Source of the DNA: Paraspadella gotoi
Taxonomy: Eukaryota > Animalia > Chaetognatha
Reading direction: 5' to 3'
DNA: 64,000 nt
Assembly (NCBI GenBank): GCA_051294375.1
Contig: CM119268.1
Coordinates: 19,751,820 to 19,815,819, forward strand
In this document: positions 1 to 64,000 of the stretch, in pieces
How positions within the stretch are numbered: the stretch's first letter is position 1
Layout of the letters: each line of letters opens with the position of its first letter
Position numbers and translations under genes: made by a program
The notes under the pieces: model-generated
Told to the model about the DNA's origin: nothing
The model's input: the letters and a program-made list of their open reading frames with translations, nothing else
Databases searched by the model: none

Positions 1-404
1 TCCTCTGCCTGCATCTAAAGGCAATCAACATCCTTTCGGATTCGGCAGGGGGCGATCCTTACGCGACAACTCTCTCAATAACCTCGTCAACAATCTCGCG
101 CGCCGTCTTTCAATTACTCGCTTTCATCACCTGACGTCGACAGCTTTTTCCGACGCCAATGGGAAGAGGGCGACCGCCGCCCCACAGGAGACTGAACCTT
201 CGCACCTCTCGCAAACGCTCTCGCGCCTTAGAGAAAAAGAAGAAGCCGAGATTGCCACCTTCGACCCAAAAACAATTGACATTGGGTCCGCAGGGTCGAA
301 ACAGCCTACGTAAGAGCAAAACATTCGCGACGCAAAAAAAAATTTGCTTATTTAGAGTCAAAAATTGACGTCAACCTCAACCTCTCGAGTGAACGCCTTT
401 CTTT

Positions 405-1046
405 ATGACGAAAAGTCCGAGGCCGCTGGAACCAGTTGTCACTACTGAAGAAGTAATGGCCAAACTCATCGTTCAGCAGGCTTCACTTCTCCTTGATGGA
501 TTCGGCCGAGATGGCCTTCGCCCATCACAGCATCTTGCTCGGCTCGAAGAAAAGATCAAAGCCGTCACCATCGACGACCTTAAGAAGGAGACGATCGTCC
601 GAGGTCTCCCCCTGGAGATCCGGCGCTCCCTCGAAGGAAGAATCGACGCCCTGACAGCAGCCGAGTTGGCCGACGAGGCCGACAAATTCTTCGACGCCGA
701 AGGGCGTCCTCGACTCGCCGCGCCAACCTCCACAATCAACGCTGCCACAATCGAGCAGCTTGTCGATGACCAAGGCACTGACAGCGATGGCGAAATGGAA
801 ATAAACGCCATCGGAGGCCATCGCCGCGATTGCAGCCGTCAGCCGACCAACAACTGGAGATCAGCGCCATCAAGTAGATCGTCGACAGGTTCTCGGCCTC
901 CAAATCAAAAACTGAAACAAATTTGCCGTTACCATCTTAAATTTGGAGATGCAGCCTTCAAATGCGAACGCGGCTGCGCCCGCAGAGGCGACCTCAAGGA
1001 GAAGGATGCCAAGATGGGAAACGGATCGGCGGGGCAGCGCAGGTGA
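405..1046 (+). CDS. gag: Gypsy-1 Gag (C-terminal part; N-terminus upstream from ~159 appears frameshifted)
   Basis: Zinc-knuckle-like CRYHLKFGDAAFKCERGC. LAxEADxF motif shared with the Gypsy-2 gag (IAKDADEFF). Confidence 0.8.
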   Translation: MTKSPRPLEPVVTTEEVMAKLIVQQASLLLDGFGRDGLRPSQHLARLEEKIKAVTIDDLKKETIVRGLPLEIRRSLEGRIDALTAAELADEADKFFDAEGRPRLAAPTSTINAATIEQLVDDQGTDSDGEMEINAIGGHRRDCSRQPTNNWRSAPSSRSSTGSRPPNQKLKQICRYHLKFGDAAFKCERGCARRGDLKEKDAKMGNGSAGQRR

Positions 1047-4000
1047 ACGCTGTGCCCCGCTCTAACGCCGATTCACCTGACTCTTTTCTCCTACATGTCG
1101 TCGACGCGAGTGATGGACGCCATTGGCTGGTGGACGGCGGAGCCTTGCTCTTGCTTATTCCACCAACGCCGGAGCAAAGAGCAGCGGGACCGACTGAAGC
1201 ACAGCTTCAGGCGGCTAACGGCAGCCCTATAGCGTGTTATGGAGTAGCTCACAGGAGGATCACACTCGGCCCTCGAATTTTTCCCTTCGACGTCCTAATC
1301 GCCGACGTCACTCAAAATATTCTCGGCGCCGACTTCTTAGCCGAATACTTCCTTGCTCCTAACCACCGCGATGGCTTGCTGCTCGACCTGAGGGATTACT
1401 CGACAATCCCCTGCGCAGTCTCCCGCGGCTCAGCACCCTCACATGTCAACTTCGTCGATCAGAAGGACGACGTATACTACCAGCTACTGGACAAGTATCC
1501 ATCGCTCTCAAAACCAAGCTTTGAACTCGGGGTGCGCCACCACATCCCAACGGAAGGCCGCCCCTGCCAAGCCCGAGCTCGATGCCTATCTCCCGAAAAA
1601 CTCGCCGTCGCCAAAGCCGAGTTAGAGAAAATGGTTCAGCTCGGCATCGCCAAAAGAGCGAAAAGTTCATGGTCCTCGCCAATCCTCTGTGTCCCAAAAT
1701 CTGATGGAGGTTGGCGAGTCTGTGGAGACTTCCGCCGCCTCAACTCGAAGACTCGAGATGATAAATACCCGGTCAAACTGCTCGCAGATTTTAATGCGCA
1801 ACTCGCCGGTAAAAAAATCTTCTCAAAGGTCGATTTGTTGAAAGGGTATCATCAGATCCCAGTAGCGGATGAGGACGTCGTCAAGACTGCCGTCATAACA
1901 CCCTTCGGCCTCTTCGTCTTCCTGCGGACCCCGTTCGGCCTTAAAAACGCCGGACAGGATTTCCAAAGGATGATGGATGAGATTCTTGGCGACATACCGC
2001 TCACATACGTTTACCTTGACGACATACTCGTCGCCAGTGAGGATGAGGAGCAGCACATCCACGACCTCGAACAGGTCTTCAAGGCACTGGCCGACAATGG
2101 ACTCGTCGTAAACCGCAAGAAGTGCGTCCTCGGGAAAGAATCTCTCGAATTTTTGGGTTATTTGGTCGATGCATCCGGCGTCAAACCTCTTCCTCAGAAG
2201 GTAGAGGCGATTCGCGCCACAAACCCTCCTACAACAGTCAAAGAGCTGCAGCGGTTCTTGGGGATGGTCAACTACTATCGCCGCTTCCTCCCCAAGGCCG
2301 CTCACCACGCCGCAGCCCTGTATGATGCCTTAGCTGGCAAGCCAAAGCAGCTTGTCTGGACGGAGGGATGCGCAACAGCTTTCAACGCCGTCAAGGAGGC
2401 GCTCGCCTGCGCCGCGTTACTCCGACATCCGCAGACCAACGCCCAACTCTCTCTTACTACCGACGCCTCAGATTTCGCTGTCGGCGCTGTCCTTGAGCAG
2501 CGCAGCAGCAATGGCTGGGAGCCATTAGCCTTCTTTTCGGCTAAACTCGACGAAGCTCAACGCCGATGGCCTCCTTTCGACCGTGAGCTGTATGGTGCAT
2601 TCCGAGCGGTGCGTCACTTCCGTCATTGGTTGGAGGGTTGAACTTTCACCCTCTACACAGACCATCAGTCACTCATACACGCCCTCCACAAGCGAACAGA
2701 GCCACAAACAACTCGGCACAACTTCCAGCTATCAGTAATCTCCGAGTTTACCACGGACATCCGACATGTCCGCGGGAAGGCCAACGTGGTGGCTGATGCG
2801 CTCTCGAGACCCAACCCTCCACCAGCTATCGCAGCTGTCGACAAACCAGTCCCTCAAGAGAAGGTCGATGACCTCGTCAGCATCATAAACGCGATCGGCC
2901 AAGAGGGAATCGACCTTGAAGAATTGGCTCGTCACCAAGCCCTTGATAGAGACTATCAGCGTCTATCTCAAGACGCCCGAACGGGCCTGAGTTTTTGCAA
3001 GGTCAAGCTCGGCGACCAAGACCTGCTCGTTGATATATCGAACGGCCCCGCTCGCCCCTTCGTACCAGAATCGTGGCGCCGTCGAGTTTTCGACGCCGTC
3101 CACGGCCTCGGCCACCCAGGCGTCGCCCGAACAAGAGAAACAATTTCCTCGAAGTTTGTTTGGCCTTCACTACGCGCCGACACAACACGCTGGGCACGAG
3201 AGTGCCTCCCTTGTCAACAGGCAAAAGTCACACGTCACGTGACGCCGCACATTGGAGAGTTTGAAGTCCCAGCTCGACGTTTTCAGCATGTGAACGTCGA
3301 CATCACCATCATGCCTAAGTCAAACGACTACGGTTATCTCTTAACCGTAGTAGATCGCTTCACACGATGGCCAGAAGCGCTACCAATGAAGGACATGTCC
3401 TCAACTACAGTGGTTGACACGCTCGTCCATGGCTGGATAGCCACGTTCGGCGTCCCTTCGGACATCACCACCGATAGAGGCGCCCAGTTCAACTCCTCCA
3501 CTTGGACCCAACTCGCTCAAACATGGGGAATCCGGCATCATCAAACCGCCGCCTATCATCCTCAAGCGAACGGACTTGTGGAGCGATTCCACCGCCGCCT
3601 CAAGGAGGCGTTAATCGCTCTAGGGACTGAAGAACCACACCAATGGTTTTGGCGCCTCCCATCAGCTTTACTTGCCATTCAAACGACAATCAAGCCAGAT
3701 GTAGGGGCCTCTCCAGCCGATCTCGTCTTCGGCGAAGGGCTCACCGTCCCTGGCGACCTGCTGCCTCCACCTCCCGGCGACAGCGAACTTCAGCAACAAC
3801 GCCGCACCCTCCGAAATAATCTCCGCGTGGAAGTTGAACGACTCCAGCCAAGGGAGACGGCAACTCACCGAACTCCCAACGTCTATCTCCCAGATTCTCT
3901 CAACGACGCCACTCACGTTTTCGTCCAGCGTTCAGGGGTCAAACCACCGCTCACAGCGCCATATCAAGGACCCTACCGCGTAATTGCACGAGACAATCTG

Positions 4001-4387
4001 AATTTCAAAATTGAAATTCCCGGACGAGGCGCCGAAAACATCGCCATATCGCGCATCAAGCCGGCGACAGTCTGGAGAGACGACGACGGCTATGAACGTG
4101 CAACTCAACCCTCTCCTCCTCCCTCTCTCGCGCCTAGGGGCCGGCGCCCGGGCCCTCGAACGCGTTTCCCGGCGCCAACATCTCGTATGACAAGAAGCAT
4201 GACAGCTCGCCTTAGTCACCCTCCTTCGACACTCTCGGCGGTTAGAGCCAGATCTGTTAGTGACGACGACGACGAGATTCCTGAACGCAATCTCGAGACA
4301 ACAGAAAATCTACCGGAAGCAGCGGCATCAGCGTCTATGACCGCGCCCATTTCCGAATCGAATGAAGATGTCGATGAAAATAAATAA
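962..4387 (+). pseudogene. pol: Gypsy-1 Pol (protease, RT, RNase H, integrase) with a single in-frame TGA at 2639-2641
   Basis: ORFs 962-2641 and 2786-4387 are in the same frame and read through as HWLEG*TFTLYTDHQSL. Motifs: LVDGGA protease, YLDD RT, TTDAS RNase H, HGLGH..CLPC integrase Zn finger, TDRG..VERFH core, PYQGPY. Confidence 0.92.
1016..1079 (+). promoter_or_regulatory. -1 programmed ribosomal frameshift signal (G GGA AAC plus H-type pseudoknot)
   Basis: Heptamer GGGAAAC 1016-1022 in the gag frame, 6-nt spacer, stem 1029-1039/1048-1060. Loop CAGGTGAA 1040-1047 is complementary to TTCACCTG 1072-1079. Confidence 0.8.
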
Positions 4388-4732
4388 TCTCAACCGACGT
4401 CAGCGCCAACACTTCCGTTTGGCGCGCCCCCTGCGTCACCGGTAGCGCCATCCACGAGCGCTCAGCGTCAGCCACGCCCACCAATCGTGAGAATCTCCAA
4501 ATCGACATCGGACAATTTTTCGTACAAAACTGTAAATAGTTTATCACGTTCTAACTATAATTCTGTTCTTCGCCACCTACTCGCGAATCTAACGTGAATT
4601 TAAATTTCATCTCATTCATTTTTATTAATACTATAATAGATATTCCGTCAAATATTAATACCGTGGTTCACCTTACCTGGCTATTGAGCCCAATCGTTTC
4701 CATAAATACTTAAATTTCCGTCTGGGGGGGAT

Positions 4733-4850
4733 GTAGGATTGAACCCGGTACCCTTCAGCCACGAGCCTTGACTCAACCAGAGTCGCCATTTAGTCATGTT
4801 GAATCTTTACTTATTCAAATCCCTTATAACAATTCTCTTTCACAAACAAA
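4733..4850 (+). mobile_element. Start of Gypsy-1 3' LTR (right boundary undetermined)
   Basis: Lies immediately after the PPT. No second copy in the window to fix the end. Confidence 0.55.
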
Positions 4851-5209
4851 TTAATCTTTTGTCTTTTCAAAAAAAGAAACACTGTTTGCTAAAGCAAATC
4901 AGCTGGTTTCATTTCACATTATTTTTATTGTTATTCCATTGAGCCTGGAAACCATTTTGAATTCTTCTAGAAGAAAAATTAACAGACTCCAAACTTGTTA
5001 TTAATTTCCTTTATTAATTATCATTAATTCCATTGTTATTGTTTAATTAATTCATTAATTATTATTGTTGTAATGATATAGATATTGCATTAGCTTGCCA
5101 GTAAAAGCTTATGGAATATCTATATGCTTTGATTATTTTATTAAGGTTTCATTTAATAAAGAACCAAACAAGTTGGTTCAGGCTGATTTTATCAGGCGCC
5201 AATTAAACT

Positions 5210-5968
5210 TTGCCACGAGCGTCAGCGCCAATACGTCATTTCCGGTTCGAGCCAAATCCATTCACGTCACTCTACAAGCACGCCACCGACAAGATGCAAT
5301 TTAGCGAAAACGGTCGTCGGCTACACCGAGGAATGTACCGGTCCCGGGATGGAATTGTAAGGGCAGTCTCGGAAGCAGACATCAAAAAGCCATCAACCGA
5401 TGCCACGACAAAAATGGAGCTCCGACCCCTTGTGGTGACCTGTTAAATGGAGCGGACCAATATGGGGGATGCTGACGTGCTGCTCGGAGGCTAGATACCC
5501 AGACACCGCCAAAGCACAAGAGAAATGCATGATCATGTGTGGCGGCACACGCGACGCCGCTTTTACTCTCAGACTAACCGGCAGAAAGACGAGGATCTCC
5601 AGCTGCGGGTTATTAGTCGACGAGACGTCCTCTCCGCATTTCTTCTATGCAGAAGGCCGGATCCAAGGCCTGAGACGGGACACTTCGGTGATGGAAGCAC
5701 TCCCGAGGCTGCGTCAAAGCTCGCGCAGGATAACCAAAGAAACATTGACTCTCTCACCAAAGCAGTGCGACATGAACTCTGTGTGACACGCGCGCGCCGA
5801 GGCGAGGGCCGCGGCGATCGAGGCACTCGCTCTCCGGCGGACATGCCATCAATCACTATGTCATCGACACTCTCGTTCGAAACGCCATGCTCGCCTCCTC
5901 CGGTATACCAACAAGGGAACAAATTCGTGGACAGTGACGGGAACACGTTTGAAAAACACAGGCCCTAA
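5210..5968 (+). pseudogene. Degraded ORF of unknown origin
   Basis: GC-rich island. ORFs 5210-5446 and 5525-5968 share one frame and are separated by two stops. No recognisable domain. Confidence 0.3.
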
Positions 5969-6300
5969 GGACCACGCTTCCGGACACGCGGAACCACGTG
6001 ACGAGCGAAAGCACTATTTACGAAGAGGTGGGCCAATTCATGGATCGCCACGCCAAGTTTCATCGGGCAAACGCAAAGTTTCAACGAGCGCCTGGGGAGA
6101 TAACCGCAGGATCACCATCATCGTTTTATCCGAAGGTTATTCGGCGACTCTCCGCTAATTGAGATATGGAGCTGGCGGTCAAATAGTGAAATATTTTTTT
6201 GTTTTTATTTTTATCTTTCCACTTGAACGATTCCAGCGAAACTCGATTTCGAGCTCAATACACACTTTCCTACCCTCACAAAAATTTCATTTCAATCATG

Positions 6301-7087
6301 TGTGGATAAGGCGCTAAATGGCAGAAGATGACTATCCATAAATCTGACTACCTCCAATCAGAACCAGATCTCAATCACAAACTTTACCCTCAAAAAATCT
6401 CACCACATTCCATCAACATAATAAAAACACCAAAAAACTTTCTATAACCCCTCTACAGACATGGAACGGGTCCTGGCTTGGAACCAGGCTTGAGGGTTTG
6501 CACACCCCCCAAGGCGGCTTACGGCCGTCCTCACTCTTCCCGCAGGGTAGGTACCGGGTGGGATTGAACCGCGGTACCTAGTGGTCATGAGCTGATGGCT
6601 TTACTCAATGAGCCACCGGGTCACAACTGAAAGATCATGCTTATAGGCGGGGTGAACCTAGGCAATGCCCGACTACATGCGCCCCCAGATTGTAACCCAC
6701 CCTGCACTGCTTCTAGTGGAGGGAGGGGAGCAATCTTCGGCAAGTCCATGGGCCTGGAATCAGAAGGTTGGAATACGCTCGACAGGATGGGCTCACCAGT
6801 GTGGATAAGGCGCTAAGTGGGCAGAAGATGACTATCCATAACTTCTTATAACCCCCTCTAGCAGACATGGAACGGGTCCTGGGCTTGGAACCAGGCTTGA
6901 GGGTTTGCCCACGCGCACAAGGCGCTTACGGCCGTCCTCACTCTTCCCGCAGGGTAGGTACCGGGTTGGGATTGAACCGGTACCTAGTGCGTCATGAGCT
7001 GATGGCTTTACTCAATGAGCCACCGGGGTCACAAACTGAAATAGTCATGCTTATAGGCGGGGTGAACCTAGGCAATGCCCGACTAAA
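6301..7087 (-). mobile_element. TRIM family A (non-autonomous miniature LTR retrotransposon with a tRNA-like segment in the LTR)
   Basis: Direct repeats 6301-6677 and 6800-7087 (minus strand TGTAGTC...ATCCACA). 122-bp internal region with PBS TGGTGAGCCC (6798-6789) and PPT TCTGGGGGCGCA (6689-6678). Imperfect TSD catg/catc. Confidence 0.85.
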
Positions 7088-7951
7088 CATCCATCAAATC
7101 ACGAGTAATTGATGTTTTTTGCTTAGGTGGGATGGACTGATGGACAGACAGACGGACAGACAGACATCAATTTTTTTGCATAATTTATCATAATTCGATG
7201 TTCTGACATGATATAAGTGAATGCCCGACAAGATTGGGGGTCAGACCGACGGACCGACAAAGTGAATTATAGATTTTCATGTTTTCATGTTCAGCTTTGC
7301 GGTAAAAAATCACTGTTCCTAAACGGATAGCACGATTTTAATAAAATTTTTGTCAAACTTAATATTCTTCAATAAACTTTAATTCACTTTTTAAATTTTT
7401 CAAAAATTTCAGTTTATATGTTTATTTTTAAAATTTAAAATAAAGTGGCAGGTATTTTTTGCACATGTTTCTATTTTTTTTCCTTTCATCAACATTTAAT
7501 TTTTGTAAAACTTTAATCTTTCTTTTCTTTTTCATTTTTCTTCTTCTCATCTAACTTCTCTACTTCATTAACACCACCGGGAAAAGAGACAGAAGAGAGA
7601 CAAAGGCTGATAGAAACGCATTGGCAGCAGAAAGGAGAGAAGGAGAGAGAGATAGAGAGAAAGAGAGAGAGAGAGAGAAACAGACATAACTATTATTTTG
7701 ACGTCGCTGTTGTAAAACTTTATTATTCTTCTAATAATAATTCTCAACGTCTTCTTTCTTTACGACCATATATTCATTTTTTTGAGCAGCTGTTATCATT
7801 AGTTAACAATAAAACTTATCGTTATTCTACAATTTAAAACCTTTAAATTACATCCGAAATATATTGGATACAAAACAAAATTATATTGACGAAACGAGAG
7901 GGAAAAAAAGAATTAAGAAAAAAAAACATGAAAACCAAAACAAGAAACTCA

Positions 7952-8217
7952 CCTTCTCCCCAATCGATCCATATCGGTTCTGTGATCCTCATCCTGCGAG
8001 AAAAGACCTCTCTCTCATCCGCCCCCTGGGTGCTGCCTCCCCAACCCGCGTCCCCCAGGGAAAAGTGAGGAACGAAACACCCGATCGAGGAGTCGCCGAA
8101 ATCTGAGGCCTCCGTTTCGTCCCTGGGGGAAGAAAGGAGGGGATGATGCCAGCGAGGATGAAGGAAGCAAGTCGGATTGAAGCAATCCTTGACTGGTTCA
8201 ACGCGAAGAATTTGCGT

Positions 8218-8268
<51 letters not shown>

Positions 8269-8984
8269 CGAAGCGAAAGAAGATATGGCGATTAATGACT
8301 TCTGTTTAAATCAATCAATCAAATCAATCAATCAATAAATCAATTAATCAATCAATAAAATCAATCAATCATTCAATCATTCAAATTAATAAATCAGTCA
8401 TCAAATCAATTAATCAATCAATCGCCCACCAAACCCTCCTCACCCCGTTAAAAAGTAAGTGGCTCGAAATCTCCGCTGGAACGCCCTGACTTCGTCGCAG
8501 CGCCGATCCAGATTCTTCCTGAAGCGATAAAACCAGTAGAGGAAAAGGAGGACGACGACGACGGAGCCCACGCCGAGGATGGGAGCTTGATAGGCCGACA
8601 TGGCGTCGGGGAAAGGCGGGCGGGAGAGGGTGTCGGAAAAGGCAGAGCGGAATGCGGGTAAAATAGGATGAAATGATGAGTCGGGCGAAGCGATAAAGAC
8701 TTTTGGGTCAAAGTTGTTTAATTTTGGATTCTTTGAGTCGTTGTTTCTGTTACTTTCATGACTGTTTTCCTCGCTGCTTTCCTCGCTGCCTTCCTCGCTG
8801 CTTTAATCGCAGTTGTCTTTGTTTTTTATTTCGTTGACGTTTCGTTTATTTTCGTTTTCGTCTCCGTCGACGTTTTCGTAGTTGTTGTTGTCGTCGTTTT
8901 CATCTTCGCAGACGTTTGTCACAAAATCCGGAATCGTTTCTCGTCGCCTCGAACCCGTCGGGAGAAAGAGAAGGAGTCGCGCGT
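7952..8984 (-). other. Two candidate minus-strand exons of an unidentified gene
   Basis: GC-rich blocks ending in donor-like GG|gtgagg (~8444) and AAG|gtgagt (~7952). One frame reads MSAYQAPILGVGSVVVLLFLYWFYRFRKNL..FQRRFRATYFL (one TM-like segment). Confidence 0.3.
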
Positions 8985-9202
8985 CTAGAGAGAGAGATAG
9001 AAAAAAGAGAAGGTAAGTGAGATTGGAGTGATGTGAGAGTGAGTGAGAAGAGAGAAAGGAGGAAAGAAATGGAAAAATAAATAAAGGAGAGAAAAAATAA
9101 GGTGGAGAGAAAGAAGAAGTTATAATAACAATTAAGTTAAGATAAGAGAAAAGTTAAATAATGTGATAAGATTTTTAAAGATATTTAAAAATATACTGTG
9201 GG

Positions 9203-9252
<50 letters not shown>

Positions 9253-9419
9253 GCGACAGACGAGCGTTTGTCTGAAGCAGACTTAAGGGGAGGATGAGTT
9301 GGAGGAAGAGGAGGAGGGCGTGGCGCGCGAATAGGAGGAGCCGGATGCCACTAAGGAATCTACAAAAAAGTTTTCCACTTAAAAAAAAATTATTGGCCTA
9401 AAAAAACTTTTGCAAGTTT

Positions 9420-10120
9420 TTTTTTACCCTATCTCTTTCCTTTTTCTCCCTTTTCTTTTCTTGTTGCCTTTTCATTCCATCCTCTTCTTTCTATCTTCCT
9501 TTTCTTACCCTTTTATTTAGGCTTTATTCTTTTCCCTTTTATCACTTTTCTTTCCATCCCCTTCTTTCCTTCTTTCTTTTCTTTCCCTTTTCTTTTTCCT
9601 TTTTTCTCTTTTTTTTCCTTTCCCTTCTTCCTTTTCTTTCCCATTTCTTTTTCTTTTTTCCCTTTTTTTACTTTTCTTTCCATCCCATTCTTTCCTTCTT
9701 CCTTTTCTTTCCCTTTTCTTTTTCTTTTTCCTTTTTTCTCTCTTATTTCATTTACCTTTTTCCTCTTCCTTTTCTTTCCCTTTTCTTTTTCTTTTTCCTT
9801 CTTTCTCTTTTCTTTCCTTTTCCTCCTTTCCTTCTTTCTTTTCTTTCCCTTTTCTTTTTCTTTTTCCTTTTTTCTCTTTTGTTTCCATCCCTTTCTTTTC
9901 TTCTTCCTTTTCTTTCCCTTTTCTTTTTCCTTCTTTCTCTTTTCTTTCCTTTTCCTCCTTTCCTTCTTTCTCTTCTTTCCCTTTTCTTTTTATTTTTACT
10001 TTTTCTCTTTTGTTTCCATCCCTTTCTTTTCTTCTTCCTTTTTTTCCCTTTTCTTTTTCTTTTTCCTTCTTTCCTCATCTTTCTTTCCCATTTATCTTTC
10101 CTCCCTCTTCGCTCTCCTCA
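9420..10120. repeat. ~700-bp polypyrimidine/polypurine low-complexity tract
   Basis: Plus strand is almost entirely C/T. Confidence 0.9.
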
Positions 10121-10500
10121 ATTTTTGCCAGAGAAGTTTCAATACTTAATGATCCAGTTTAGGTGGATCTGCCTACAGCACACTTGGGGTGTGGGTCCAA
10201 GCACAAACTTCAACTTTGGCGTGCGAGTCCAAGCTCAAACTTGAACTTGGGTGTACGAGTCTAAGCTAAATATTAACCCGATAAGGTTTTTTTCTAAACA
10301 AACACAGGGCACCAACGATGACACTCCATAGGAAAAAATATAGTTAGAAAAATATATTTTCAAAATCACATGAGGGAAAAAGCATCTGTTATTTTTTTGT
10401 TATCGCAATAAAGGGACTCGTGAGAAACGAAAGTCAGTGTGACCTTGGCAGAACCGGCTGCTCCGGCTGCTTCGGCTGCTTCGGCAGGTACTTTTTGAGT

Positions 10501-11465
10501 AAACATTTTGAGCAAACAATGTCGGATCTTCCCACGATCATTAGCGGTAATTGATTAATTAATTAATTAATACAAACTATATAAACTAAAATAATAATTC
10601 AATTAATAAATTAATTAATTTGAACCGAAATGTTTGTTTTTAGGTCTTTTTGTCACTGACCACAACAAAAGCAACGACGACGATGATGGCGATGACGACA
10701 ATAATGCCGATAAAGATTGACTTAATTAAATAATTAATTAATTTATAAATAAATTGATTGATTGAATAATTAATTAATAGATAACTAAATAAATTGATTG
10801 AATAAATAATTGATGGATTAATTGACCGATTATTTAATTATTTATTAAATTAATTCTGATTTAATTTATTAATTAACTGATTAATTATTTGATTAATTAA
10901 TAACATCTTATCTTGCATTTACATTTAATATAAAAAGAAGCAATAATCAATTAGTGAAACAGGTTTTTTGTTTTTTTCCATTTAAACTCATTTTCACTCG
11001 CACGATTCCATCGAAACTTTATATCCAGCTCAATCACACACTTTCCTACCATCATACAAAATTTCAAGTCAATTGCCCTATCCACTCATGAGCAATTGGC
11101 GTTCAAATAGTGAAATATATTTTTTTGTTTTTTCCATTTAAACCAATTTCCACTCGCACGATTCCCTCGAAACTTCATATCCATCTCAATCACACAGTTT
11201 CCTACCCACACACAAAATTCATACCAATCCATCCATCCAATCACGAGTAATTGGAGTTTTTTGCTAAGGGTGGACGGACGGACGGATGGACGGATGGCAA
11301 GCAGACAGACGGACGGATGGACATCTTTTTTTTTCATAATTTATCATAATTCGATGTTCTGACATGATATAAGTGTGTGCCCGACAATATTGAGGGGGCG
11401 GACCGACGGACGACAAAGTGAATTATAGAGTCGGGATCTGCTGATAAGCAGATCCGACTAAAAAT
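10501..11465 (-). mobile_element. Non-autonomous Helentron/DINE-like element, family H1
   Basis: One end is AAACA..GAGCAAACAATGTCGGATCT. The other end is the palindrome GTCGGGATCTGCTGATAAGCAGATCCGACT next to an A-run. (GGAC)n microsatellite and ~150-bp internal repeats. Same ends recur at 22995-23710 and 48758-51893. Confidence 0.7.
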
Positions 11466-11548
11466 GAGCATAAGGATCGTCGCAATTGCAAAGAGAGAGA
11501 GAGAGAGAGAGAAAGAGCAGAAAAATGAGCATAAGATCGTCGCAATTG

Positions 11549-11582
<34 letters not shown>

Positions 11583-12311
11583 AAAATGAGCATAAGGATG
11601 TTGTGCAATTGCAAAGAGAGAGAGAGAGAGAGAGAAAAGAGAGAGAGTCCGAGGTAAAAATTAGCGAATAAAAAAGTTGTTATTTTACTCACTGAATAAA
11701 AATACTTAAATTACTTACAAAATACATAAAATTGATAAAATTATTATTCCGATAACATTGTTTAATCACATGCAATATATCTAGTAAGGCGGGCAAAATT
11801 GAACATTTTTTATAACTTCTAGTTCTCTCAAAAAAATTTCTTTTTTCCTTCTACTACTAAATCGATTTTCAATGTAACTTTTTTAATTAGTTCATTGGGT
11901 TGTTGCACTGAAGCTTTTAAATATTTATTAATATATAACAAATGAACAAAAAAAATTTTTAAAAATTTGATTTTTTTAAGGACGGGTTCTTGTAGATCTT
12001 AAAAAGTTAAATGAAAGTTAGTACTATAATGTTTTCATATTTTGACAATAAATTGGTTAAAAATAGAAAAAAACCTTAAAAAATCGTCATTATCATCATA
12101 GGGAGTTGAAAATTTATATATGGCTTCTAATCATCAAGATCTTTAAAATTGTCATGTTTCATATCAATATTCCTATTTGTTTATGTTTATTTACAAAATT
12201 ATATGTCGCTCTCTCTCTCTCTCTCTCTTTTTTTCTCAGTCACTGCTTCTTCTGATTTGTCTAAAAACGAGTTCTGGCTCTGCAGCGTCGTGCAGCGTCG
12301 TCCAGCTTCTT

Positions 12312-12342
<31 letters not shown>

Positions 12343-13078
12343 TTTTAACAAAAAAAATTTATATATATCTATTTTTATATAATTAAATATATATTAAATA
12401 TATAATAAATATATATATATTTATATAAAAAGAATTATACTTTGTGTAGACAAATTTTTATGAGCTATCTGAATCTGGTCTTAAAATTTAAAAATTTTTT
12501 AAAAAAATTTTGGCCTTTCCTATCTATAAATAAATATTAAAAAATTAATTATTTGGGTATAGAGCCATATTAAAAATTTTTTGTCCATTAAAAGTATTCT
12601 TAAAAATGTATAAATATTCGTTTGAGCTTGTACTCGCTCTAAATTTTTGACTCACCCCATTGAGTGCGGCTACCCCTAACATAAGGTACTAATCAAATGA
12701 AACAAACGTTGTAGAGTATAAGAAACTCAAATTATTAAAATTTTATAAAAGCTATATTGAGTTTACATAATATGAAAATAAAGATCCATATAAATATTTC
12801 AGTAAGTTTATTTACAAATTTTATATTTTATTAACTGTTTATTAACTATATTTATTAATAAGTAATAATAAAAAATAAGCTAAAAAAAATTACAATTTTA
12901 AAATTTTAAAACCGGATTTGAATTCCTTACAAAAAGTTGTTATAAAAAATAATAATCCATTTAAACAAATTCTTTCATTAAGTTGGTTAAAAATGTTAAA
13001 AACTATTTTTATATAATTTTTTAATTTTTCACTTAAAATTGTGTTTTTTTCCTTTCTGTTTCGTTGTGATTTGATTTA

Positions 13079-13542
13079 GAACAAAGTTTGAAGAGAGATT
13101 TAACAACGATTTTTATTTCATAGTGAAACGGACATGTTTCGACTCACATACGAGTCTTCTTCAGCGCCAATTCAATTTGTGAATTTGAAGAGAATTTTGT
13201 GCATAAAGAAAGAGAGAGAGAGAGAGCAAAGTTTCCAACACAGAGTTAGAGAGAAAGGATAGTGTTCAGTTTTTTATTATTTATTATTTCAATTTCTTTT
13301 CACAAACTATCTCTGTCCTCACCTTCACCTGTCCCTAATAAAAAACTGAACACTATCCTTTCTCTCAAACTCTGTGTTGGAAACTTTGCTCTGTCTCTCT
13401 CTCTCTCTCTTTCTTTATGCACAAAATTCTCTTCAAATTCACAAATTGAATTGGCGCTGAAGAAGACTCGTATGTGAGTCGAAACATGTCCGTTTCACTA
13501 TGAAATAAAAATCGTTGTTAAATCTCTCTTCAAACTTTGTTC
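13079..13542. mobile_element. Penelope-like fold-back remnant (~200-bp inverted repeat) with hammerhead ribozyme motifs
   Basis: 13079-13280 is the reverse complement of 13336-13542. Flanking direct repeat TTCACTTAAAATT at 13028 and 13540. Confidence 0.75.
13451..13496 (+). ncRNA. Minimal type I hammerhead ribozyme (mirror copy on minus strand ~13125-13170)
   Basis: CTGAAGA-A, stem II GACTC/GAGTC, GAAAC-ATGTC, short stem I ggcg/cgtt. Confidence 0.75.
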
Positions 13543-14109
13543 ACTTAAAATTATAGTTTTTCAAAATTTTGACCAACTTAATGACATAATTTTAGAATAA
13601 AAATTATATTTTATTATATCAACTTCTTATGAATAAAATAAAATCCATGAATAAAATTTTAAAATTATTATTTTTTAACTTTAACCTAATTTTTACTCAT
13701 AATTATTAATAAATATCGTTAACTTACTTTTTATAAAAAATAAAATTTAGAAACAAACTTACCATATTTGTTTTTTAAGTCTTTATTTTTATATTTCAAA
13801 AGCTCATGTAAATTTTATAAAATTTTAATAATTTGATTTATCATAACTTATAATTGTTTATCTTTTTTATGACAATATTATATACATTAAAAATCGTCAT
13901 TTTTGACAAGAAAGATAAAATAATATAAAAAAATGGTCATCACCATCAAATTCTACAGACTTGTTTACAAAATACCTTATTCGATTTGTTATATTTTGTT
14001 ATTTTTAAACGCCCTATTAAATATCTTCAATTATTTTTTTTTCTTTAAATGTATCTGATGTGTCACAAAATAAAAAAAATCTTAAAAGCATAAGGATCGA
14101 GCCGCTTTC

Positions 14110-14345
14110 GATAGTAACCAAATATTGATGCGATGATAACCAAATATTGATGCGATGATAACCAAATATTGACGCGATGATAACCAATAATTGATGCGAT
14201 GATAACAAAATGACTGATGTGATGATAATCAAATGATTAATGCGATGATAGTCATTTATTGATATGATGAGAATCATTCATTGATACGATGATAGTCATT
14301 CATTGATGCGATGATAGTAATTCATTGACGCGATGAATCATTCAT
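14110..14345. repeat. 21-bp minisatellite (TTGATGCGATGATAACCAAATA-like)
   Basis: About 11 tandem units. Also at 26320-26420 and 26880-27000. Confidence 0.85.
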
Positions 14346-14376
14346 CGTAAATAAAACAAACAAATGGTGTATGAGT

Positions 14377-14414
<38 letters not shown>

Positions 14415-14641
14415 AGAGAAGAGAGAGGCTGGACAGTTTTCCCGCCAACGAAACGCATTATTAGGTCTCTCTCGTTTATATAAAGAATAATCAGAATTTT
14501 TATATATTGTATTGAGAAAAAAGCGGGGAATAAATGGCGATAATAAAAGTTTTTAAAAGGAAAAAAAATAATCAGAATTTATCAAAAAACGAACGATCAC
14601 GCAAGAGATCGTATAAGAGAGAAAGAGACAGAAAGAGAGAT

Positions 14642-14674
<33 letters not shown>

Positions 14675-15977
14675 AAGAAGCTGAACAGACGCTGCATTGG
14701 CGAAACTCGTTTACTCGTCGCCAAATTAAAAATATACTTTACTATATACTAATTTGATATTGAGTAAGTACTATAATCTAATTAGCATATTGCAGTAAAT
14801 TATAATGAAGTGGAAATTCAAACAAAAAATACTTGAATCGATATGAAACAAAGAAAATGGACACACATTTCAACTTCATCACTGCCTCACTAATGGAACT
14901 TGATAATAGATACATTGTTTGGTAGTTAAACCATAAACCGGCAAAAATAGGCAGTAAAAAAATGATCGGCATATAGCTATACAATCCGGCATATTCAAAT
15001 TTGTGAAAAAAAATTTAAGGTTTTTCGATCAACAACATTGGACAGAGTATAAAAAGATTTCCTCTGGCATGTAAATCTGTATTAAATATGCTATTTGCTT
15101 ATTATATTTTTTTTTTAATAACAATCATGTTAGCCGACGGAGAGAGATGGAGAGAAGCGTAAAATTCTGACGTATGAGTTATTCTTCACTTTTTCTAAAA
15201 TAAATCCATGAAAATCTTGGATGTAAATTTGGGATAATGGTGATAATAAAAGTTTTTAGAGGAGAAAAAATAATCATAATTTTTCAAAAAACGAACGATC
15301 ACGCAGAAATCGTCACAAAGAGAGAGAGAGAGAGGAGAGAAGAGAAGAGAAAGACAGAGAGAGTCACAGAGAGAGACTCTACAGAAAGAGTCAGACAGAG
15401 AGAAACAAAGCTGGACAGCCTGCTGGAAGGCGCTGTACAGTCACTGCAGAGACTGAACTCGTTTTTATTCAAAGAAAAATAATTTTAAGAAATAAAAGAA
15501 AGGCAAAAATATGTTACAATTGTTTACAATTGGAAATTTTTCCAATTTTTTTCCAATCGCAGCTTGTAAAAGATTTTAATTTATATTTGTATTAAAATTA
15601 AGATATAGCTTCTCATTAAAAAAATCCCTTTGAGTTCCCATTTTTATTAAAAATTTATACAAATTTTTTGAATTTCTCTTCAATATTTATATACTGCAAT
15701 ATGTAAATTAGATTAAAGCATTTCTATATACTAATTTTGAAATATTATAATGAGTACTTTAATCTCATTTGCATATTGCAGTAAATCAATAATGAAGTGG
15801 AAATTCAAACAAAAATACTTAAATCCAAATATAATATGAAAATAATCACAGCTATTTCCAAGATGAAAGCCATATCTAAATATTTTACTTCTATGATCGC
15901 ACACTTTGTAAAACCTTTATCATAATTCATAATAATTTTTATTTTAAAAAAAACTGTAAGTCACAGCAACAAACTAT

Positions 15978-18900
15978 GTTGATGACAACCCAGGGTTTTC
16001 TAGGTTCATGAGGCATCATAGAGAGGTTTATGGAAGGAAGTTCGTATGAAAGGGAGCAAGGGTCGGGTTTGGGGTGTCAGTGGGGTTTGTGGTTAGGGCC
16101 TTGGAAGGATAAAGCTAAAGTATTTCTGTGGTCTGCTGGAAAGACATGGCAAAGGTCTTAGGAATGTGGGTAGGTCCGAGGTGATTTGATAAAAGCAAAT
16201 TTTGTGATGTTTTTAAAGGTATCAAGTCCAAAGTTGACCCTCTGGAAAACTCGGCCATTGTCAAAACTTTAAGGAAGAGCAAAGGTTACTAATATATTTC
16301 TTTATTCTGCTTTATGGTATAGAACAGAATTGTTGACGCCTCCGTGGGAGATATTGATGCCTTAGAAACTGAGGTACAAAATTGGATGTTTTATGGTAGA
16401 AAAGAGATTGCTAAGGATAGGCTGAGGGATTCTTATTATAATGGTGGAGCGCAATTAATGGATATTAGAGATAAGGTTAAAGCACAGAGAATAATGTGGA
16501 TTAAAAGGTTGTTAAGCATGCCGAAGGAATCTTTTTCTAGAGTTTTAGTGGATGAGCTTATTGGAGAACAAGCATGTGGCTTTTATGGATTGGATAGCCT
16601 TAGGGCAAATGTAGCGGGATTACCTTTGGTATTAGTCGGGTTTTATGCTGAGGCTGTAAGGGCTTGGTCATGCTTGCCTTTCAAATTTGAACCGGGTAAG
16701 TTTGCCTGTTGATGGTTACCATTTATTATATAATACAAATGTGACTGATTCAAATGGAATAGTTTTAAAGTCGTTTAGTAATATAGTAGAACGAGGAATT
16801 AAGAACTGTTGGTCAATTCTTGAATATGCCAATGAATGAAACTCCACGCTCTCAGAGGAAAAGGATTTTGATATCCAATGTAGAGTAGGGAACAAGTTGA
16901 AAATATTGTCCCAAATGATCATCCTCCTGACTTCATTTTAGAGATACAATGGAGCCAATAGAAGTTGAGTGAAATGTCATTTGCGAGAAACTTATTCTCA
17001 ATTGAGAGTTAATCTTAAAGTAGTAAGGCATTATGAAGAGAAATGGGAAGAGTACTTGGAATTAGTTTAACTAATGAGTGGAGGGCATCTGGGGAGCAAT
17101 TATGTACTCTGATACTTCTTACTATGTTAGATCTTCTATTTGTCGGCCAGGTAAATTAAATTTCTGGACAGCATACATGGATTATGCCTATGTAGGAAGA
17201 GTGATGGCAATTTGTGATCTTTGTGGTGTTGTAGCACGTGAACGATGGCATATTTTTGACTCACTGCGAAGTGGTTGTAAGACTATGGGAGAAATTGAAG
17301 TGTGACACTGTTCAAATTTGATTATAAACAAGAGATAACCGATAGATGAGCTTAGGCTTAATAGGGACAAGGGTTAAAGGGTGAGGTTAGAAATAAATTA
17401 GATTTATTTTAAGATCTGTTATATTCAAGATGAGAGCACAGAGGATTAGGTATGTTGAGCGGCGGTTGAAAGACTGTGGAAAATATTTGTTATTCATTTG
17501 AAAAAGGATTAGAACAAGATATTGGGTGGCCAAATTAAGTGGCAGATGGGGAAGTTTTAAAAAAAGAATCTTATTGGGTAATGTACTGGGTACATAAAAT
17601 GAGGATGGGACTGTAGAGTGGGGAAACTTAATTAAACGGGTTAAAATTGGTTATTGGGAACTTATTTAATCAATGAGGGTATTTCGTATTGGTATTTGGC
17701 CACTATTCATATTGAGTGGGTACTACAATCTATATTTTCTTTGGTTATTACTTTAGCGTCATTGTTATCTGTGCTTATTATTACGATATAGTGTTTTTGG
17801 TTTTTGTTAGCGTCTCATTTTTTTTTTATGTTAGCGTCTCATTTCGTTTATTAGCGTCCTTTTCTGTTTTTATTAAGTGTCTTTCTACTTAGCGTTTTGA
17901 TTAGGTTTTTTATTAGGTCTTTATGTTTTTATTTAGGCTTTATGCTTTTTGTCTGTCTTTATTAGTTCTTACGTGATTAGTGTCTTTCTGTTTATTAGCG
18001 TCTCATGTTGTTTGTGTATTGGTGTCCTCATTTCTGTTTTGATTAGTATCTATTTTATGTGTATGTGTGTACTTAAATATATATTGGATATATTCTATTA
18101 ATAGGTTGTGGTCCCTCTGCCCTTTACTTAACACATTTAATTATAAATTTTGGATGTTATATGTTATACACACAGGCATTAAATACTTTTAATGACGTTT
18201 TATAAAAAGCTTAAACATGATGTTTTTACGCTTGTACATATTAACATTTTTAATACATGTTTTTACTTTACTTTTTTGCCGTACATGTATATTTCAATAA
18301 TCTGTTGCCTTTATATTTATTATTTTTTGGTATTCATATGCTTTCATATTTTTTTTTTTTTTTTTTCGCATTTTCTTTGACTTTTATTAACGTTGTTTTT
18401 CGTTTATGCTTTATTATTTTTTGTCTTTGTTGTTTTTTGTTTTTTTTTCGGGTCTATGAAAGTCCATTTAAAACGTGCTTCTTTTGTTATTTGAATGTTT
18501 TTTTTTGTTTATAATAAATTGATTTTGAACGTTCTTGAACGTTATATTTTTATAGTTTCTTATGAATTAGTTCATAACATTTATTATGATATTTAACGTT
18601 AGTGTCTTTTTTTTTTTATTGAATTTTTTAAGTAGTTTAGTTTTACTTGTTTTCCAGTCTTGAACGTTCTTGAACATTATTTTTTTATAGTTTCTTATGA
18701 ATTAGTTCATAACATTTATTAATGATTTTTTAAAACGTTAAAAAAAAAATTTTTTAGAAGATGGTGTTCTTAGTGTCTTTGTTTTTAATTGAATTTCAAT
18801 ATGTAGTTTAGTTTTTTTACTTATTTTCCAGTCTGAACGTTCTTGAACTTATTTTGTATAGTTTCTTATGAATTAGTTCATAACATTTATTAATGATTTT

Positions 18901-19080
18901 AAACGTTAGTGGTCTTTTGTTTTTATTGAATTTCAATATGTAGTTAGTTTTTAACTTGTTTTCCAGTCTTTAAATGTTATGGGTCTTTTGTTTTTTATTG
19001 AATTTCAATACATAGTTTAGTTAATTCCCAGTCTTTTACTTATTAACGTGTTTAATGATTATGTCAATAACTGTTTTTGG
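15978..19080 (+). mobile_element. 5'-truncated, decayed L1/Tx1-clade LINE (ORF2 C-terminus, long 3' UTR, poly-A)
   Basis: NGGAQLMDIRDKVKAQRIMWIKRLL motif typical of the L1/Tx1 post-RT region. CDLC..HIF Zn-finger remnant. AATAAA plus A-tail at ~19065-19080. Splits the H2 element. Confidence 0.75.
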
Positions 19081-19511
19081 TATTAATAAAAAAAAAAAAA
19101 GTATTTTTTATATATGAAAACAGCGGTGACGGACGAACGACGACGACGACGAAGACTACGTCACAAAGAAGCAACCCTAAAAATTTAGAGCCTGACCCGG
19201 CTTCGCCGGTCAAGCCTCGATAAAAAGTATAAAGTGTACGGATTTTCTAAGTTTTGAATCATTACAATTTCAGTGGTTTACACATAGATCCCGTTTCCTT
19301 TTTTAACATTCCACATCACTCTCTCAATATTGTTTTTCTAATGTTAGTTTGAGATATATCAGAAAAGGTATTTTACAAGATTGCAACAACTTCACATAAA
19401 AGTTTATATGAATTCCATTTAGGACAAATAATTTAGTCTCATGTTCTTCATTCGTCTTCCCTTGTTTGCATTTTTTTCACAGATTTGGAATTTAAATTGT
19501 AGAATTATAAA

Positions 19512-19545
<34 letters not shown>

Positions 19546-19851
19546 AGAGAGCAGAGAAGAGAGAGAATAGAGACAACGTAGAGAGAGAGACCGAGAGGAG
19601 ACCGAGAAGAGAGAGAGAGAGGAACAGAGAGAGGAGAGAGACGAGACAGAGAGAGACAGTTAGAGAGAGGACAGAGAAGAGAGAGACAAGAGAGAGGAGG
19701 AGAAGTAGACAAAGTCAGTCAGCAACAAATTTTATTGGACCTCAACTCCTGATTAGAGAATAATCTCTAACAACTTCACTGAATGGGAACTCTCGCGTGT
19801 TGACCTAGAGGAGATGAAAGAAGAGAGAGAGAGAGAGAGAGAGAGGAGAGG

Positions 19852-19902
<51 letters not shown>

Positions 19903-22830
19903 TGAACAGTGATTTAAACTCATTTCCACTCACACGATTCCATCGAAACTTAATATCCAGCTTTATCACACACTTCCCTACCCACACACAACATTTCATT
20001 ACAATCTATCCATGCAATCACGAATAATTGGAGTTTTTTGCTAAGGTGGGACGGACAGATAGACAGACAGACAGACAGACAGACGGACATCATCTTTTTT
20101 TGCTGAATTTATCATAATTCGATGTTTTGACATGATATAAGTGAATGACCGACGGACCGACAAAGTGAATTATAGAGGTGATAGAAATATTGTTTTTTTG
20201 AAAAAATCAAAAATCACATGAACCCGCTTTTTTTTCCAAAAATCCGATATACCATGATGGTAATAAAAATTGTCACGGTTTGGAAAAGTCGGTTAATTTT
20301 ATTGTCAAATATATTTTTTGCCGGTAAATATGTTTTAATATGACCTCCCTAGGACTGAATAAAAAGATTACTTCTTAACAGCATAAAATTATTTAATGCA
20401 TACAAATAGTTCTAAAAGAGGTTCTAGTTGGTTGGCGACTTTTCCATGGCGATATAGCCATGGCCCTAGCGATGTCGCTACTACCCCCACTGGCGACCTC
20501 GCTAGTGATAAAAGTAGCGAATATAATAAAAGGCGCAAGTTAGAGGAGAGGTTCGCAGCTGAATTTGAGACACGGGGATGAAGGCATCACCTATGGGCTC
20601 CTCCCTCAACCCTAACCCTAACGCGTTTTTTAGTCCAAAACTCTTCATGTTTAACTATTTGAATTTTGATCTGTAACTTTTACTACGCCTAATCTACAGC
20701 ATCAATATATTTTTAATACCGCTTTTTTTTATATATGAATTAAGATTCAACCTTGAATCTATCCTAATGGAGATGATGAAATAACTATTTGACATGAGAC
20801 TGAGAAAAGGCAGGGATTTTTAATAGTAATTGTTTAACTAAAAAATAATAATAATACCGCTCTTTTTTGATATATGNNNNNNNNNNNNNNNNNNNNNNNN
20901 NNNNNNNNNNNNNNNNNNNNNNNNNNNNNNNNNNNNNNNNNNNNNNNNNNNNNNNNNNNNNNNNNNNNNNNNNNNNGACAAAGTGAATTATAGAGTCGGG
21001 ATCTGCTGATAAGCACTAAAAAGTATAGATATGGAACTCTTGTATTTTTTATAGTAAATAAATGAGACACAGCTCTTAGAATTACAAGCGGCCAAAGTTT
21101 TTTGATATCTAATATTTTTTTTTTTTTGATTCTTACATTAAAATGCTGAAAAATAGCTTGAAAGTAACCGCAACAATTTTTTTTTCCATCATGGTATTTT
21201 ATTTCATTTCCGATTTCATTAATCGGCCGATAATTCAAGGCAGACCCCCTGTCCCCCTTCTCTTAGTCGTGGGAAACAAAACAGAACAAAAATCTCCAAT
21301 CGTTTTGGTTCGAATTTCGTCAAAAGTTGAGGGAAAAAAATCCAGTTTCCAGTCGAGACTTTATTTACACAGTGACGCGTAGAGTCAACACCGAACAGTT
21401 ACGCTCACAGGAATTTTTTTTTTTAAACAAAGCTCACAATTGATAACGTTCACGGTTATCGAGAAATAACAAGAAACGTTAATGAACACTGGAACATAAC
21501 AATTGCATGTATCTTTGAGATAAAGTGGCTACGTACCACAAATGCCGTAATCCTTCGGCAATAGGCGTTTATAAAAACCATAATACGTACATTTAACAAG
21601 CATTTATAGTAATAAATCATGTTTAAGAGTGATCCTTGCGGCTATGGCTAAATCTGCTTTCAATATTAAACATTTTTGTTGATCGAGTTTTTTTATCCTT
21701 CGTCTATTTTTAGTCATTTTTTTTAATTTTAATTTTATTAGTCGACGTCCGCTTAAAAGTTTTTTTAAACTTTGAAGAAATTTTGTTGAGGTCGTCGTTG
21801 TTATCGTCGTCGCTGTTGTCGCCGCTGACACATTTTCATGAAACTTTTTTAATTAGAAAGAAAAACAAACTTTTTTTAAGTAGAAACAAATTTATTTTAT
21901 TTTCTTTTCTTCGCTCAGTTCGCTCTAAACTTTTATTTGACTTAAAAATAAACTTTTCAGGCATCAGAATTTAATTACGTTTTCTTAAAAAAAAATTTTT
22001 ACATTCGTAAAATATTATTATATTTCCCTTAGTATGAACGCAAATTCCACATCATGGCAATTTCCTCTGTTACAGCATTTGTGTTCTGTTCTCTTTCATA
22101 CTTTAACTGCAGTTTCGTCTTTCTCTTTTAATAGTACTTTTTTAGACGGACCCTAATTCTCTATTTCCCAAAATTATAAATTTTCTTCCCCCTCTAATTT
22201 ACTAGTAGAAATATACTATGAAATTACATTTAATAGGGGCGGGGTTTCAAAACTTTGGTCTTGAAGTCTACTTTTAGGTAAAAAAGGAATTTTAAAAAAA
22301 AGTTCGATTTTAATCTTTTATTGTTGCTATTAAAATTACAATATTAATATATAATGATAAAAATTTTTGTAATCAATCTTAACTTTTTTGAGCAGTTAAA
22401 AGTTAAATAAAAAATATAGCTACAACTTTCAAAAATGTTTATGTTTTTTTGGTCAAAATTGATGATGATGATTATAAATAGTTTTTCATATTTTTCACAC
22501 ACTTATGATCAAAATATCGAAAAAAGAATTATACTTTTTGCAAGCTAAAAAATTGTTTAGCCTTTCCTATTTATAAATAAATATTAAAAAAATAATATAT
22601 GGAGTATGGAGTAATATTAAAATGTTTTGTCTATTCAAATTGTTTTAAAAATGTCTAAATTTTCGTTTGAGCAGGTGCTTAATTCAAAAATCTTAACCAC
22701 CTATCTGAGTTAGGCTCCACCTATTATTAGGGACGAACTCATTTCGGCCAAATTAGGCAGAAATTGAGAAAATTGAGGCGAAGTCACTCGCGGAAAGAAG
22801 GGGTAAAAAATGTGAAGTTAGTGATAGACT

Positions 22831-22863
<33 letters not shown>

Positions 22864-22896
22864 AAGAGAGAGAAAGAAAGAAAGAAAGAAAGAGAG

Positions 22897-22955
<59 letters not shown>

Positions 22956-22994
22956 GAGAGAGAGAGTCTCAAGTGCAGAGATATGGGAGCTTTA

Positions 22995-23710
22995 AAACAA
23001 GTTTGAGCAAACAATGTCGGATCTGCACACGATCATTAGCGGTGATTAATTAATTAATTAATACAAACTATATAAACTAAAAAAATAATTTAATTAATAA
23101 ATAAATTAATTAATTATTTAATACAAACTATATAAACTAAAATAATAATTTAATTAATAAATTAATTAATTTGATCCAAAATGTTTGTCTTTTTGTCACT
23201 GACCAGGACAAAAGCAATGATGACAATGATGGCGATGACGACAATAATGCCGATAACGATTGACTTGATCGATTGAATATTTGATTAAATAGTTAATTAA
23301 TTTATAAATAAATTGATTGAATGAATAATTAATTAATTAATTAATTGACCGATTAATTATTTTTTTATTAATTAATTGACTAATTGATTAATTAACTGAT
23401 AAATTATTTAATTAATTAATACATCTTACATTTACAATTAATATAAAAAGAAAAAGAAGCATAATAAATTTGTGAAACAGGTTTTTTTTGTTTTTTCCAT
23501 TTAAACTCATTTCCCACTAAGGTGGGACGGACGGACAGACGGACGGACAGACAGACGGACGGACGGACATCTTTTTTTTTTGCATAATTTATCATAATTT
23601 GATGTTCTGACATGATATAAGTGAATGCCCGACAAGATTGAGGGGGCGGACCGATGGACCGCCAAAGTGAATTATAGAGTCGGGATCTGCTGATAAGCAG
23701 ATCCGATTAA
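22995..23710 (-). mobile_element. Helentron-like family H1 copy
   Basis: Same termini as 10501-11465, internally shorter. Confidence 0.7.
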
Positions 23711-25734
23711 AGATATCTTTGAATTATGCAAAGAAAGTTTAGGCTTCTGAGTAGTTTTTTTTCCTTTTTTGACAAAAAAAAGAAAATATCAAGGAAGGCA
23801 GAAGAGAGGGTTCGTCCTAGTTGTTATTGTTGTCGTTACCTGTTTGATTTTTGTTTCATGTTATAAACCTTTCTTTTCATGACATGACATGACCTAACAT
23901 GACGTGACATGACATGACGTGTCATAACATGACTACATGTCTCCAATAACTTTCTTTGCCCGTGTTTTTATGACACGCACTGCATAAAAATTACGTCTTT
24001 TATTCTATTTTAGTTTTACGATTTCCTGAAGGCGGCGCTTGCAGTCACTTAAATTTTAGGTTTTTTCATGTCTTAACAAAATAGCAACCAACTATAGGGA
24101 AATAATATGCATTTTAACGTGAGTGGGACAGACCGACGGACAGACATACCGACCGACCGACTGACCGACCGACCGAGAGAGTACTCGCGGCGCAACTAAA
24201 AATCAAATGAAAAAGGATAAATAATTTTAAACACTATCTAATAAGGCGGGTAAAAATTCAACCCTTTTTATAACTTCTAGTTCTCTCAAAATTTTTTTTC
24301 CTTCTATTACTAAATCGATTTTTAATGTAACTTTTTGAATTAGTTCGTTGGGTTGTTGCACTGAAGCTTTTAAATATTTATTAATATATAACAAATGATA
24401 AAAAAAATTTTAAATTTTTATTTTTTAAGAACGGATTCCTATAGAGCTTGAAAAGTTAAATGAAAATTAGTACTACAATTTTTTTTAAATTTTGACAATA
24501 AATTGGTTAAAAGTAGAAAAAAACCTTTAAAAATCATCATCATCATTATCATTGGCTGAATATTATATTTTTTTTTAAATTTTGATTAATAAAACAAAAC
24601 AATTTTAAAAAGTTGTATTAATAACCTTTATCTAACTTTTAAAGCTCTACCAGAATCTATTAAAAAAACTTTATATAGTAATAAAATAACTTATTTATTT
24701 GAGAGAACTTATAGTTTTCAACCTGTTCCGGCCTACTATCTAACACTATTTATTTCGACTATACGAGTTTTGACGGTCATAAAAGACCTGCTTTTTAGAA
24801 CGTTTGTATGTTTCACAAAACCTCGGTCAGAAAAAGATACAATAGCGTAATTTTTTGTTAAATTTACCCAAAGAAAAAGAAAATATAAATGATTCTTTTT
24901 TTCGATGTCGATACATGCTGCGGATTTTAGTAAGAAAAAAATATCCCAAGGTCGAAGGGAAGTTCGACGAAAGTTTTATTTTCGTCTTTATAATTACTTT
25001 TTTCGTTATCGTCGCGTGGGAACGCATCGTTCGTCCCATTGTCGTCCCTTTCTTTGCCTTACCTGATCCTTACCTTTAATATTTGCCTTAACGTTGCCCA
25101 ATGCCCAGTGCCCATTGCCCATCTGGGCGAATATTTAGGTCACGATGCGGTTGGATTGTTTTTGATTATTTTGTTTATTTAATTTAGTATGTTTTAAAGA
25201 AGCGTATTCACGTTATCCTTTGAAAACAAAGTCAGTACAAATGATATTTCCGATTCTTTTTCCTTGCTCTTTTTCTAGAAAAATAACATTTTTAATGCGT
25301 TGTTGACTATAAAAATGATGATAATGATTAACATCATAATCATCATCATTATCATCATCATTATCATCATCATCCTCGCCATAATAAATGTTAGTTTTCA
25401 AAATTTTACAGTTTTCCAGTTTTACATTGTTAGAAACGTTAGAGACGCTTTGAAAAGAAAATCTAGGATGAATTGCCATTCACCTAAATAGTCAAACAAT
25501 AAATCGATCAATTATCAATTAACCAATATCGATTTAATACTCCCAACGACAACACATTTACACAGATAATAATGTATTAATATTTGTATATTAAAAAGAG
25601 ACCGGTCGTTATACCATATTCCATTCAATAGCAATGTCAAGTAAAATATTTGTCAAAAAGTAAATTTAAATTAGTATTCTGGAAGTTAAGTATTACGCGT
25701 TGGTAATTAAACAGTGCGTCTAAAAGTGAATAAG

Positions 25735-26060
25735 TCTAGGTTTAATAGGTTTTATTCATTGGACGGGCCGGAGAGGCCATGGGTCGCAGTAATACAAAAA
25801 ATCACATCAATACAAATGATCACAGTACAAAACAGAATAGTACAGATTCAACTTCTCCAACTGTCAATAGAAGGCAAATTTCAGAAAGGATATTAATTCA
25901 AAATGTCCATGCTAATGATACCTACACAGTGAGGAAACAGAATTAGCTTTTACTTATCATCCAATAATACATCAATCTTTTTCCTTGTGAATTCGAAGAT
26001 AAATGGTAACCTCTATATATATAATACCATAATGTGTTTCAGTCTATAGGTAATTTTTTG
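25735..26060 (-). mobile_element. LINE (CR1/L2-like) 3' end fragment
   Basis: Shares GGACGGGCCGG..ATGGGTCGCAGT with 44500-45050. AATAAA on the minus strand followed by a short repeat tail ((TCTAA)n in the second copy). Confidence 0.4.
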
Positions 26061-26284
26061 TTATGATCTTTTTTTTCGATTCCGTAACGCCCCTAGTGTC
26101 GACGTTCGAACTCAATTGGAACGTAAAACCAACAGATCTGTATCTTCTTTCTTTTACTTTCTTTTTTGTTAATCCTGAAACTGGTCCAGACTACTGCTGT
26201 GGCTGCGGCTGCGACGTTAGCGAGTGAAATCGGCCAATGAAAACCCGAGTACAACGTTCAATCACTGCCGAATATTAAAAAAAA

Positions 26285-28335
26285 AATCTAAAAAGAATAG
26301 GATCGAGCCTCCCTTCAATGATAACTAAATATTGATGCGATGATAACCAAAGGATTGATGCGATGATAACCAAATGATTGATGCGATGATAACCAAATAT
26401 TGATGCAATGATAACCAATAAGGCGTAGTAAAATTATTAAGTTTAACTTTAATTAAAATTCTAAAAGTGAGGAACGAACAACATTATACTTATGAACATT
26501 TATGTATAAAAAAAAATTTATAATAAATTTTACAATTTACGCAGTAGGCCATATTTATACTAGTACTAAACCAATAAATGTTAAAATTTCAAAACAGTTT
26601 TTTTCTAAGATTTTTTGGCAGATTTGGATTCGTCATAAAAAGTTGATAAAAAGAAATATAACTCTTTTAGAATAATTCCTTCATTAAGTGGGTCAAAAAT
26701 TAGAAAAACCTATATTTTAAGCTGAAAATTAACTTTTTATTTATTAAATATAGTTTTTTTAATTTTTAACCAACTTAATGAAAGAATTTTTAAAAATGAT
26801 TTATATTTTCTTTTATCAACTTTTGACTAGGAATTCAAATCTGCAATCAAAATTAAAAAAAGCCTATTTTGAAATTTGAAAACCAAATGATTGATGTGAT
26901 AATAACCAAATGGTTGATACGATGATAGTCATTCATTGATGTGATGATAATCATTCATTGATGCGATGATGGTCATTCATTGACGCAATGAATCATTCAT
27001 CATAAATAAAACAAACAAATGAGTGTATGAGTGAAGAGAGAGAGAAAAGAGAGAGAGAAAGAGAAAGAGAGAGAAAGAAAGAGAATAAATCCACGAAAAT
27101 CTCGGATGTAAATTAGGGATTTTGCATGGAGAAAAAATCGCGGAATAAATGGCGGTAATAAAAGTTTTTAAAAGAAAAAAAATAATCAAAATTTTTCAAA
27201 AAACGATCACGCAAGAGAACGTACAGAGAGAGACAGACAGAGATAGAAAGAGAAAGAAAGCTCGACAGCCGGTGGAAGGCAGCTGAACAGTCACTGCAGA
27301 ACCTGAACTCGTTTTTTAAGGGTTCAGAAAAAGCAGCAACTGACAAAAATAGGAAAAAAAATCTATATATAATTTAAAGAAATAAAAGAAAGGAAAACAA
27401 TTTTATAATTGTTTACAATTGAGAACTTTTTCCAATCATAGCTTGTAAAAGATTTTATTTATATTTGTATTAAAATTAAGATATAGCTTCTCATTAAAAA
27501 GGTCCTTTGATTTCCCATTTTTATTATAGATTTAAAAAAACATTTTAAATTTCATTTTCAATATTATATACTGCAATATGTAAATTAGATTAAAGCATTT
27601 CTATATTCTAATTTGGATATTATAATGAGTACTATAATTTCATTTGCATATTGCAGTAAATCATAATGAAGTGAAAATTCAAACAAAAAATACTTGAATC
27701 CAAATGTAATATAAATGTGAAGAATTCTTTCTCTTCACGCTTGTAAATTTCAACGCTTTCCGTCGCCCGTCCAAAGTCTTCAACATGAGTTTTTGAGAAG
27801 CAAAAACGAGTTTTGAATGAGTTTCTATGATTTATTTAAGGAAAATCGAGTACAAATTGGCAAAAACGAAAATACTTCCTAAAATCTCGTAGAAAATGTG
27901 TTTCCTCCGGGCGATGGTTGCTTCTGCTTTGGTTTAAAATGAAACTAATATTAGCTCGAATTTCTCCATGAAGAAAGGTAAAAATGTTGACCTTAAAACT
28001 GGCCAAACGCCGAACGAGGGAAAAAGTGGGAGAAAGAGAACGCTAGGCATAATCTTTTCTACAATAAAAGTTTTAGAGCTATTTCAAGATGAGAAGCCAT
28101 ATCTAAATTTTTAACTTACTATGATCGCAAACTTTTATAAAACTTCATTGTAATTTATAAAAATTTTATTTAAAAAAAACGGTAAGTCACAGCCAAAACT
28201 ATAAAAGCGTAGTAGTTTTTATTTAAAAATGCGTGACGCCGACGACGACGACCACGACGACGACGACGTCACAAAGAAGCTCACCCGAATTAATATCGAG
28301 CCTGAACCGGCTTCGCCGGTAGGCTCGATAAAAAA
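26285..28335 (-). mobile_element. Helentron-like family H2 copy
   Basis: GATCGAGCCT near the left end. ATCGAGCCTGAACCGGCTTCGCCGGTAGGCTCGAT hairpin plus A-run at the right end. (GAC)n. Confidence 0.7.
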
Positions 28336-29689
28336 GACGTCATTAGCTGTTACCATCAATATTTGAGAAATTAACCATCCCCTCTATTACAGGGGTGGGA
28401 CCATATATCGAGACAAAACTTAACGTCCTGCCGTGTCTGAACGATTTGAGATACAATAATAAAATAGGTACCAAAAGATTTTTCTGTCTTTTGACTTTCA
28501 TATGCAATGAAACAATAACAAATTTTAAACAACTACAGGGCGTTGTGGATGTTTTCAAATCATTTAGTTATTTTTATATGCGCACCTTACATCGTATAGT
28601 ATAAAAGCCATACTTGTTAATATTTTTCAGTGGTAGTTTCTGAACATGACAGTGTTATATCTTATCTTCAATTGACTTGATTTTAAGCTTTTCATCACTA
28701 TCCAAATTAAACTTATTTAATTTGTTTTCAGGTACATAACTTATGTCATAAGTAAAACAAAATTTTAAGAAGATTTTAACGAATAGGCCTTAATCGTCAA
28801 ATACTTTATGTATTTCTTACCGTTTTGACCCTTTTATTATGCATTCAGAAATCTTACATCTTAATTATCTGATAATATCATTAATACTTTTTTTGATAAA
28901 AGTAAGTTTTAGTAAAAATTAAACCAAAACAGTAACTTACCCGAACCTTACCTGCTTACTTCAAATTATTTTAAACCAAAATGCAGTGTACACCTTGCCA
29001 GAAGCATTATTATACTAAAAATGAGTATTTCCAAAAAATATTTTTAACTGTTATGTCTTAGAATGAGATTAAATAATAATTTTTCAAACATTTTTCTTCC
29101 AAACCGCGCGGAGAAAATCGAACAGTTGCTTTTGCTGCATCAAAAAAAGCATTATATTAAAGAATTGCAAAAAAATTAAAATATCATCTAAAAGCTAAGA
29201 AAGAGTTTTATACAAATATTTATTCAGATTTTAAAAATAATTAAGAGTTTTAGAGTAATGATTTTTTAAATTTTGTCTCGATATATGATCCCGCTCCTGT
29301 ATAATTAAGTGATCTCGTGGCAATTAGAAAGCCAAATCAAACCGCTACTTTTTGCCATCAAAACAAAGAATAATTGGGCGAAGTGATAGTAATCGCTAGG
29401 GCCTTTTTTGTCATCCTAAAAAGAGAAAACTTAAATATACTATACCTAATTTCAGTTTATTTTCATAAAAATAAAACTTTCCAAAATCTCCCCCGAAGCA
29501 CCTATCCCGTACCCAAAAAAAAAAGAGCAACCTGTTTGTAAACCGAAGCCTGTTCATTTGGTTTTTCCATAAATTTTGCTTCAGCGAAGCTAAAAAAAAT
29601 ACCCTTTAATCAATTAACGTCGCCCGTTTCAATCTTATTCTCAACCAGATGCCGTCACTTACCCAAATTCCATCAATCAGGATCCAGAA

Positions 29690-29945
29690 ATCTCGCCGCT
29701 GCACGGCTGCGACCTCGATCAACCAATACCCGTATCGTTCGCGGAAAACTACTGAGAATTTGAACCAATCAACGAATATTTTTTTTTTCAGTCTAACGCG
29801 CTGTTTGTGAGTCAGAGACCCAGGATTCGAAGCTTCGCACTTGTTCTCCCCGTTCTTGTTTTGCCCGAGTTTTTGTTCTAGAGCGACTCGTCACTCATGG
29901 ACTGATGGGATCTGAATTGGCCGTCAAGTTCTGCGTCCTGTTGGT
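29690..29945 (+). promoter_or_regulatory. Candidate promoter/5' UTR of the Syk-like gene
   Basis: Unique GC-richer sequence with two CCAAT boxes, a TCAGT Inr-like motif (~29788) and TGAGTCA, ~600 bp upstream of the ATG. Confidence 0.3.
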
Positions 29946-30004
29946 GATGAATCTTACAAAATTGGAGAAGAAATTTTAGTGTTGTTTCTTTGTTAATTTA
30001 TTAT

Positions 30005-30106
<102 letters not shown>

Positions 30107-30442
30107 CCTCTATGTATATTTTTCTTCTTTCTAACTTTTATTTTATTTCTTTACTCTCATGTTCTTCTCATTATTTTCCCAGGTTTTTTCCTAATTTTCA
30201 AGTTCCTCCTCAAGGATTTAATGATTCCGACTCCAAACTTACCCGGTTTTTTTTCGACTGACCCAGAAATGTAGGAATAAACCTAAACCAGGGGCCTTCA
30301 CCATATTCTATCTCCTTTTATCCATCCGATACTAATTACCTCAAAACATCCATCGCCTTCTCTTCCTCACAAAAAAAAAAGCTTTTTACAAAAAAAAAAA
30401 AAAAAAAATCAAAAACCTCAAAAACCTTCCACAAAAAAAAAT

Positions 30443-30844
30443 ATGACGTCCCTCATGAATTCGATCGTCCGCAACCTCCAAGGTTCCGTCCGCAACATCA
30501 TACCCGGCGCCGCCCGAAGCGATTACGACGACGAGGACGACCTCATGGACGAAGACGGCAGCGTCCGGGTGGGCCTGGGCTGCGGCGCCACCGCTCCGCC
30601 GCCGCTGCTTCAGATGTCGCGTCAGGACTGCATCTCCCCATGCTCGGTCAAGTTCTTCTGGGGCCGGATACCGCGGGAGACGGCTGTCCAGGCCTTGGCA
30701 GCCAAGGGACTCAAGCAGGGCCTCTTCCTGCTTCGGGAGAAGACGGATCATCAGCGGAACTTTGCTCTCTCTGTCGTGCATAAGGAGAGGGTGCATCACT
30801 ACATCGTGGAGCGCTGCAGCAATGGGTCGGTACGGGTGCCCAAG
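30443..30844 (+). CDS. SYK: Syk/ZAP-70-family tyrosine kinase, coding exon 1 (N-terminal extension plus N-SH2 start)
   Basis: FFWGRIPRETA..GLFLLRE..FALSV..VHHYIVE SH2 signature. Donor AAG|gtgagt, phase 0. Confidence 0.88.
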
Positions 30845-31126
30845 GTGAGTGGAAACGTTGGAAGTATCGATTTCTTGATACCCCGTGAGCCAAATCTGAT
30901 GATACGAGAAAAAAAATTAATTATACGCTAATAAAAAAAAATTTTAACATCAATTGAAAGAATAATCATTGACGTTTTCAAAAAGTTCAAAACATTTAAA
31001 ACCGCTATCAAAACCAGTACAAAAAACTCGGCATTGCTATGTAGAAAAAATTCTTCTTCATGGAGCAAAAAACCTTATCAAAAAGCAGGTCTAATTTTGA
31101 AGTATAACCAGTGGCCACAGATAGTT

Positions 31127-34100
31127 TGTGGACCGAGAGAGACTGAGATATCTCTCTCGAGCTCTCTCCTCTTCTCTCCCGGTCAACATCAGTCAGAATT
31201 TGGATCGCGAGTTTAGTTGATAGATTCCGCACGCTTGGACGATTTTCCCTCGGTATTTTTAACCATTTTCCTACGGCATTTACACTGGCATTTTCGCCGA
31301 CAATACTGGATTTATTGATTGATTTATTGATGAATTTCTTTTACATTACATTTTGATTTCTCTTCGATTTCTTCTTCATTTTTCGTCGGGATTTATTGAC
31401 AGTATAGAGTCAGTGGATGCCTTGTCGGTTGCGGTATTTAGCCGAGACCAACTGATATTGCTTGGAGCAGCATAGAGAGACGGAACTTCTCTACAGTAGG
31501 AAAATGAATTTTCCATTCGGAAAACATCATCGCTTCTTCAGGTGATTCAGTTGATATGAATTAACGTCTGAATTGCCGATGGGTCACGCCTTTCTACAAA
31601 CAACTGGGACGTTAAGCATGGTGAGTCCAAGTGATGTCGGATTGATAGAATGATTGATTTATTTTGATTGAATGATTGATTCATCTGATTAAATGTTTGA
31701 TTTAATTATTTAGAAATTGAATTCGAATTTTTAACATTGATTGGTTTCTTGGATTTGATTGATTTTCTATGATCACTCTTTGCAAGAAACATTTTTCTCT
31801 CTAAAATTACGAAACAAGATTAAATTTTAAGAATTGAACAGAATAAAAAAAACCGATAACAATGATTATTTCATGAAATAGTAATTGATTTATTGAAGTT
31901 TAAATTAAAGAGTTACGCTTTTTATTTATAAACTTTTAATTTTATCAATGATTTGGAATTTAGAATTAAATGGTTTGATTGAATTAATTCGAATTTGATT
32001 TCTGATCTTTGATTTTGTTTGAAATATTTTAAACTTTTCCTAATCCTTTTCATTTTTCTCTTTTCGAGATGTCCCTCAATGATTTGCACGTAATTGACAC
32101 AAAGGATTGCACGCCTAACGGATTACGAAAGGCGGTGCAAGACATTGGAAAGTTGATTACGCGATACCGTGATTTGGGCCTCAAAGAAAACCAACCTTGC
32201 TTCACGAAACTTTTNNNNNNNNNNNNNNNNNNNNNNNNNNNNNNNNNNNNNNNNNNNNNNNNNNNNNNNNNNNNNNNNNNNNNNNNNNNNNNNNNNNNNN
32301 NNNNNNNNNNNNNNNNNNNNNNNNNNNNNNNNNNNNNNNNNNNNNNNNNNNNNNNNNNTGGATTCCTTCAATTGGCAAACTTCAGTCTTTAGTTCATCAA
32401 AACTCGATTTCCAAGCATCATTCATCTGCTCTAATCTTTCAAAGAATAGAGCTGACTGAATAGTCACAGAGGAGTTAGGACAAGAGGAAATAGTAGAAGC
32501 CAAATCACTTTTCTCATTCTTTCCTAACACACATTCCCGTTCTTCTTTTCTTCTGGAGCTTGGTCCCTCCAGAATAGACTGGGCCTCACCAATGGTCTCT
32601 TCCAGAAGAATGGTGTCATCTGGGAAGAGAGTTTGTGCCATTTTGCAATCTTCTTGCTTTGCACGAAGGTCGTTGAAAAGTTTCGTGAAGCAAGGTTGGT
32701 TTTCTTTGAGGCCAGGATAAATGATGTAGTTATAAAAAGAGTTGTCTCTGAGGCTTTGATTGAAATAAAAGAAAAGTATGAAACTGAAATTAAGCAACTC
32801 AGAGAAGAACTCGATTCTACAAAAGAAGAACTTGAAAATGAAAGAAAGAAAAATTCTACTCTTCTCTCTGCACCATTCTTAAGTGGTGGGGGCGACGAAA
32901 TAACATCTCAACAACCAATACCTATTGCTACTTCTTCGCCCAAGAAACCCTCAAGTGGTGGGGGTACAGTTGTGAATGTTGAAACCCCGAATTTTATTGG
33001 CACTTCGTCTCCTCAGAAAAAGAAAAATGTTTCATGGAAAGACCATCTTGCAGAAACTGAAAAATCTGTTTTGAGTAAGAAAAAATATGGTTGTTATCAT
33101 TGCAAAGAAAAACATTGTATAGAGAGTTGCAGAGCATTCATGAAACTTGATACCAAATCAAGGGCCAATGTGGCATACAAGGAAGGATTATTTTTCAAAT
33201 GTGTCAGAAAAGGGCATCTTGCAAAAGATTGTCATTCACAAGAAATATGCAAAGCATGCGGACAAGAACATCATACCATTCTTCATGATGTATTTAAGAA
33301 CAAACAAGAGAACAAGAAAACAGAAGAAGTGCCAATCAAGTTGGGGGCTATAGAGTGTGATAGGAAGGGGGATAGAGGAAATAGTACTATGGTACGAGTT
33401 CCAATAGGGACGAGGTCATAGTTTTTATGTGATGTGTGTTTTGACCTTTGATCAGCTTTCTTAATTGGGTGATGTCCAATTAAGAACAAAAGCACGAATT
33501 TTAAAGAATAAGAATTTTTGATGGACAGGCTTCACATGTCAAGTCAATTCCACTAATCAATTTGTTAGGAAATTGCCATCCATACTAGGGAATGCATTGT
33601 CAACTATGAACCAGAACCATACCATTAAGAAGATTTCATAAAATTTAAAGAAAGAAGAAGACTATTGAAACCAAAACAATTTAGTTTAAAAAGAAACTTT
33701 TATATTGGCTCATCACCCGTTCAAGAGGCTTTAACCCGGAGCAGGAGGCGAGCGTTGATTCATTCTGCAATCTCTCTGCACTGAATCCGCGCCAACGCAG
33801 CCAGCGATGGGGACCCTTGGTATGGCGATGCAATCAATTTGTGGATGCAGCCGTATGAATGACAGCGGTACGAGGTTCAACCTTTGGACCCGGCTGCTTA
33901 AATGTGATGAATGCTTAACTGAATGATTAATTATAATTTATTTATAATTTATATTTTATTTTAAAATCAATTTTTTTTATGAAACGCTTATCTATTCGGC
34001 CGGTAAATAGGTGCTTCTAAGAATTCGTAAATAGTATAATTAAATATAAACAAGTAAATAAGAATAATTTTATTTTAAATAAATACTTTTGGTGGCTATT

Positions 34101-35546
34101 TACAGCTTCGTGGATGTTGAAATTTACATGTTTACGACATTTATCTTTCAATGCCATGGCATGGAGAAGTTATTTGATACCCTTCTGTGATGAAAACATT
34201 TTGATGGTTCTTATTAATTATGAAACTACGAATCTAGAAACCTCAAGAATTCGAAGAACCTTTTGATTTTGATTGGATTATCAAATTATCCCTGATTGGA
34301 AATCATCATCATCATGATTTTGTATCCTTGAAAGAATTACTGACCTTTGACACAGACTGGGTTATCATCCCTAATTGAAGAGTATGAGCTGCCACCTAAG
34401 CATTGTCCGAATATTTTGTGACTGAAAGGATCGAAATTTCCATATTGACTTCAAATACAGAGGTGAGACGTATTTAGGCCATAAATGAATGTTTCATTTT
34501 TTTTTAGAACGAGATAACTCTCATAAAAGGCGAATTTAGAATACATTTTTGAAACGAATATAAACATTACATAGTTTACAACTTTACATCTTTCTTTCCC
34601 CTCACTGTCTTTTGAGTTTATCAGATCGTTCTATGTATGACTCCCGTATGATCACGAGCTGGAACGAGCAAAATTGAACAAAAGAACACGCAGGCGGACG
34701 TCGGAAAAGAATTAACAGGGGAGTGTCATTCTGCTTTAGAATGAAATATTTGGTAATTTAATTGGTTTGAATGACACAAGATTGATTTGAATGATTGAAA
34801 CAAAACATTTTAGAAAACAGGCTGCTTTTTGTTTCCCATTAACCTTTCTTTTAAAGAAACAAATCTGAGTGATGACACAACTCTGAGAGAAGACAGCAGC
34901 CGGTGCATGATGTGGATTCAAGAACAGCAACATCGCCGGGGCCGTCAGAAGGAACTTCAGTAACCGGAACAAAAGGAGCGCCACAAATGGACGCCTGAAA
35001 TATGGAATCATCGCGTCAAAAATGAAACTAAGGAGCAGAATGAAATGGAAAAATGGCCTTTTTTAGTTTTTCACCAGATCATGGTGTTTTTTAGTTTTTT
35101 GGTCAAACCTTTATCTAGTCATTAGATGTTGAAATTTATAGCCATTACCAAGGGAAACATTGATTGATTTGTGGACCGAGAGAGACTGAGATATCTCTCT
35201 CGAGCTCTCTCCTCTTCTCTCCCGGTCAACCTCAGTCAGAATTTGGATCGCGAGTTTAGTTGATAGATTCCGCTCGCTTGGACGATTTTCCCTCGGTATC
35301 TTTAACCATTTTCCTACGGCATTTACACTGGCATTTTCGCCGACAATACTGGATTTATTGATTGATTTATTGATGGATTTCTTTTACATTACATTTTGAT
35401 TTCTCTTCGATTTCTTCTACATTTTTCGTCGGGATTTATTGACAGTATAGTCAGTGGATGTCTTGTCGGTTGCGGTATTTAGCCGAGACTTTCCTGGACC
35501 AACTGATATTGCTTGGAGCAGCATAGAGAGACGGAACTTCTCTACA
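31127..35546 (+). mobile_element. BEL/Pao LTR retrotransposon remnant (gag only) in Syk intron 1
   Basis: Near-identical ~370-bp LTRs 31127-31495 and 35170-35546 (TGTGGACC...TCTCTACA). Gag has the triple Cys/His knuckle ending CKACGQEHHTILH. No pol ORF. TSD imperfect (agtt/aatt). Confidence 0.8.
32069..33421 (+). pseudogene. gag: BEL/Pao Gag, with segment 32359-32716 in inverted orientation
   Basis: ORF 32069 (..GLKENQPCFTKL) continues on the minus strand (GLKENQPCFTKLFNDLRAK..QLKES) and resumes on plus (INDVVIKR..CYHCKEKHCIESC..). Confidence 0.75.
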
Positions 35547-36361
35547 AATTTTTTACCATTACAAAATTTGAATGCTCAAAACAACTTTGGTTTCTGCTTA
35601 CTAGTTCTAAATCACCAAAAGAAAAAAATAAGATTTTACAGGTTGGAACCTAAGGATAGCTAAGCTAAAATACTTTTATGCAGCAGATGCTGTAATTTAC
35701 TGGTCACTCTGTCGAGATTAAACTACCAATTTTTTAAATTGTCTTACCATAAGCACTCTTTCTTTAGTTTTTCAATATAGGACAAGCTAATTATTGGCAG
35801 TGAATAGACATATTCATCTTGCCAATAATCTTTTGGCGCAAAAAAGCAGTCTTGGAAATTGCTTAGTAAGCCAGCAAGAATTATTTGAATAACGGCTGGA
35901 CAGTAGACCAAAAGGTTTATGGGCTCAATAGTGGGCAAAAAAACAACAATATATCTATAATACTGCCTTAAAAACTTATTACAAAATTGTTCATTGCACT
36001 CGATTTTTAAAAAATACGATTTGCCGACAATTTGGCGATTTTACTTTTTTTGTGAGAAAATAGATTTGAAGTTGTTAATGATAATTGATTAAAATAAAAT
36101 TTATACACAAGAAATGTCAAGTAGTTATTTATCATTTAAAAAAATCTGAGTAAGTCTATCTCAACTCAGTAAAGTACAGCAGTGGTTTCCTTCGTATCAT
36201 CGGATTTGGCTCACGTGGTAGTTATTTGAACTTGTCACATCGCGAGTTCAAGTCTGCCACTTTGGAAAAAAGTTTATTCTATTCCGCCAAATCTAACTAA
36301 AAAATCTTACAAAATATACTACGTAAATTCTAACGAATTATACCTTGCTTGAAACAAAAAG

Positions 36362-36499
36362 GGTCGATCTTTTCCTGGACCCGTGGAACTCATCCAACAT
36401 CACCAGCGACACCAGGACGGATTCCTCTGCCGACTCACGACCCCCTGTGAACGACCCGTGGGTGAATCGCCACTCGTTTTTAAGAATTTCACCGTCAAG
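36362..36499 (+). CDS. SYK: Syk-family kinase exon 2 (end of N-SH2, start of interdomain A)
   Basis: ag|GRSFPGPVELIQHHQRHQDGFLCRLTTPCERPVGESPLVFKNFTVK|gt, 138 bp, phase 0/0. Not in the ORF track. Confidence 0.85.
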
Positions 36500-36801
36500 G
36501 TATTTATAGCGAAACGGAGATGAAGTTAGGGGATTCATTACGGTTTATTGTAATTCTACTTTTTGTAATTTAACCAATGTTAAAAATGTTATGATCAGAG
36601 CGACAATTAGTCATTCCGCCACGTTGAAATGGTTTAGTCTGTAATAACAAAAATCCACCAATCCGAAATTAGTATGTTACATAATTGTGTTTATTGGGTC
36701 AAGTTAAGCTTAGAAACCGACATTGTTGCCACTTTGCTGACATTGGCTTTACTAAAAGCAGAAGTTTTTTTAGACTGAGGTGAAATAGTTTAATCCGTCT
36801 A

Positions 36802-37057
36802 CTATGGCAACAGCCGGGTTGCCTGTGATGCCCATTGGGAAGAGTCATCTCACTGTTGGCTTTTGGGGCTTCCGACCCTCAGTGACGCCTCAAGTCACTG
36901 GCGCGGTTACCCAAGGACGGTCTCGCTTTGCCAACGCAGAGTGAAATCGTCAGGACTGTGGATGGAACACTACGCCTGGGATGGTGTGTTCCCCCTCTGA
37001 GCCAATGGATTTGGCTGAAGGATGGTGGACGTTAGGCGGTGTGAATATACCGCCACA
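36802..37057 (+). mobile_element. Solo LTR family C (TATGG...CCACA)
   Basis: Homologous to the inverted copy at 47118-47358, which has a GGAT TSD. Confidence 0.6.
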
Positions 37058-37845
37058 GGATCCCCGGGCCAAGACATCTCTCAGGTTCTTCAAGCCTGAG
37101 AGGTGTCTGACAAGACGGTTACCATAGTGGGAGAGAGAGAGAGCGCGACCTTTGACCTTTGACCCCGACCACATCGAGGAGTGGTTGGACCACACCGCGG
37201 TGGAATTCGGCGCCACCGGCGTCACCAATCCGGCGGAGAAGAAGGCACAAATCCTCAGTGCCATCCCTATCTCCAGGCACCGGCTGATTCCACACGCGCT
37301 GCGCATCGACGAAGGTCATGACGCCCACAACAACCTTGTCACCCACTTGAAAAACATCTATAGTGAAGACGCCAACCGGCGCGCCACAAAGGCGTTGAAG
37401 ATGACGTCGTTGAACAGCGTCACTCCCTCTCAACACCTTTCTGCAATAGACGCCGTCCTTGAAGGCCTCACCATCGATCACATCAGGGCCGCCATCTTGG
37501 CCGCAGCCCTTCCACAGAGTGTCAGGGAACACGCCGTCAGGAAAGACAAGAACCCTGTCGACATCGCCAAAGACGCCGACGAGTTCTTCCTCCCTTCTGG
37601 CTAACTCTGCAGCTCTGATAGCGCCTCAAATTTTGTGAACTACATCTCCTCCATTGAGGTCGCAGTGGACGAGCCACTGGACATCCCAAACGAATCTCAA
37701 TCGACGCCGACGATGCTGCCATCTCTTACGCAAACGCAATCCGCCGACCACCGCCGCGCTTAACGCAGCGCCCCTTTTCGCAGCAATGTCCGCAGCAGCA
37801 ACGTCTGCAGCAACAGCGCCGCCCAATTCTGACGCCTCGCTCTGC

Positions 37846-38849
37846 ACCCCTACGCGAACAATATATCGTTTTTGGACTATTTCCTTTCCAGAGGGTGGCG
37901 GCTGTGGAAACGTGCGGACTTGTCGGAGTGGTTGGAAGATGCGAGATTCGAGGTTGTCAGCCAGGTTGCGATAACAACGTATTACAAATATTCAGACAAT
38001 AATAAATGGACAATATACTTGAAGGAGATACAACGATGTTAAAATGTAGTTGATAACATTACTAATTTACTTTGGACGTCAATTAAAAAGAGAAATTTGA
38101 ATGAGAGAAACCTAACAAAGTAAGGAGAAGAAATCAGCCGACGACGACGACGATGGTGACTGATGCTTCGGTGAAATGCTTCTTTGTGACTGAGGTTATC
38201 TTGATGACCCAGGTCAACTTGAGTCGCCAGAACTTCATGCATATCTAAATAATTTTACTAACATTGTTATCACAACTGTTATCGATTCGACTGCTTTAAT
38301 TCCTCATGATAAAAAATAAATTATGGTAGTTGTAAAGAGAAGAAGTGAAACAAGTATTTTTGTCATTTTCAGAAGTTTTTTATCACGTCTCCCAACTAAC
38401 ATTTTCTATCTTCATGTTTTGAACATAATTTATTTATTTATTTAGGGGCGCCAATTTCTCCCATTTTGCTCAATTTTTCGGTAATTCATAATTTGAAGAA
38501 TTTAAAAAATTTATAATATCAATATTTTATGTTTTAAATCATAAAATCTGTGAATATTACTTTAATTTTAGCAATAATATATGACAAAATATTAATTAAA
38601 ACTGACATCTTTAAATTCATAAATTGTAATTTTTTTTGCATTTTTTGACTTTCGGGCCTATTAATAATAGCCAGTTTATAATAGTATTATAAACTGGCGA
38701 GGACGGGAAAACTGGGCGATCGAATTTTAGTTTTTTATACCCGAGGTAATAAGTTTATATCTAAGTCAAAAAATCAAGAGGGCTCGAAGTCAGATTTTTC
38801 ATGTTTTGTATTTATACTCCGCGCTAGCGAACATCCTCCCAGTGAACTC
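37846..38849. mobile_element. ~1-kb AT-rich insertion splitting the Gypsy-2 gag zinc knuckle
   Basis: gag reads ..SLC before and HYHFGTNAHKC after the insert. Boundaries approximate. Confidence 0.5.
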
Positions 38850-41567
38850 ACTACCACTTTGGCACCAACGCCCATAAATGTCATGGCACAAATCGCGACG
38901 GCCGCCTATGCCCAAAGGCGCCGTCAAATGCCAACGCAGGTGGCTGCTACTAGCAGTGCTAGTCGCCCGCGTCGCCGGCCGAAACGACTCAACTCTTTCT
39001 TGTGCACGACCCCGACGCCGGCCTGGAGTGGCTTGTTACGGCGGCTCCGAGGCGATGCTCATCCCCGCCTCTGCAGCCGACTTCGCCGCCGCAAAAGCGA
39101 ATCCTGCTGTCGTTGAGGCAGTGCTTGCAGCCGCCAACACGCCGCCAATGACACGCCCATCGAAACTTTCAGCATCCAAGAAATGGGGATTCGACTCAGG
39201 AAACGCGTTTTCCCCTACCTCGCAATCATCGCCAATGTCGCCACTCCCATTCTCGGCGCCGATTTTTTGATAGAACATCTCAGCATCGCTCATCAATGCC
39301 GTATCCTTCTCGACCTCGACGACTACATGGTCATCTCCGGCCATGCCCACGACGCCGCCTCAGCCGCGGCGCCACCCCGCGTTTTACATGTCCGCGACTC
39401 GACCGGAACTCACAAAACTTGTCTTCAACTTGGCGCCACCCTTTGCCCACACCTGCCGCCTTGCTCCCGATCAGCTCGCCACTGCCAAGGCCGAGTTCCA
39501 AAAGATTTTGGAACTCAGGATCATCCGGCGCTCCACCTCTGCTTGGGCATCGCCGCTGCATGTTACACGGAAACCGGACAGCTCCCTTCGTCCTTGTGGC
39601 GACTACCAACGCCTCAACGGCGTCACCGTCAATGACCGCTACCCTATTCGTCATCTAATGGATTTCAACGCCGACATTGCCGGGAAGACGGTCTTCTTAA
39701 AGATTGACCTTTGCAAAGGTTACCACCAAATTCCCGTCGCAAAAGCAGACCGCAACAAAACCGCGATAATTACACCTTTTGGTCTCTACGAATTTCTCTT
39801 CATGCTTTTTGGGTTCAAAAAATGCCGGCCAAGACTTCCAACGCATGATGGATCAAGTCTTGAGCGGCATCCCCCACGTCTTTGTGTACTTGGACGACCT
39901 CCTGGTAGCATCTCACTCTCACGAGGAGCATCAAGAGGATCTCAAATGCGTCTTCAAGGCCCTTGCTGAAAATGGCCTCATCGTAAATCGCGCCAAGTGC
40001 GTTTTCGGCGCATCCAGTCTAGAGTTCCTCGGCTACAACGTCAACAAAGATGGCGTCCGCCCACTTCCGGCAAAGGTGGAGGCGCTACGTGCAACATTTT
40101 CTTGGAGTCTTCAATTATTATCGTTGCTTTGTCCCGCACGCTGCCCATCATCTCGGCCCTCTTCTCGAAGTCCTCCGCGGAAAACCACGCGCTCTAAAAT
40201 GGGCGGCGCCACAAGACGCCACGTTTCAGGCAATCAAGGACACCCTCGCCGACTCCACTATGCTGGTCAATCCAATCGACGGCGCCTCCATCGCACTGAC
40301 CGTCGACGCCTCTGACGTCGCCATTGGCGCCGTCCTCGAGCAGCTCGTCGATGGCCAATGACAACCCCTGGGTTTTCATTCAAAGCCGTTTAAATCAAAT
40401 CAGCGCAAATGGCCGCCTTTTGACAAGGAGTTACTCGCCACCCACGCCTCAATCCGCCAATTCCGCCCATATCTTGAAGGACGCCGGTTAACTCTCTTCA
40501 GCGACCATATCTCGCTGGTACCGGCGCTGACAAAGAAAGCAGAGCCCCACACTATTAGGCAGACTTATCAGTTGGCAGGCATCGCCGAAAGTACTGGAGA
40601 CATCCGTCATATTGCCGGAAAATCGAACGTCGTCGCCGACCCCCTCTCTCGCCTGCCAGCAAAAGCGCCGCCCTCGCTGCCAGCTCCGTCAGCATCGCCA
40701 ATCTCCGCAAATCAACCCGAGCCAACCTCAAACGCGCAAAAAGCGCGTGACGACATCGCCGCCCCCGTCAACGCCGTCGGCGCCCTTCAAGTCAATTTTG
40801 AAGTGATGGCTGCAGATCAAGCTGTCGACGATGACATCCAGCGTCTCCTCAACGACCTTCATATGGCGCTCCGTCTAAAAAACGTTTCGATCAGCAACAC
40901 GACGCTCATCTGCGATGTTTCTGGCTCCCGGGCACGCCCACTCATTCCGGCGTCATGGCGCCGACGAGTTTTCGACGCCACTCATGGCATTACTCATCCG
41001 GGAGTTTGCGCATCAAGGAAACTAGTAACGACGCGTTTCGTTTGGCCATCCGTCTCCTCCGACGTTGCGCAGTGGGCGGCGTTGTGCGACACCTACCAGC
41101 AAGCTAAGACGCAGCGCCACGTCCGTGCGCCGCTCCAACATTTCGAACCGCCGTCCAAACTTTTTGCGCATGTACACATCGATCTCGTCGGATCGCTACC
41201 AGCTGTTTCTGGTCACACGCATCTGCTGACAATGATCAACCGCTGGAAATAATTTCTGTCGATCGATTGAAGCCGGCCGTCACTGACGAACTCTCGCCTC
41301 TGGATCCACCTCCGGCGTGCCCACGCGGTCGTCCCCGTCGAGCCTCCGCCCCCTCCCTCGCATCCCTGCCTCCGGAAACGGAAGCGGCACCACTCGCATC
41401 TACCACGACGCCGCACGTTGCTCAATGTCAATCCACTTCAATCCCCGACCTTTTAAACGTTCTTCCGACGATGCTTCAGCCGCCGGAAGACGACGAAGAC
41501 AACGACGAAGCTATCCAATGACTTTCAAGCCTTCTCCCCATCTGGTTGAAACCTTGGTGGGGGGATG

Positions 41568-41773
41568 TGTGGACGAACAACTAGAACACGCAACCTTGGT
41601 CTAACCACTGACCTTATTTCAACCTTACCCTCGATTGTTTTGCTCTTCTCTTTATGGCCATACTTTGACCTTGTAAATATCCATTGTTATAGCATCTGAG
41701 CTTTTGACTGTTATCGTTATTTAACCTTGTTGAAGAATAAACCATTCTTACTCTGAAACTTGTTGCGTCCACA
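41568..41773 (+). mobile_element. Gypsy-2 3' LTR (206 bp)
   Basis: Follows the PPT. Terminal inverted repeat TGTGGACG...CGTCCACA. AATAAA at 41736-41741. Confidence 0.85.
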
Positions 41774-41892
41774 CTACCACCTCTTTCCCCCGCCAATATG
41801 ATAGGAAGGGTAACAGATGCGGTATTTTGTCCATCGTCAGATTGAAAACTGATGTTCTGTATGCCTCCACCCCGGCACCGCCTCTCTTTCAG

Positions 41893-42039
41893 GATCTCGA
41901 GGAGGCCGTCTCCCGCGAGGCAACGCGTCTCAACCTCTCCGGCGCTGCGCTGCTCAAGAATTTGGGTCCGCAGCGCGCAGCTTTCGAGAATCGAGTCGTG
42001 AGAAGATTGCATGAGGAGATGCCGTGGTATCATCACACG
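41893..42039 (+). CDS. SYK: Syk-family kinase exon 3 (interdomain A, start of C-SH2)
   Basis: ttcag|DLEEAVSREATRLNLSGAALLKNLGPQRAAFENRVVRRLHEEMPWYHHT|gt. Resembles Syk NLQGQAL..AHEKMPWFH. 147 bp, phase 0/0. Confidence 0.88.
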
Positions 42040-42237
42040 GTGGGTTTGAGGGAGGAAGAAGGGAATGGAAGGGGAGAGAAAAGAGGGAAGAGGAGACAAA
42101 GGAAATAAGGAAGAGGGATAAAAGGAGGGCGAGAAGGGAGGATGGAGAGGGAAAAAAAGAAAGAAAGAAAGAAAGAAATGGAGAAATAAAGAAATGGAGA
42201 AATAAAGAAATGGAGAAACAAAGAAATAAAGAAACAA

Positions 42238-42570
42238 GTGGCTGCGCCAATACATGTAAATCGCTTTCAAGGGCTTAAACTGAACTATTACTGCGGCACT
42301 AATAATATTTTTTTAAATTTGCATCATTTTTAACTATTTCATTTTTTCAACTTGCATTATTTTTTCAGCTTGCATCAATTTTTTAGCTTGTATCATTTTT
42401 TTAGCTTGCATTATTTTTTTAACTTGTATAATATTTTAACTTGTATCATTTTTTCAGCTTGCTTAACTTTTTTAACTTGCATACCTTTTTAACTTGCCTC
42501 ATTTTTTTAACTTGCATCATTTTTTCAACTTGCATCATTTTTTCAACTTGCATCATTTTTTTAACTTCAG
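42238..42570. repeat. Dispersed repeat head plus ~19-bp minisatellite (TTTTTTCAACTTGCATCAT)
   Basis: GTGGCTGCGCCAATACATGTAAATC..head and the same minisatellite recur at 54484-54740. Confidence 0.7.
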
Positions 42571-42659
42571 TTTTTAAAAAAAATATGAATAATAAAAAAA
42601 ATTAAGATAAAAAATATAGGATATAATATTAATTAAAAACGAAAATTTTCGTGGAACAA

Positions 42660-43773
42660 CAATAAAGTTTTTTTTATTAACTTTGGACATGTTTCGGCTT
42701 ACAACTCAAGCCTTCATCAGCATTTGAAATCACAAATAATTTATTTCACAAACATTGAGAGAGATAGAGAGAGGGAGAGTTCCAACAAAGAATTTAGTAA
42801 AGGAAAGTGGTCAGATGTGAGGACAGGTGAAGATGAGGACAGGGATGAAAAGGAGAGTGAATGTGAAATTGGTGAAAAGGGAGAGAGAGAGGGAGAGAGA
42901 GACACAGAGAGAGAGAGAAATAATAGTAAATAATAGGCAATGTACAACAAAGATAAATAGTATTATAAACTAGACATAATAAAGATTGAAATAAATTAAA
43001 TTAGGCTGTTTGTGCATTTTTGAAATAGTGAAATATTGAAAATGAAATGGAAAAGGATAGTTTGTGAGGGATAGTTAAGATAAAGAGGTGAGAGAAAAAT
43101 AAGTAAAGAAAGAGCTTAAAATGAGCTGGTCCCCCCCCTCCAGCCGGGCAAATGAGGGATATTACTGATGAATTTTGGTTCATAGGCCTGTCATAGGTTG
43201 AGAGAGTATTGTGGAGGAGTTAGTTAGGCTGGGATCTGGTAATGACCCACCTGGAAAAATGCCCAGTGCCACTCGAATGTCTCTCTGACCTGATAAGCCT
43301 GCCGAATGCCCTCCTCTCACCTGACGGTGAGGTGATTGCCTGTTCTGGCCTGTTTTGGTACAGGAGATACAGACTCCTCCCCCTCCTCCTGCAGCCGTCA
43401 TTTTGGGCGACGCTCGGTACGAGGAGAGATTTTGAGCTCTTTTTTTACTTATTTTTCTCTTACCTCTTTATCTTAACTATCCCTCACAAACTATCCTTTT
43501 CCATTTCATTTTCAATATTTCACTATTTCAAAAATGCACAAACAGCCTAATTTATTTTATTTCAATCTTTGTTATGTCTAGTTTATAATACTATTTATCT
43601 TTGTTGTACATTGCCTAATGTATACTATTATTTCTCTCTCTCTCTGTGTCTCTCTCTCCCTCTTTCTCTCCCTTTTCACCAATTTCACATTCACTCTCCT
43701 TTTCATCCCTGTCCTCATCTTCACCTGTCCTCACATCTGACCACTTTCCTTTACTAAATTCTTTGTTGGAACT

Positions 43774-43800
<27 letters not shown>
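42660..43800. mobile_element. Penelope-like remnant with ~370-bp inverted repeat and hammerhead motif
   Basis: ~42757-43128 is the reverse complement of ~43433-43800. Shares TGGTCAGATGTGAGGACAGG with 56310/59960. Confidence 0.65.
42682..42726 (-). ncRNA. Minimal hammerhead ribozyme
   Basis: Minus strand: CTGATGA-A GGCTT gagttgt AAGCC GAAAC ATGTC. Confidence 0.7.
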
Positions 43801-43805
<5 letters not shown>

Positions 43806-44499
43806 ATCGAAAGTTATGTTAATTTCTATGAATTTCATCTCATCGTTTCCACGAGAGGAAATGCCAAGGCGACAGTCAGAGTCTTAGACTGTTTGAAATT
43901 TTAAAATTCTTTTTATTTTGGAAATCATGTTTAAATGCGACGTAACAAATCATGTGCCTTTTTTCTCCGTTTTTGTAAAACATTGTAAAAGTTACAAAAA
44001 ACGCCCATGCCAAATACATCAGAGCACCTTCTCAATTATAATAGTTTATAGTTTTGTGTTAGGTTTTCATTTTGGTTTTATATTAAAAATATATTTTTTT
44101 ATATTTTTTTTATTATTCTTTGATTTTTATCTTCTTTTTATTAAGTTAATTTTGCGGACAACCTGCATTTTTTCTTCTATATTGCTTCAATTCTTTTGTG
44201 TCTCTCTCGCATATATGCCGTCATTAAAAGATATGAAAAAAATAAACAGGTAATTTTGCATATTTTTATATTTTGTAAAAATATAAAAAAAATAATTTTT
44301 AAAAATATTTATGATAAAAAAATTGAAAAAACATTTACTTTTTTGTTGAAGAGCAGGTGCAAGTGAAGATCTAGTGGGTCCAGATAAAATTTTTTGAATG
44401 TTCCTTTGTCTTACAAAAGGCCTCCTGTTTTGTTAAGTAGAATAGGGTGAAAATACAAAGAAGATCTAATAGGACTGTTCTTATGTTTCAGAAAAGATA

Positions 44500-45050
44500 T
44501 TAGATTAGATTAGATTTATTCAAGAAGGACGGGCCGGGGATAGGCAATGGGTCGCAGTTACAAATAATCACAGACAGGTTTACAATTAATCACAGCATAA
44601 CGAGAACAATAGTTATCATCGGAAACCAATTTGGTCAAAGTATAACGGCACCGAACAGGTGAAAAGGAATTTTCAATCCATTTCTAAATCCATATCTTTT
44701 ACTGTAGTCTGTAATTGAATCTTTTCATAACTCTTTTCAAATACAAACAGTATCCTATACAAAGAGAACAGGGTTAAATCTTAAGTTTTAGAAATAATTT
44801 TTACAAAGGATAATTATTAGGTACTTCACTTAAAAATTCGAAGGGACATATTGCCCTTCTGCTCGCCTAAATTGTTCATGTTTTCAATGTATTTAGGTAA
44901 AAGGGGCGTTTTTTCAATCAAACCTCGCATTTGCAAATGTGCCCTCTTAATTATTCTAATACGCATGGTTCTAAACCCAAATAATCCAAAACTAAGAAAT
45001 TTGACATTGATCTTGGTACATTAGATATACTTTTTAAAAAATCTAAATTC
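44500..45050 (-). mobile_element. LINE (CR1/L2-like) 3' fragment inserted in a dispersed repeat
   Basis: (TAGAT)n tail and AATAAA on minus. The homologous host repeat at ~55240 lacks this insert. Confidence 0.45.
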
Positions 45051-45893
45051 AACTGTCTCTAATTTTATATACTAAAACTAAATTTCATTGCTATTTTGTT
45101 TAAAAACGCTTTTTTGTGGAGCCATCTGGTTTATTAAGACCAAAACAGACAAAAATTTGCTATTTTGTGTAAAGCGATGCAAGTGAAGATCTAGTGGGTG
45201 CAGACAGAAGAGCAAATTTCTATAGAAAATAAAGGAAAATGCTCATAGTAGAAAAAGTAAAAGACAAATCCTCGTAGTACAAAGACGGGAAAAAAAAATA
45301 GTGCTATTGGAAAAAAAAAATTTTAAGCGATTTACAATCTTGCAGGTGCATATCAAATTTAATATGCATGTTCCTTTGTTTCTTAAAAGAGAATAAGATA
45401 TCTGGTAAATAATTTTTTAAAACTTAATCAAAAGTGCTATCTTGTCTTACTGAATGCTCCTTTGTTTAGGGCGCCCTCTAGTAAATAAAGCTTAAAAAAT
45501 AAAAAACTTAATTTGAAGAAATGAAAGAAAACCTCCTAGTAGGAGAGAGGAGATGACGAGAAGAAAAAAAAATGACGGATTAAAAAAAGAAGAAAAAAAA
45601 ATGACCGAAATTCAAGGGTAAAATAATCGCTGAAAGCGATTTACAATAAAAAAATAAATGAAATGGCAAAGAAAACCTCCTAGTAGGAGAGAGGAGATGA
45701 CGGGAAGATAAAAACATGACGGACTAAAAAAAATTGACCAAAATTCAAGGGTAAAATAAATCGCTGAAGCGATTTACAAGAAAAAATAAATAAAGAGAGG
45801 AATCAGAAAGATAGGAAAAAGATGGGGGAAAAAGGAGAGGAAGGTAAAAAGATAGATAGATAGATACTCCCCGCTTATTCCTCCCACCCCAAG

Positions 45894-46556
45894 ATCTCCC
45901 GCCAAGAGGCCGAGGATCGCATCTCCGTCTCGGGTCACGTGGACGGCCTTTTCCTAGTCCGCATATCTTTCGCCGACGGCACAGGATCCTCGACAAAGCG
46001 TTCAGCGGCGCTGACGATCTCTTTCGACGGCGGGTGTCGGCATTACCGGGTCAGCGCAGACACGAGGGATCGAGTCTCCATCGAGAAGAGTTCAAAGTTC
46101 AACTCCATCATGGAGCTCATTGATCACTACTACTACAACCAGGACGGCCTACTCCATCAGCTCACTCTGCCGTGCCTGGCGCCAGGCTGTAAACCCCCGG
46201 CCAGCAAGCGCCTGTCCACCACGTTCTCGCCGGCGTTCAATGCGGCGGCGGCGTCGAACCATTCTCCTTCGTCTTCCGATCCTCCCACGCCGCTGCCGAG
46301 GCGGCAGCCGCAGGCGCTTCCGCCGCCGCCAACGTCTTCGTGTCAGACTCCACCGCCGACGCCGCCGCAGCCCACATTCGAATCTTCGCCACCGACTCCG
46401 GGTCTAACCTCTCAGATTCGGCGCCATCGACCGTTGACGCCGCCGAGGGACGAAACCAGCGTCCTTTTGTCGCAGGCGCCGCCGCCGCCGCCGCCGAGAC
46501 CGCAATCAATGCGGGCGCCGCAGCCGACCGAGCCTGAACCAGATCTTTGCCTACAA
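45894..46556 (+). CDS. SYK: Syk-family kinase exon 4 (C-SH2 plus Pro-rich interdomain B)
   Basis: aag|ISRQEAEDRI..DGLFLVR..HYRV..KFNSIMELIDHY..DGLLHQLTLPC. 3' end inferred at CAA|gtagat (phase 0; weaker donor). Confidence 0.85.
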
Positions 46557-46629
46557 GTAGATAAAAAAAATAATGATAACTATAATGATACAAATAACAA
46601 ATTAATTATGATATTGATGCATATTGTTA

Positions 46630-46633
<4 letters not shown>

Positions 46634-46700
<67 letters not shown>
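46634..46700. repeat. (AAT)n microsatellite
   Basis: About 22 perfect units. Confidence 0.95.
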
Positions 46701-46702
<2 letters not shown>

Positions 46703-47117
46703 CTTGTCTTGTAAGAGTGATGGAGGCCTTAAACCACCAAAGCCTGTCCAAAGTTAGGGGAAAGATAGCTTATTTATTGAATGAAAGGATAATTTGTATA
46801 TTGGTTGTACCAATTTCATAATTCAGCTCCTTGTATTTTGATGCTAGTGCGGAGTACAATAAGTATTCCCCAGAGTCTAATAAGTAAGGCAGTGGTCTTT
46901 TCATACAATTGAACAGTTCTTTGAAATATTTTCCCTTCCTTATAGGGAAGCCAAGGTACACCTGGGAGTGAATAAATGAGACTGTGAGTAGATTCTTGAT
47001 TGAAAGCTGCAGGGACTTGCTATGTCCATTGTCTTCTAAGAGTGATGGAGGCGCTTTAAACCACCAAAGCCTGTTCCAAAGTCAGGGAAAGATAGCTTAT
47101 TTATTGAATGAATGGAT

Positions 47118-47358
47118 TTGGGCGGTATATTCACACCGCCTCACGTCCATCATCTTTCAGCCAAATCCATTGGCTCAGAGGGGAACACACCATCCCAGGC
47201 GTAGTGTTCCATCCACAGTCCTAACGGATTTCCCTTCTGCGTTGGCAAAGCGAGGACGTCCTTAGGTAACCGCGCCAGTGACTAGAGGCGTCACTGAGTG
47301 TCGGAGCCCCCAAAGCCAACAGTGAGATGCCCCATCCAAATGGGCATCACAGGCCATA
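47118..47358 (-). mobile_element. Solo LTR family C
   Basis: 4-bp TSD GGAT (47114-47117 / 47359-47362). Empty-site sequence visible in the paralogous repeat at ~46785. Confidence 0.75.
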
Positions 47359-47379
47359 GGATAATTTTTATATTGGTTG

Positions 47380-47613
47380 TGAAGAGACAGTAATTATTGT
47401 TATGAGTTAGTGACAGAACTGTTCAATAAAAGCAGTCTCTGAGCTTCGGATCAGGCTATAACACCGTGTTACAGGCGGGGTAAGCGCCCCGTCCCTCTTA
47501 ACTGCTAGGCGGCCACCGGGTTAGAACCCCGGACCTTTGGGTTGGGAGGCGAATGACTTGTCTCCGGCACCAATGGCCGCTGATGAACGGTTGGTGGATT
47601 TTAGTCCACCATA
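47380..47613 (-). mobile_element. Solo LTR of TRIM family B
   Basis: Matches the LTRs at 63080-63313 and 63501-63717. TSD gttg/cttg. Confidence 0.85.
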
Positions 47614-47765
47614 CTTGTACCAATTTCATTAATAATATTGTGGTTTTTCCTTCCGTTTCGTTGTCGTTGAGGATCAGAAAGAAAATTGCAAAAAAATGGA
47701 AATTTTTATTCTAGTAATTACAATAATAATGATAAAATTAATAATGGTAATATCGCTAATAACAG

Positions 47766-48056
47766 GACATTTGGGACGAACCGCCCGACGACCTCCCGCC
47801 GGCGCTCATCGGCGTTGGAGGAGCCGCGAACGCCGCTTTCGTTGGCGACGACTCTGGAGCCAACTTCGATCCCGAGACCTACGGTCGCGTCCCCAAGGAG
47901 CTCTTTAAACTCGACCGGCGCGAGATCATCCTCCAGAACCCGATCGGGACGGGCAACTTCGGTGCCGTCCTCAAGGGCGTCTGGATTCACGAGATGGAGA
48001 ACATCCCCGTCGCGGTGAAGTCGTTGAAGTCACCTGAAGGAGGAAGCACCGATCAG
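47766..48056 (+). CDS. SYK: Syk-family kinase exon 5 (linker end plus kinase subdomains I-II)
   Basis: cag|DIWDEPP..LDRREIILQNPIGTGNFGAVLKGVW..PVAVKSLK..DQ|gtgatg. 291 bp, phase 0/0. Not in the ORF track in this frame. Confidence 0.92.
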
Positions 48057-48486
48057 GTGATGGAACCGAAGGCGGTTGAGTCTGTTTAAGCATTTTTTTT
48101 TCAATTTTATTTATTTTTTTTTTAACTTAGGTAGAAGAGAAATAAAATAAATATTTGTTTATTTACAACGATAGCTTTATCAATCGGAATTTTTCGGCTT
48201 TATTTACCATCAACGGAATGGACATATGAACGGACTAGGTTGGCCTAGTGATGTGATTGCTTGTCTCCTTCACGAATCATCAGAATCATCAGAATCGGGA
48301 TGAATCATCAGGGCTTTGACATATGTGAAAATTTAATATATTTTGTTTGAGAGATTATCCCTAATCCTTAACCCTGATCCCCAACCATAATCCCTAACCC
48401 ATTTCATCAGCAAAATTCATAACCTAAACCTTCGTCTCTTGTTGGTTCATTACTAAATAACTTGAAATCTCAATTCACCAACTTAG

Positions 48487-48678
48487 GAAGAGATTCTGAA
48501 GGAGGCGGAGACGATGAAAATGTTGGACCACGAATCGATAATCAAAATGCTCGGCGTCTGCGTCGACGGTGACCCCCTCATGCTGGTGCTGGAGTTCGCT
48601 CCGCTTGGGCCATTGCACAAATTCCTCCGAAGAAACAAGGATTTCCCAGTCGCTGACATCCTGCCCTTGATGTTGCAA
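48487..48678 (+). CDS. SYK: Syk-family kinase exon 6 (subdomains III-VIa)
   Basis: tag|EEILKEAETMKMLDHESIIKMLGVCVDGDPLMLVLEFAPLGPLHKFLRR..LMLQ|gtgaga. 192 bp, phase 0/0. Confidence 0.92.
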
Positions 48679-48757
48679 GTGAGAATATATGGATGAGGAT
48701 TAGGATAATCAATAATCATGGCTGAATAGGATCTATGACTAGGAGAGAGGCCCATTT

Positions 48758-48983
48758 AAACAAGTTTGAGCAAACAATGTCGGATCTGCCTACTACGATA
48801 AATTAATTTAATCCGATTAATTAATTAATTAATAAATTTAATAATGTAATATAATTAATTTTTAAAATTTATATTCCAACTATTCATCATCGTGTCCTTA
48901 AAATTGGGTTAGGACAGTTATTAAATATGTTCGTTTACATTTTATCAAAAACAAACAAATATCCTCTATTTTATTTTATGTTT

Positions 48984-49057
<74 letters not shown>

Positions 49058-49747
49058 TTTTATGCAATTTGCGACGAACTTTATGCTTTTAAGAATTTTT
49101 TAACTTGCATCATTTTTTCACATTAATTAATTAATTAATTAAAACATTATTAGTAATCATTAATATTAAAGATTCAACTTTTTAAAATTTTTTTGTTTTA
49201 TTAATGAAAAAATTAAAAAAATAAAATTCAGCAATAATGATGATGATGATGATTTTTTAAAGTTTTTTTCTATTTTTAACCAATTTATTGTCAAAATTTG
49301 AAAAAAATATAGTACTAACTTTCATTTAACCTTTTAAGCTCTACAAGACACCCGTTTTAAAAAATCAAATTTTTAAATTTTTTTGTCATTTTGTTATATA
49401 TTAATAAATATTTAAAAGCTTCAGTGCAACAACCCAATGAACTAATTCAAAAAGTTACATTGAAATCGATTTAGTAGTAGAAGGAAAAAGAAATTTTTTT
49501 GAGAGAACTAGAAAAGTGTTCAATTTGGCCCGCTTACTAGATATATTGCATGTGATTAAACAATGTTATCGGAATCAATAATTTTTATCAATTTTATGTA
49601 TTTTGTAAGTATTTTAAGTATTTATTAAAGTGAGTAAAATAACAACTTTTTATTTGCTAATTTTTTATCTCGACTCTTTCTCTTTTCTCTCTCTCTCTCT
49701 CTCTCCATCTCTTTGCAATTGCAACGATCCTTATGCTCATTTTTCTG

Positions 49748-49784
<37 letters not shown>

Positions 49785-49827
49785 CTCTCTCTTGCAATTG
49801 CGATGAATCCTTATGCTCATTTTTCTG

Positions 49828-49871
<44 letters not shown>

Positions 49872-51055
49872 AATTAAAACATTTATTAGTAATCATAAAT
49901 TAGTAATCAAAATAATAAAAATTCAAGTAAATGTGACTTATGTTTTTTCCATTTAAACTCATTTCCACTGGCACAATTCCGTCAAAACTTTATATCTAGC
50001 TTCTTCACACACTTTCCTACCCGCTCACAAAATTTCATCTAAATCTATTATGGGTTAAAATAAGTAAATGATTCAAGTAAATGTGACTCCTATTTTTTTC
50101 ATTAAACTCATTTCCACTCGTACGTTTCCACCGAAACTTTATATCAAGCATCGTTACACATTTTTCTACCACACAAAAAATTTGAACTCAATCTATCCAT
50201 CCAATTCTGATTAATTAGAGTACTTATTGGTTAAAATAAGTAAATATTTTAGTAAATGCGACTTAAGTTTTTTCCACCTTAAACTCTTTTCACTCACACG
50301 ATTCCGTCGAACTTTATATCCAGCTTTATCACACACTTTCCTACCCCACACACAAATTTTCATTCCAATCCAACCAGCCAATCACGAGTTATTGGAGCTT
50401 TTTGCTAAGGTGGGACGGATGGACGGATTGATTGACTGATTAATTAATTATTGATTAATTAATTGACTAATTGATTAATTAACTGATTAATTATTTGATT
50501 TATTAATACATCCTGTATATACATTTAATATAAAAGGAAGAGAAGAATCAAAAATCAATTAGTGAAACAGGTTTTTTGTTTTTTTTTCCATTTAAACTCA
50601 TTTCTACTCAAAAGATTCCATCGAAACTTGGTTTCCTGTTCAATCACACACTTTCCTACTCACATACAAAATTCCAGGTCAATCCGATAATTAAGTGGTA
50701 ATTAAGCTAACTTGGTCAACTTGCATAATTTAATAAACTTGCATAATTTGGTCAACAGACATAATTTGGTTAACTGACATAATTGGTCTACTGACATAAT
50801 TTGGTCACTGACATAATTTGGTCAACTGACATATTTAATTCATTACGATAATTGGTCAACACGCATAAATTTGGTCAACTGGCATAATTTTAATCAACTG
50901 GCCTAATTTGGTCAACTGGCATAAATTTGGTCAACAGCATAATTTGGTCAACTTGCAGAACTTGATCAACTTGCCAGAATTTGGTCAACTGGCATAATTT
51001 GGTCAACTTTAAGAATTTGGTCAACTGGCATATTTTGTCAATTGGCATAATTTGG

Positions 51056-51119
<64 letters not shown>

Positions 51120-51893
51120 GAAGAGAGATAGAGAGAGAGAAACTTTAAAAATTCAAATAAATGTGTCTTTGGTTTTCTAATTGAACTCTTTTCCACTCCT
51201 ATGATTCCATCAAAAAATTTATATCCAGCTTTATCACATACTTTCCTACCCACACACAAAATTCAATTTCGATTTATCTATCCAATTTTTAATAAACATA
51301 ATAATTATGAGTAAATTTAAGTAAAAATACTTCAAGTAAATATGACTTTTGTTTTTTCCATTTTAACTCATTTCCACTCGCACGATTCCATCGAAACTTT
51401 ATATCCAGCTCAATCACACACTTTCCTAACATCATACAAAATTTCAAGTCAATTGCCTATCCAACTCATGAGCAATTGGCGTTCAAATAGTGAAATATAT
51501 TTTTTTGGTTTTTCCATTTAAACCAATTTCCATCCGCACGCGCACGATTCCCTCGAAACTTCATATGCATCTCAATCACACAGTTTCCCACCCACACACA
51601 AATTTCATACCAATCCATCCATCCATCACGAGTAATTGGAGTTTTTGCTAAGGTGGGACGGACGGACGGACGGACGGACGACCGGACGGACGGACGGAAC
51701 GGAACGACGGACGGACGGACGGACGGACGGACGAGACGGACGGACAGACATCATTTTTTTGCATAATTTATCATAATTCGATGTTCTGACATAATAATAA
51801 GTGTGTGCCCGACAAATATTGAGGGGGCGGACCGACGGACCGACAAAGTGAGTTATAGAGTCGGGATCTGCTGATAAGCAAATCCGACTAAAA
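48758..51893 (-). mobile_element. Long Helentron-like family H1 copy with internal satellite arrays
   Basis: H1 termini, several ~150-bp units (TTTCCATTTAAACTCATTTCCACTCGCACGATTCC..), and an 18-bp minisatellite. Confidence 0.65.
50710..51060. repeat. 18-bp minisatellite (AATTTGGTCAACTGGCAT)
   Basis: About 19 tandem units. Duplicated at 52560-52910. Confidence 0.9.
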
Positions 51894-52289
51894 ACTCGGC
51901 CCATTACAACAATTTTTTAGAGACTTTTCAAAAAAATTGGAAAATGCCCATTTTTTTTTCAATCTTAATACCTTTGTTTAAAAAACAATTTAGAGTCATG
52001 ATTTTGGCAGAAGATTTAGTAGCTATTAGTTTTATTTGGTCTTACATGCCAATAAATAAAAGAAACACAATTATTTCTAGATGTAACATTATATTTATTT
52101 TTAAATAAGCACTGATCTTCAGAGACTTCTGTCTCCCTCAAAGGTGCAAAACAAAATGAGACACAAAATTTAAAAAACAGTTTAAGGTAAGGTTTCTACT
52201 CTTCCATTTGGCTGAAAATTTCCTGACCCAGGGGTTATTTGGGATATGAATGTAAAANNNNNNNNNNNNNNNNNNNNNNNNNGAGAGAG

Positions 52290-52918
52290 ATTTTAATTAA
52301 TTATTGATTTAATTAATTGACTAATTGATTAATTAACTGATTAATTATTTGATTTATTAATACATCCTGTATATACATTTAATATAAAAGAAAGAGAATC
52401 ATAATCAATTAGTGAAACAGGTTTTTTTTGTTTTTTCCATTTAAACTCATTTCTACTCAAAAGATTCCATCGAAACTTGGTTTCCTGTTCAATCACACAC
52501 TTTTCCTACTCACATACAAAATTCCAGGTCAATCGATAATTAAGTGGTAATAAGCTAAACTTGGTCAACTTGCATATTTAATAAACTTGCATAATTTGGT
52601 CAACAGACATAATTTGGTTAACTGACATAATTTGGTCTACTGACATAATTGGTCAACTGACATATTTGGTCAACTGAACATAATTTAATCAATTACGATA
52701 ATTTGGTCAACCGGTCATAAATTTGGTCAACTGGCATAATTTTAATCAACTGGCCTAATTTGGTCAACTGGCATAATTTGGTCAACAGGCTAAAATTTGG
52801 TCAACTTGCAGAACTTGATCAACTTGCAGAATTTGGTCAACTGGCATAATTTGGTCAACTTTAAGAATTTGGTCAACTGCATTATTTGTCAATTGGCATA
52901 ATTTGGTCAATCAATCAA

Positions 52919-52949
<31 letters not shown>

Positions 52950-54098
52950 TCAATCAATCAATCAGAGAGAGATAGAGAGAGAATTTAAAAATTCAATAAA
53001 TGTGTCTTTTGGTTTCTAATTGAACTCTTTTCCACTCCTATGATTCCATCAAAAAATTTATATCCAGCTTTATCACATACTTTCCTACCCACACACAAAA
53101 TTCAATTTCGATTTATCTATCCAATTTTTAATAAACATAATAATTATGAGTAAATTTAAGTAAAAATACTTCAAGTAAATATGACTTTTGTTTTTCCATT
53201 TTAACTCATTTCCACTCGCACGATTCATCGAAACTTTATATCCAGCTCAATCACACACTTTCCTAACATCATACAAAATTTCAAGTCATTGCCTATCCAC
53301 TCATGAGCAATTGGCGTTCAAATAGTGAAATATATTTTTTTGGTTTTTTCCATTTAAACCAATTTCCACTCGCACGATTCCCTCGAAACTTCATATGCAT
53401 CTCAATCACACAGTTTCCCACCCACACACAAAATTTCATACCAATCCATCCATCCAATCACGAGTAATTGGAGTTTTTGCTAAGGTGGGACGGACGGACG
53501 GACGGACGGACGACGGACGACGACGGACGACGACGGACGGACGGACGGACGGACGGACGGACGGACGGACGGACGGACGACGGACGGACAGACATCATTT
53601 TTTTGCATAATTTATCATAATTCGATGTTCTGACATAATATAAGTGTGTGCCCGACAATATTGAGGGGGCGGACCGACGGACCGACAAAGTGAGTTATAG
53701 AGTCGGGATCTGCTGATAAGCAAATCCGACTAATAAACTCGGCCCATTACAACAATTTTTTAGAGACTTTTCAAAAAAATTGGAAAATGCCCATTTTTTT
53801 TTCAATCTTAATACCTTTGTTTAAAAACAATTTAGAGTCATGATTTTGGCAGAAGATTTAGTAGCTATTAGTTTTATTTGGTCTTTACATGCCAATAATA
53901 TAAAAGAAAACAAATTATTTCTAGATGTAACATTATATTTATTTTTAAATAAGCACTGATCTTCAGAGACTTCTGTCTCCCTCAAAGGTGCAAAACAAAA
54001 TGAGACACAAAATTTAAAAAACAGTTTAAGGTAAGGTTTCTACTCTTCCATTTGGCTGAAAATTTCCTGACCCAGGGGTTATTTGGGATGAATGTAAA
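52290..54098. repeat. Near-identical duplicate of 50440-52257 across an N gap
   Basis: Colinear; differences are mostly single-base indels. Confidence 0.9.
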
Positions 54099-55471
54099 AT
54101 ATTAGAACAAGAAAATAACAAATTAAAAAGATTGTCCTGAGAAAGTATTCACATTAAAAAGAATAAACTTAAAAAAGTAAATAGAAATGAAGGAAATTTG
54201 AGCAATGAATGGGATAAGGCTCTTAAGGTCACTTTTGAAAACAAAAGAAAGAAACTACTTGGTTTAAGGTCATCTCAAGCCTATAGAATTAAAAGACAGA
54301 GAAAAGAAGTGGCCAAAATCAGGAGAATAGATTTGTAAATTTTGTAAATTTTGTAAATTTTGTAAATTTTGTTATGCACCTTTGAAGGAGACAGAAGTCT
54401 CTTAAGATCAGTGCTTATTTAACAAATTTGAGCAAACAATGTCGGATCTGCCCACGATAATTAAGCGGTAATCAGTTAAACCAGTGGCTGCGCCAATACA
54501 TGTAAATCACTTTCAAGGGCTTAAACTGAACTGTTACTGCGTCAATAATATTTTTTTAAATTTGCATTATTTTTTAACTTTTTCATTTTTTTAACTTTTA
54601 TTATTTTTCAACTTGTATCATTTTTTTAACTTGCATACTTTTTTCAACTTGTATACTTTTTTCAACTTGCATACTTTTTTCAACTTGCATAATTATTTTA
54701 ACTTGCATAATTTATTTAGTTGCAGCATTTTTTCAACTTTCAACTATCTAGTAATCAACTATCAAGGCAGTGAGGAAGTTGAAATGTGTGTCTATTTTTT
54801 TGTTTCATATCAATTCATATATTTTTTGTTTGAATTTCCATTTAATTATGATTTACTGCAATATGCAAATTAGATTATATAGTACTTTTTCATTAATTTT
54901 TTTTGATAGTAAGGTCTGGCGAGATCATTATACTTTTAAGGTTTTTTCTTCTATATTGCTTCAATTTTTTTGTGTCTCTCTCGCATACATGTCATCATTA
55001 AAAGATATGAAAAAAATAAAACGGGTAATTTTTAAAAATATTTACAATAAAAAAATTTTAAAAAACCCTTGCTTTTTTGTTGAAGAGCAGGTGAAAGTGA
55101 AGATCTAGTGGGTGCAGATAAATTTTTTTGATGTTCCTTTGTCTTACAAAAGGCCTCCTGTTTTTTAAAGCCCTCTAGTAGAATAGGGTGAAAATACAAA
55201 GAAAATTTAATAGAACTGTTCTTTTGTTTCAGAAAAGATATACTAAAACTAAATTTCATTGCTATTTTGTTTTAAAAACGCTCTTTTGTTTGTGGAACCA
55301 TCTGGTTTATTAAGACCAAAACAGGCAAAATTTTGTGTAAAGCGATGCAAGTGAAGATCTAGTGGGTGCAGACAAAAGAGCAAATTTCTATAGAAAGTAA
55401 AGGGAAAATGCTCATAGTAGGAAAAGTAAGAGACAAATCCTCGTAGTAGGTAGCAAAAAATAAATAGATAG

Positions 55472-55748
55472 TATGGTGGACTAAAATCCACCAACCGTTC
55501 ATCAGCGGCCATTGGTGCCGGAGGCAAGTCATTCGCCTCCCAACCCAAAGGTCCGGGGTTCTAGCCCGGTGGTCGTCTGGCAGTTAAGAGGGACGGGGCG
55601 CTTAACCCGCCTGTAACCTGGTGTTACAGCCTGATCCGAAGCTCAGGGACTGCTTATATTAAATGGTTCTGTCATTAACACTTATCAATAATTACTGTCT
55701 TTTCATTTGTGAGCCCGACTTTCGAACACAACAGCAACAACAACACTT
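55472..55748 (+). mobile_element. TRIM family B: 5' LTR (55472-55705), degenerate PBS and start of internal region
   Basis: TATGGTGG...TTTTCA followed by TTTGTGAGCCCGAC and the CAA-rich internal sequence. Confidence 0.85.
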
Positions 55749-56157
55749 GACACAGACGAGCACCGCCACCTTTTACACCGTCTAATTCTCGTTATGGCTT
55801 CGACCTTCTTCTCTCACGATCGCTATCACTACTACGTTGTTTCTGTTTCATTTTATATCAATATTCTTTACTCTCTTATTTCTGTTTTTGATATCAGCCC
55901 TTCTATAGTGATGGGTTGAGCATCAATGTCATGAATGCTGAGATCGGATTCTATGAGTGGGTAATGAGGTAGTTAAGGTTGATCATTTATGAGCCGAGAC
56001 AGTATAATAACGTCAGGTTGTTTCGGACAAAATCACGCCTTCAAAATTTTCTATAAATTTTTGTTTTGAGTCACCGCAAACATTATAAAAATATTTTAAT
56101 TAATTAATTTAGAGAAAGCAAAGAATTTTGAATTTGTAACAACGATTTTTAATTAAT

Positions 56158-56204
56158 AGTTGGACATGTTTCGGCTTGTTTACTTCAAGCCTTCATTAGC
56201 ATAT
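56158..56204 (-). ncRNA. Hammerhead ribozyme motif with mutated core (duplicate at ~59803-59848)
   Basis: CTAATGA instead of CTGATGA. Stem II GGCTTG/CAAGCC, then GAAACATGTC. Confidence 0.5.
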
Positions 56205-56239
56205 GACATTCAATAATAAATTTGGTAAAAAAAGAGTGT

Positions 56240-56274
<35 letters not shown>

Positions 56275-58331
56275 GGTAAAAGTTTTTCCAACAAAGTGGT
56301 GAGACAGAATAGTGGTCAGATGTGAGGACAGGTTGAAGGTAAGGGCAGATTGAGTGAGTGGTGAAAAGAAGTGAAACTTGTTAAAGAGAGAGAGAGAGTG
56401 AAAGAGAGAGAGAGAGAAACAAAACAACAGGGATAACAAATAAATGAAGATACATTTTTGCAATGTACAACAAAGATAAAGAAGTTTAATTAATTAAATA
56501 ATTAATGATGGCAACTACGACAATGATAATACCGACGATGACAAATTGATTGATTGCTTAATTTTTTGATTGATTGATTGAATATTTGATTAATTGATTG
56601 AATAATTAATTAACTGATCAGTTCTGGCATTGTTAACACAAACTTGTTTGTTTTTTTGTCTTTTCATTATGACAAAAGAAATGATTACCCTGATGATGAT
56701 TATGATGACAACGAGGATAGCACCATCATGATAGATTGAATGATTGATTGATCAAATAAAATAAATTCATATCAGGCCTCTTAATTTTTAGGTCTTTTGT
56801 CAGGTCACTGACCAGGACAAAAGCAACAACGACGTTGGAGATGACAATGATAACACTGACATTGTTTAATTGATTGATTAATTAATTGATTAATTAATTA
56901 ATTGGTTCTTGTTTTTTTTTCATTTAAACTCATTTCCACTCGAACGATTCTTATAATTTTACAAATCTTACAATTTTTCATGGTAAAAATTTCACTTGTT
57001 ATTTGTTAACAAAAAGATTGTTTAAAATTATTCTACAAATGAATTACATGTCTAAAGAGAGTATTTTTATAAATAATAACAAATGTAAAATTTTTAAAGG
57101 AAGGAAGCGATGTGCACTCGAAACCGAAAGCGATCCGGGCTAAAAAAGTAAGGATTGCACCCGAAAACGGGAGCGGGAGGGGTCTTGGAAGCGCCGGATT
57201 GGCAGCGGCGGAAAAATCGATCGCTTCCACATCTCTGCACAAATGTATCATTTATGCTCTCTCAAAAACTCACAAACTCAAAAACTCAAACTCAAAAAAT
57301 AACATCTGTCCTTCATCCTGTCCTCACCTCTGACCACTCACTATTTGTCTCACTATTTTTCCCCCATTTGCCTATTTTTTTTTGCCTTTGGCCCCCTCTT
57401 TCATTTTCTTCCCTTCTCATTTTCTTGTTTTCTCTTTCCTCTTCCCTCTCACTATGTTTAAGAAAATCTTTAATATGCATTATAAGAAAGGATATTAACG
57501 GTAACGGAGGTTTTTATTTTAGTTTTGGTTGCCTAGCAAATTTATTAAATCGACAAATTTTGCGGAAATTTTTCCACAAAATCTGTCGATTTTCAGAAAA
57601 AACAAGTCCTGACGCTTTCCATTGGGTTAAAAGGATGCGGTTTTTTTTATCAACGTCAGTAAGTACCCATCTTTTAAAACTAATAAATGAGTTGAAAATA
57701 TTTTCTTTATCATAAATAAATGCAAGTCACAATAAGTCACAAATTAAAAGTTGTTTTTAAAAATTATTTGTGGCTAAACAAAAAGAGTTTTTTGATAATT
57801 TTGTAGGTGTTTAAAGCTTATTCTGTGGACTATATTTTCTGTTAGTTTAAGCCAATTTAAACTATTTTTGTTTAATAAATTATGATAAAAAACTAAAACT
57901 GCGACTTTTTGACTTGTCAACTTTAAAATTAATTCATAAGTGAACTATGAATGATATAAAGAAAATATTTTACTCAAGGGTGAAGAAGATAAGGAAGAAA
58001 ATAATTCCAAAATAAAAAAATTTTCTCTAATTTCCTTGGCATTCAAATTTGAAGACGAAAGTGAAAATGGACAAAAATGGACATTATTTTTTTTCCTAAA
58101 AGTTGTAAAAATGTTACTCTTATATGATTAGAAATAGCTGGAGATAGTTTTAACCAATCCGTATTTTGGCCTAATTTATATTATGGTGCAAATTAAATTA
58201 ATTTTGTTAATAGTAACTGAACAATACTGGAAAAAGTAGTTTTTTCTCTGAATGCGAGGATCGTAAGCAGAGGCTATCATATTCATTTTTTTTTTGCTGA
58301 ATTTTTNNNNNNNNNNNNNNNNNNNNNNNNN

Positions 58332-58535
58332 CTTCAGGCGACATGCCTCAACCTGGCGATGCACTTTTCCGCCCACAACACATCAGGCGACATGCCTCAA
58401 CTTGGTGACGACTTTCCACCAACAGCAACAATTCACTGAATAGAACGCAAGACTTCTCCCTACGGAGGGGGGGATGTATGGTGGACTAAAATCTACCAAC
58501 CGTTCATCAGCGGCCATTGGTGCTGGAGGCAAGTC
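58332..58535 (+). mobile_element. TRIM family B: internal region, PPT and truncated 3' LTR
   Basis: GGAGGGGGGGATG then TATGGTGGAC.. at 58477. Cut off by the element starting at 58536. Confidence 0.85.
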
Positions 58536-59884
58536 CAGAGATGTGGACGCGATCTGGAAAGCGTAAGCGAACACTGTGGAAGCGGCCGATTTTTGAAGAA
58601 CCCGAAACCGGGAGCGATAGAAAAATTAAGAATAAAGGATTGAACCCGGAAGCTATAATAACCCTGCGTGTTCGCTTCCTGGTTATTTGTTTTTAATAGT
58701 TAGAAATGAAAGGTATTTAATGTAATAAAATCTTTGCAACCCCTGCTCTTTCTTGATTGTCTTTTTAAAATTGTTTTTTCAATATTTATTTTCAACATTT
58801 AAAATTGTTTGTTCCTATAATTTTTTATTCACTTTTTCTTATTCTCTTCTTTTATTTTTTGTTTTCTTTTATTCTCTTTTCCTCTTTGGTCGAGAATCTA
58901 TGAAAAAAATTACATATTTATTTTTTTAATTATTCTTTTTAATATATTCAAATAAAATCTGAGCTGAAAAAAGATTTTTTCTATCTGAAAAAAACTGTAA
59001 TTAAGTTAAATTAAAATTTAAATTAAACTTTTTTAATTCTATAAAACTAAAAATTTTATTTCTTATATTTTTATTATTTTTCTTTAAATTTAAGTCTTTT
59101 TTTTTAAAATCCATAACGTTTTTCATGTTACAAACAAGTTTAAACCAAAGGATTGATCTGTTTTATTGGCAATATTGCATAATATTATGCTTATACATAC
59201 TTAAATCTCTAACATACTCTCTCTCTCTATCTTCTTTCTTTTTTCCCCTCTTGCACTGACAAAAAAGCAAATAAAAAAAAAATTATAAAATAAATAAATC
59301 AAAAATATTAATAAACAAACAATGCCGGATCTGCCCATGATCATTAGCGGTAATTAATTGATTAATTAATTGAAAAAAAATAAATTATTTAATAATTACA
59401 TATTAATTAATTAAAATAATAACATCGAACATTTGGGAGCTCAAATTGATTTGAACAAAGACGACAACGACGATGAATACAATGACGAAAACGACGACGA
59501 AGTCTTTGTACTTTGTGAGCCATAGTACAGTAGTGGTCAATAAGAATGACCTGATTTTACCTAATCTTGTTATGGCTGACCTTTTTCTCAGCCAATGTAA
59601 ATACTAGTTGTTATTATTATTTTTATCATTTTTACTTTTTTACTGTTTTGATAATACCAGGTTTTTTATCACAAAAAAATACGCCTCAAAATTTTCTATA
59701 AATTTTTGTTTTGAGTCACCGCAAACATTATAAAAATATTTTAATTAATTAATTTAGAGAAAGCAAAGAATTTTGAATTTGTAACAACGATTTTTAATTA
59801 ATAGTTGGACATGTTTCGGCTTGTTTACTTCAAGCCTTCATTAGCATATGACATTCAATAATAAATTTGGTAAAAAAAGAGTGT

Positions 59885-59919
<35 letters not shown>

Positions 59920-60884
59920 GGTAAAAGTTTTTCCAACAAAGTGGTGAGACAGAATAGTGGTCAGATGTGAGGACAGGTTGAAGGTAAGGGCAGATTGAGT
60001 GAGTGGTGAAAAGAAGTGAAACTTGTTAAAGAGAGAGAGAGAGTGAAGAGAGAGAGAGAGAGAAACAAAACAACAGGGATAAACAAATAATGAAGATACA
60101 TTTTTGCAATGTACAACAAAGATAAAGAAGTTTAATTAATTAAATAATTAATGATGGCAACTACGACAATGATAATACCGACGATGACAAATTGATTGAT
60201 TGCTTAATTTTTTGATTGATTGATTGAATATTTGATTAATTGATTGAATAATTAATTAACTGATCAGTTCTGGCATTGTTAACACAAAACTTGTTTGTTT
60301 TTTTGTCTTTTCATTATGACAAAAGAAATGATTACCCTGATGATGATTATGATGACAACGAGGATAGCACCATCATGATAGATTGAATGATTGATTGATC
60401 AAATAAAATAAATTCATATCAGGCCTCTTAATTTTTAGGTCTTTTGTCAGGTCACTGACCAGGACAAAAGCAACAACGACGTTGGAGATGACAATGATAA
60501 CACTGACATTGTTTAATTGATTGATTAATTAATTGATTAATTAATTAATTGGTTCTTGTTTTTTTTTTCATTTAAACTCATTTCCACTCGAACGATTCTT
60601 ATAATTTTACAAATCTTACAATTTTTCATGGTAAAAATTTCACTTGTTATTTGTTAACAAAAAGATTGTTTAAAATTATTCTACAAATGAATTACATGTC
60701 TAAAGAGAGTATTTTATAAATAATAACAAATGTAAAATTTTTAAAGGAAGGAAGCGATGTGCACTCGAAACCGAAAGCGATCCGGGCTAAAAAAGTAAGG
60801 ATTGCACCCGAAAACGGGAGCGGGAGGGGTCTTGGAAGCGCCGGATTGGCAGCGGCGGAAAAATCGATCGCTTCCACATCTCTG
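58536..60884. mobile_element. Non-autonomous TIR DNA transposon (hAT-like termini)
   Basis: CAGAGATGTGGA(c/a)GCGATC ... GATCGCTTCCACATCTCTG terminal inverted repeats with CCGAAA/CGGGAGCG sub-terminal motifs. No TSD found. Confidence 0.5.
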
Positions 60885-61950
60885 CACAAATGTATCATTT
60901 ATGCTCTCTCAAAAACTCACAAACTCAAAAACTCAAACTCAAAAAATAACATCTGTCCTTCATCCTGTCCTCACCTCTGACCACTCACTATTTGTCTCAC
61001 TATTTTTCCCCCATTTGCCTATTTTTTTTTGCCTTTGGCCCCCTCTTTCATTTTCTTCCCTTCTCATTTTCTTGTTTTCTCTTTCCTCTTCCCTCTCACT
61101 ATGTTTAAGAAAATCTTTAATATGCATTATAGAAGGATATTAACGGTAACGGAGGTTTTTATTTTAGTTTTGGTTGCCTAGCAAATTTATTAAATCGACA
61201 AATTTTGCGGAAATTTTTCCACAAAATCTGTCGATTTTCAGAAAAAACAAGTCCTGACGCTTTCCATTGGGTTAAAAGGATGCGGTTTTTTTTATCAACG
61301 TCAGTAAGTACCCCATCTTTTAAAACTAATAAATGAGTTGAAAATATTTTCTTTATCATAAATAAATGCAAGTCACAATAAGTCACAAATTAAAAGTTGT
61401 TTTTAAAAATTATTTGTGGCTAAACAAAAAGAGTTTTTTTGATAATTTTGTAGGTGTTTAAAGCTTATTCTGTGGACTATATTTTCTGTTAGTTTAAGCC
61501 AATTTAAACTATTTTTGTTTAATAAATTATGATAAAAACTAAAACTGCGACTTTTTGACTTGTCAACTTTAAAATTAATTCATAAGTGAACTATGAATGA
61601 TATAAAGAAAATATTTTACTCAAGGGTGAAGAAGATAAGGAAGAAAATAATTCCAAAATAAAAAAATTTTCTCTAATTCCTTGGCATTCAAATTTGAAGA
61701 CGAAAGTGAAAATGGACAAAAATGGACATTATTTTTTTTCCTAAAAGTTGTAAAAATGTTACTCTTATATGATTAGAAATAGCTGGAGATAGTTTTAACC
61801 AATCCGTATTTTGGCCTAATTTATATTATGGTGCAAATTAAATTAATTTTGTTAATAGTAACTGAACAATACTGGAAAAAGTAGTTTTTTCTCTGAATGC
61901 GAGGATCGTAAGCAGAGGCTATCATATTCATTTTTTTTTTGCTGAATTTT
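59682..61950. repeat. Near-identical duplicate of 56035-58306
   Basis: Colinear over ~2.27 kb. The first copy ends at an N gap. Confidence 0.9.
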
Positions 61951-62106
61951 TTTAACTTGCATCATTTTTTTCAAATTGCATCATTTTTTCACGTAATTAA
62001 TTAACTAATTAAAGTATTCATAAGTATGCATAAATAATAAAAATTCAAATCAACTTGACTTTGGTTTTTTCCATACAAACTCCTCGATTCCATGGAAAAT
62101 TTATAT

Positions 62107-62351
62107 TGCGCTCTAAGGCGATAAGTGGGCTGAAGATGACTATCCGCAACTTCTTTAACCCCTCCAGCAGCCATGGAACGAGTCCTGGGTTTGAAGGTTT
62201 TCCACGAACCGAAGTTGGTTTACGGCCATCCGCACGTTAGGTACTGGGTTGGGATTGAACCCACTTTAATCAATGAGCCACCGGGTCAGTGGGTCACGAC
62301 TGAAGGTGTAATGCTTATAGGCAGGGTGAACTTATGCTGTGCCCGACTACA
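62107..62351 (-). mobile_element. Diverged solo LTR of TRIM family A
   Basis: GAAGATGACTATCC..GGGATTGAACC..ATGAGCCACCGGGTCA..GCCCGACTACA, inserted in an H1 satellite unit. Confidence 0.75.
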
Positions 62352-63079
62352 GCTCAATCACACACAAAATATAATGTCAATCTATCCATCCAATTATGAT
62401 TAATTCGAGTAAGTATGGTAGCCATAGCCGATGAAATTTAAATGCTAATGTATACAGCGTTAAAATAATCTATCATGACCATAGATTATGGTATTAAAAT
62501 ATTTTTTGTCAAAAATGCTTTCTTCTGAGGGTACTCGCCTAATTAAAAATATTATATTACTATATAGAGCAAAAAATATTTTTTTAAAATCTTAAAATTT
62601 TTTGATGGATTCTGATAGAGCATAAAAAGTTAAACAAAAAATATAATTACAGCTTTTAAAAAATTCTTACGTTTCTAAGTGAAAATAAAGAAAACTGATA
62701 AAATCATCGAAAGATGATGATGATGATGATTTTTTACAGTTTTTCTTATTTTTGACACACTTATCGTAAAAATATTTAAAAAAAGAATCATACTTTGTGT
62801 AGACAACTTTTTATGAGCTATCTGAATATGGTCTTAAATTAAAAAAATCAAAAAAAAATGTTTTGACCTTTTTTATCAATAAATAAATATTAAAAAATTA
62901 ATTATTAGGGTATAGAGCCATATTAGAAATTTTTTGTCCATTGAAAGTATTCTTAAAAATGTCTAAATATTCGTTTGAGCATGTACTCTCTCTAAATTTT
63001 TGACTCACCCCATTGAGTAATTATGGGTTAAAATTATTAACAAAGTTTGATTTTATTTTTGCAACGAATTTTATTGTTA

Positions 63080-63717
63080 TGAAGAGACAGTAATTATTGT
63101 TAAGAGTTAGTGATAGAACCGTTCAATATAAGCAGTCGCTGAGCTTCGGATCAGGCTGTAACACCATGTTACAGGCGGGTTAAGCGCCCCGTCCCTCTTA
63201 ACTGCCAGACGACCACCGGGCTAGAACCCCGGACCTTTGGGTTGGGAGGCGAATGACTTGCCTCCGGCACCAATGGCCACTGATGAACGGTTGGTGGATT
63301 TTAGTCCACCATACATCCCCCCTCCTGTAGGGAGAAGTCTGTTGCGTCTCTTCTGTGAATTGTTGTTGTTGGTGGAAAGTTCGTCACCAAGTTGAGGCAT
63401 GTCGCCTGATGTGTTGTGGGCGGAAAGTACATCGCCAGGTTGAGGCATGTCGCCTGAAAGTGTTGTTGTTGCTGTTGTGTTCGGAAGTCGGGCTCACCAA
63501 TGAAGAGACGGTAATTATTGTTATGAGTTAGTGATAGAACCGTTCATATAAGCAGTCCCTGAGCTTCGGATCAGGCTGTAACACCATGTTACAGGCGGGT
63601 TAAGCGCCCCGTCCCTCTTAACTGCCAGACGACCACCGGGCTAGAACCCCGGACCTTTGGGTTGGGAGGCGAATGACTTGCCGCTGATGAACGGTTGGTG
63701 GATTTTAGTCCACCATA
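63080..63717 (-). mobile_element. Complete TRIM family B (638 bp)
   Basis: LTRs 63717-63501 and 63313-63080. PBS TGGTGAGCCCGAC 63499-63487. PPT GGAGGGGGGATG 63325-63314. Perfect 4-bp TSD GTTA (63076-63079 / 63718-63721). Confidence 0.92.
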
Positions 63718-63725
63718 GTTACAAG

Positions 63726-63768
63726 AGCAGACATGTTTCGCCTCACAGTACGAGCCTTCATCAGCGCA
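63726..63768 (-). ncRNA. Minimal hammerhead ribozyme
   Basis: Minus strand: gcg CTGATGA-A GGCTC gtactgt GAGGC GAAAC ATGTC tgc. The plus-strand mirror has ATGATGA (lacks the first core C). Confidence 0.65.
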
Positions 63769-64000
63769 TGATGAAGGCTCGTACTGTGAGCCGAAACATG
63801 TCTGCTTTTGTAACAATAAAATTCGTTGCAAAAATAAAATCAAACTTTGTTAATCTCTCAAACAACGAAAAAAGAAAGGATAATTACTAAAGCGGGTCAA
63901 AATTGAACACTTTTTATAACTTCTAATTCTCTCAAAAATTTTTTTCCCTTCTATTACTAAATCGATTTTCAATGCAACTTTTTGAATTAGTTCATTGGGT

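What the first reader, a model, noticed from the sequence alone, without database searches (positions are those of the whole stretch)
6301..7087. Second, unrelated tRNA-LTR TRIM (family A) with a tRNA-Met-like segment and the same PBS
Seen: two LTRs (TGTAGTC...ATCCACA on minus) around only 122 bp containing PBS TGGTGAGCCC and PPT TCTGGGGGCGCA. Each LTR contains GACCCGGTGGCTCATTGAGTAAAGCCATCAG-CTCATGA..GGTTCAATCCC, i.e. A box, CAT anticodon-like loop and B box. A solo LTR sits at 62107. The LTR has no visible similarity to family B outside this architecture. Inference: independent captures of different tRNAs by TRIMs that use the same primer, pointing to a recurring strategy in this genome. It would be mis-annotated as a tandem SINE.
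Basis: partly seen in the sequence, partly recalled or inferred. Interest (0 to 1): 0.8.

Follow-up and report, generated by a model that had tools for sequence, protein, structure and literature searches.

The report
Helenus-type mini-retrotransposon with tRNA promoter boxes
A 787-base, gene-less jumping element carries tRNA-gene promoter boxes in both of its end repeats and is likely copied by a Gypsy retrotransposon's enzymes, which makes it a new family of the "Helenus" elements described in 2024 rather than a new kind of thing.

Summary
The anatomy is real. On the minus strand lie a 5' LTR (7087-6800), 122 bp with PBS and PPT, and a 3' LTR (6677-6301); the LTRs match at 272 of 278 aligned bases. 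Each has box A and box B at tRNA spacing (1 and 0 of 3000 shuffles). Public contigs show other, diverged copies with the same junctions and unrelated flanks, so it is not a tandem SINE. Three of four bounded TRIM copies in the window have 4-bp target duplications (two exact; this copy 3 of 4). This matches Helenus (Kojima 2024, PMC10886601): TRIMs with tRNA-like LTRs, 4-bp TSDs in animals, thought to be Gypsy-mobilised. Searched motifs found no matching published family. Not supported: "tRNA-Met" (no cloverleaf, unpaired anticodon stem, no ARAGORN or Rfam hit) and "independent captures" (A and B cores are colinear and share an unusual PBS). The solo LTR ends at 62114, not 62107, and has lost its A-B spacing. 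Pol III transcription, primer identity (tRNA-Trp-like), helper and host phylum remain untested or unresolved. This scan noted Helenus-like TRIMs before in other genomes. New member of a known kind.

The parts
6800..7087 (-). 5' LTR of family A (288 bp; starts TTTAGTC, ends TATCCACA)
   Evidence: 23 contigs of run X9 turn loose at 6800 with agreement 0.45
7051..7055 (-). TATAA, 33 nt upstream of box A (also 6641-6645 and in the solo LTR); could serve Pol II or Pol III
   Evidence: function not tested
7011..7022 (-). Box A-like TGGCTCATTGAG in the 5' LTR (TRGCY present, YGG absent)
6992..6998 (-). CTCATGA in the anticodon-loop position; the flanking stem does not pair
6968..6978 (-). Box B GGTTCAATCCC in the 5' LTR, in the loop of a 10-bp hairpin
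6678..6799 (-). Internal region, 122 bp, non-coding
   Evidence: longest stop-free stretch in the whole element 78 codons
6789..6798 (-). Primer-binding site TGGTGAGCCC, one base after the LTR end; 9 of 10 identical to the tRNA-Trp PBS printed in PMC10886601 Fig. S2
6678..6689 (-). PPT-like TCTGGGGGCGCA directly before the 3' LTR
6301..6677 (-). 3' LTR (377 bp with the extra stretch; TGTAGTC...TATCCACA)
   Evidence: 91 contigs of run X2 turn loose at 6677 with agreement 0.38
6604..6615 (-). Box A-like motif in the 3' LTR
6560..6570 (-). Box B in the 3' LTR
6343..6437 (-). About 95 extra bases in the 3' LTR only, resembling a degraded copy of the host repeat just downstream (assembly noise or a local duplication)
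   Evidence: 0 of 1000 shuffles score as high
7088..7091 (-). Left target-site copy, GATG
6297..6300 (-). Right target-site copy, CATG (3 of 4 match)
6173..7273 (.). Dispersed host repeat split by the insertion (6173-6297 and 7088-7273); uninterrupted copies at about 11.1, 20.0, 50.3, 51.5 and 53.4 kb
62114..62351 (-). Solo LTR of family A, 86% identical, ends CCTTA, exact 4-bp duplication GAGC, 25 nt lost between box A and box B; sits in the same host repeat family
63080..63717 (-). Family B full element (TATGG...TTCA LTRs, PBS TGGTGAGCCCGAC at 63499, exact 4-bp duplication TAAC); further copies or parts at 47380-47614, 55471-55748, 58333-58535
1..5276 (+). Neighbouring Gypsy-type element (RT, RNase H, integrase; 3' LTR about 4732-5276), a candidate helper lineage only

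Best explanation
[quoted passage not shown] Shown: LTR-PBS-PPT-LTR anatomy, fixed ends with unrelated flanks, many diverged copies, 4-bp target duplications, no coding capacity, no functional tRNA fold. Inferred steps: (1) Pol III starts near the tRNA-like core of the 5' LTR and reads through PBS, PPT and 3' LTR, since neither the 5' LTR nor the internal part has a run of four T (about 55% likely; the TATAA upstream could instead drive Pol II). (2) A host tRNA ending ...GGGCTCA-CCA, most likely tRNA-Trp (about 65%), primes minus-strand synthesis, and the PPT primes the plus strand. (3) A Gypsy integrase inserts the DNA with a 4-bp duplication (about 80%). (4) LTR-LTR recombination leaves solo LTRs such as 62114-62351. 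Families A and B are more likely old sister lineages using one primer than two separate tRNA captures (about 55 to 45).
For: LTR pair 272/278 identical around 122 bp with PBS and PPT. Box A-box B at 44-45 nt spacing, 1/3000 and 0/3000 shuffles. Of the 32 contig pieces listed (32,002 in all, list cut by the tool), 4 bridge the LTR-PBS junction with 12-22 differences and 3 bridge the PPT-LTR junction with 16-18 differences, so other copies share the layout; they come from runs X1, X2, X5, X9. Flanks scatter exactly at the LTR ends: 91 contigs at 6677 (agreement 0.38), 23 at 6800 (0.45). Summed depth over the internal part is 312,282 in X1 against 151 on a nearby stretch; the tool warns this is no copy number. 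Four-base flanks: GAGC/GAGC, TAAC/TAAC, GATG/CATG; 5-base flanks match in none of 4 copies. Uninterrupted host-repeat copies place the duplications in register. PMC10886601 defines Helenus by these traits and links animal families to Gypsy through PBS and 4-bp TSD. Family B's PBS matches the printed tRNA-Trp PBS at 12 of 13 bases. The PPT-LTR junction resembles that of the neighbouring Gypsy (15 of 17 columns, 7 of 300 shuffles as high).
Against: Box A lacks the YGG that most Helenus keep (TTGAGT in both LTRs). ARAGORN finds 0 tRNA genes and Rfam's tRNA model gives no hit up to E 10, so tRNA origin rests on the boxes and their spacing. The solo LTR has only 19 nt from box A start to box B start; if such copies moved, Pol III is dispensable. 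This copy's TSD is imperfect, and the family B solo fits 3 bp (CAA/CAA) or a mismatched 4 bp. The primer's identity could not be fixed: prokaryote-type tRNAs with the family B end are mostly Lys (81 of 92 called, among 121 loci). No helper with the same PBS was found.
Confidence: 0.85

Rival explanations
1. Ordinary Pol II TRIM: the tRNA-like segment is a passive relic of an old SINE insertion and the TATAA at LTR position 33 drives transcription. The class label (Helenus by structure) stays, the Pol III mechanism falls.
For: TATAA is kept in both LTRs and the solo LTR. Box A lacks YGG. The solo LTR has lost the A-B spacing yet has a clean 4-bp duplication. Helenus Pol III activity has never been tested (PMC10886601 section 4.1).
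Against: Box B is a perfect consensus and is unchanged in the solo LTR that is 14% diverged overall; spacing in the full element is that of a tRNA gene. The solo's deletion may have followed insertion.
Confidence: 0.35
2. One reading: families A and B each captured a different tRNA independently (A from tRNA-Met) and converged on one primer.
For: Whole-LTR local alignment of A and B is no better than chance (42 of 300 shuffles) and internal parts share only the PBS. Their LTR ends differ (TG...CA against TA...CA). A has CTCATGA at the loop position.
Against: The cores align in register beyond the boxes (0 of 2000 shuffles, though the cores were picked by their boxes and any two tRNA-derived pieces may do this). 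Both share a PBS that none of the published Helenus internal sequences holds, which suits common descent or a common helper. The Met label has no structural support.
Confidence: 0.3
3. Two tRNA-derived SINEs in tandem with a chance spacer.
For: A/B boxes in each unit; TG start damaged and TSD imperfect at this locus.
Against: Box A starts 62-65 nt inside the unit, not at its start; no A-rich or simple-repeat tail; TG...CA ends; PBS and PPT at the canonical places; the same junctions recur in diverged copies; family B repeats the layout.
Confidence: 0.03

Closest known systems
Helenus (TRIMp3 group), animal families; Kojima 2024, PMC10886601 (text parts 1-5 of 6 read; supplement parts 10 and 11 read, rest searched by motif)
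   Same: Gene-less TRIM under 1 kb (about 700 bp without the extra stretch; published range 311-1263); tRNA-like segment in each LTR with TRGCY and GGTTC; not a working tRNA; PBS for a tRNA 3' end and PPT; 4-bp TSD; solo LTRs; several families in one genome; tRNA-like part not the primer (6 nt complement only).
   Different: None of the searched family A or B terminal or PBS motifs marks a published family. Box A lacks YGG. LTR is long for an animal family (288 bp; published 104-323). The core lies in the 5' half of the LTR, whereas in the bivalve and wasp LTRs seen it lies nearer the 3' end; Helenus-1_MLe also has it at the 5' end.
Helenus-2_SyJa / Helenus-2_SyUm and Gypsy-32_NVi (tRNA-Trp-primed; PMC10886601 Fig. 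S2)
   Same: PBS TGGTGACCCCGAC matches family A at 9 of 10 and family B at 12 of 13 bases.
   Different: Position 7 is G here; internal parts there are about 485 bp; no further likeness was tested.
Cassandra and Ajax (TRIMs with 5S rRNA-derived LTR segments; as described in PMC10886601)
   Same: Same idea: a Pol III gene piece inside TRIM LTRs; Cassandra's Pol III transcription is the only validated case.
   Different: 5S (type 1) promoter, not tRNA-type; no 5S hit here.
tRNA-derived SINEs (SINE2)
   Same: Internal A and B boxes; proposed source of the Helenus core.
   Different: No LINE-like tail, fixed LTR ends, PBS and PPT, short fixed TSD.

Membership tests
Helenus (TRIM with tRNA-derived LTR) | Two LTRs around a short non-coding part, total under about 1000 bp | tested here: met
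   787 bp with the extra stretch; no stop-free stretch over 78 codons
Helenus (TRIM with tRNA-derived LTR) | PBS right after the 5' LTR, complementary to a tRNA 3' end | tested here: met
   TGG-started PBS one base after the LTR; 9/10 to the printed Trp PBS; host tRNA set not available, so isotype open
Helenus (TRIM with tRNA-derived LTR) | PPT directly before the 3' LTR | tested here: met
   G-run ending 4 nt before TGTAG
Helenus (TRIM with tRNA-derived LTR) | Box A TRGCY and box B GGTTC at tRNA spacing in the LTRs | tested here: met
   Both LTRs; 1/3000 and 0/3000 shuffles; lost in the solo LTR
Helenus (TRIM with tRNA-derived LTR) | YGG in box A (present in most, not all, families per the paper, so typical rather than required) | tested here: not met
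   TTGAGT in both LTRs, TTGATT in the solo; family B has TTGGT
Helenus (TRIM with tRNA-derived LTR) | Sequence similarity of the core to a tRNA or SINE2 (the paper's Censor criterion) | tested here: inconclusive
   No ARAGORN or Rfam tRNA hit; D-arm, spacing and T-arm positions fit tRNA numbering; no host tRNA or Repbase set on hand
Helenus (TRIM with tRNA-derived LTR) | 4-bp TSD (animal families) | tested here: met
   2 of 4 bounded copies exact, 1 of 4 with one mismatch, 1 of 4 ambiguous (3 bp); 0 of 4 fit 5 bp. Small sample, includes family B
Helenus (TRIM with tRNA-derived LTR) | Dispersed multi-copy family with solo LTRs | tested here: met
TRIMp3 (Pol III-driven TRIM) | Transcription by RNA polymerase III from the LTR | not testable with these tools
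   Only assembled contigs were available
Animal Helenus | Gypsy partner with the same PBS | tested here: inconclusive
   Neither Gypsy in the window has its 5' LTR and PBS in view; PPT-LTR junction likeness is weak (7 of 300 shuffles)
SINE2 | tRNA head at the 5' end, LINE-like or simple-repeat tail, variable TSD | tested here: not met
Functional tRNA-Met gene | Cloverleaf with paired acceptor and anticodon stems | tested here: not met

The most novel reading that the evidence does not exclude
A new animal lineage of Helenus, outside the six phyla on record, in which two high-copy families share one primer and one Gypsy helper, and the helper lineage is the one next door: its PPT-LTR junction resembles both TRIMs, and the first 30 bases of its LTR hold, on the opposite strand, a 16-of-17 match to family A's box B arm. 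That would be the first animal TRIMp3-Gypsy pair linked by sequence beyond the PBS and a ready system for testing Pol III-driven LTR retrotransposition.
Probability: 0.12. Interest if true: 0.55.

Novelty: new member of a known kind. Interest (0 to 1): 0.28.

Why it matters
Helenus was defined from sequence alone in 2024, and whether its tRNA boxes really drive Pol III transcription is open. A high-copy family with near-identical LTRs, a sister family on the same primer and natural box-spacing deletions would be usable material for that test. Practically, such copies are easily mislabelled as SINEs or tRNA pseudogenes. The class itself is not new.

Tried and rejected
No whole genome is held for this window, so no genome-wide TSD count, host tRNA set or helper search was possible. 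No RNA holder was listed on record (X9 is only guessed to be RNA), so expression is untested. No contig of the four runs covered bin 6349-6409 of the extra stretch; this blank proves nothing by itself. Exact family A motifs gave 0 hits in metagenome contigs and viral contigs. Laying contigs on the Gypsy 3' LTR did not reveal its PBS; a scan for Gypsy relatives gave 1 locus at 36% identity, not used. Host placement failed: two word-indexed searches found nothing; the SH2 exon's best hit (85%) is unnamed and named hits among the 10 looked up (of 150 listed) are SYK-like kinases at 35-42%; Gypsy RT relatives at 65-70% are unnamed. Self-priming rejected: only 6 nt of the LTR complement the PBS. 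Half-tRNA-iMet priming considered because fungal Helenus PBSs share TGAGCCCA; rejected as the site starts with TGG and family B continues GAC. TSDs of 5 bp fit none of 4 copies. All Rfam hits are below their gathering scores.

Full report
Observation. Read on the minus strand, the locus is a 5' LTR (7087-6800), a 122-bp internal part and a 3' LTR (6677-6301). The LTRs match at 272 of 278 aligned bases, with 13 indels of one or two bases and about 95 extra bases in the 3' LTR. That extra stretch resembles the host repeat lying just downstream (0 of 1000 shuffles as high), so it is assembly noise or a local duplication. The internal part opens with C-TGGTGAGCCC and closes with TCTGGGGGCGCA. The exact 10-mer occurs twice in the window, here and in family B. 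The element has no stop-free stretch over 78 codons.

The tRNA-like segment. Each LTR holds TGGCT followed 44-45 nt later by GGTTCAATCCC. This pair appears in 1 of 3000 and 0 of 3000 dinucleotide shuffles and nowhere else in the window. In tRNA numbering CTCATGA falls on the anticodon loop, but the flanking stem does not pair, the predicted folds are not cloverleaves, ARAGORN finds 0 genes and Rfam's tRNA model does not hit at E up to 10. It is a promoter-shaped relic; the Met label is a resemblance I could not test without the host's tRNAs. Box A reads TTGAGT where most Helenus have YGG.

It is a family, not a one-off. Contigs from runs X1, X2, X5 and X9 were laid on 5800-7600. Among the 32 pieces listed (of 32,002), 4 bridge the LTR-PBS junction with 12-22 differences and 3 bridge the PPT-LTR junction with 16-18, so other copies share the layout. 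Flanks scatter exactly at the LTR ends: 91 contigs at 6677 (agreement 0.38) and 23 at 6800 (0.45). Summed depth on the internal part is about 2000 times that of a nearby stretch in X1, which the tool warns is not a copy number.

Target sites. The element splits a dispersed host repeat whose uninterrupted copies give the empty site. Four-base flanks are GATG/CATG here, GAGC/GAGC at the solo LTR and TAAC/TAAC at the full family B element; the family B solo fits CAA/CAA or a mismatched 4-mer; 5-base flanks fit none of the 4. It is 86% identical to the 5' LTR, lacks the terminal TCCACA and has lost 25 nt between the boxes.

Family B. It has TATGG...TTCA LTRs and PBS TGGTGAGCCCGAC. Whole-LTR local alignment with A is at chance level (42 of 300 shuffles) and the internal parts share only the PBS. 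A global alignment of the hand-picked cores is colinear beyond the boxes (0 of 2000 shuffles), but that test is biased by how the cores were chosen. Independent capture is neither shown nor excluded.

Primer and helper. Against the tRNA-Trp PBS printed in Fig. S2 of PMC10886601, A matches 9 of 10 and B 12 of 13 bases, with the same deviation; a host Trp tRNA with that variant is the simplest reading, but it is inference. Prokaryote-type tRNAs with this end are mostly Lys, so the end is a real tRNA end but does not name the isotype. Two Gypsy-type elements lie in the window (RT, RNase H, integrase order). The one at 1-5276 has a 3' LTR from about 4732, laid at about twice the depth of its flanks. 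Its PPT-LTR junction resembles A (15 of 17 columns, 7 of 300 shuffles) and B (11 of 11, 12 of 300), and its LTR start carries an antisense 16-of-17 match to A's box B arm (0 of 300; one of 12 comparisons). It lacks a matching box A at tRNA spacing. Its PBS is outside the window, so the helper is not identified.

Mechanism. Shown: anatomy, fixed ends, dispersal, short duplications, no coding or tRNA function. Inferred: Pol III transcription from the 5' LTR (no run of four T in the 5' LTR or internal part; weak evidence, and TATAA 33 nt upstream allows Pol II), tRNA priming at the PBS, plus-strand priming at the PPT, Gypsy integration, and solo LTRs by recombination.

Known systems. PMC10886601 (text parts 1-5 of 6; supplement parts 10 and 11; motif searches) defines Helenus as TRIMs with tRNA-derived LTR sequence, TRGCY/YGG and GGTTC boxes, non-functional tRNA, 4-bp TSD and Gypsy-like PBS in animals, found in six animal phyla, often several families per genome, and leaves Pol III function untested. 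Family A meets these features except YGG; similarity to a tRNA by alignment is inconclusive. PMC13570524 (passages only) cites Helenus without new tests. Three paper searches showed no later study of the group; subscription journals and Repbase were not searched. The host is an organism with a SYK-like tandem-SH2 kinase gene and long repeat-filled introns, probably an animal; its phylum was not resolved, so a new phylum record is possible but unproven. Earlier notes of this scan report Helenus-like TRIMs in other genomes; none exist for this genome. They agree with my reading and are not evidence for it.

Verdict. Observation confirmed with small corrections; interpretation partly supported; a new family of a published kind; interest 0.28.

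Noticed in passing
window 4732-4762 (+): The start of the Gypsy 3' LTR reads, on the opposite strand, as a 16-of-17 match to family A's box B arm; contigs of related elements share this PPT-LTR start. Chance or a real link is undecided.
   Followed up: partly
window 6173-7273 and 62040-62411: Both family A insertions sit in the same host repeat family, which covers about 6% of the window. Target preference, survival bias or chance (two cases, noticed after the fact).
   Followed up: partly
window 63080-63717, 47380-47614, 55471-55748, 58333-58535: Family B LTRs begin TA rather than TG at the outer junction, with TG left between PPT and LTR; the full copy sits beside a long hairpin repeat (63710-63822).
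   Followed up: partly
window 41568-41773 (+): 3' LTR of a second, degraded Gypsy, with an 8-bp terminal inverted repeat and ending TCCACA like family A; no 5' LTR found in the window.
   Followed up: partly
window 1-5276 (+): Gypsy element with long open RT/RNase H and integrase frames separated by one stop at about 2640; a small high-copy repeat sits inside its LTR at about 5076-5178.
   Followed up: partly
window 30443-30850, 45864-46220, 47856-48047 (+): Exons of a divergent SYK-like kinase (two SH2 domains and a kinase start) with a 15-kb interval full of retroelement remains; at most 42% identical to the named proteins looked up.
   Followed up: partly
window 56041-61011: Near-exact direct duplication with a period of about 3.65 kb around an N gap (58307-58331); may be an assembly artefact.
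   Followed up: no
window 42757-43794 and 13079-13542: Long inverted repeats (366 bp at 97%, 148 bp at 100%), MITE-like.
   Followed up: no
window 36821-37054 and 47121-47354: A further 236-bp repeat pair at 92% identity in opposite orientation, one abutting the family B solo LTR; not classified.
   Followed up: no

What the first reader, a model, noticed from the sequence alone, without database searches (positions are those of the whole stretch)
63080..63717. Miniature LTR retrotransposon (TRIM-B) whose LTR contains a tRNA-Gly-like Pol III gene
Seen: a 638-bp element with two ~220-234-bp LTRs, a 187-bp non-coding interior, PBS, PPT and a perfect GTTA TSD. Further copies lie at 47380, 55472 and 58332. 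The LTR carries, in sense, GCGGCCA TTGGTGCCGGAGG..TTCGCCTCCCAA..CCGGG GTTCTAG CCCGG TGGTCGT. This gives a 7-bp acceptor stem, an A-box-like segment, a CT-CCC-AA loop and a 5-bp T-arm with a B-box-like loop. The A-box part is deleted in the 63501 LTR. Known: Cassandra TRIMs carry 5S RNA in their LTRs, and TRIMs with tRNA-like LTRs (Helenus) have been reported. Inference: this is a SINE/LTR hybrid, transcribed by Pol III and mobilised by Gypsy proteins, probably an undescribed family in this host.
Basis: partly seen in the sequence, partly recalled or inferred. Interest (0 to 1): 0.85.

Follow-up and report, generated by a model that had tools for sequence, protein, structure and literature searches.

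The report
Mini-retrotransposon carrying tRNA promoter and ribozyme
A 638-base, gene-less jumping element in an animal genome carries in each terminal repeat a decayed tRNA look-alike (likely its promoter, as in the Helenus elements described in 2024) followed by a twister-type RNA motif predicted to cut itself, a pairing I did not find in print and one that would let it copy itself through a small circular RNA.

Summary
The TRIM is real: minus strand, LTRs of 217 and 234 nt, 187-nt interior, tRNA-Trp-like PBS, PPT, and a GTTA duplication proven by an empty site in the flanking palindrome. It is a high-copy family, also present in a second organism. The tRNA-like unit is real but decayed: Rfam and default ARAGORN miss it, yet a tRNA model ranks the four LTRs first in the window (best E 9e-6). 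'Gly' rests on the anticodon only. This makes it a new Helenus family (Kojima 2024). It matches a descriptor (0 of 100,000 LTR shuffles) and a phage-trained model, and its pseudoknot covaries with a second tRNA-bearing TRIM in the window. Its P1 is a self-complementary hexamer. Likely mechanism: Pol III transcription, cutting in both LTRs (possibly as a dimer), a ~420-nt circle, Gypsy reverse transcription. Cleavage, promoter and circles are untested, and a competing hairpin may block the fold. The scan has noted Helenus-type TRIMs and short-P1 twisters (Naiad elements) on other DNA, but not the two together.

The parts
63076..63079 (.). Target-site duplication GTTA, left copy
   Evidence: sequence; empty site in opposite palindrome arm
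63080..63313 (-). 3' LTR, 234 nt, termini TA...CA
   Evidence: loose ends of many contigs stop exactly at 63080 and 63313
63139..63196 (-). Type-P5 twister ribozyme motif in the 3' LTR; predicted cut between 63182 and 63181; self-complementary hexamer in place of P1 at 63188-63183
   Evidence: descriptor hit; phage-trained model E 0.014; covariation with TRIM-A; cleavage untested
63208..63280 (-). Decayed tRNA-like unit, 73 nt, CCC at the anticodon position (63246-63244)
   Evidence: relaxed ARAGORN 85.5; tRNA model E 0.0055
63261..63272 (-). A-box-like segment, one mismatch to the recalled consensus
   Evidence: a minority of family contigs carry the canonical A14 (63266 G>T)
63219..63228 (-). 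B-box-like segment, one mismatch to the recalled consensus
   Evidence: no variant at 4% or more
63314..63326 (-). Polypurine tract plus TG dinucleotide before the 3' LTR
   Evidence: the 10-nt junction is shared with Gypsy relics near 4725 and 41560
63314..63500 (-). Non-coding interior, 187 nt, with an internal ~45-nt duplication
63487..63500 (-). Primer-binding site, 13 of 14 letters equal to the tRNA-Trp PBS printed for Gypsy-32_NVi
   Evidence: one search compared by eye with Fig. S2 of PMC10886601
63501..63717 (-). 5' LTR, 217 nt, 16-nt deletion removes the A box
63559..63616 (-). Twister motif in the 5' LTR, intact; predicted cut between 63602 and 63601
63718..63721 (.). Target-site duplication GTTA, right copy
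47380..47613 (-). Solo LTR of the same family; best tRNA score; twister has a change at the A after the cut site and fails the descriptor
55472..55748 (+). LTR plus PBS and start of interior; tRNA unit 55505-55577, twister 55589-55646
58333..58535 (+). Interior, PPT and first 60 nt of an LTR, beside an N gap
6301..7089 (-). Second TRIM family (TRIM-A): same PBS start, A box and perfect B box, twister motif in both LTRs (each with one small lesion); boundaries approximate, no TSD found
62114..62351 (-). Decayed LTR relic 68% like TRIM-A, keeps both boxes and the upstream half of the twister

Best explanation
This is a high-copy non-autonomous LTR retrotransposon (TRIM) whose LTR holds a decayed tRNA-like unit, likely an internal Pol III promoter, followed by a type-P5 twister motif predicted to cut the RNA in both LTRs, which would release a ~420-nt unit that is likely circularised and copied by a Gypsy partner. 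Shown from sequence and calls: LTRs, PBS, PPT, 4-bp TSD, many insertions, significant tRNA likeness, significant twister likeness with compensatory pseudoknot pairs. Inferred: (1) Pol III starts near LTR base 34 and reads through the element, which has no T4 run; (2) the twister folds and cuts after LTR base 132, possibly only when the self-complementary hexamers of the two LTR copies pair to supply P1, so that only full-length transcripts are cut; (3) the cut ends are joined by RtcB, as shown for animal hammerhead retrozymes; (4) a Gypsy reverse transcriptase primed by tRNA-Trp copies round the circle and rebuilds both LTRs, as proposed for plant LTR retrozymes; (5) Gypsy integrase inserts it with a 4-bp duplication.
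For: TRIM anatomy and TSD. Many distinct flanks at the exact LTR ends: 132, 64 and 35 contigs at 63080 in runs X1, X5, X9, one in organism B. tRNA model: four LTRs are the top four of 19 listed hits in 64 kb; ARAGORN shuffles 12 of 2000; three common family variants improve the acceptor stem and one gives the canonical A14. Twister descriptor: 3 of 4 full LTRs match, 0 of 100,000 LTR shuffles, 6 of 707 window shuffles, and it recovers 71 of 124 phage loci. A model trained only on 24 phage twister halves ranks five TRIM LTRs first (E 5e-4 to 0.11; next 1.8). Rfam Twister-P5 scores TRIM-A 15.9 bits. Between TRIM-A and TRIM-B, 7 of 17 twister pairs change on both sides, among them 2 of 3 pseudoknot pairs. 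Both pseudoknots and both catalytic positions are intact; P1, P2 and P4 imperfections are tolerated in tested type-P1 twisters (PMC11662667). The P1 linker is self-complementary in all three lineages, as with dimeric hammerheads (PMC4209133). Three of 6 phage loci with the same 6-nt linker have a full twister core.
Against: No cleavage, promoter or circle data. Rfam does not call the TRIM-B twister even at E<=10 and TRIM-A stays far below the 37.6-bit cut-off. The descriptor was relaxed after I saw the element. P2 has only 2 pairs plus A.C, the normally fixed C of the L4 loop is G (compensated), and P4 is one pair longer than in my pattern-selected phage set. ViennaRNA predicts a competing hairpin (-11 kcal/mol) that takes up both P2 strands and gives P2 probability 0; the same hairpin can form in TRIM-A, so it may be the conserved feature. 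Covariation rests on only two to three lineages. CpG-type variants hit pseudoknot positions at up to 7-11% in run X1. No excess conservation of the A/B boxes. Lack of T4 arises in 1420 of 5000 shuffles. Only 1 of the 3 phage short-linker twisters is self-complementary in the same register. The A box of this copy's 5' LTR is deleted.
Confidence: 0.45

Rival explanations
1. Helenus-type TRIM whose twister works as a terminator: only the 3' LTR copy is cut, giving a linear RNA from LTR base ~34 to base 132 of the 3' LTR with a normal ~99-nt R repeat; no circle is needed.
For: Same tRNA and twister evidence; no T4 terminator in the element; the order promoter-then-ribozyme yields a standard R region; a blocking hairpin could silence the 5' copy.
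Against: Both LTRs carry the same motif, and in a hexamer-paired dimer both cores would assemble; no mechanism shown that spares the 5' site.
Confidence: 0.2
2. Helenus-type TRIM carrying a dead twister relic, taken over from an ancestral SINE or Penelope-like tail; Pol III reads through and ends at a genomic T run, and replication is the standard linear LTR route.
For: Sub-threshold Rfam scores; short P2 and competing hairpin; lesions in the solo LTR, both TRIM-A LTRs and the 62-kb relic; a T4 run lies 47 nt past the 3' LTR.
Against: Compensatory changes in the pseudoknot, P1, P2 and P4 between two families with almost no BLAST similarity imply selection on the fold; three of the seven common variants in the motif sit at the P3 apex.
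Confidence: 0.22
3. Ordinary Pol II-driven TRIM (or twister retrozyme) in which the tRNA likeness is a non-functional remnant; the 'A box' start could even be the relic of an LTR/PBS junction, as its first 9 letters equal the tRNA-His PBS of other Helenus families.
For: No Rfam or default ARAGORN call; one mismatch in each box, A box one base late, poor D and anticodon stems; no excess box conservation; PBS likeness.
Against: 73-nt geometry with acceptor stem, anticodon loop, variable loop and T loop in register; A14 variant in 103, 50 and 27 contigs; a second TRIM family has a perfect B box at the same place in the LTR.
Confidence: 0.1

Closest known systems
Helenus (tRNA-type TRIMp3), animal families; Kojima 2024, PMC10886601 (main text parts 1-4 of 6, supplement parts 1, 10, 11 of 11 and two term searches read)
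   Same: Under 1 kb, two LTRs, PBS, PPT, no ORF, 4-bp TSD, tRNA-like unit with A and B boxes inside the LTR, 3'-end tRNA primer (Trp, as in some wasp families), several families in one genome.
   Different: No listed family has LTR 234 / interior 187, and window motifs are absent from the supplement. Box A reads TGGTG instead of the usual TRGCY. Termini TA...CA. A twister motif follows the tRNA unit; six twister-loop terms found only tRNA T-loops or unrelated hits in the supplement, and the word twister does not occur in the paper.
Plant LTR retrozymes; Cervera et al. 2016, PMC4918200 (passages), review PMC7761336 (part 2 of 6)
   Same: Non-autonomous LTR element, 4-bp TSD, PBS and PPT of Gypsy type, one self-cleaving motif per LTR, predicted blocked conformation; cut-to-cut RNA would lack R.
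   Different: Animal host, twister instead of type III hammerhead, tRNA-like internal promoter, tRNA-Trp instead of tRNA-Met primer, smaller unit (420 nt); circles shown there, untested here.
Animal non-LTR retrozymes and Penelope hammerheads; PMC7229834 and PMC4209133 (passages), bioRxiv 10.64898/2026.07.22.740005 (abstract)
   Same: Small ribozyme-bearing animal retroelements; short palindromic stems that work as dimers; RtcB circularisation.
   Different: Those lack LTRs, PBS and PPT and use type I hammerheads with Penelope machinery.
Type-P5 twister ribozymes (Rfam RF02684) and T-variant twisters of Perere-3; PMC8501958, PMC11662667 (passages; one section)
   Same: Core nucleotides, both pseudoknots, P3 and P4 hairpins; 3-nt P2 and 6-nt P1 linker occur in phage examples.
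   Different: Known retroelement twisters head non-LTR RTE elements; here the motif is inside LTRs, P1 is reduced to a palindromic hexamer and one pseudoknot pair is flipped.
Cassandra and Ajax (5S-type TRIMp3), as described in PMC10886601
   Same: TRIM with a small-RNA-derived Pol III promoter in the LTR.
   Different: 5S-derived, 5-bp TSD for Ajax, no ribozyme described.

Membership tests
TRIM | Under 1 kb, two LTRs, non-coding interior | tested here: met
   638 bp; 217+187+234; no ORF of 120 aa or more there
TRIM | PBS and PPT at the ends of the interior; TSD | tested here: met
Helenus | tRNA-derived sequence inside the LTR | tested here: met
   tRNA model E 8.8e-6 to 0.072, top four hits in window; ARAGORN shuffles; below Rfam's 29-bit cut-off (best 24.5 bits on my own model)
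Helenus | Box A with TRGCY and YGG, box B with GGTTC (stated for most families) | tested here: inconclusive
   GGTTC present; box A reads TGGTG...AGG, one mismatch to the general A-box consensus, A14 in a minority of copies
Helenus (animal) | 4-bp TSD and 3'-end tRNA primer shared with Gypsy | tested here: met
   GTTA with empty site; Trp-like PBS 13 of 14; only one perfect TSD could be read in the window
TRIMp3 | Transcription by RNA polymerase III | not testable with these tools
   no run on record as RNA; contigs cannot show starts
Twister ribozyme, type P5 | Core residues and two pseudoknots | tested here: met
   GA, UAA, GC, U...AAGC in place; PK pairs Watson-Crick; covariation
Twister ribozyme, type P5 | Rfam gathering score (37.6 bits) | tested here: not met
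   TRIM-A 15.9 bits; TRIM-B no hit at E<=10
Twister ribozyme, type P5 | P1 hairpin and full P2 | tested here: inconclusive
   P1 is one pair plus 4-nt loop or a dimer duplex; P2 two pairs plus A.C; competing hairpin
Twister ribozyme, type P5 | Site-specific self-cleavage | not testable with these tools
   needs in vitro assay
LTR retrozyme | Hammerhead ribozyme in each LTR | tested here: not met
   no hammerhead core inside the element; the motif is twister-type, so it may work like a retrozyme but is not a member as defined
LTR retrozyme | Circular RNA intermediate | not testable with these tools
   only assembled contigs available

The most novel reading that the evidence does not exclude
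First animal LTR retrozyme and first twister-based one: a lineage of TRIMs that joins a SINE-type Pol III promoter, a twister that cuts only when the two LTR copies pair through a palindromic hexamer, and Gypsy replication from a ~420-nt RNA circle; at least two families of it coexist in this genome.
Probability: 0.35. Interest if true: 0.88.

Novelty: new variant of a known kind. Interest (0 to 1): 0.72.

Why it matters
Ribozyme-bearing LTR elements are known only from plants and only with hammerheads, twisters in retroelements only at the head of non-LTR elements, and Helenus promoters are untested. One 234-nt LTR that joins all three gives a small, directly testable system for how a Pol III transcript without a terminator gets its ends, whether LTR elements can replicate from circles in animals, and whether a twister can be switched on by dimerisation. 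It also suggests that TRIM and Helenus libraries hide ribozymes below Rfam cut-offs.

Tried and rejected
No whole genome is held, so genome-wide copy number, TSD counts and the partner Gypsy family could not be obtained. Rfam gave no tRNA hit; its miRNA hits at 63733-63799 are the flanking palindrome and the snoRNA sR38 hit (E 0.12, antisense) is taken as chance. Metagenome and GTDB scans gave only chance matches inside bacterial DNA. Searches for a eukaryote-type tRNA-Gly in viral contigs gave one tRNA-Gly(CCC) call among 38 loci and none among 15; that match was selected by LTR letters and is not independent, so the isotype stays open. No RNA holder listed; run X9 is only guessed to be RNA and behaves like DNA, so it says nothing on expression. 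Run X11 laid one contig at depth 2. Host lineage not determined: the Syk-like SH2 is at most 40% like full-length relatives and 34-39% like the named animal proteins; the atlas gave no answer. Absence of T4 rejected as evidence (28% by chance). Excess conservation of boxes tested and not found. A second A/B-like pair at LTR bases 148/194 (4 mismatches) is taken as chance. Two of 26 extracted phage twister halves were dropped before model building because the pattern had caught the wrong start. No protein fold or complex job was relevant.

Full report
Observation. The element is in the sequence as described and lies on the minus strand: 5' LTR 63717-63501 (217 nt), interior 63500-63314 (187 nt), 3' LTR 63313-63080 (234 nt). 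The LTRs differ by 4 substitutions and 17 gap columns, 16 of them one deletion over the A box. GTTA flanks both ends. The element sits in one arm of a palindromic repeat, and the other arm shows the empty site with a single GTTA, so the duplication is proven. Three further copies are confirmed at 47380, 55472 and 58333, 91-96% alike at aligned positions.

Family. Eleven of 13 listed runs hold part of the element, nine of them from one organism. Of four runs laid, three show many different flanks ending exactly at 63080 (132, 64 and 35 contigs) and 63313 (100, 43 and 18); a run of a second organism laid 7 contigs, one ending at 63080 and one crossing the interior/LTR junction. Depth is no copy number, but the family is clearly abundant. 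Depth across the A-box deletion is about 1% of the neighbouring bins in run X1, so the deletion is rare in the family.

Gypsy hallmarks. The PBS equals 13 of 14 letters of the tRNA-Trp PBS printed for Gypsy-32_NVi in Fig. S2 of PMC10886601 (compared by eye). The PPT ends in a 10-nt junction shared with two Gypsy relics of the window, whose domains run RT, RNase H, integrase. The TG after the PPT is absent from the three integrated left ends, which read TA; this fits 2-nt end processing by integrase (inference). The host carries a Syk-like gene; named relatives are animal proteins at 34-39% identity and the phylum is not determined.

tRNA-like unit. Default ARAGORN and Rfam find nothing. Relaxed ARAGORN draws a 73-nt cloverleaf with CCC at the anticodon in the three complete LTRs (scores 85.5-89.4, ranks 3, 6 and 10 of 269 candidates); 12 of 2000 shuffles reach 89.4 and 22 of 2000 reach 85.5 on either strand. 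A covariance model built from 22 bacterial tRNAs ranks the four LTRs first among 19 listed hits in the window (24.5, 18.8, 16.1, 12.8 bits; E 8.8e-6 to 0.072; E-values rough). A and B boxes (consensus recalled) each have one mismatch; such a pair arises in 79 of 3000 shuffles. Among 20 family variant sites at 4% or more, three improve the acceptor stem and one gives the canonical A14 (103, 50 and 27 contigs in three runs); two of the 20 fall in the 22 box positions, so there is no excess conservation. D and anticodon stems are poor and the T arm lacks a base, so it is not a working tRNA. The Gly label rests on the anticodon: against bacterial tRNAs the best matches were Trp, His and Arg. This makes the element a new family of Helenus; none listed has these lengths or motifs.

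Second family and the twister. A PBS scan led to a second TRIM at about 7089-6301 with the same PBS start, an A box and a perfect B box, and to a 68% alike relic at 62351-62114. Rfam gave its LTR a sub-threshold Twister-P5 hit (15.9 bits, E 0.54). TRIM-B shows the same layout 11 nt behind its tRNA unit. I fetched phage twisters as a reference (124 loci; Rfam called 4 of 20 tested Twister-P5). A descriptor with both pseudoknots, relaxed after seeing the element to allow one P1 pair and two P2 pairs, recovers 71 of the 124 loci and matches 3 of the 4 full TRIM-B LTRs and nothing else in the window; 0 of 100,000 LTR shuffles and 6 of 707 window shuffles match. The solo LTR fails by one change next to the cut site, and each TRIM-A LTR by one small indel. 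A model trained only on 24 phage 3' halves ranks five TRIM LTRs first (E 5e-4 to 0.11), the next hit at 1.8. On an alignment of seven LTRs, 93.6% of cells pair and 7 of 17 pairs change on both sides, including 2 of 3 pseudoknot pairs; slid controls give at most one such pair, but only two to three lineages stand behind this. Three of the seven common variants in the motif sit at the P3 apex. In a test of natural type-P1 twisters, imperfections in P1, P2 and P4 were tolerated and those in the pseudoknots were not (PMC11662667); here the pseudoknots and the catalytic G and A (positions recalled) are intact.

Against the twister. Rfam does not call TRIM-B. P2 is two pairs plus A.C; the L4 position that is C in all my phage examples is G, with the partner changed to match. 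ViennaRNA forms P3 and P4 but prefers a -11 kcal/mol hairpin over P2; a like hairpin can be drawn in TRIM-A, so it is either an off switch, as in plant retrozymes (PMC4918200), or the real conserved feature. CpG-type changes hit two paired pseudoknot positions at 7% and 11% in run X1, 4% or less in the others.

P1 and the dimer idea. The six bases in place of P1 are self-complementary in all three lineages (duplex -8.3 to -10.7 kcal/mol; 5.3% of hexamers are). Short palindromic stems mark hammerheads that work as dimers (PMC4209133). An unchecked note of this scan on Naiad twisters gave me this lead. Three of 6 phage loci with the same 6-nt linker have a full twister core, but only one is self-complementary in that register, so the architecture is natural and the dimer step is open.

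Mechanism. Most likely Pol III starts near LTR base 34, the RNA is cut after base 132 in both LTRs (63602/63601 and 63182/63181), and the 420-nt piece, which has no R repeat, is closed by RtcB (shown for animal retrozymes, PMC7229834) and copied round from a tRNA-Trp primer by a Gypsy enzyme (model of PMC4918200). Confidence 0.45. Rivals: cut only in the 3' LTR, acting as terminator with a normal R (0.2); dead twister in a plain Helenus (0.22); non-functional tRNA remnant (0.1). This copy has lost its own A box, but its cut-to-cut unit would carry the intact 3' promoter.

Novelty. Full-text searches for twister with LTR, TRIM, retrozyme or non-autonomous terms gave twisters only in non-LTR RTE elements, phages and viroid-like RNAs, and LTR retrozymes only in plants with hammerheads; most subscription papers and Repbase are not searched. 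Papers seen: PMC10886601 main text parts 1-4 of 6 and supplement parts 1, 10, 11 of 11 plus term searches; one section and passages of PMC11662667; part 2 of PMC7761336; passages of PMC6765202, PMC8501958, PMC4209133, PMC4918200, PMC7229834, PMC9695139, PMC10085705 and bioRxiv 10.1101/2022.07.19.500677; abstract of bioRxiv 10.64898/2026.07.22.740005. The scan's notes hold 31 Helenus-type findings and several twisters in other retroelements, none with twister and TRIM together and none like this sequence.

Verdict. Observation confirmed; reading partly supported. A new Helenus family alone would rate about 0.4. The twister in the LTR of two coexisting families makes it a new variant that bridges Helenus and retrozymes: interest 0.72.

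Noticed in passing
window 63051-63079 and 63722-63839: The TRIM inserted into one arm of a palindromic element with a minimal Penelope-type hammerhead core (CUGAUGA...GAAA, name recalled) at 63764 (-); similar cores at 42720, 56199 and 59844 (-), related palindromes at 13079-13542 and 42757-43794.
   Followed up: partly
window 6301-7089 (-) and 62114-62351 (-): Second tRNA- and twister-bearing TRIM family and an older relic; the 3' LTR of TRIM-A has a ~95-nt insertion and no TSD was found.
   Followed up: partly
window 4733-4800: The start of the 3' LTR of the first Gypsy relic holds, antisense, a perfect B box with A-box-like letters upstream, resembling the TRIM-A T arm; a similar antisense B box lies at 58646.
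   Followed up: no
window 30287-48060: Syk-like gene (two SH2 exons and a kinase start) spread over retroelement-filled introns; SH2 at most 40% like full-length relatives; the solo LTR at 47380 lies in one intron.
   Followed up: partly
window 393-4387 and 37128-41770: Two decayed Gypsy elements (RT, RNase H, integrase) with stops and frameshifts; both end in the same PPT junction as the TRIM.
   Followed up: partly
window 50440-54099 and 56029-61951: Near-identical 1.8-kb and 2.3-kb duplications on both sides of 25-N gaps, probably assembly artefacts.
   Followed up: no
window 36821-37054 and 47121-47354: A 236-bp repeat in two inverted copies, one directly beside the solo LTR and one before the second Gypsy gag; weak tRNA-model hit (E 0.32).
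   Followed up: no
window 63313/63080 joint in runs X1 and X5: Contigs join an LTR end directly to an LTR start (7 and 2 contigs): head-to-tail LTRs without interior, unexplained.
   Followed up: no
L213, L215, L218: Phage type-P5 twisters with only a 6-nt linker in place of P1.
   Followed up: partly
window 55497-55540 (-): Antisense C/D-box-like letters over the tRNA unit, Rfam sR38 E 0.12; probably chance.
   Followed up: no
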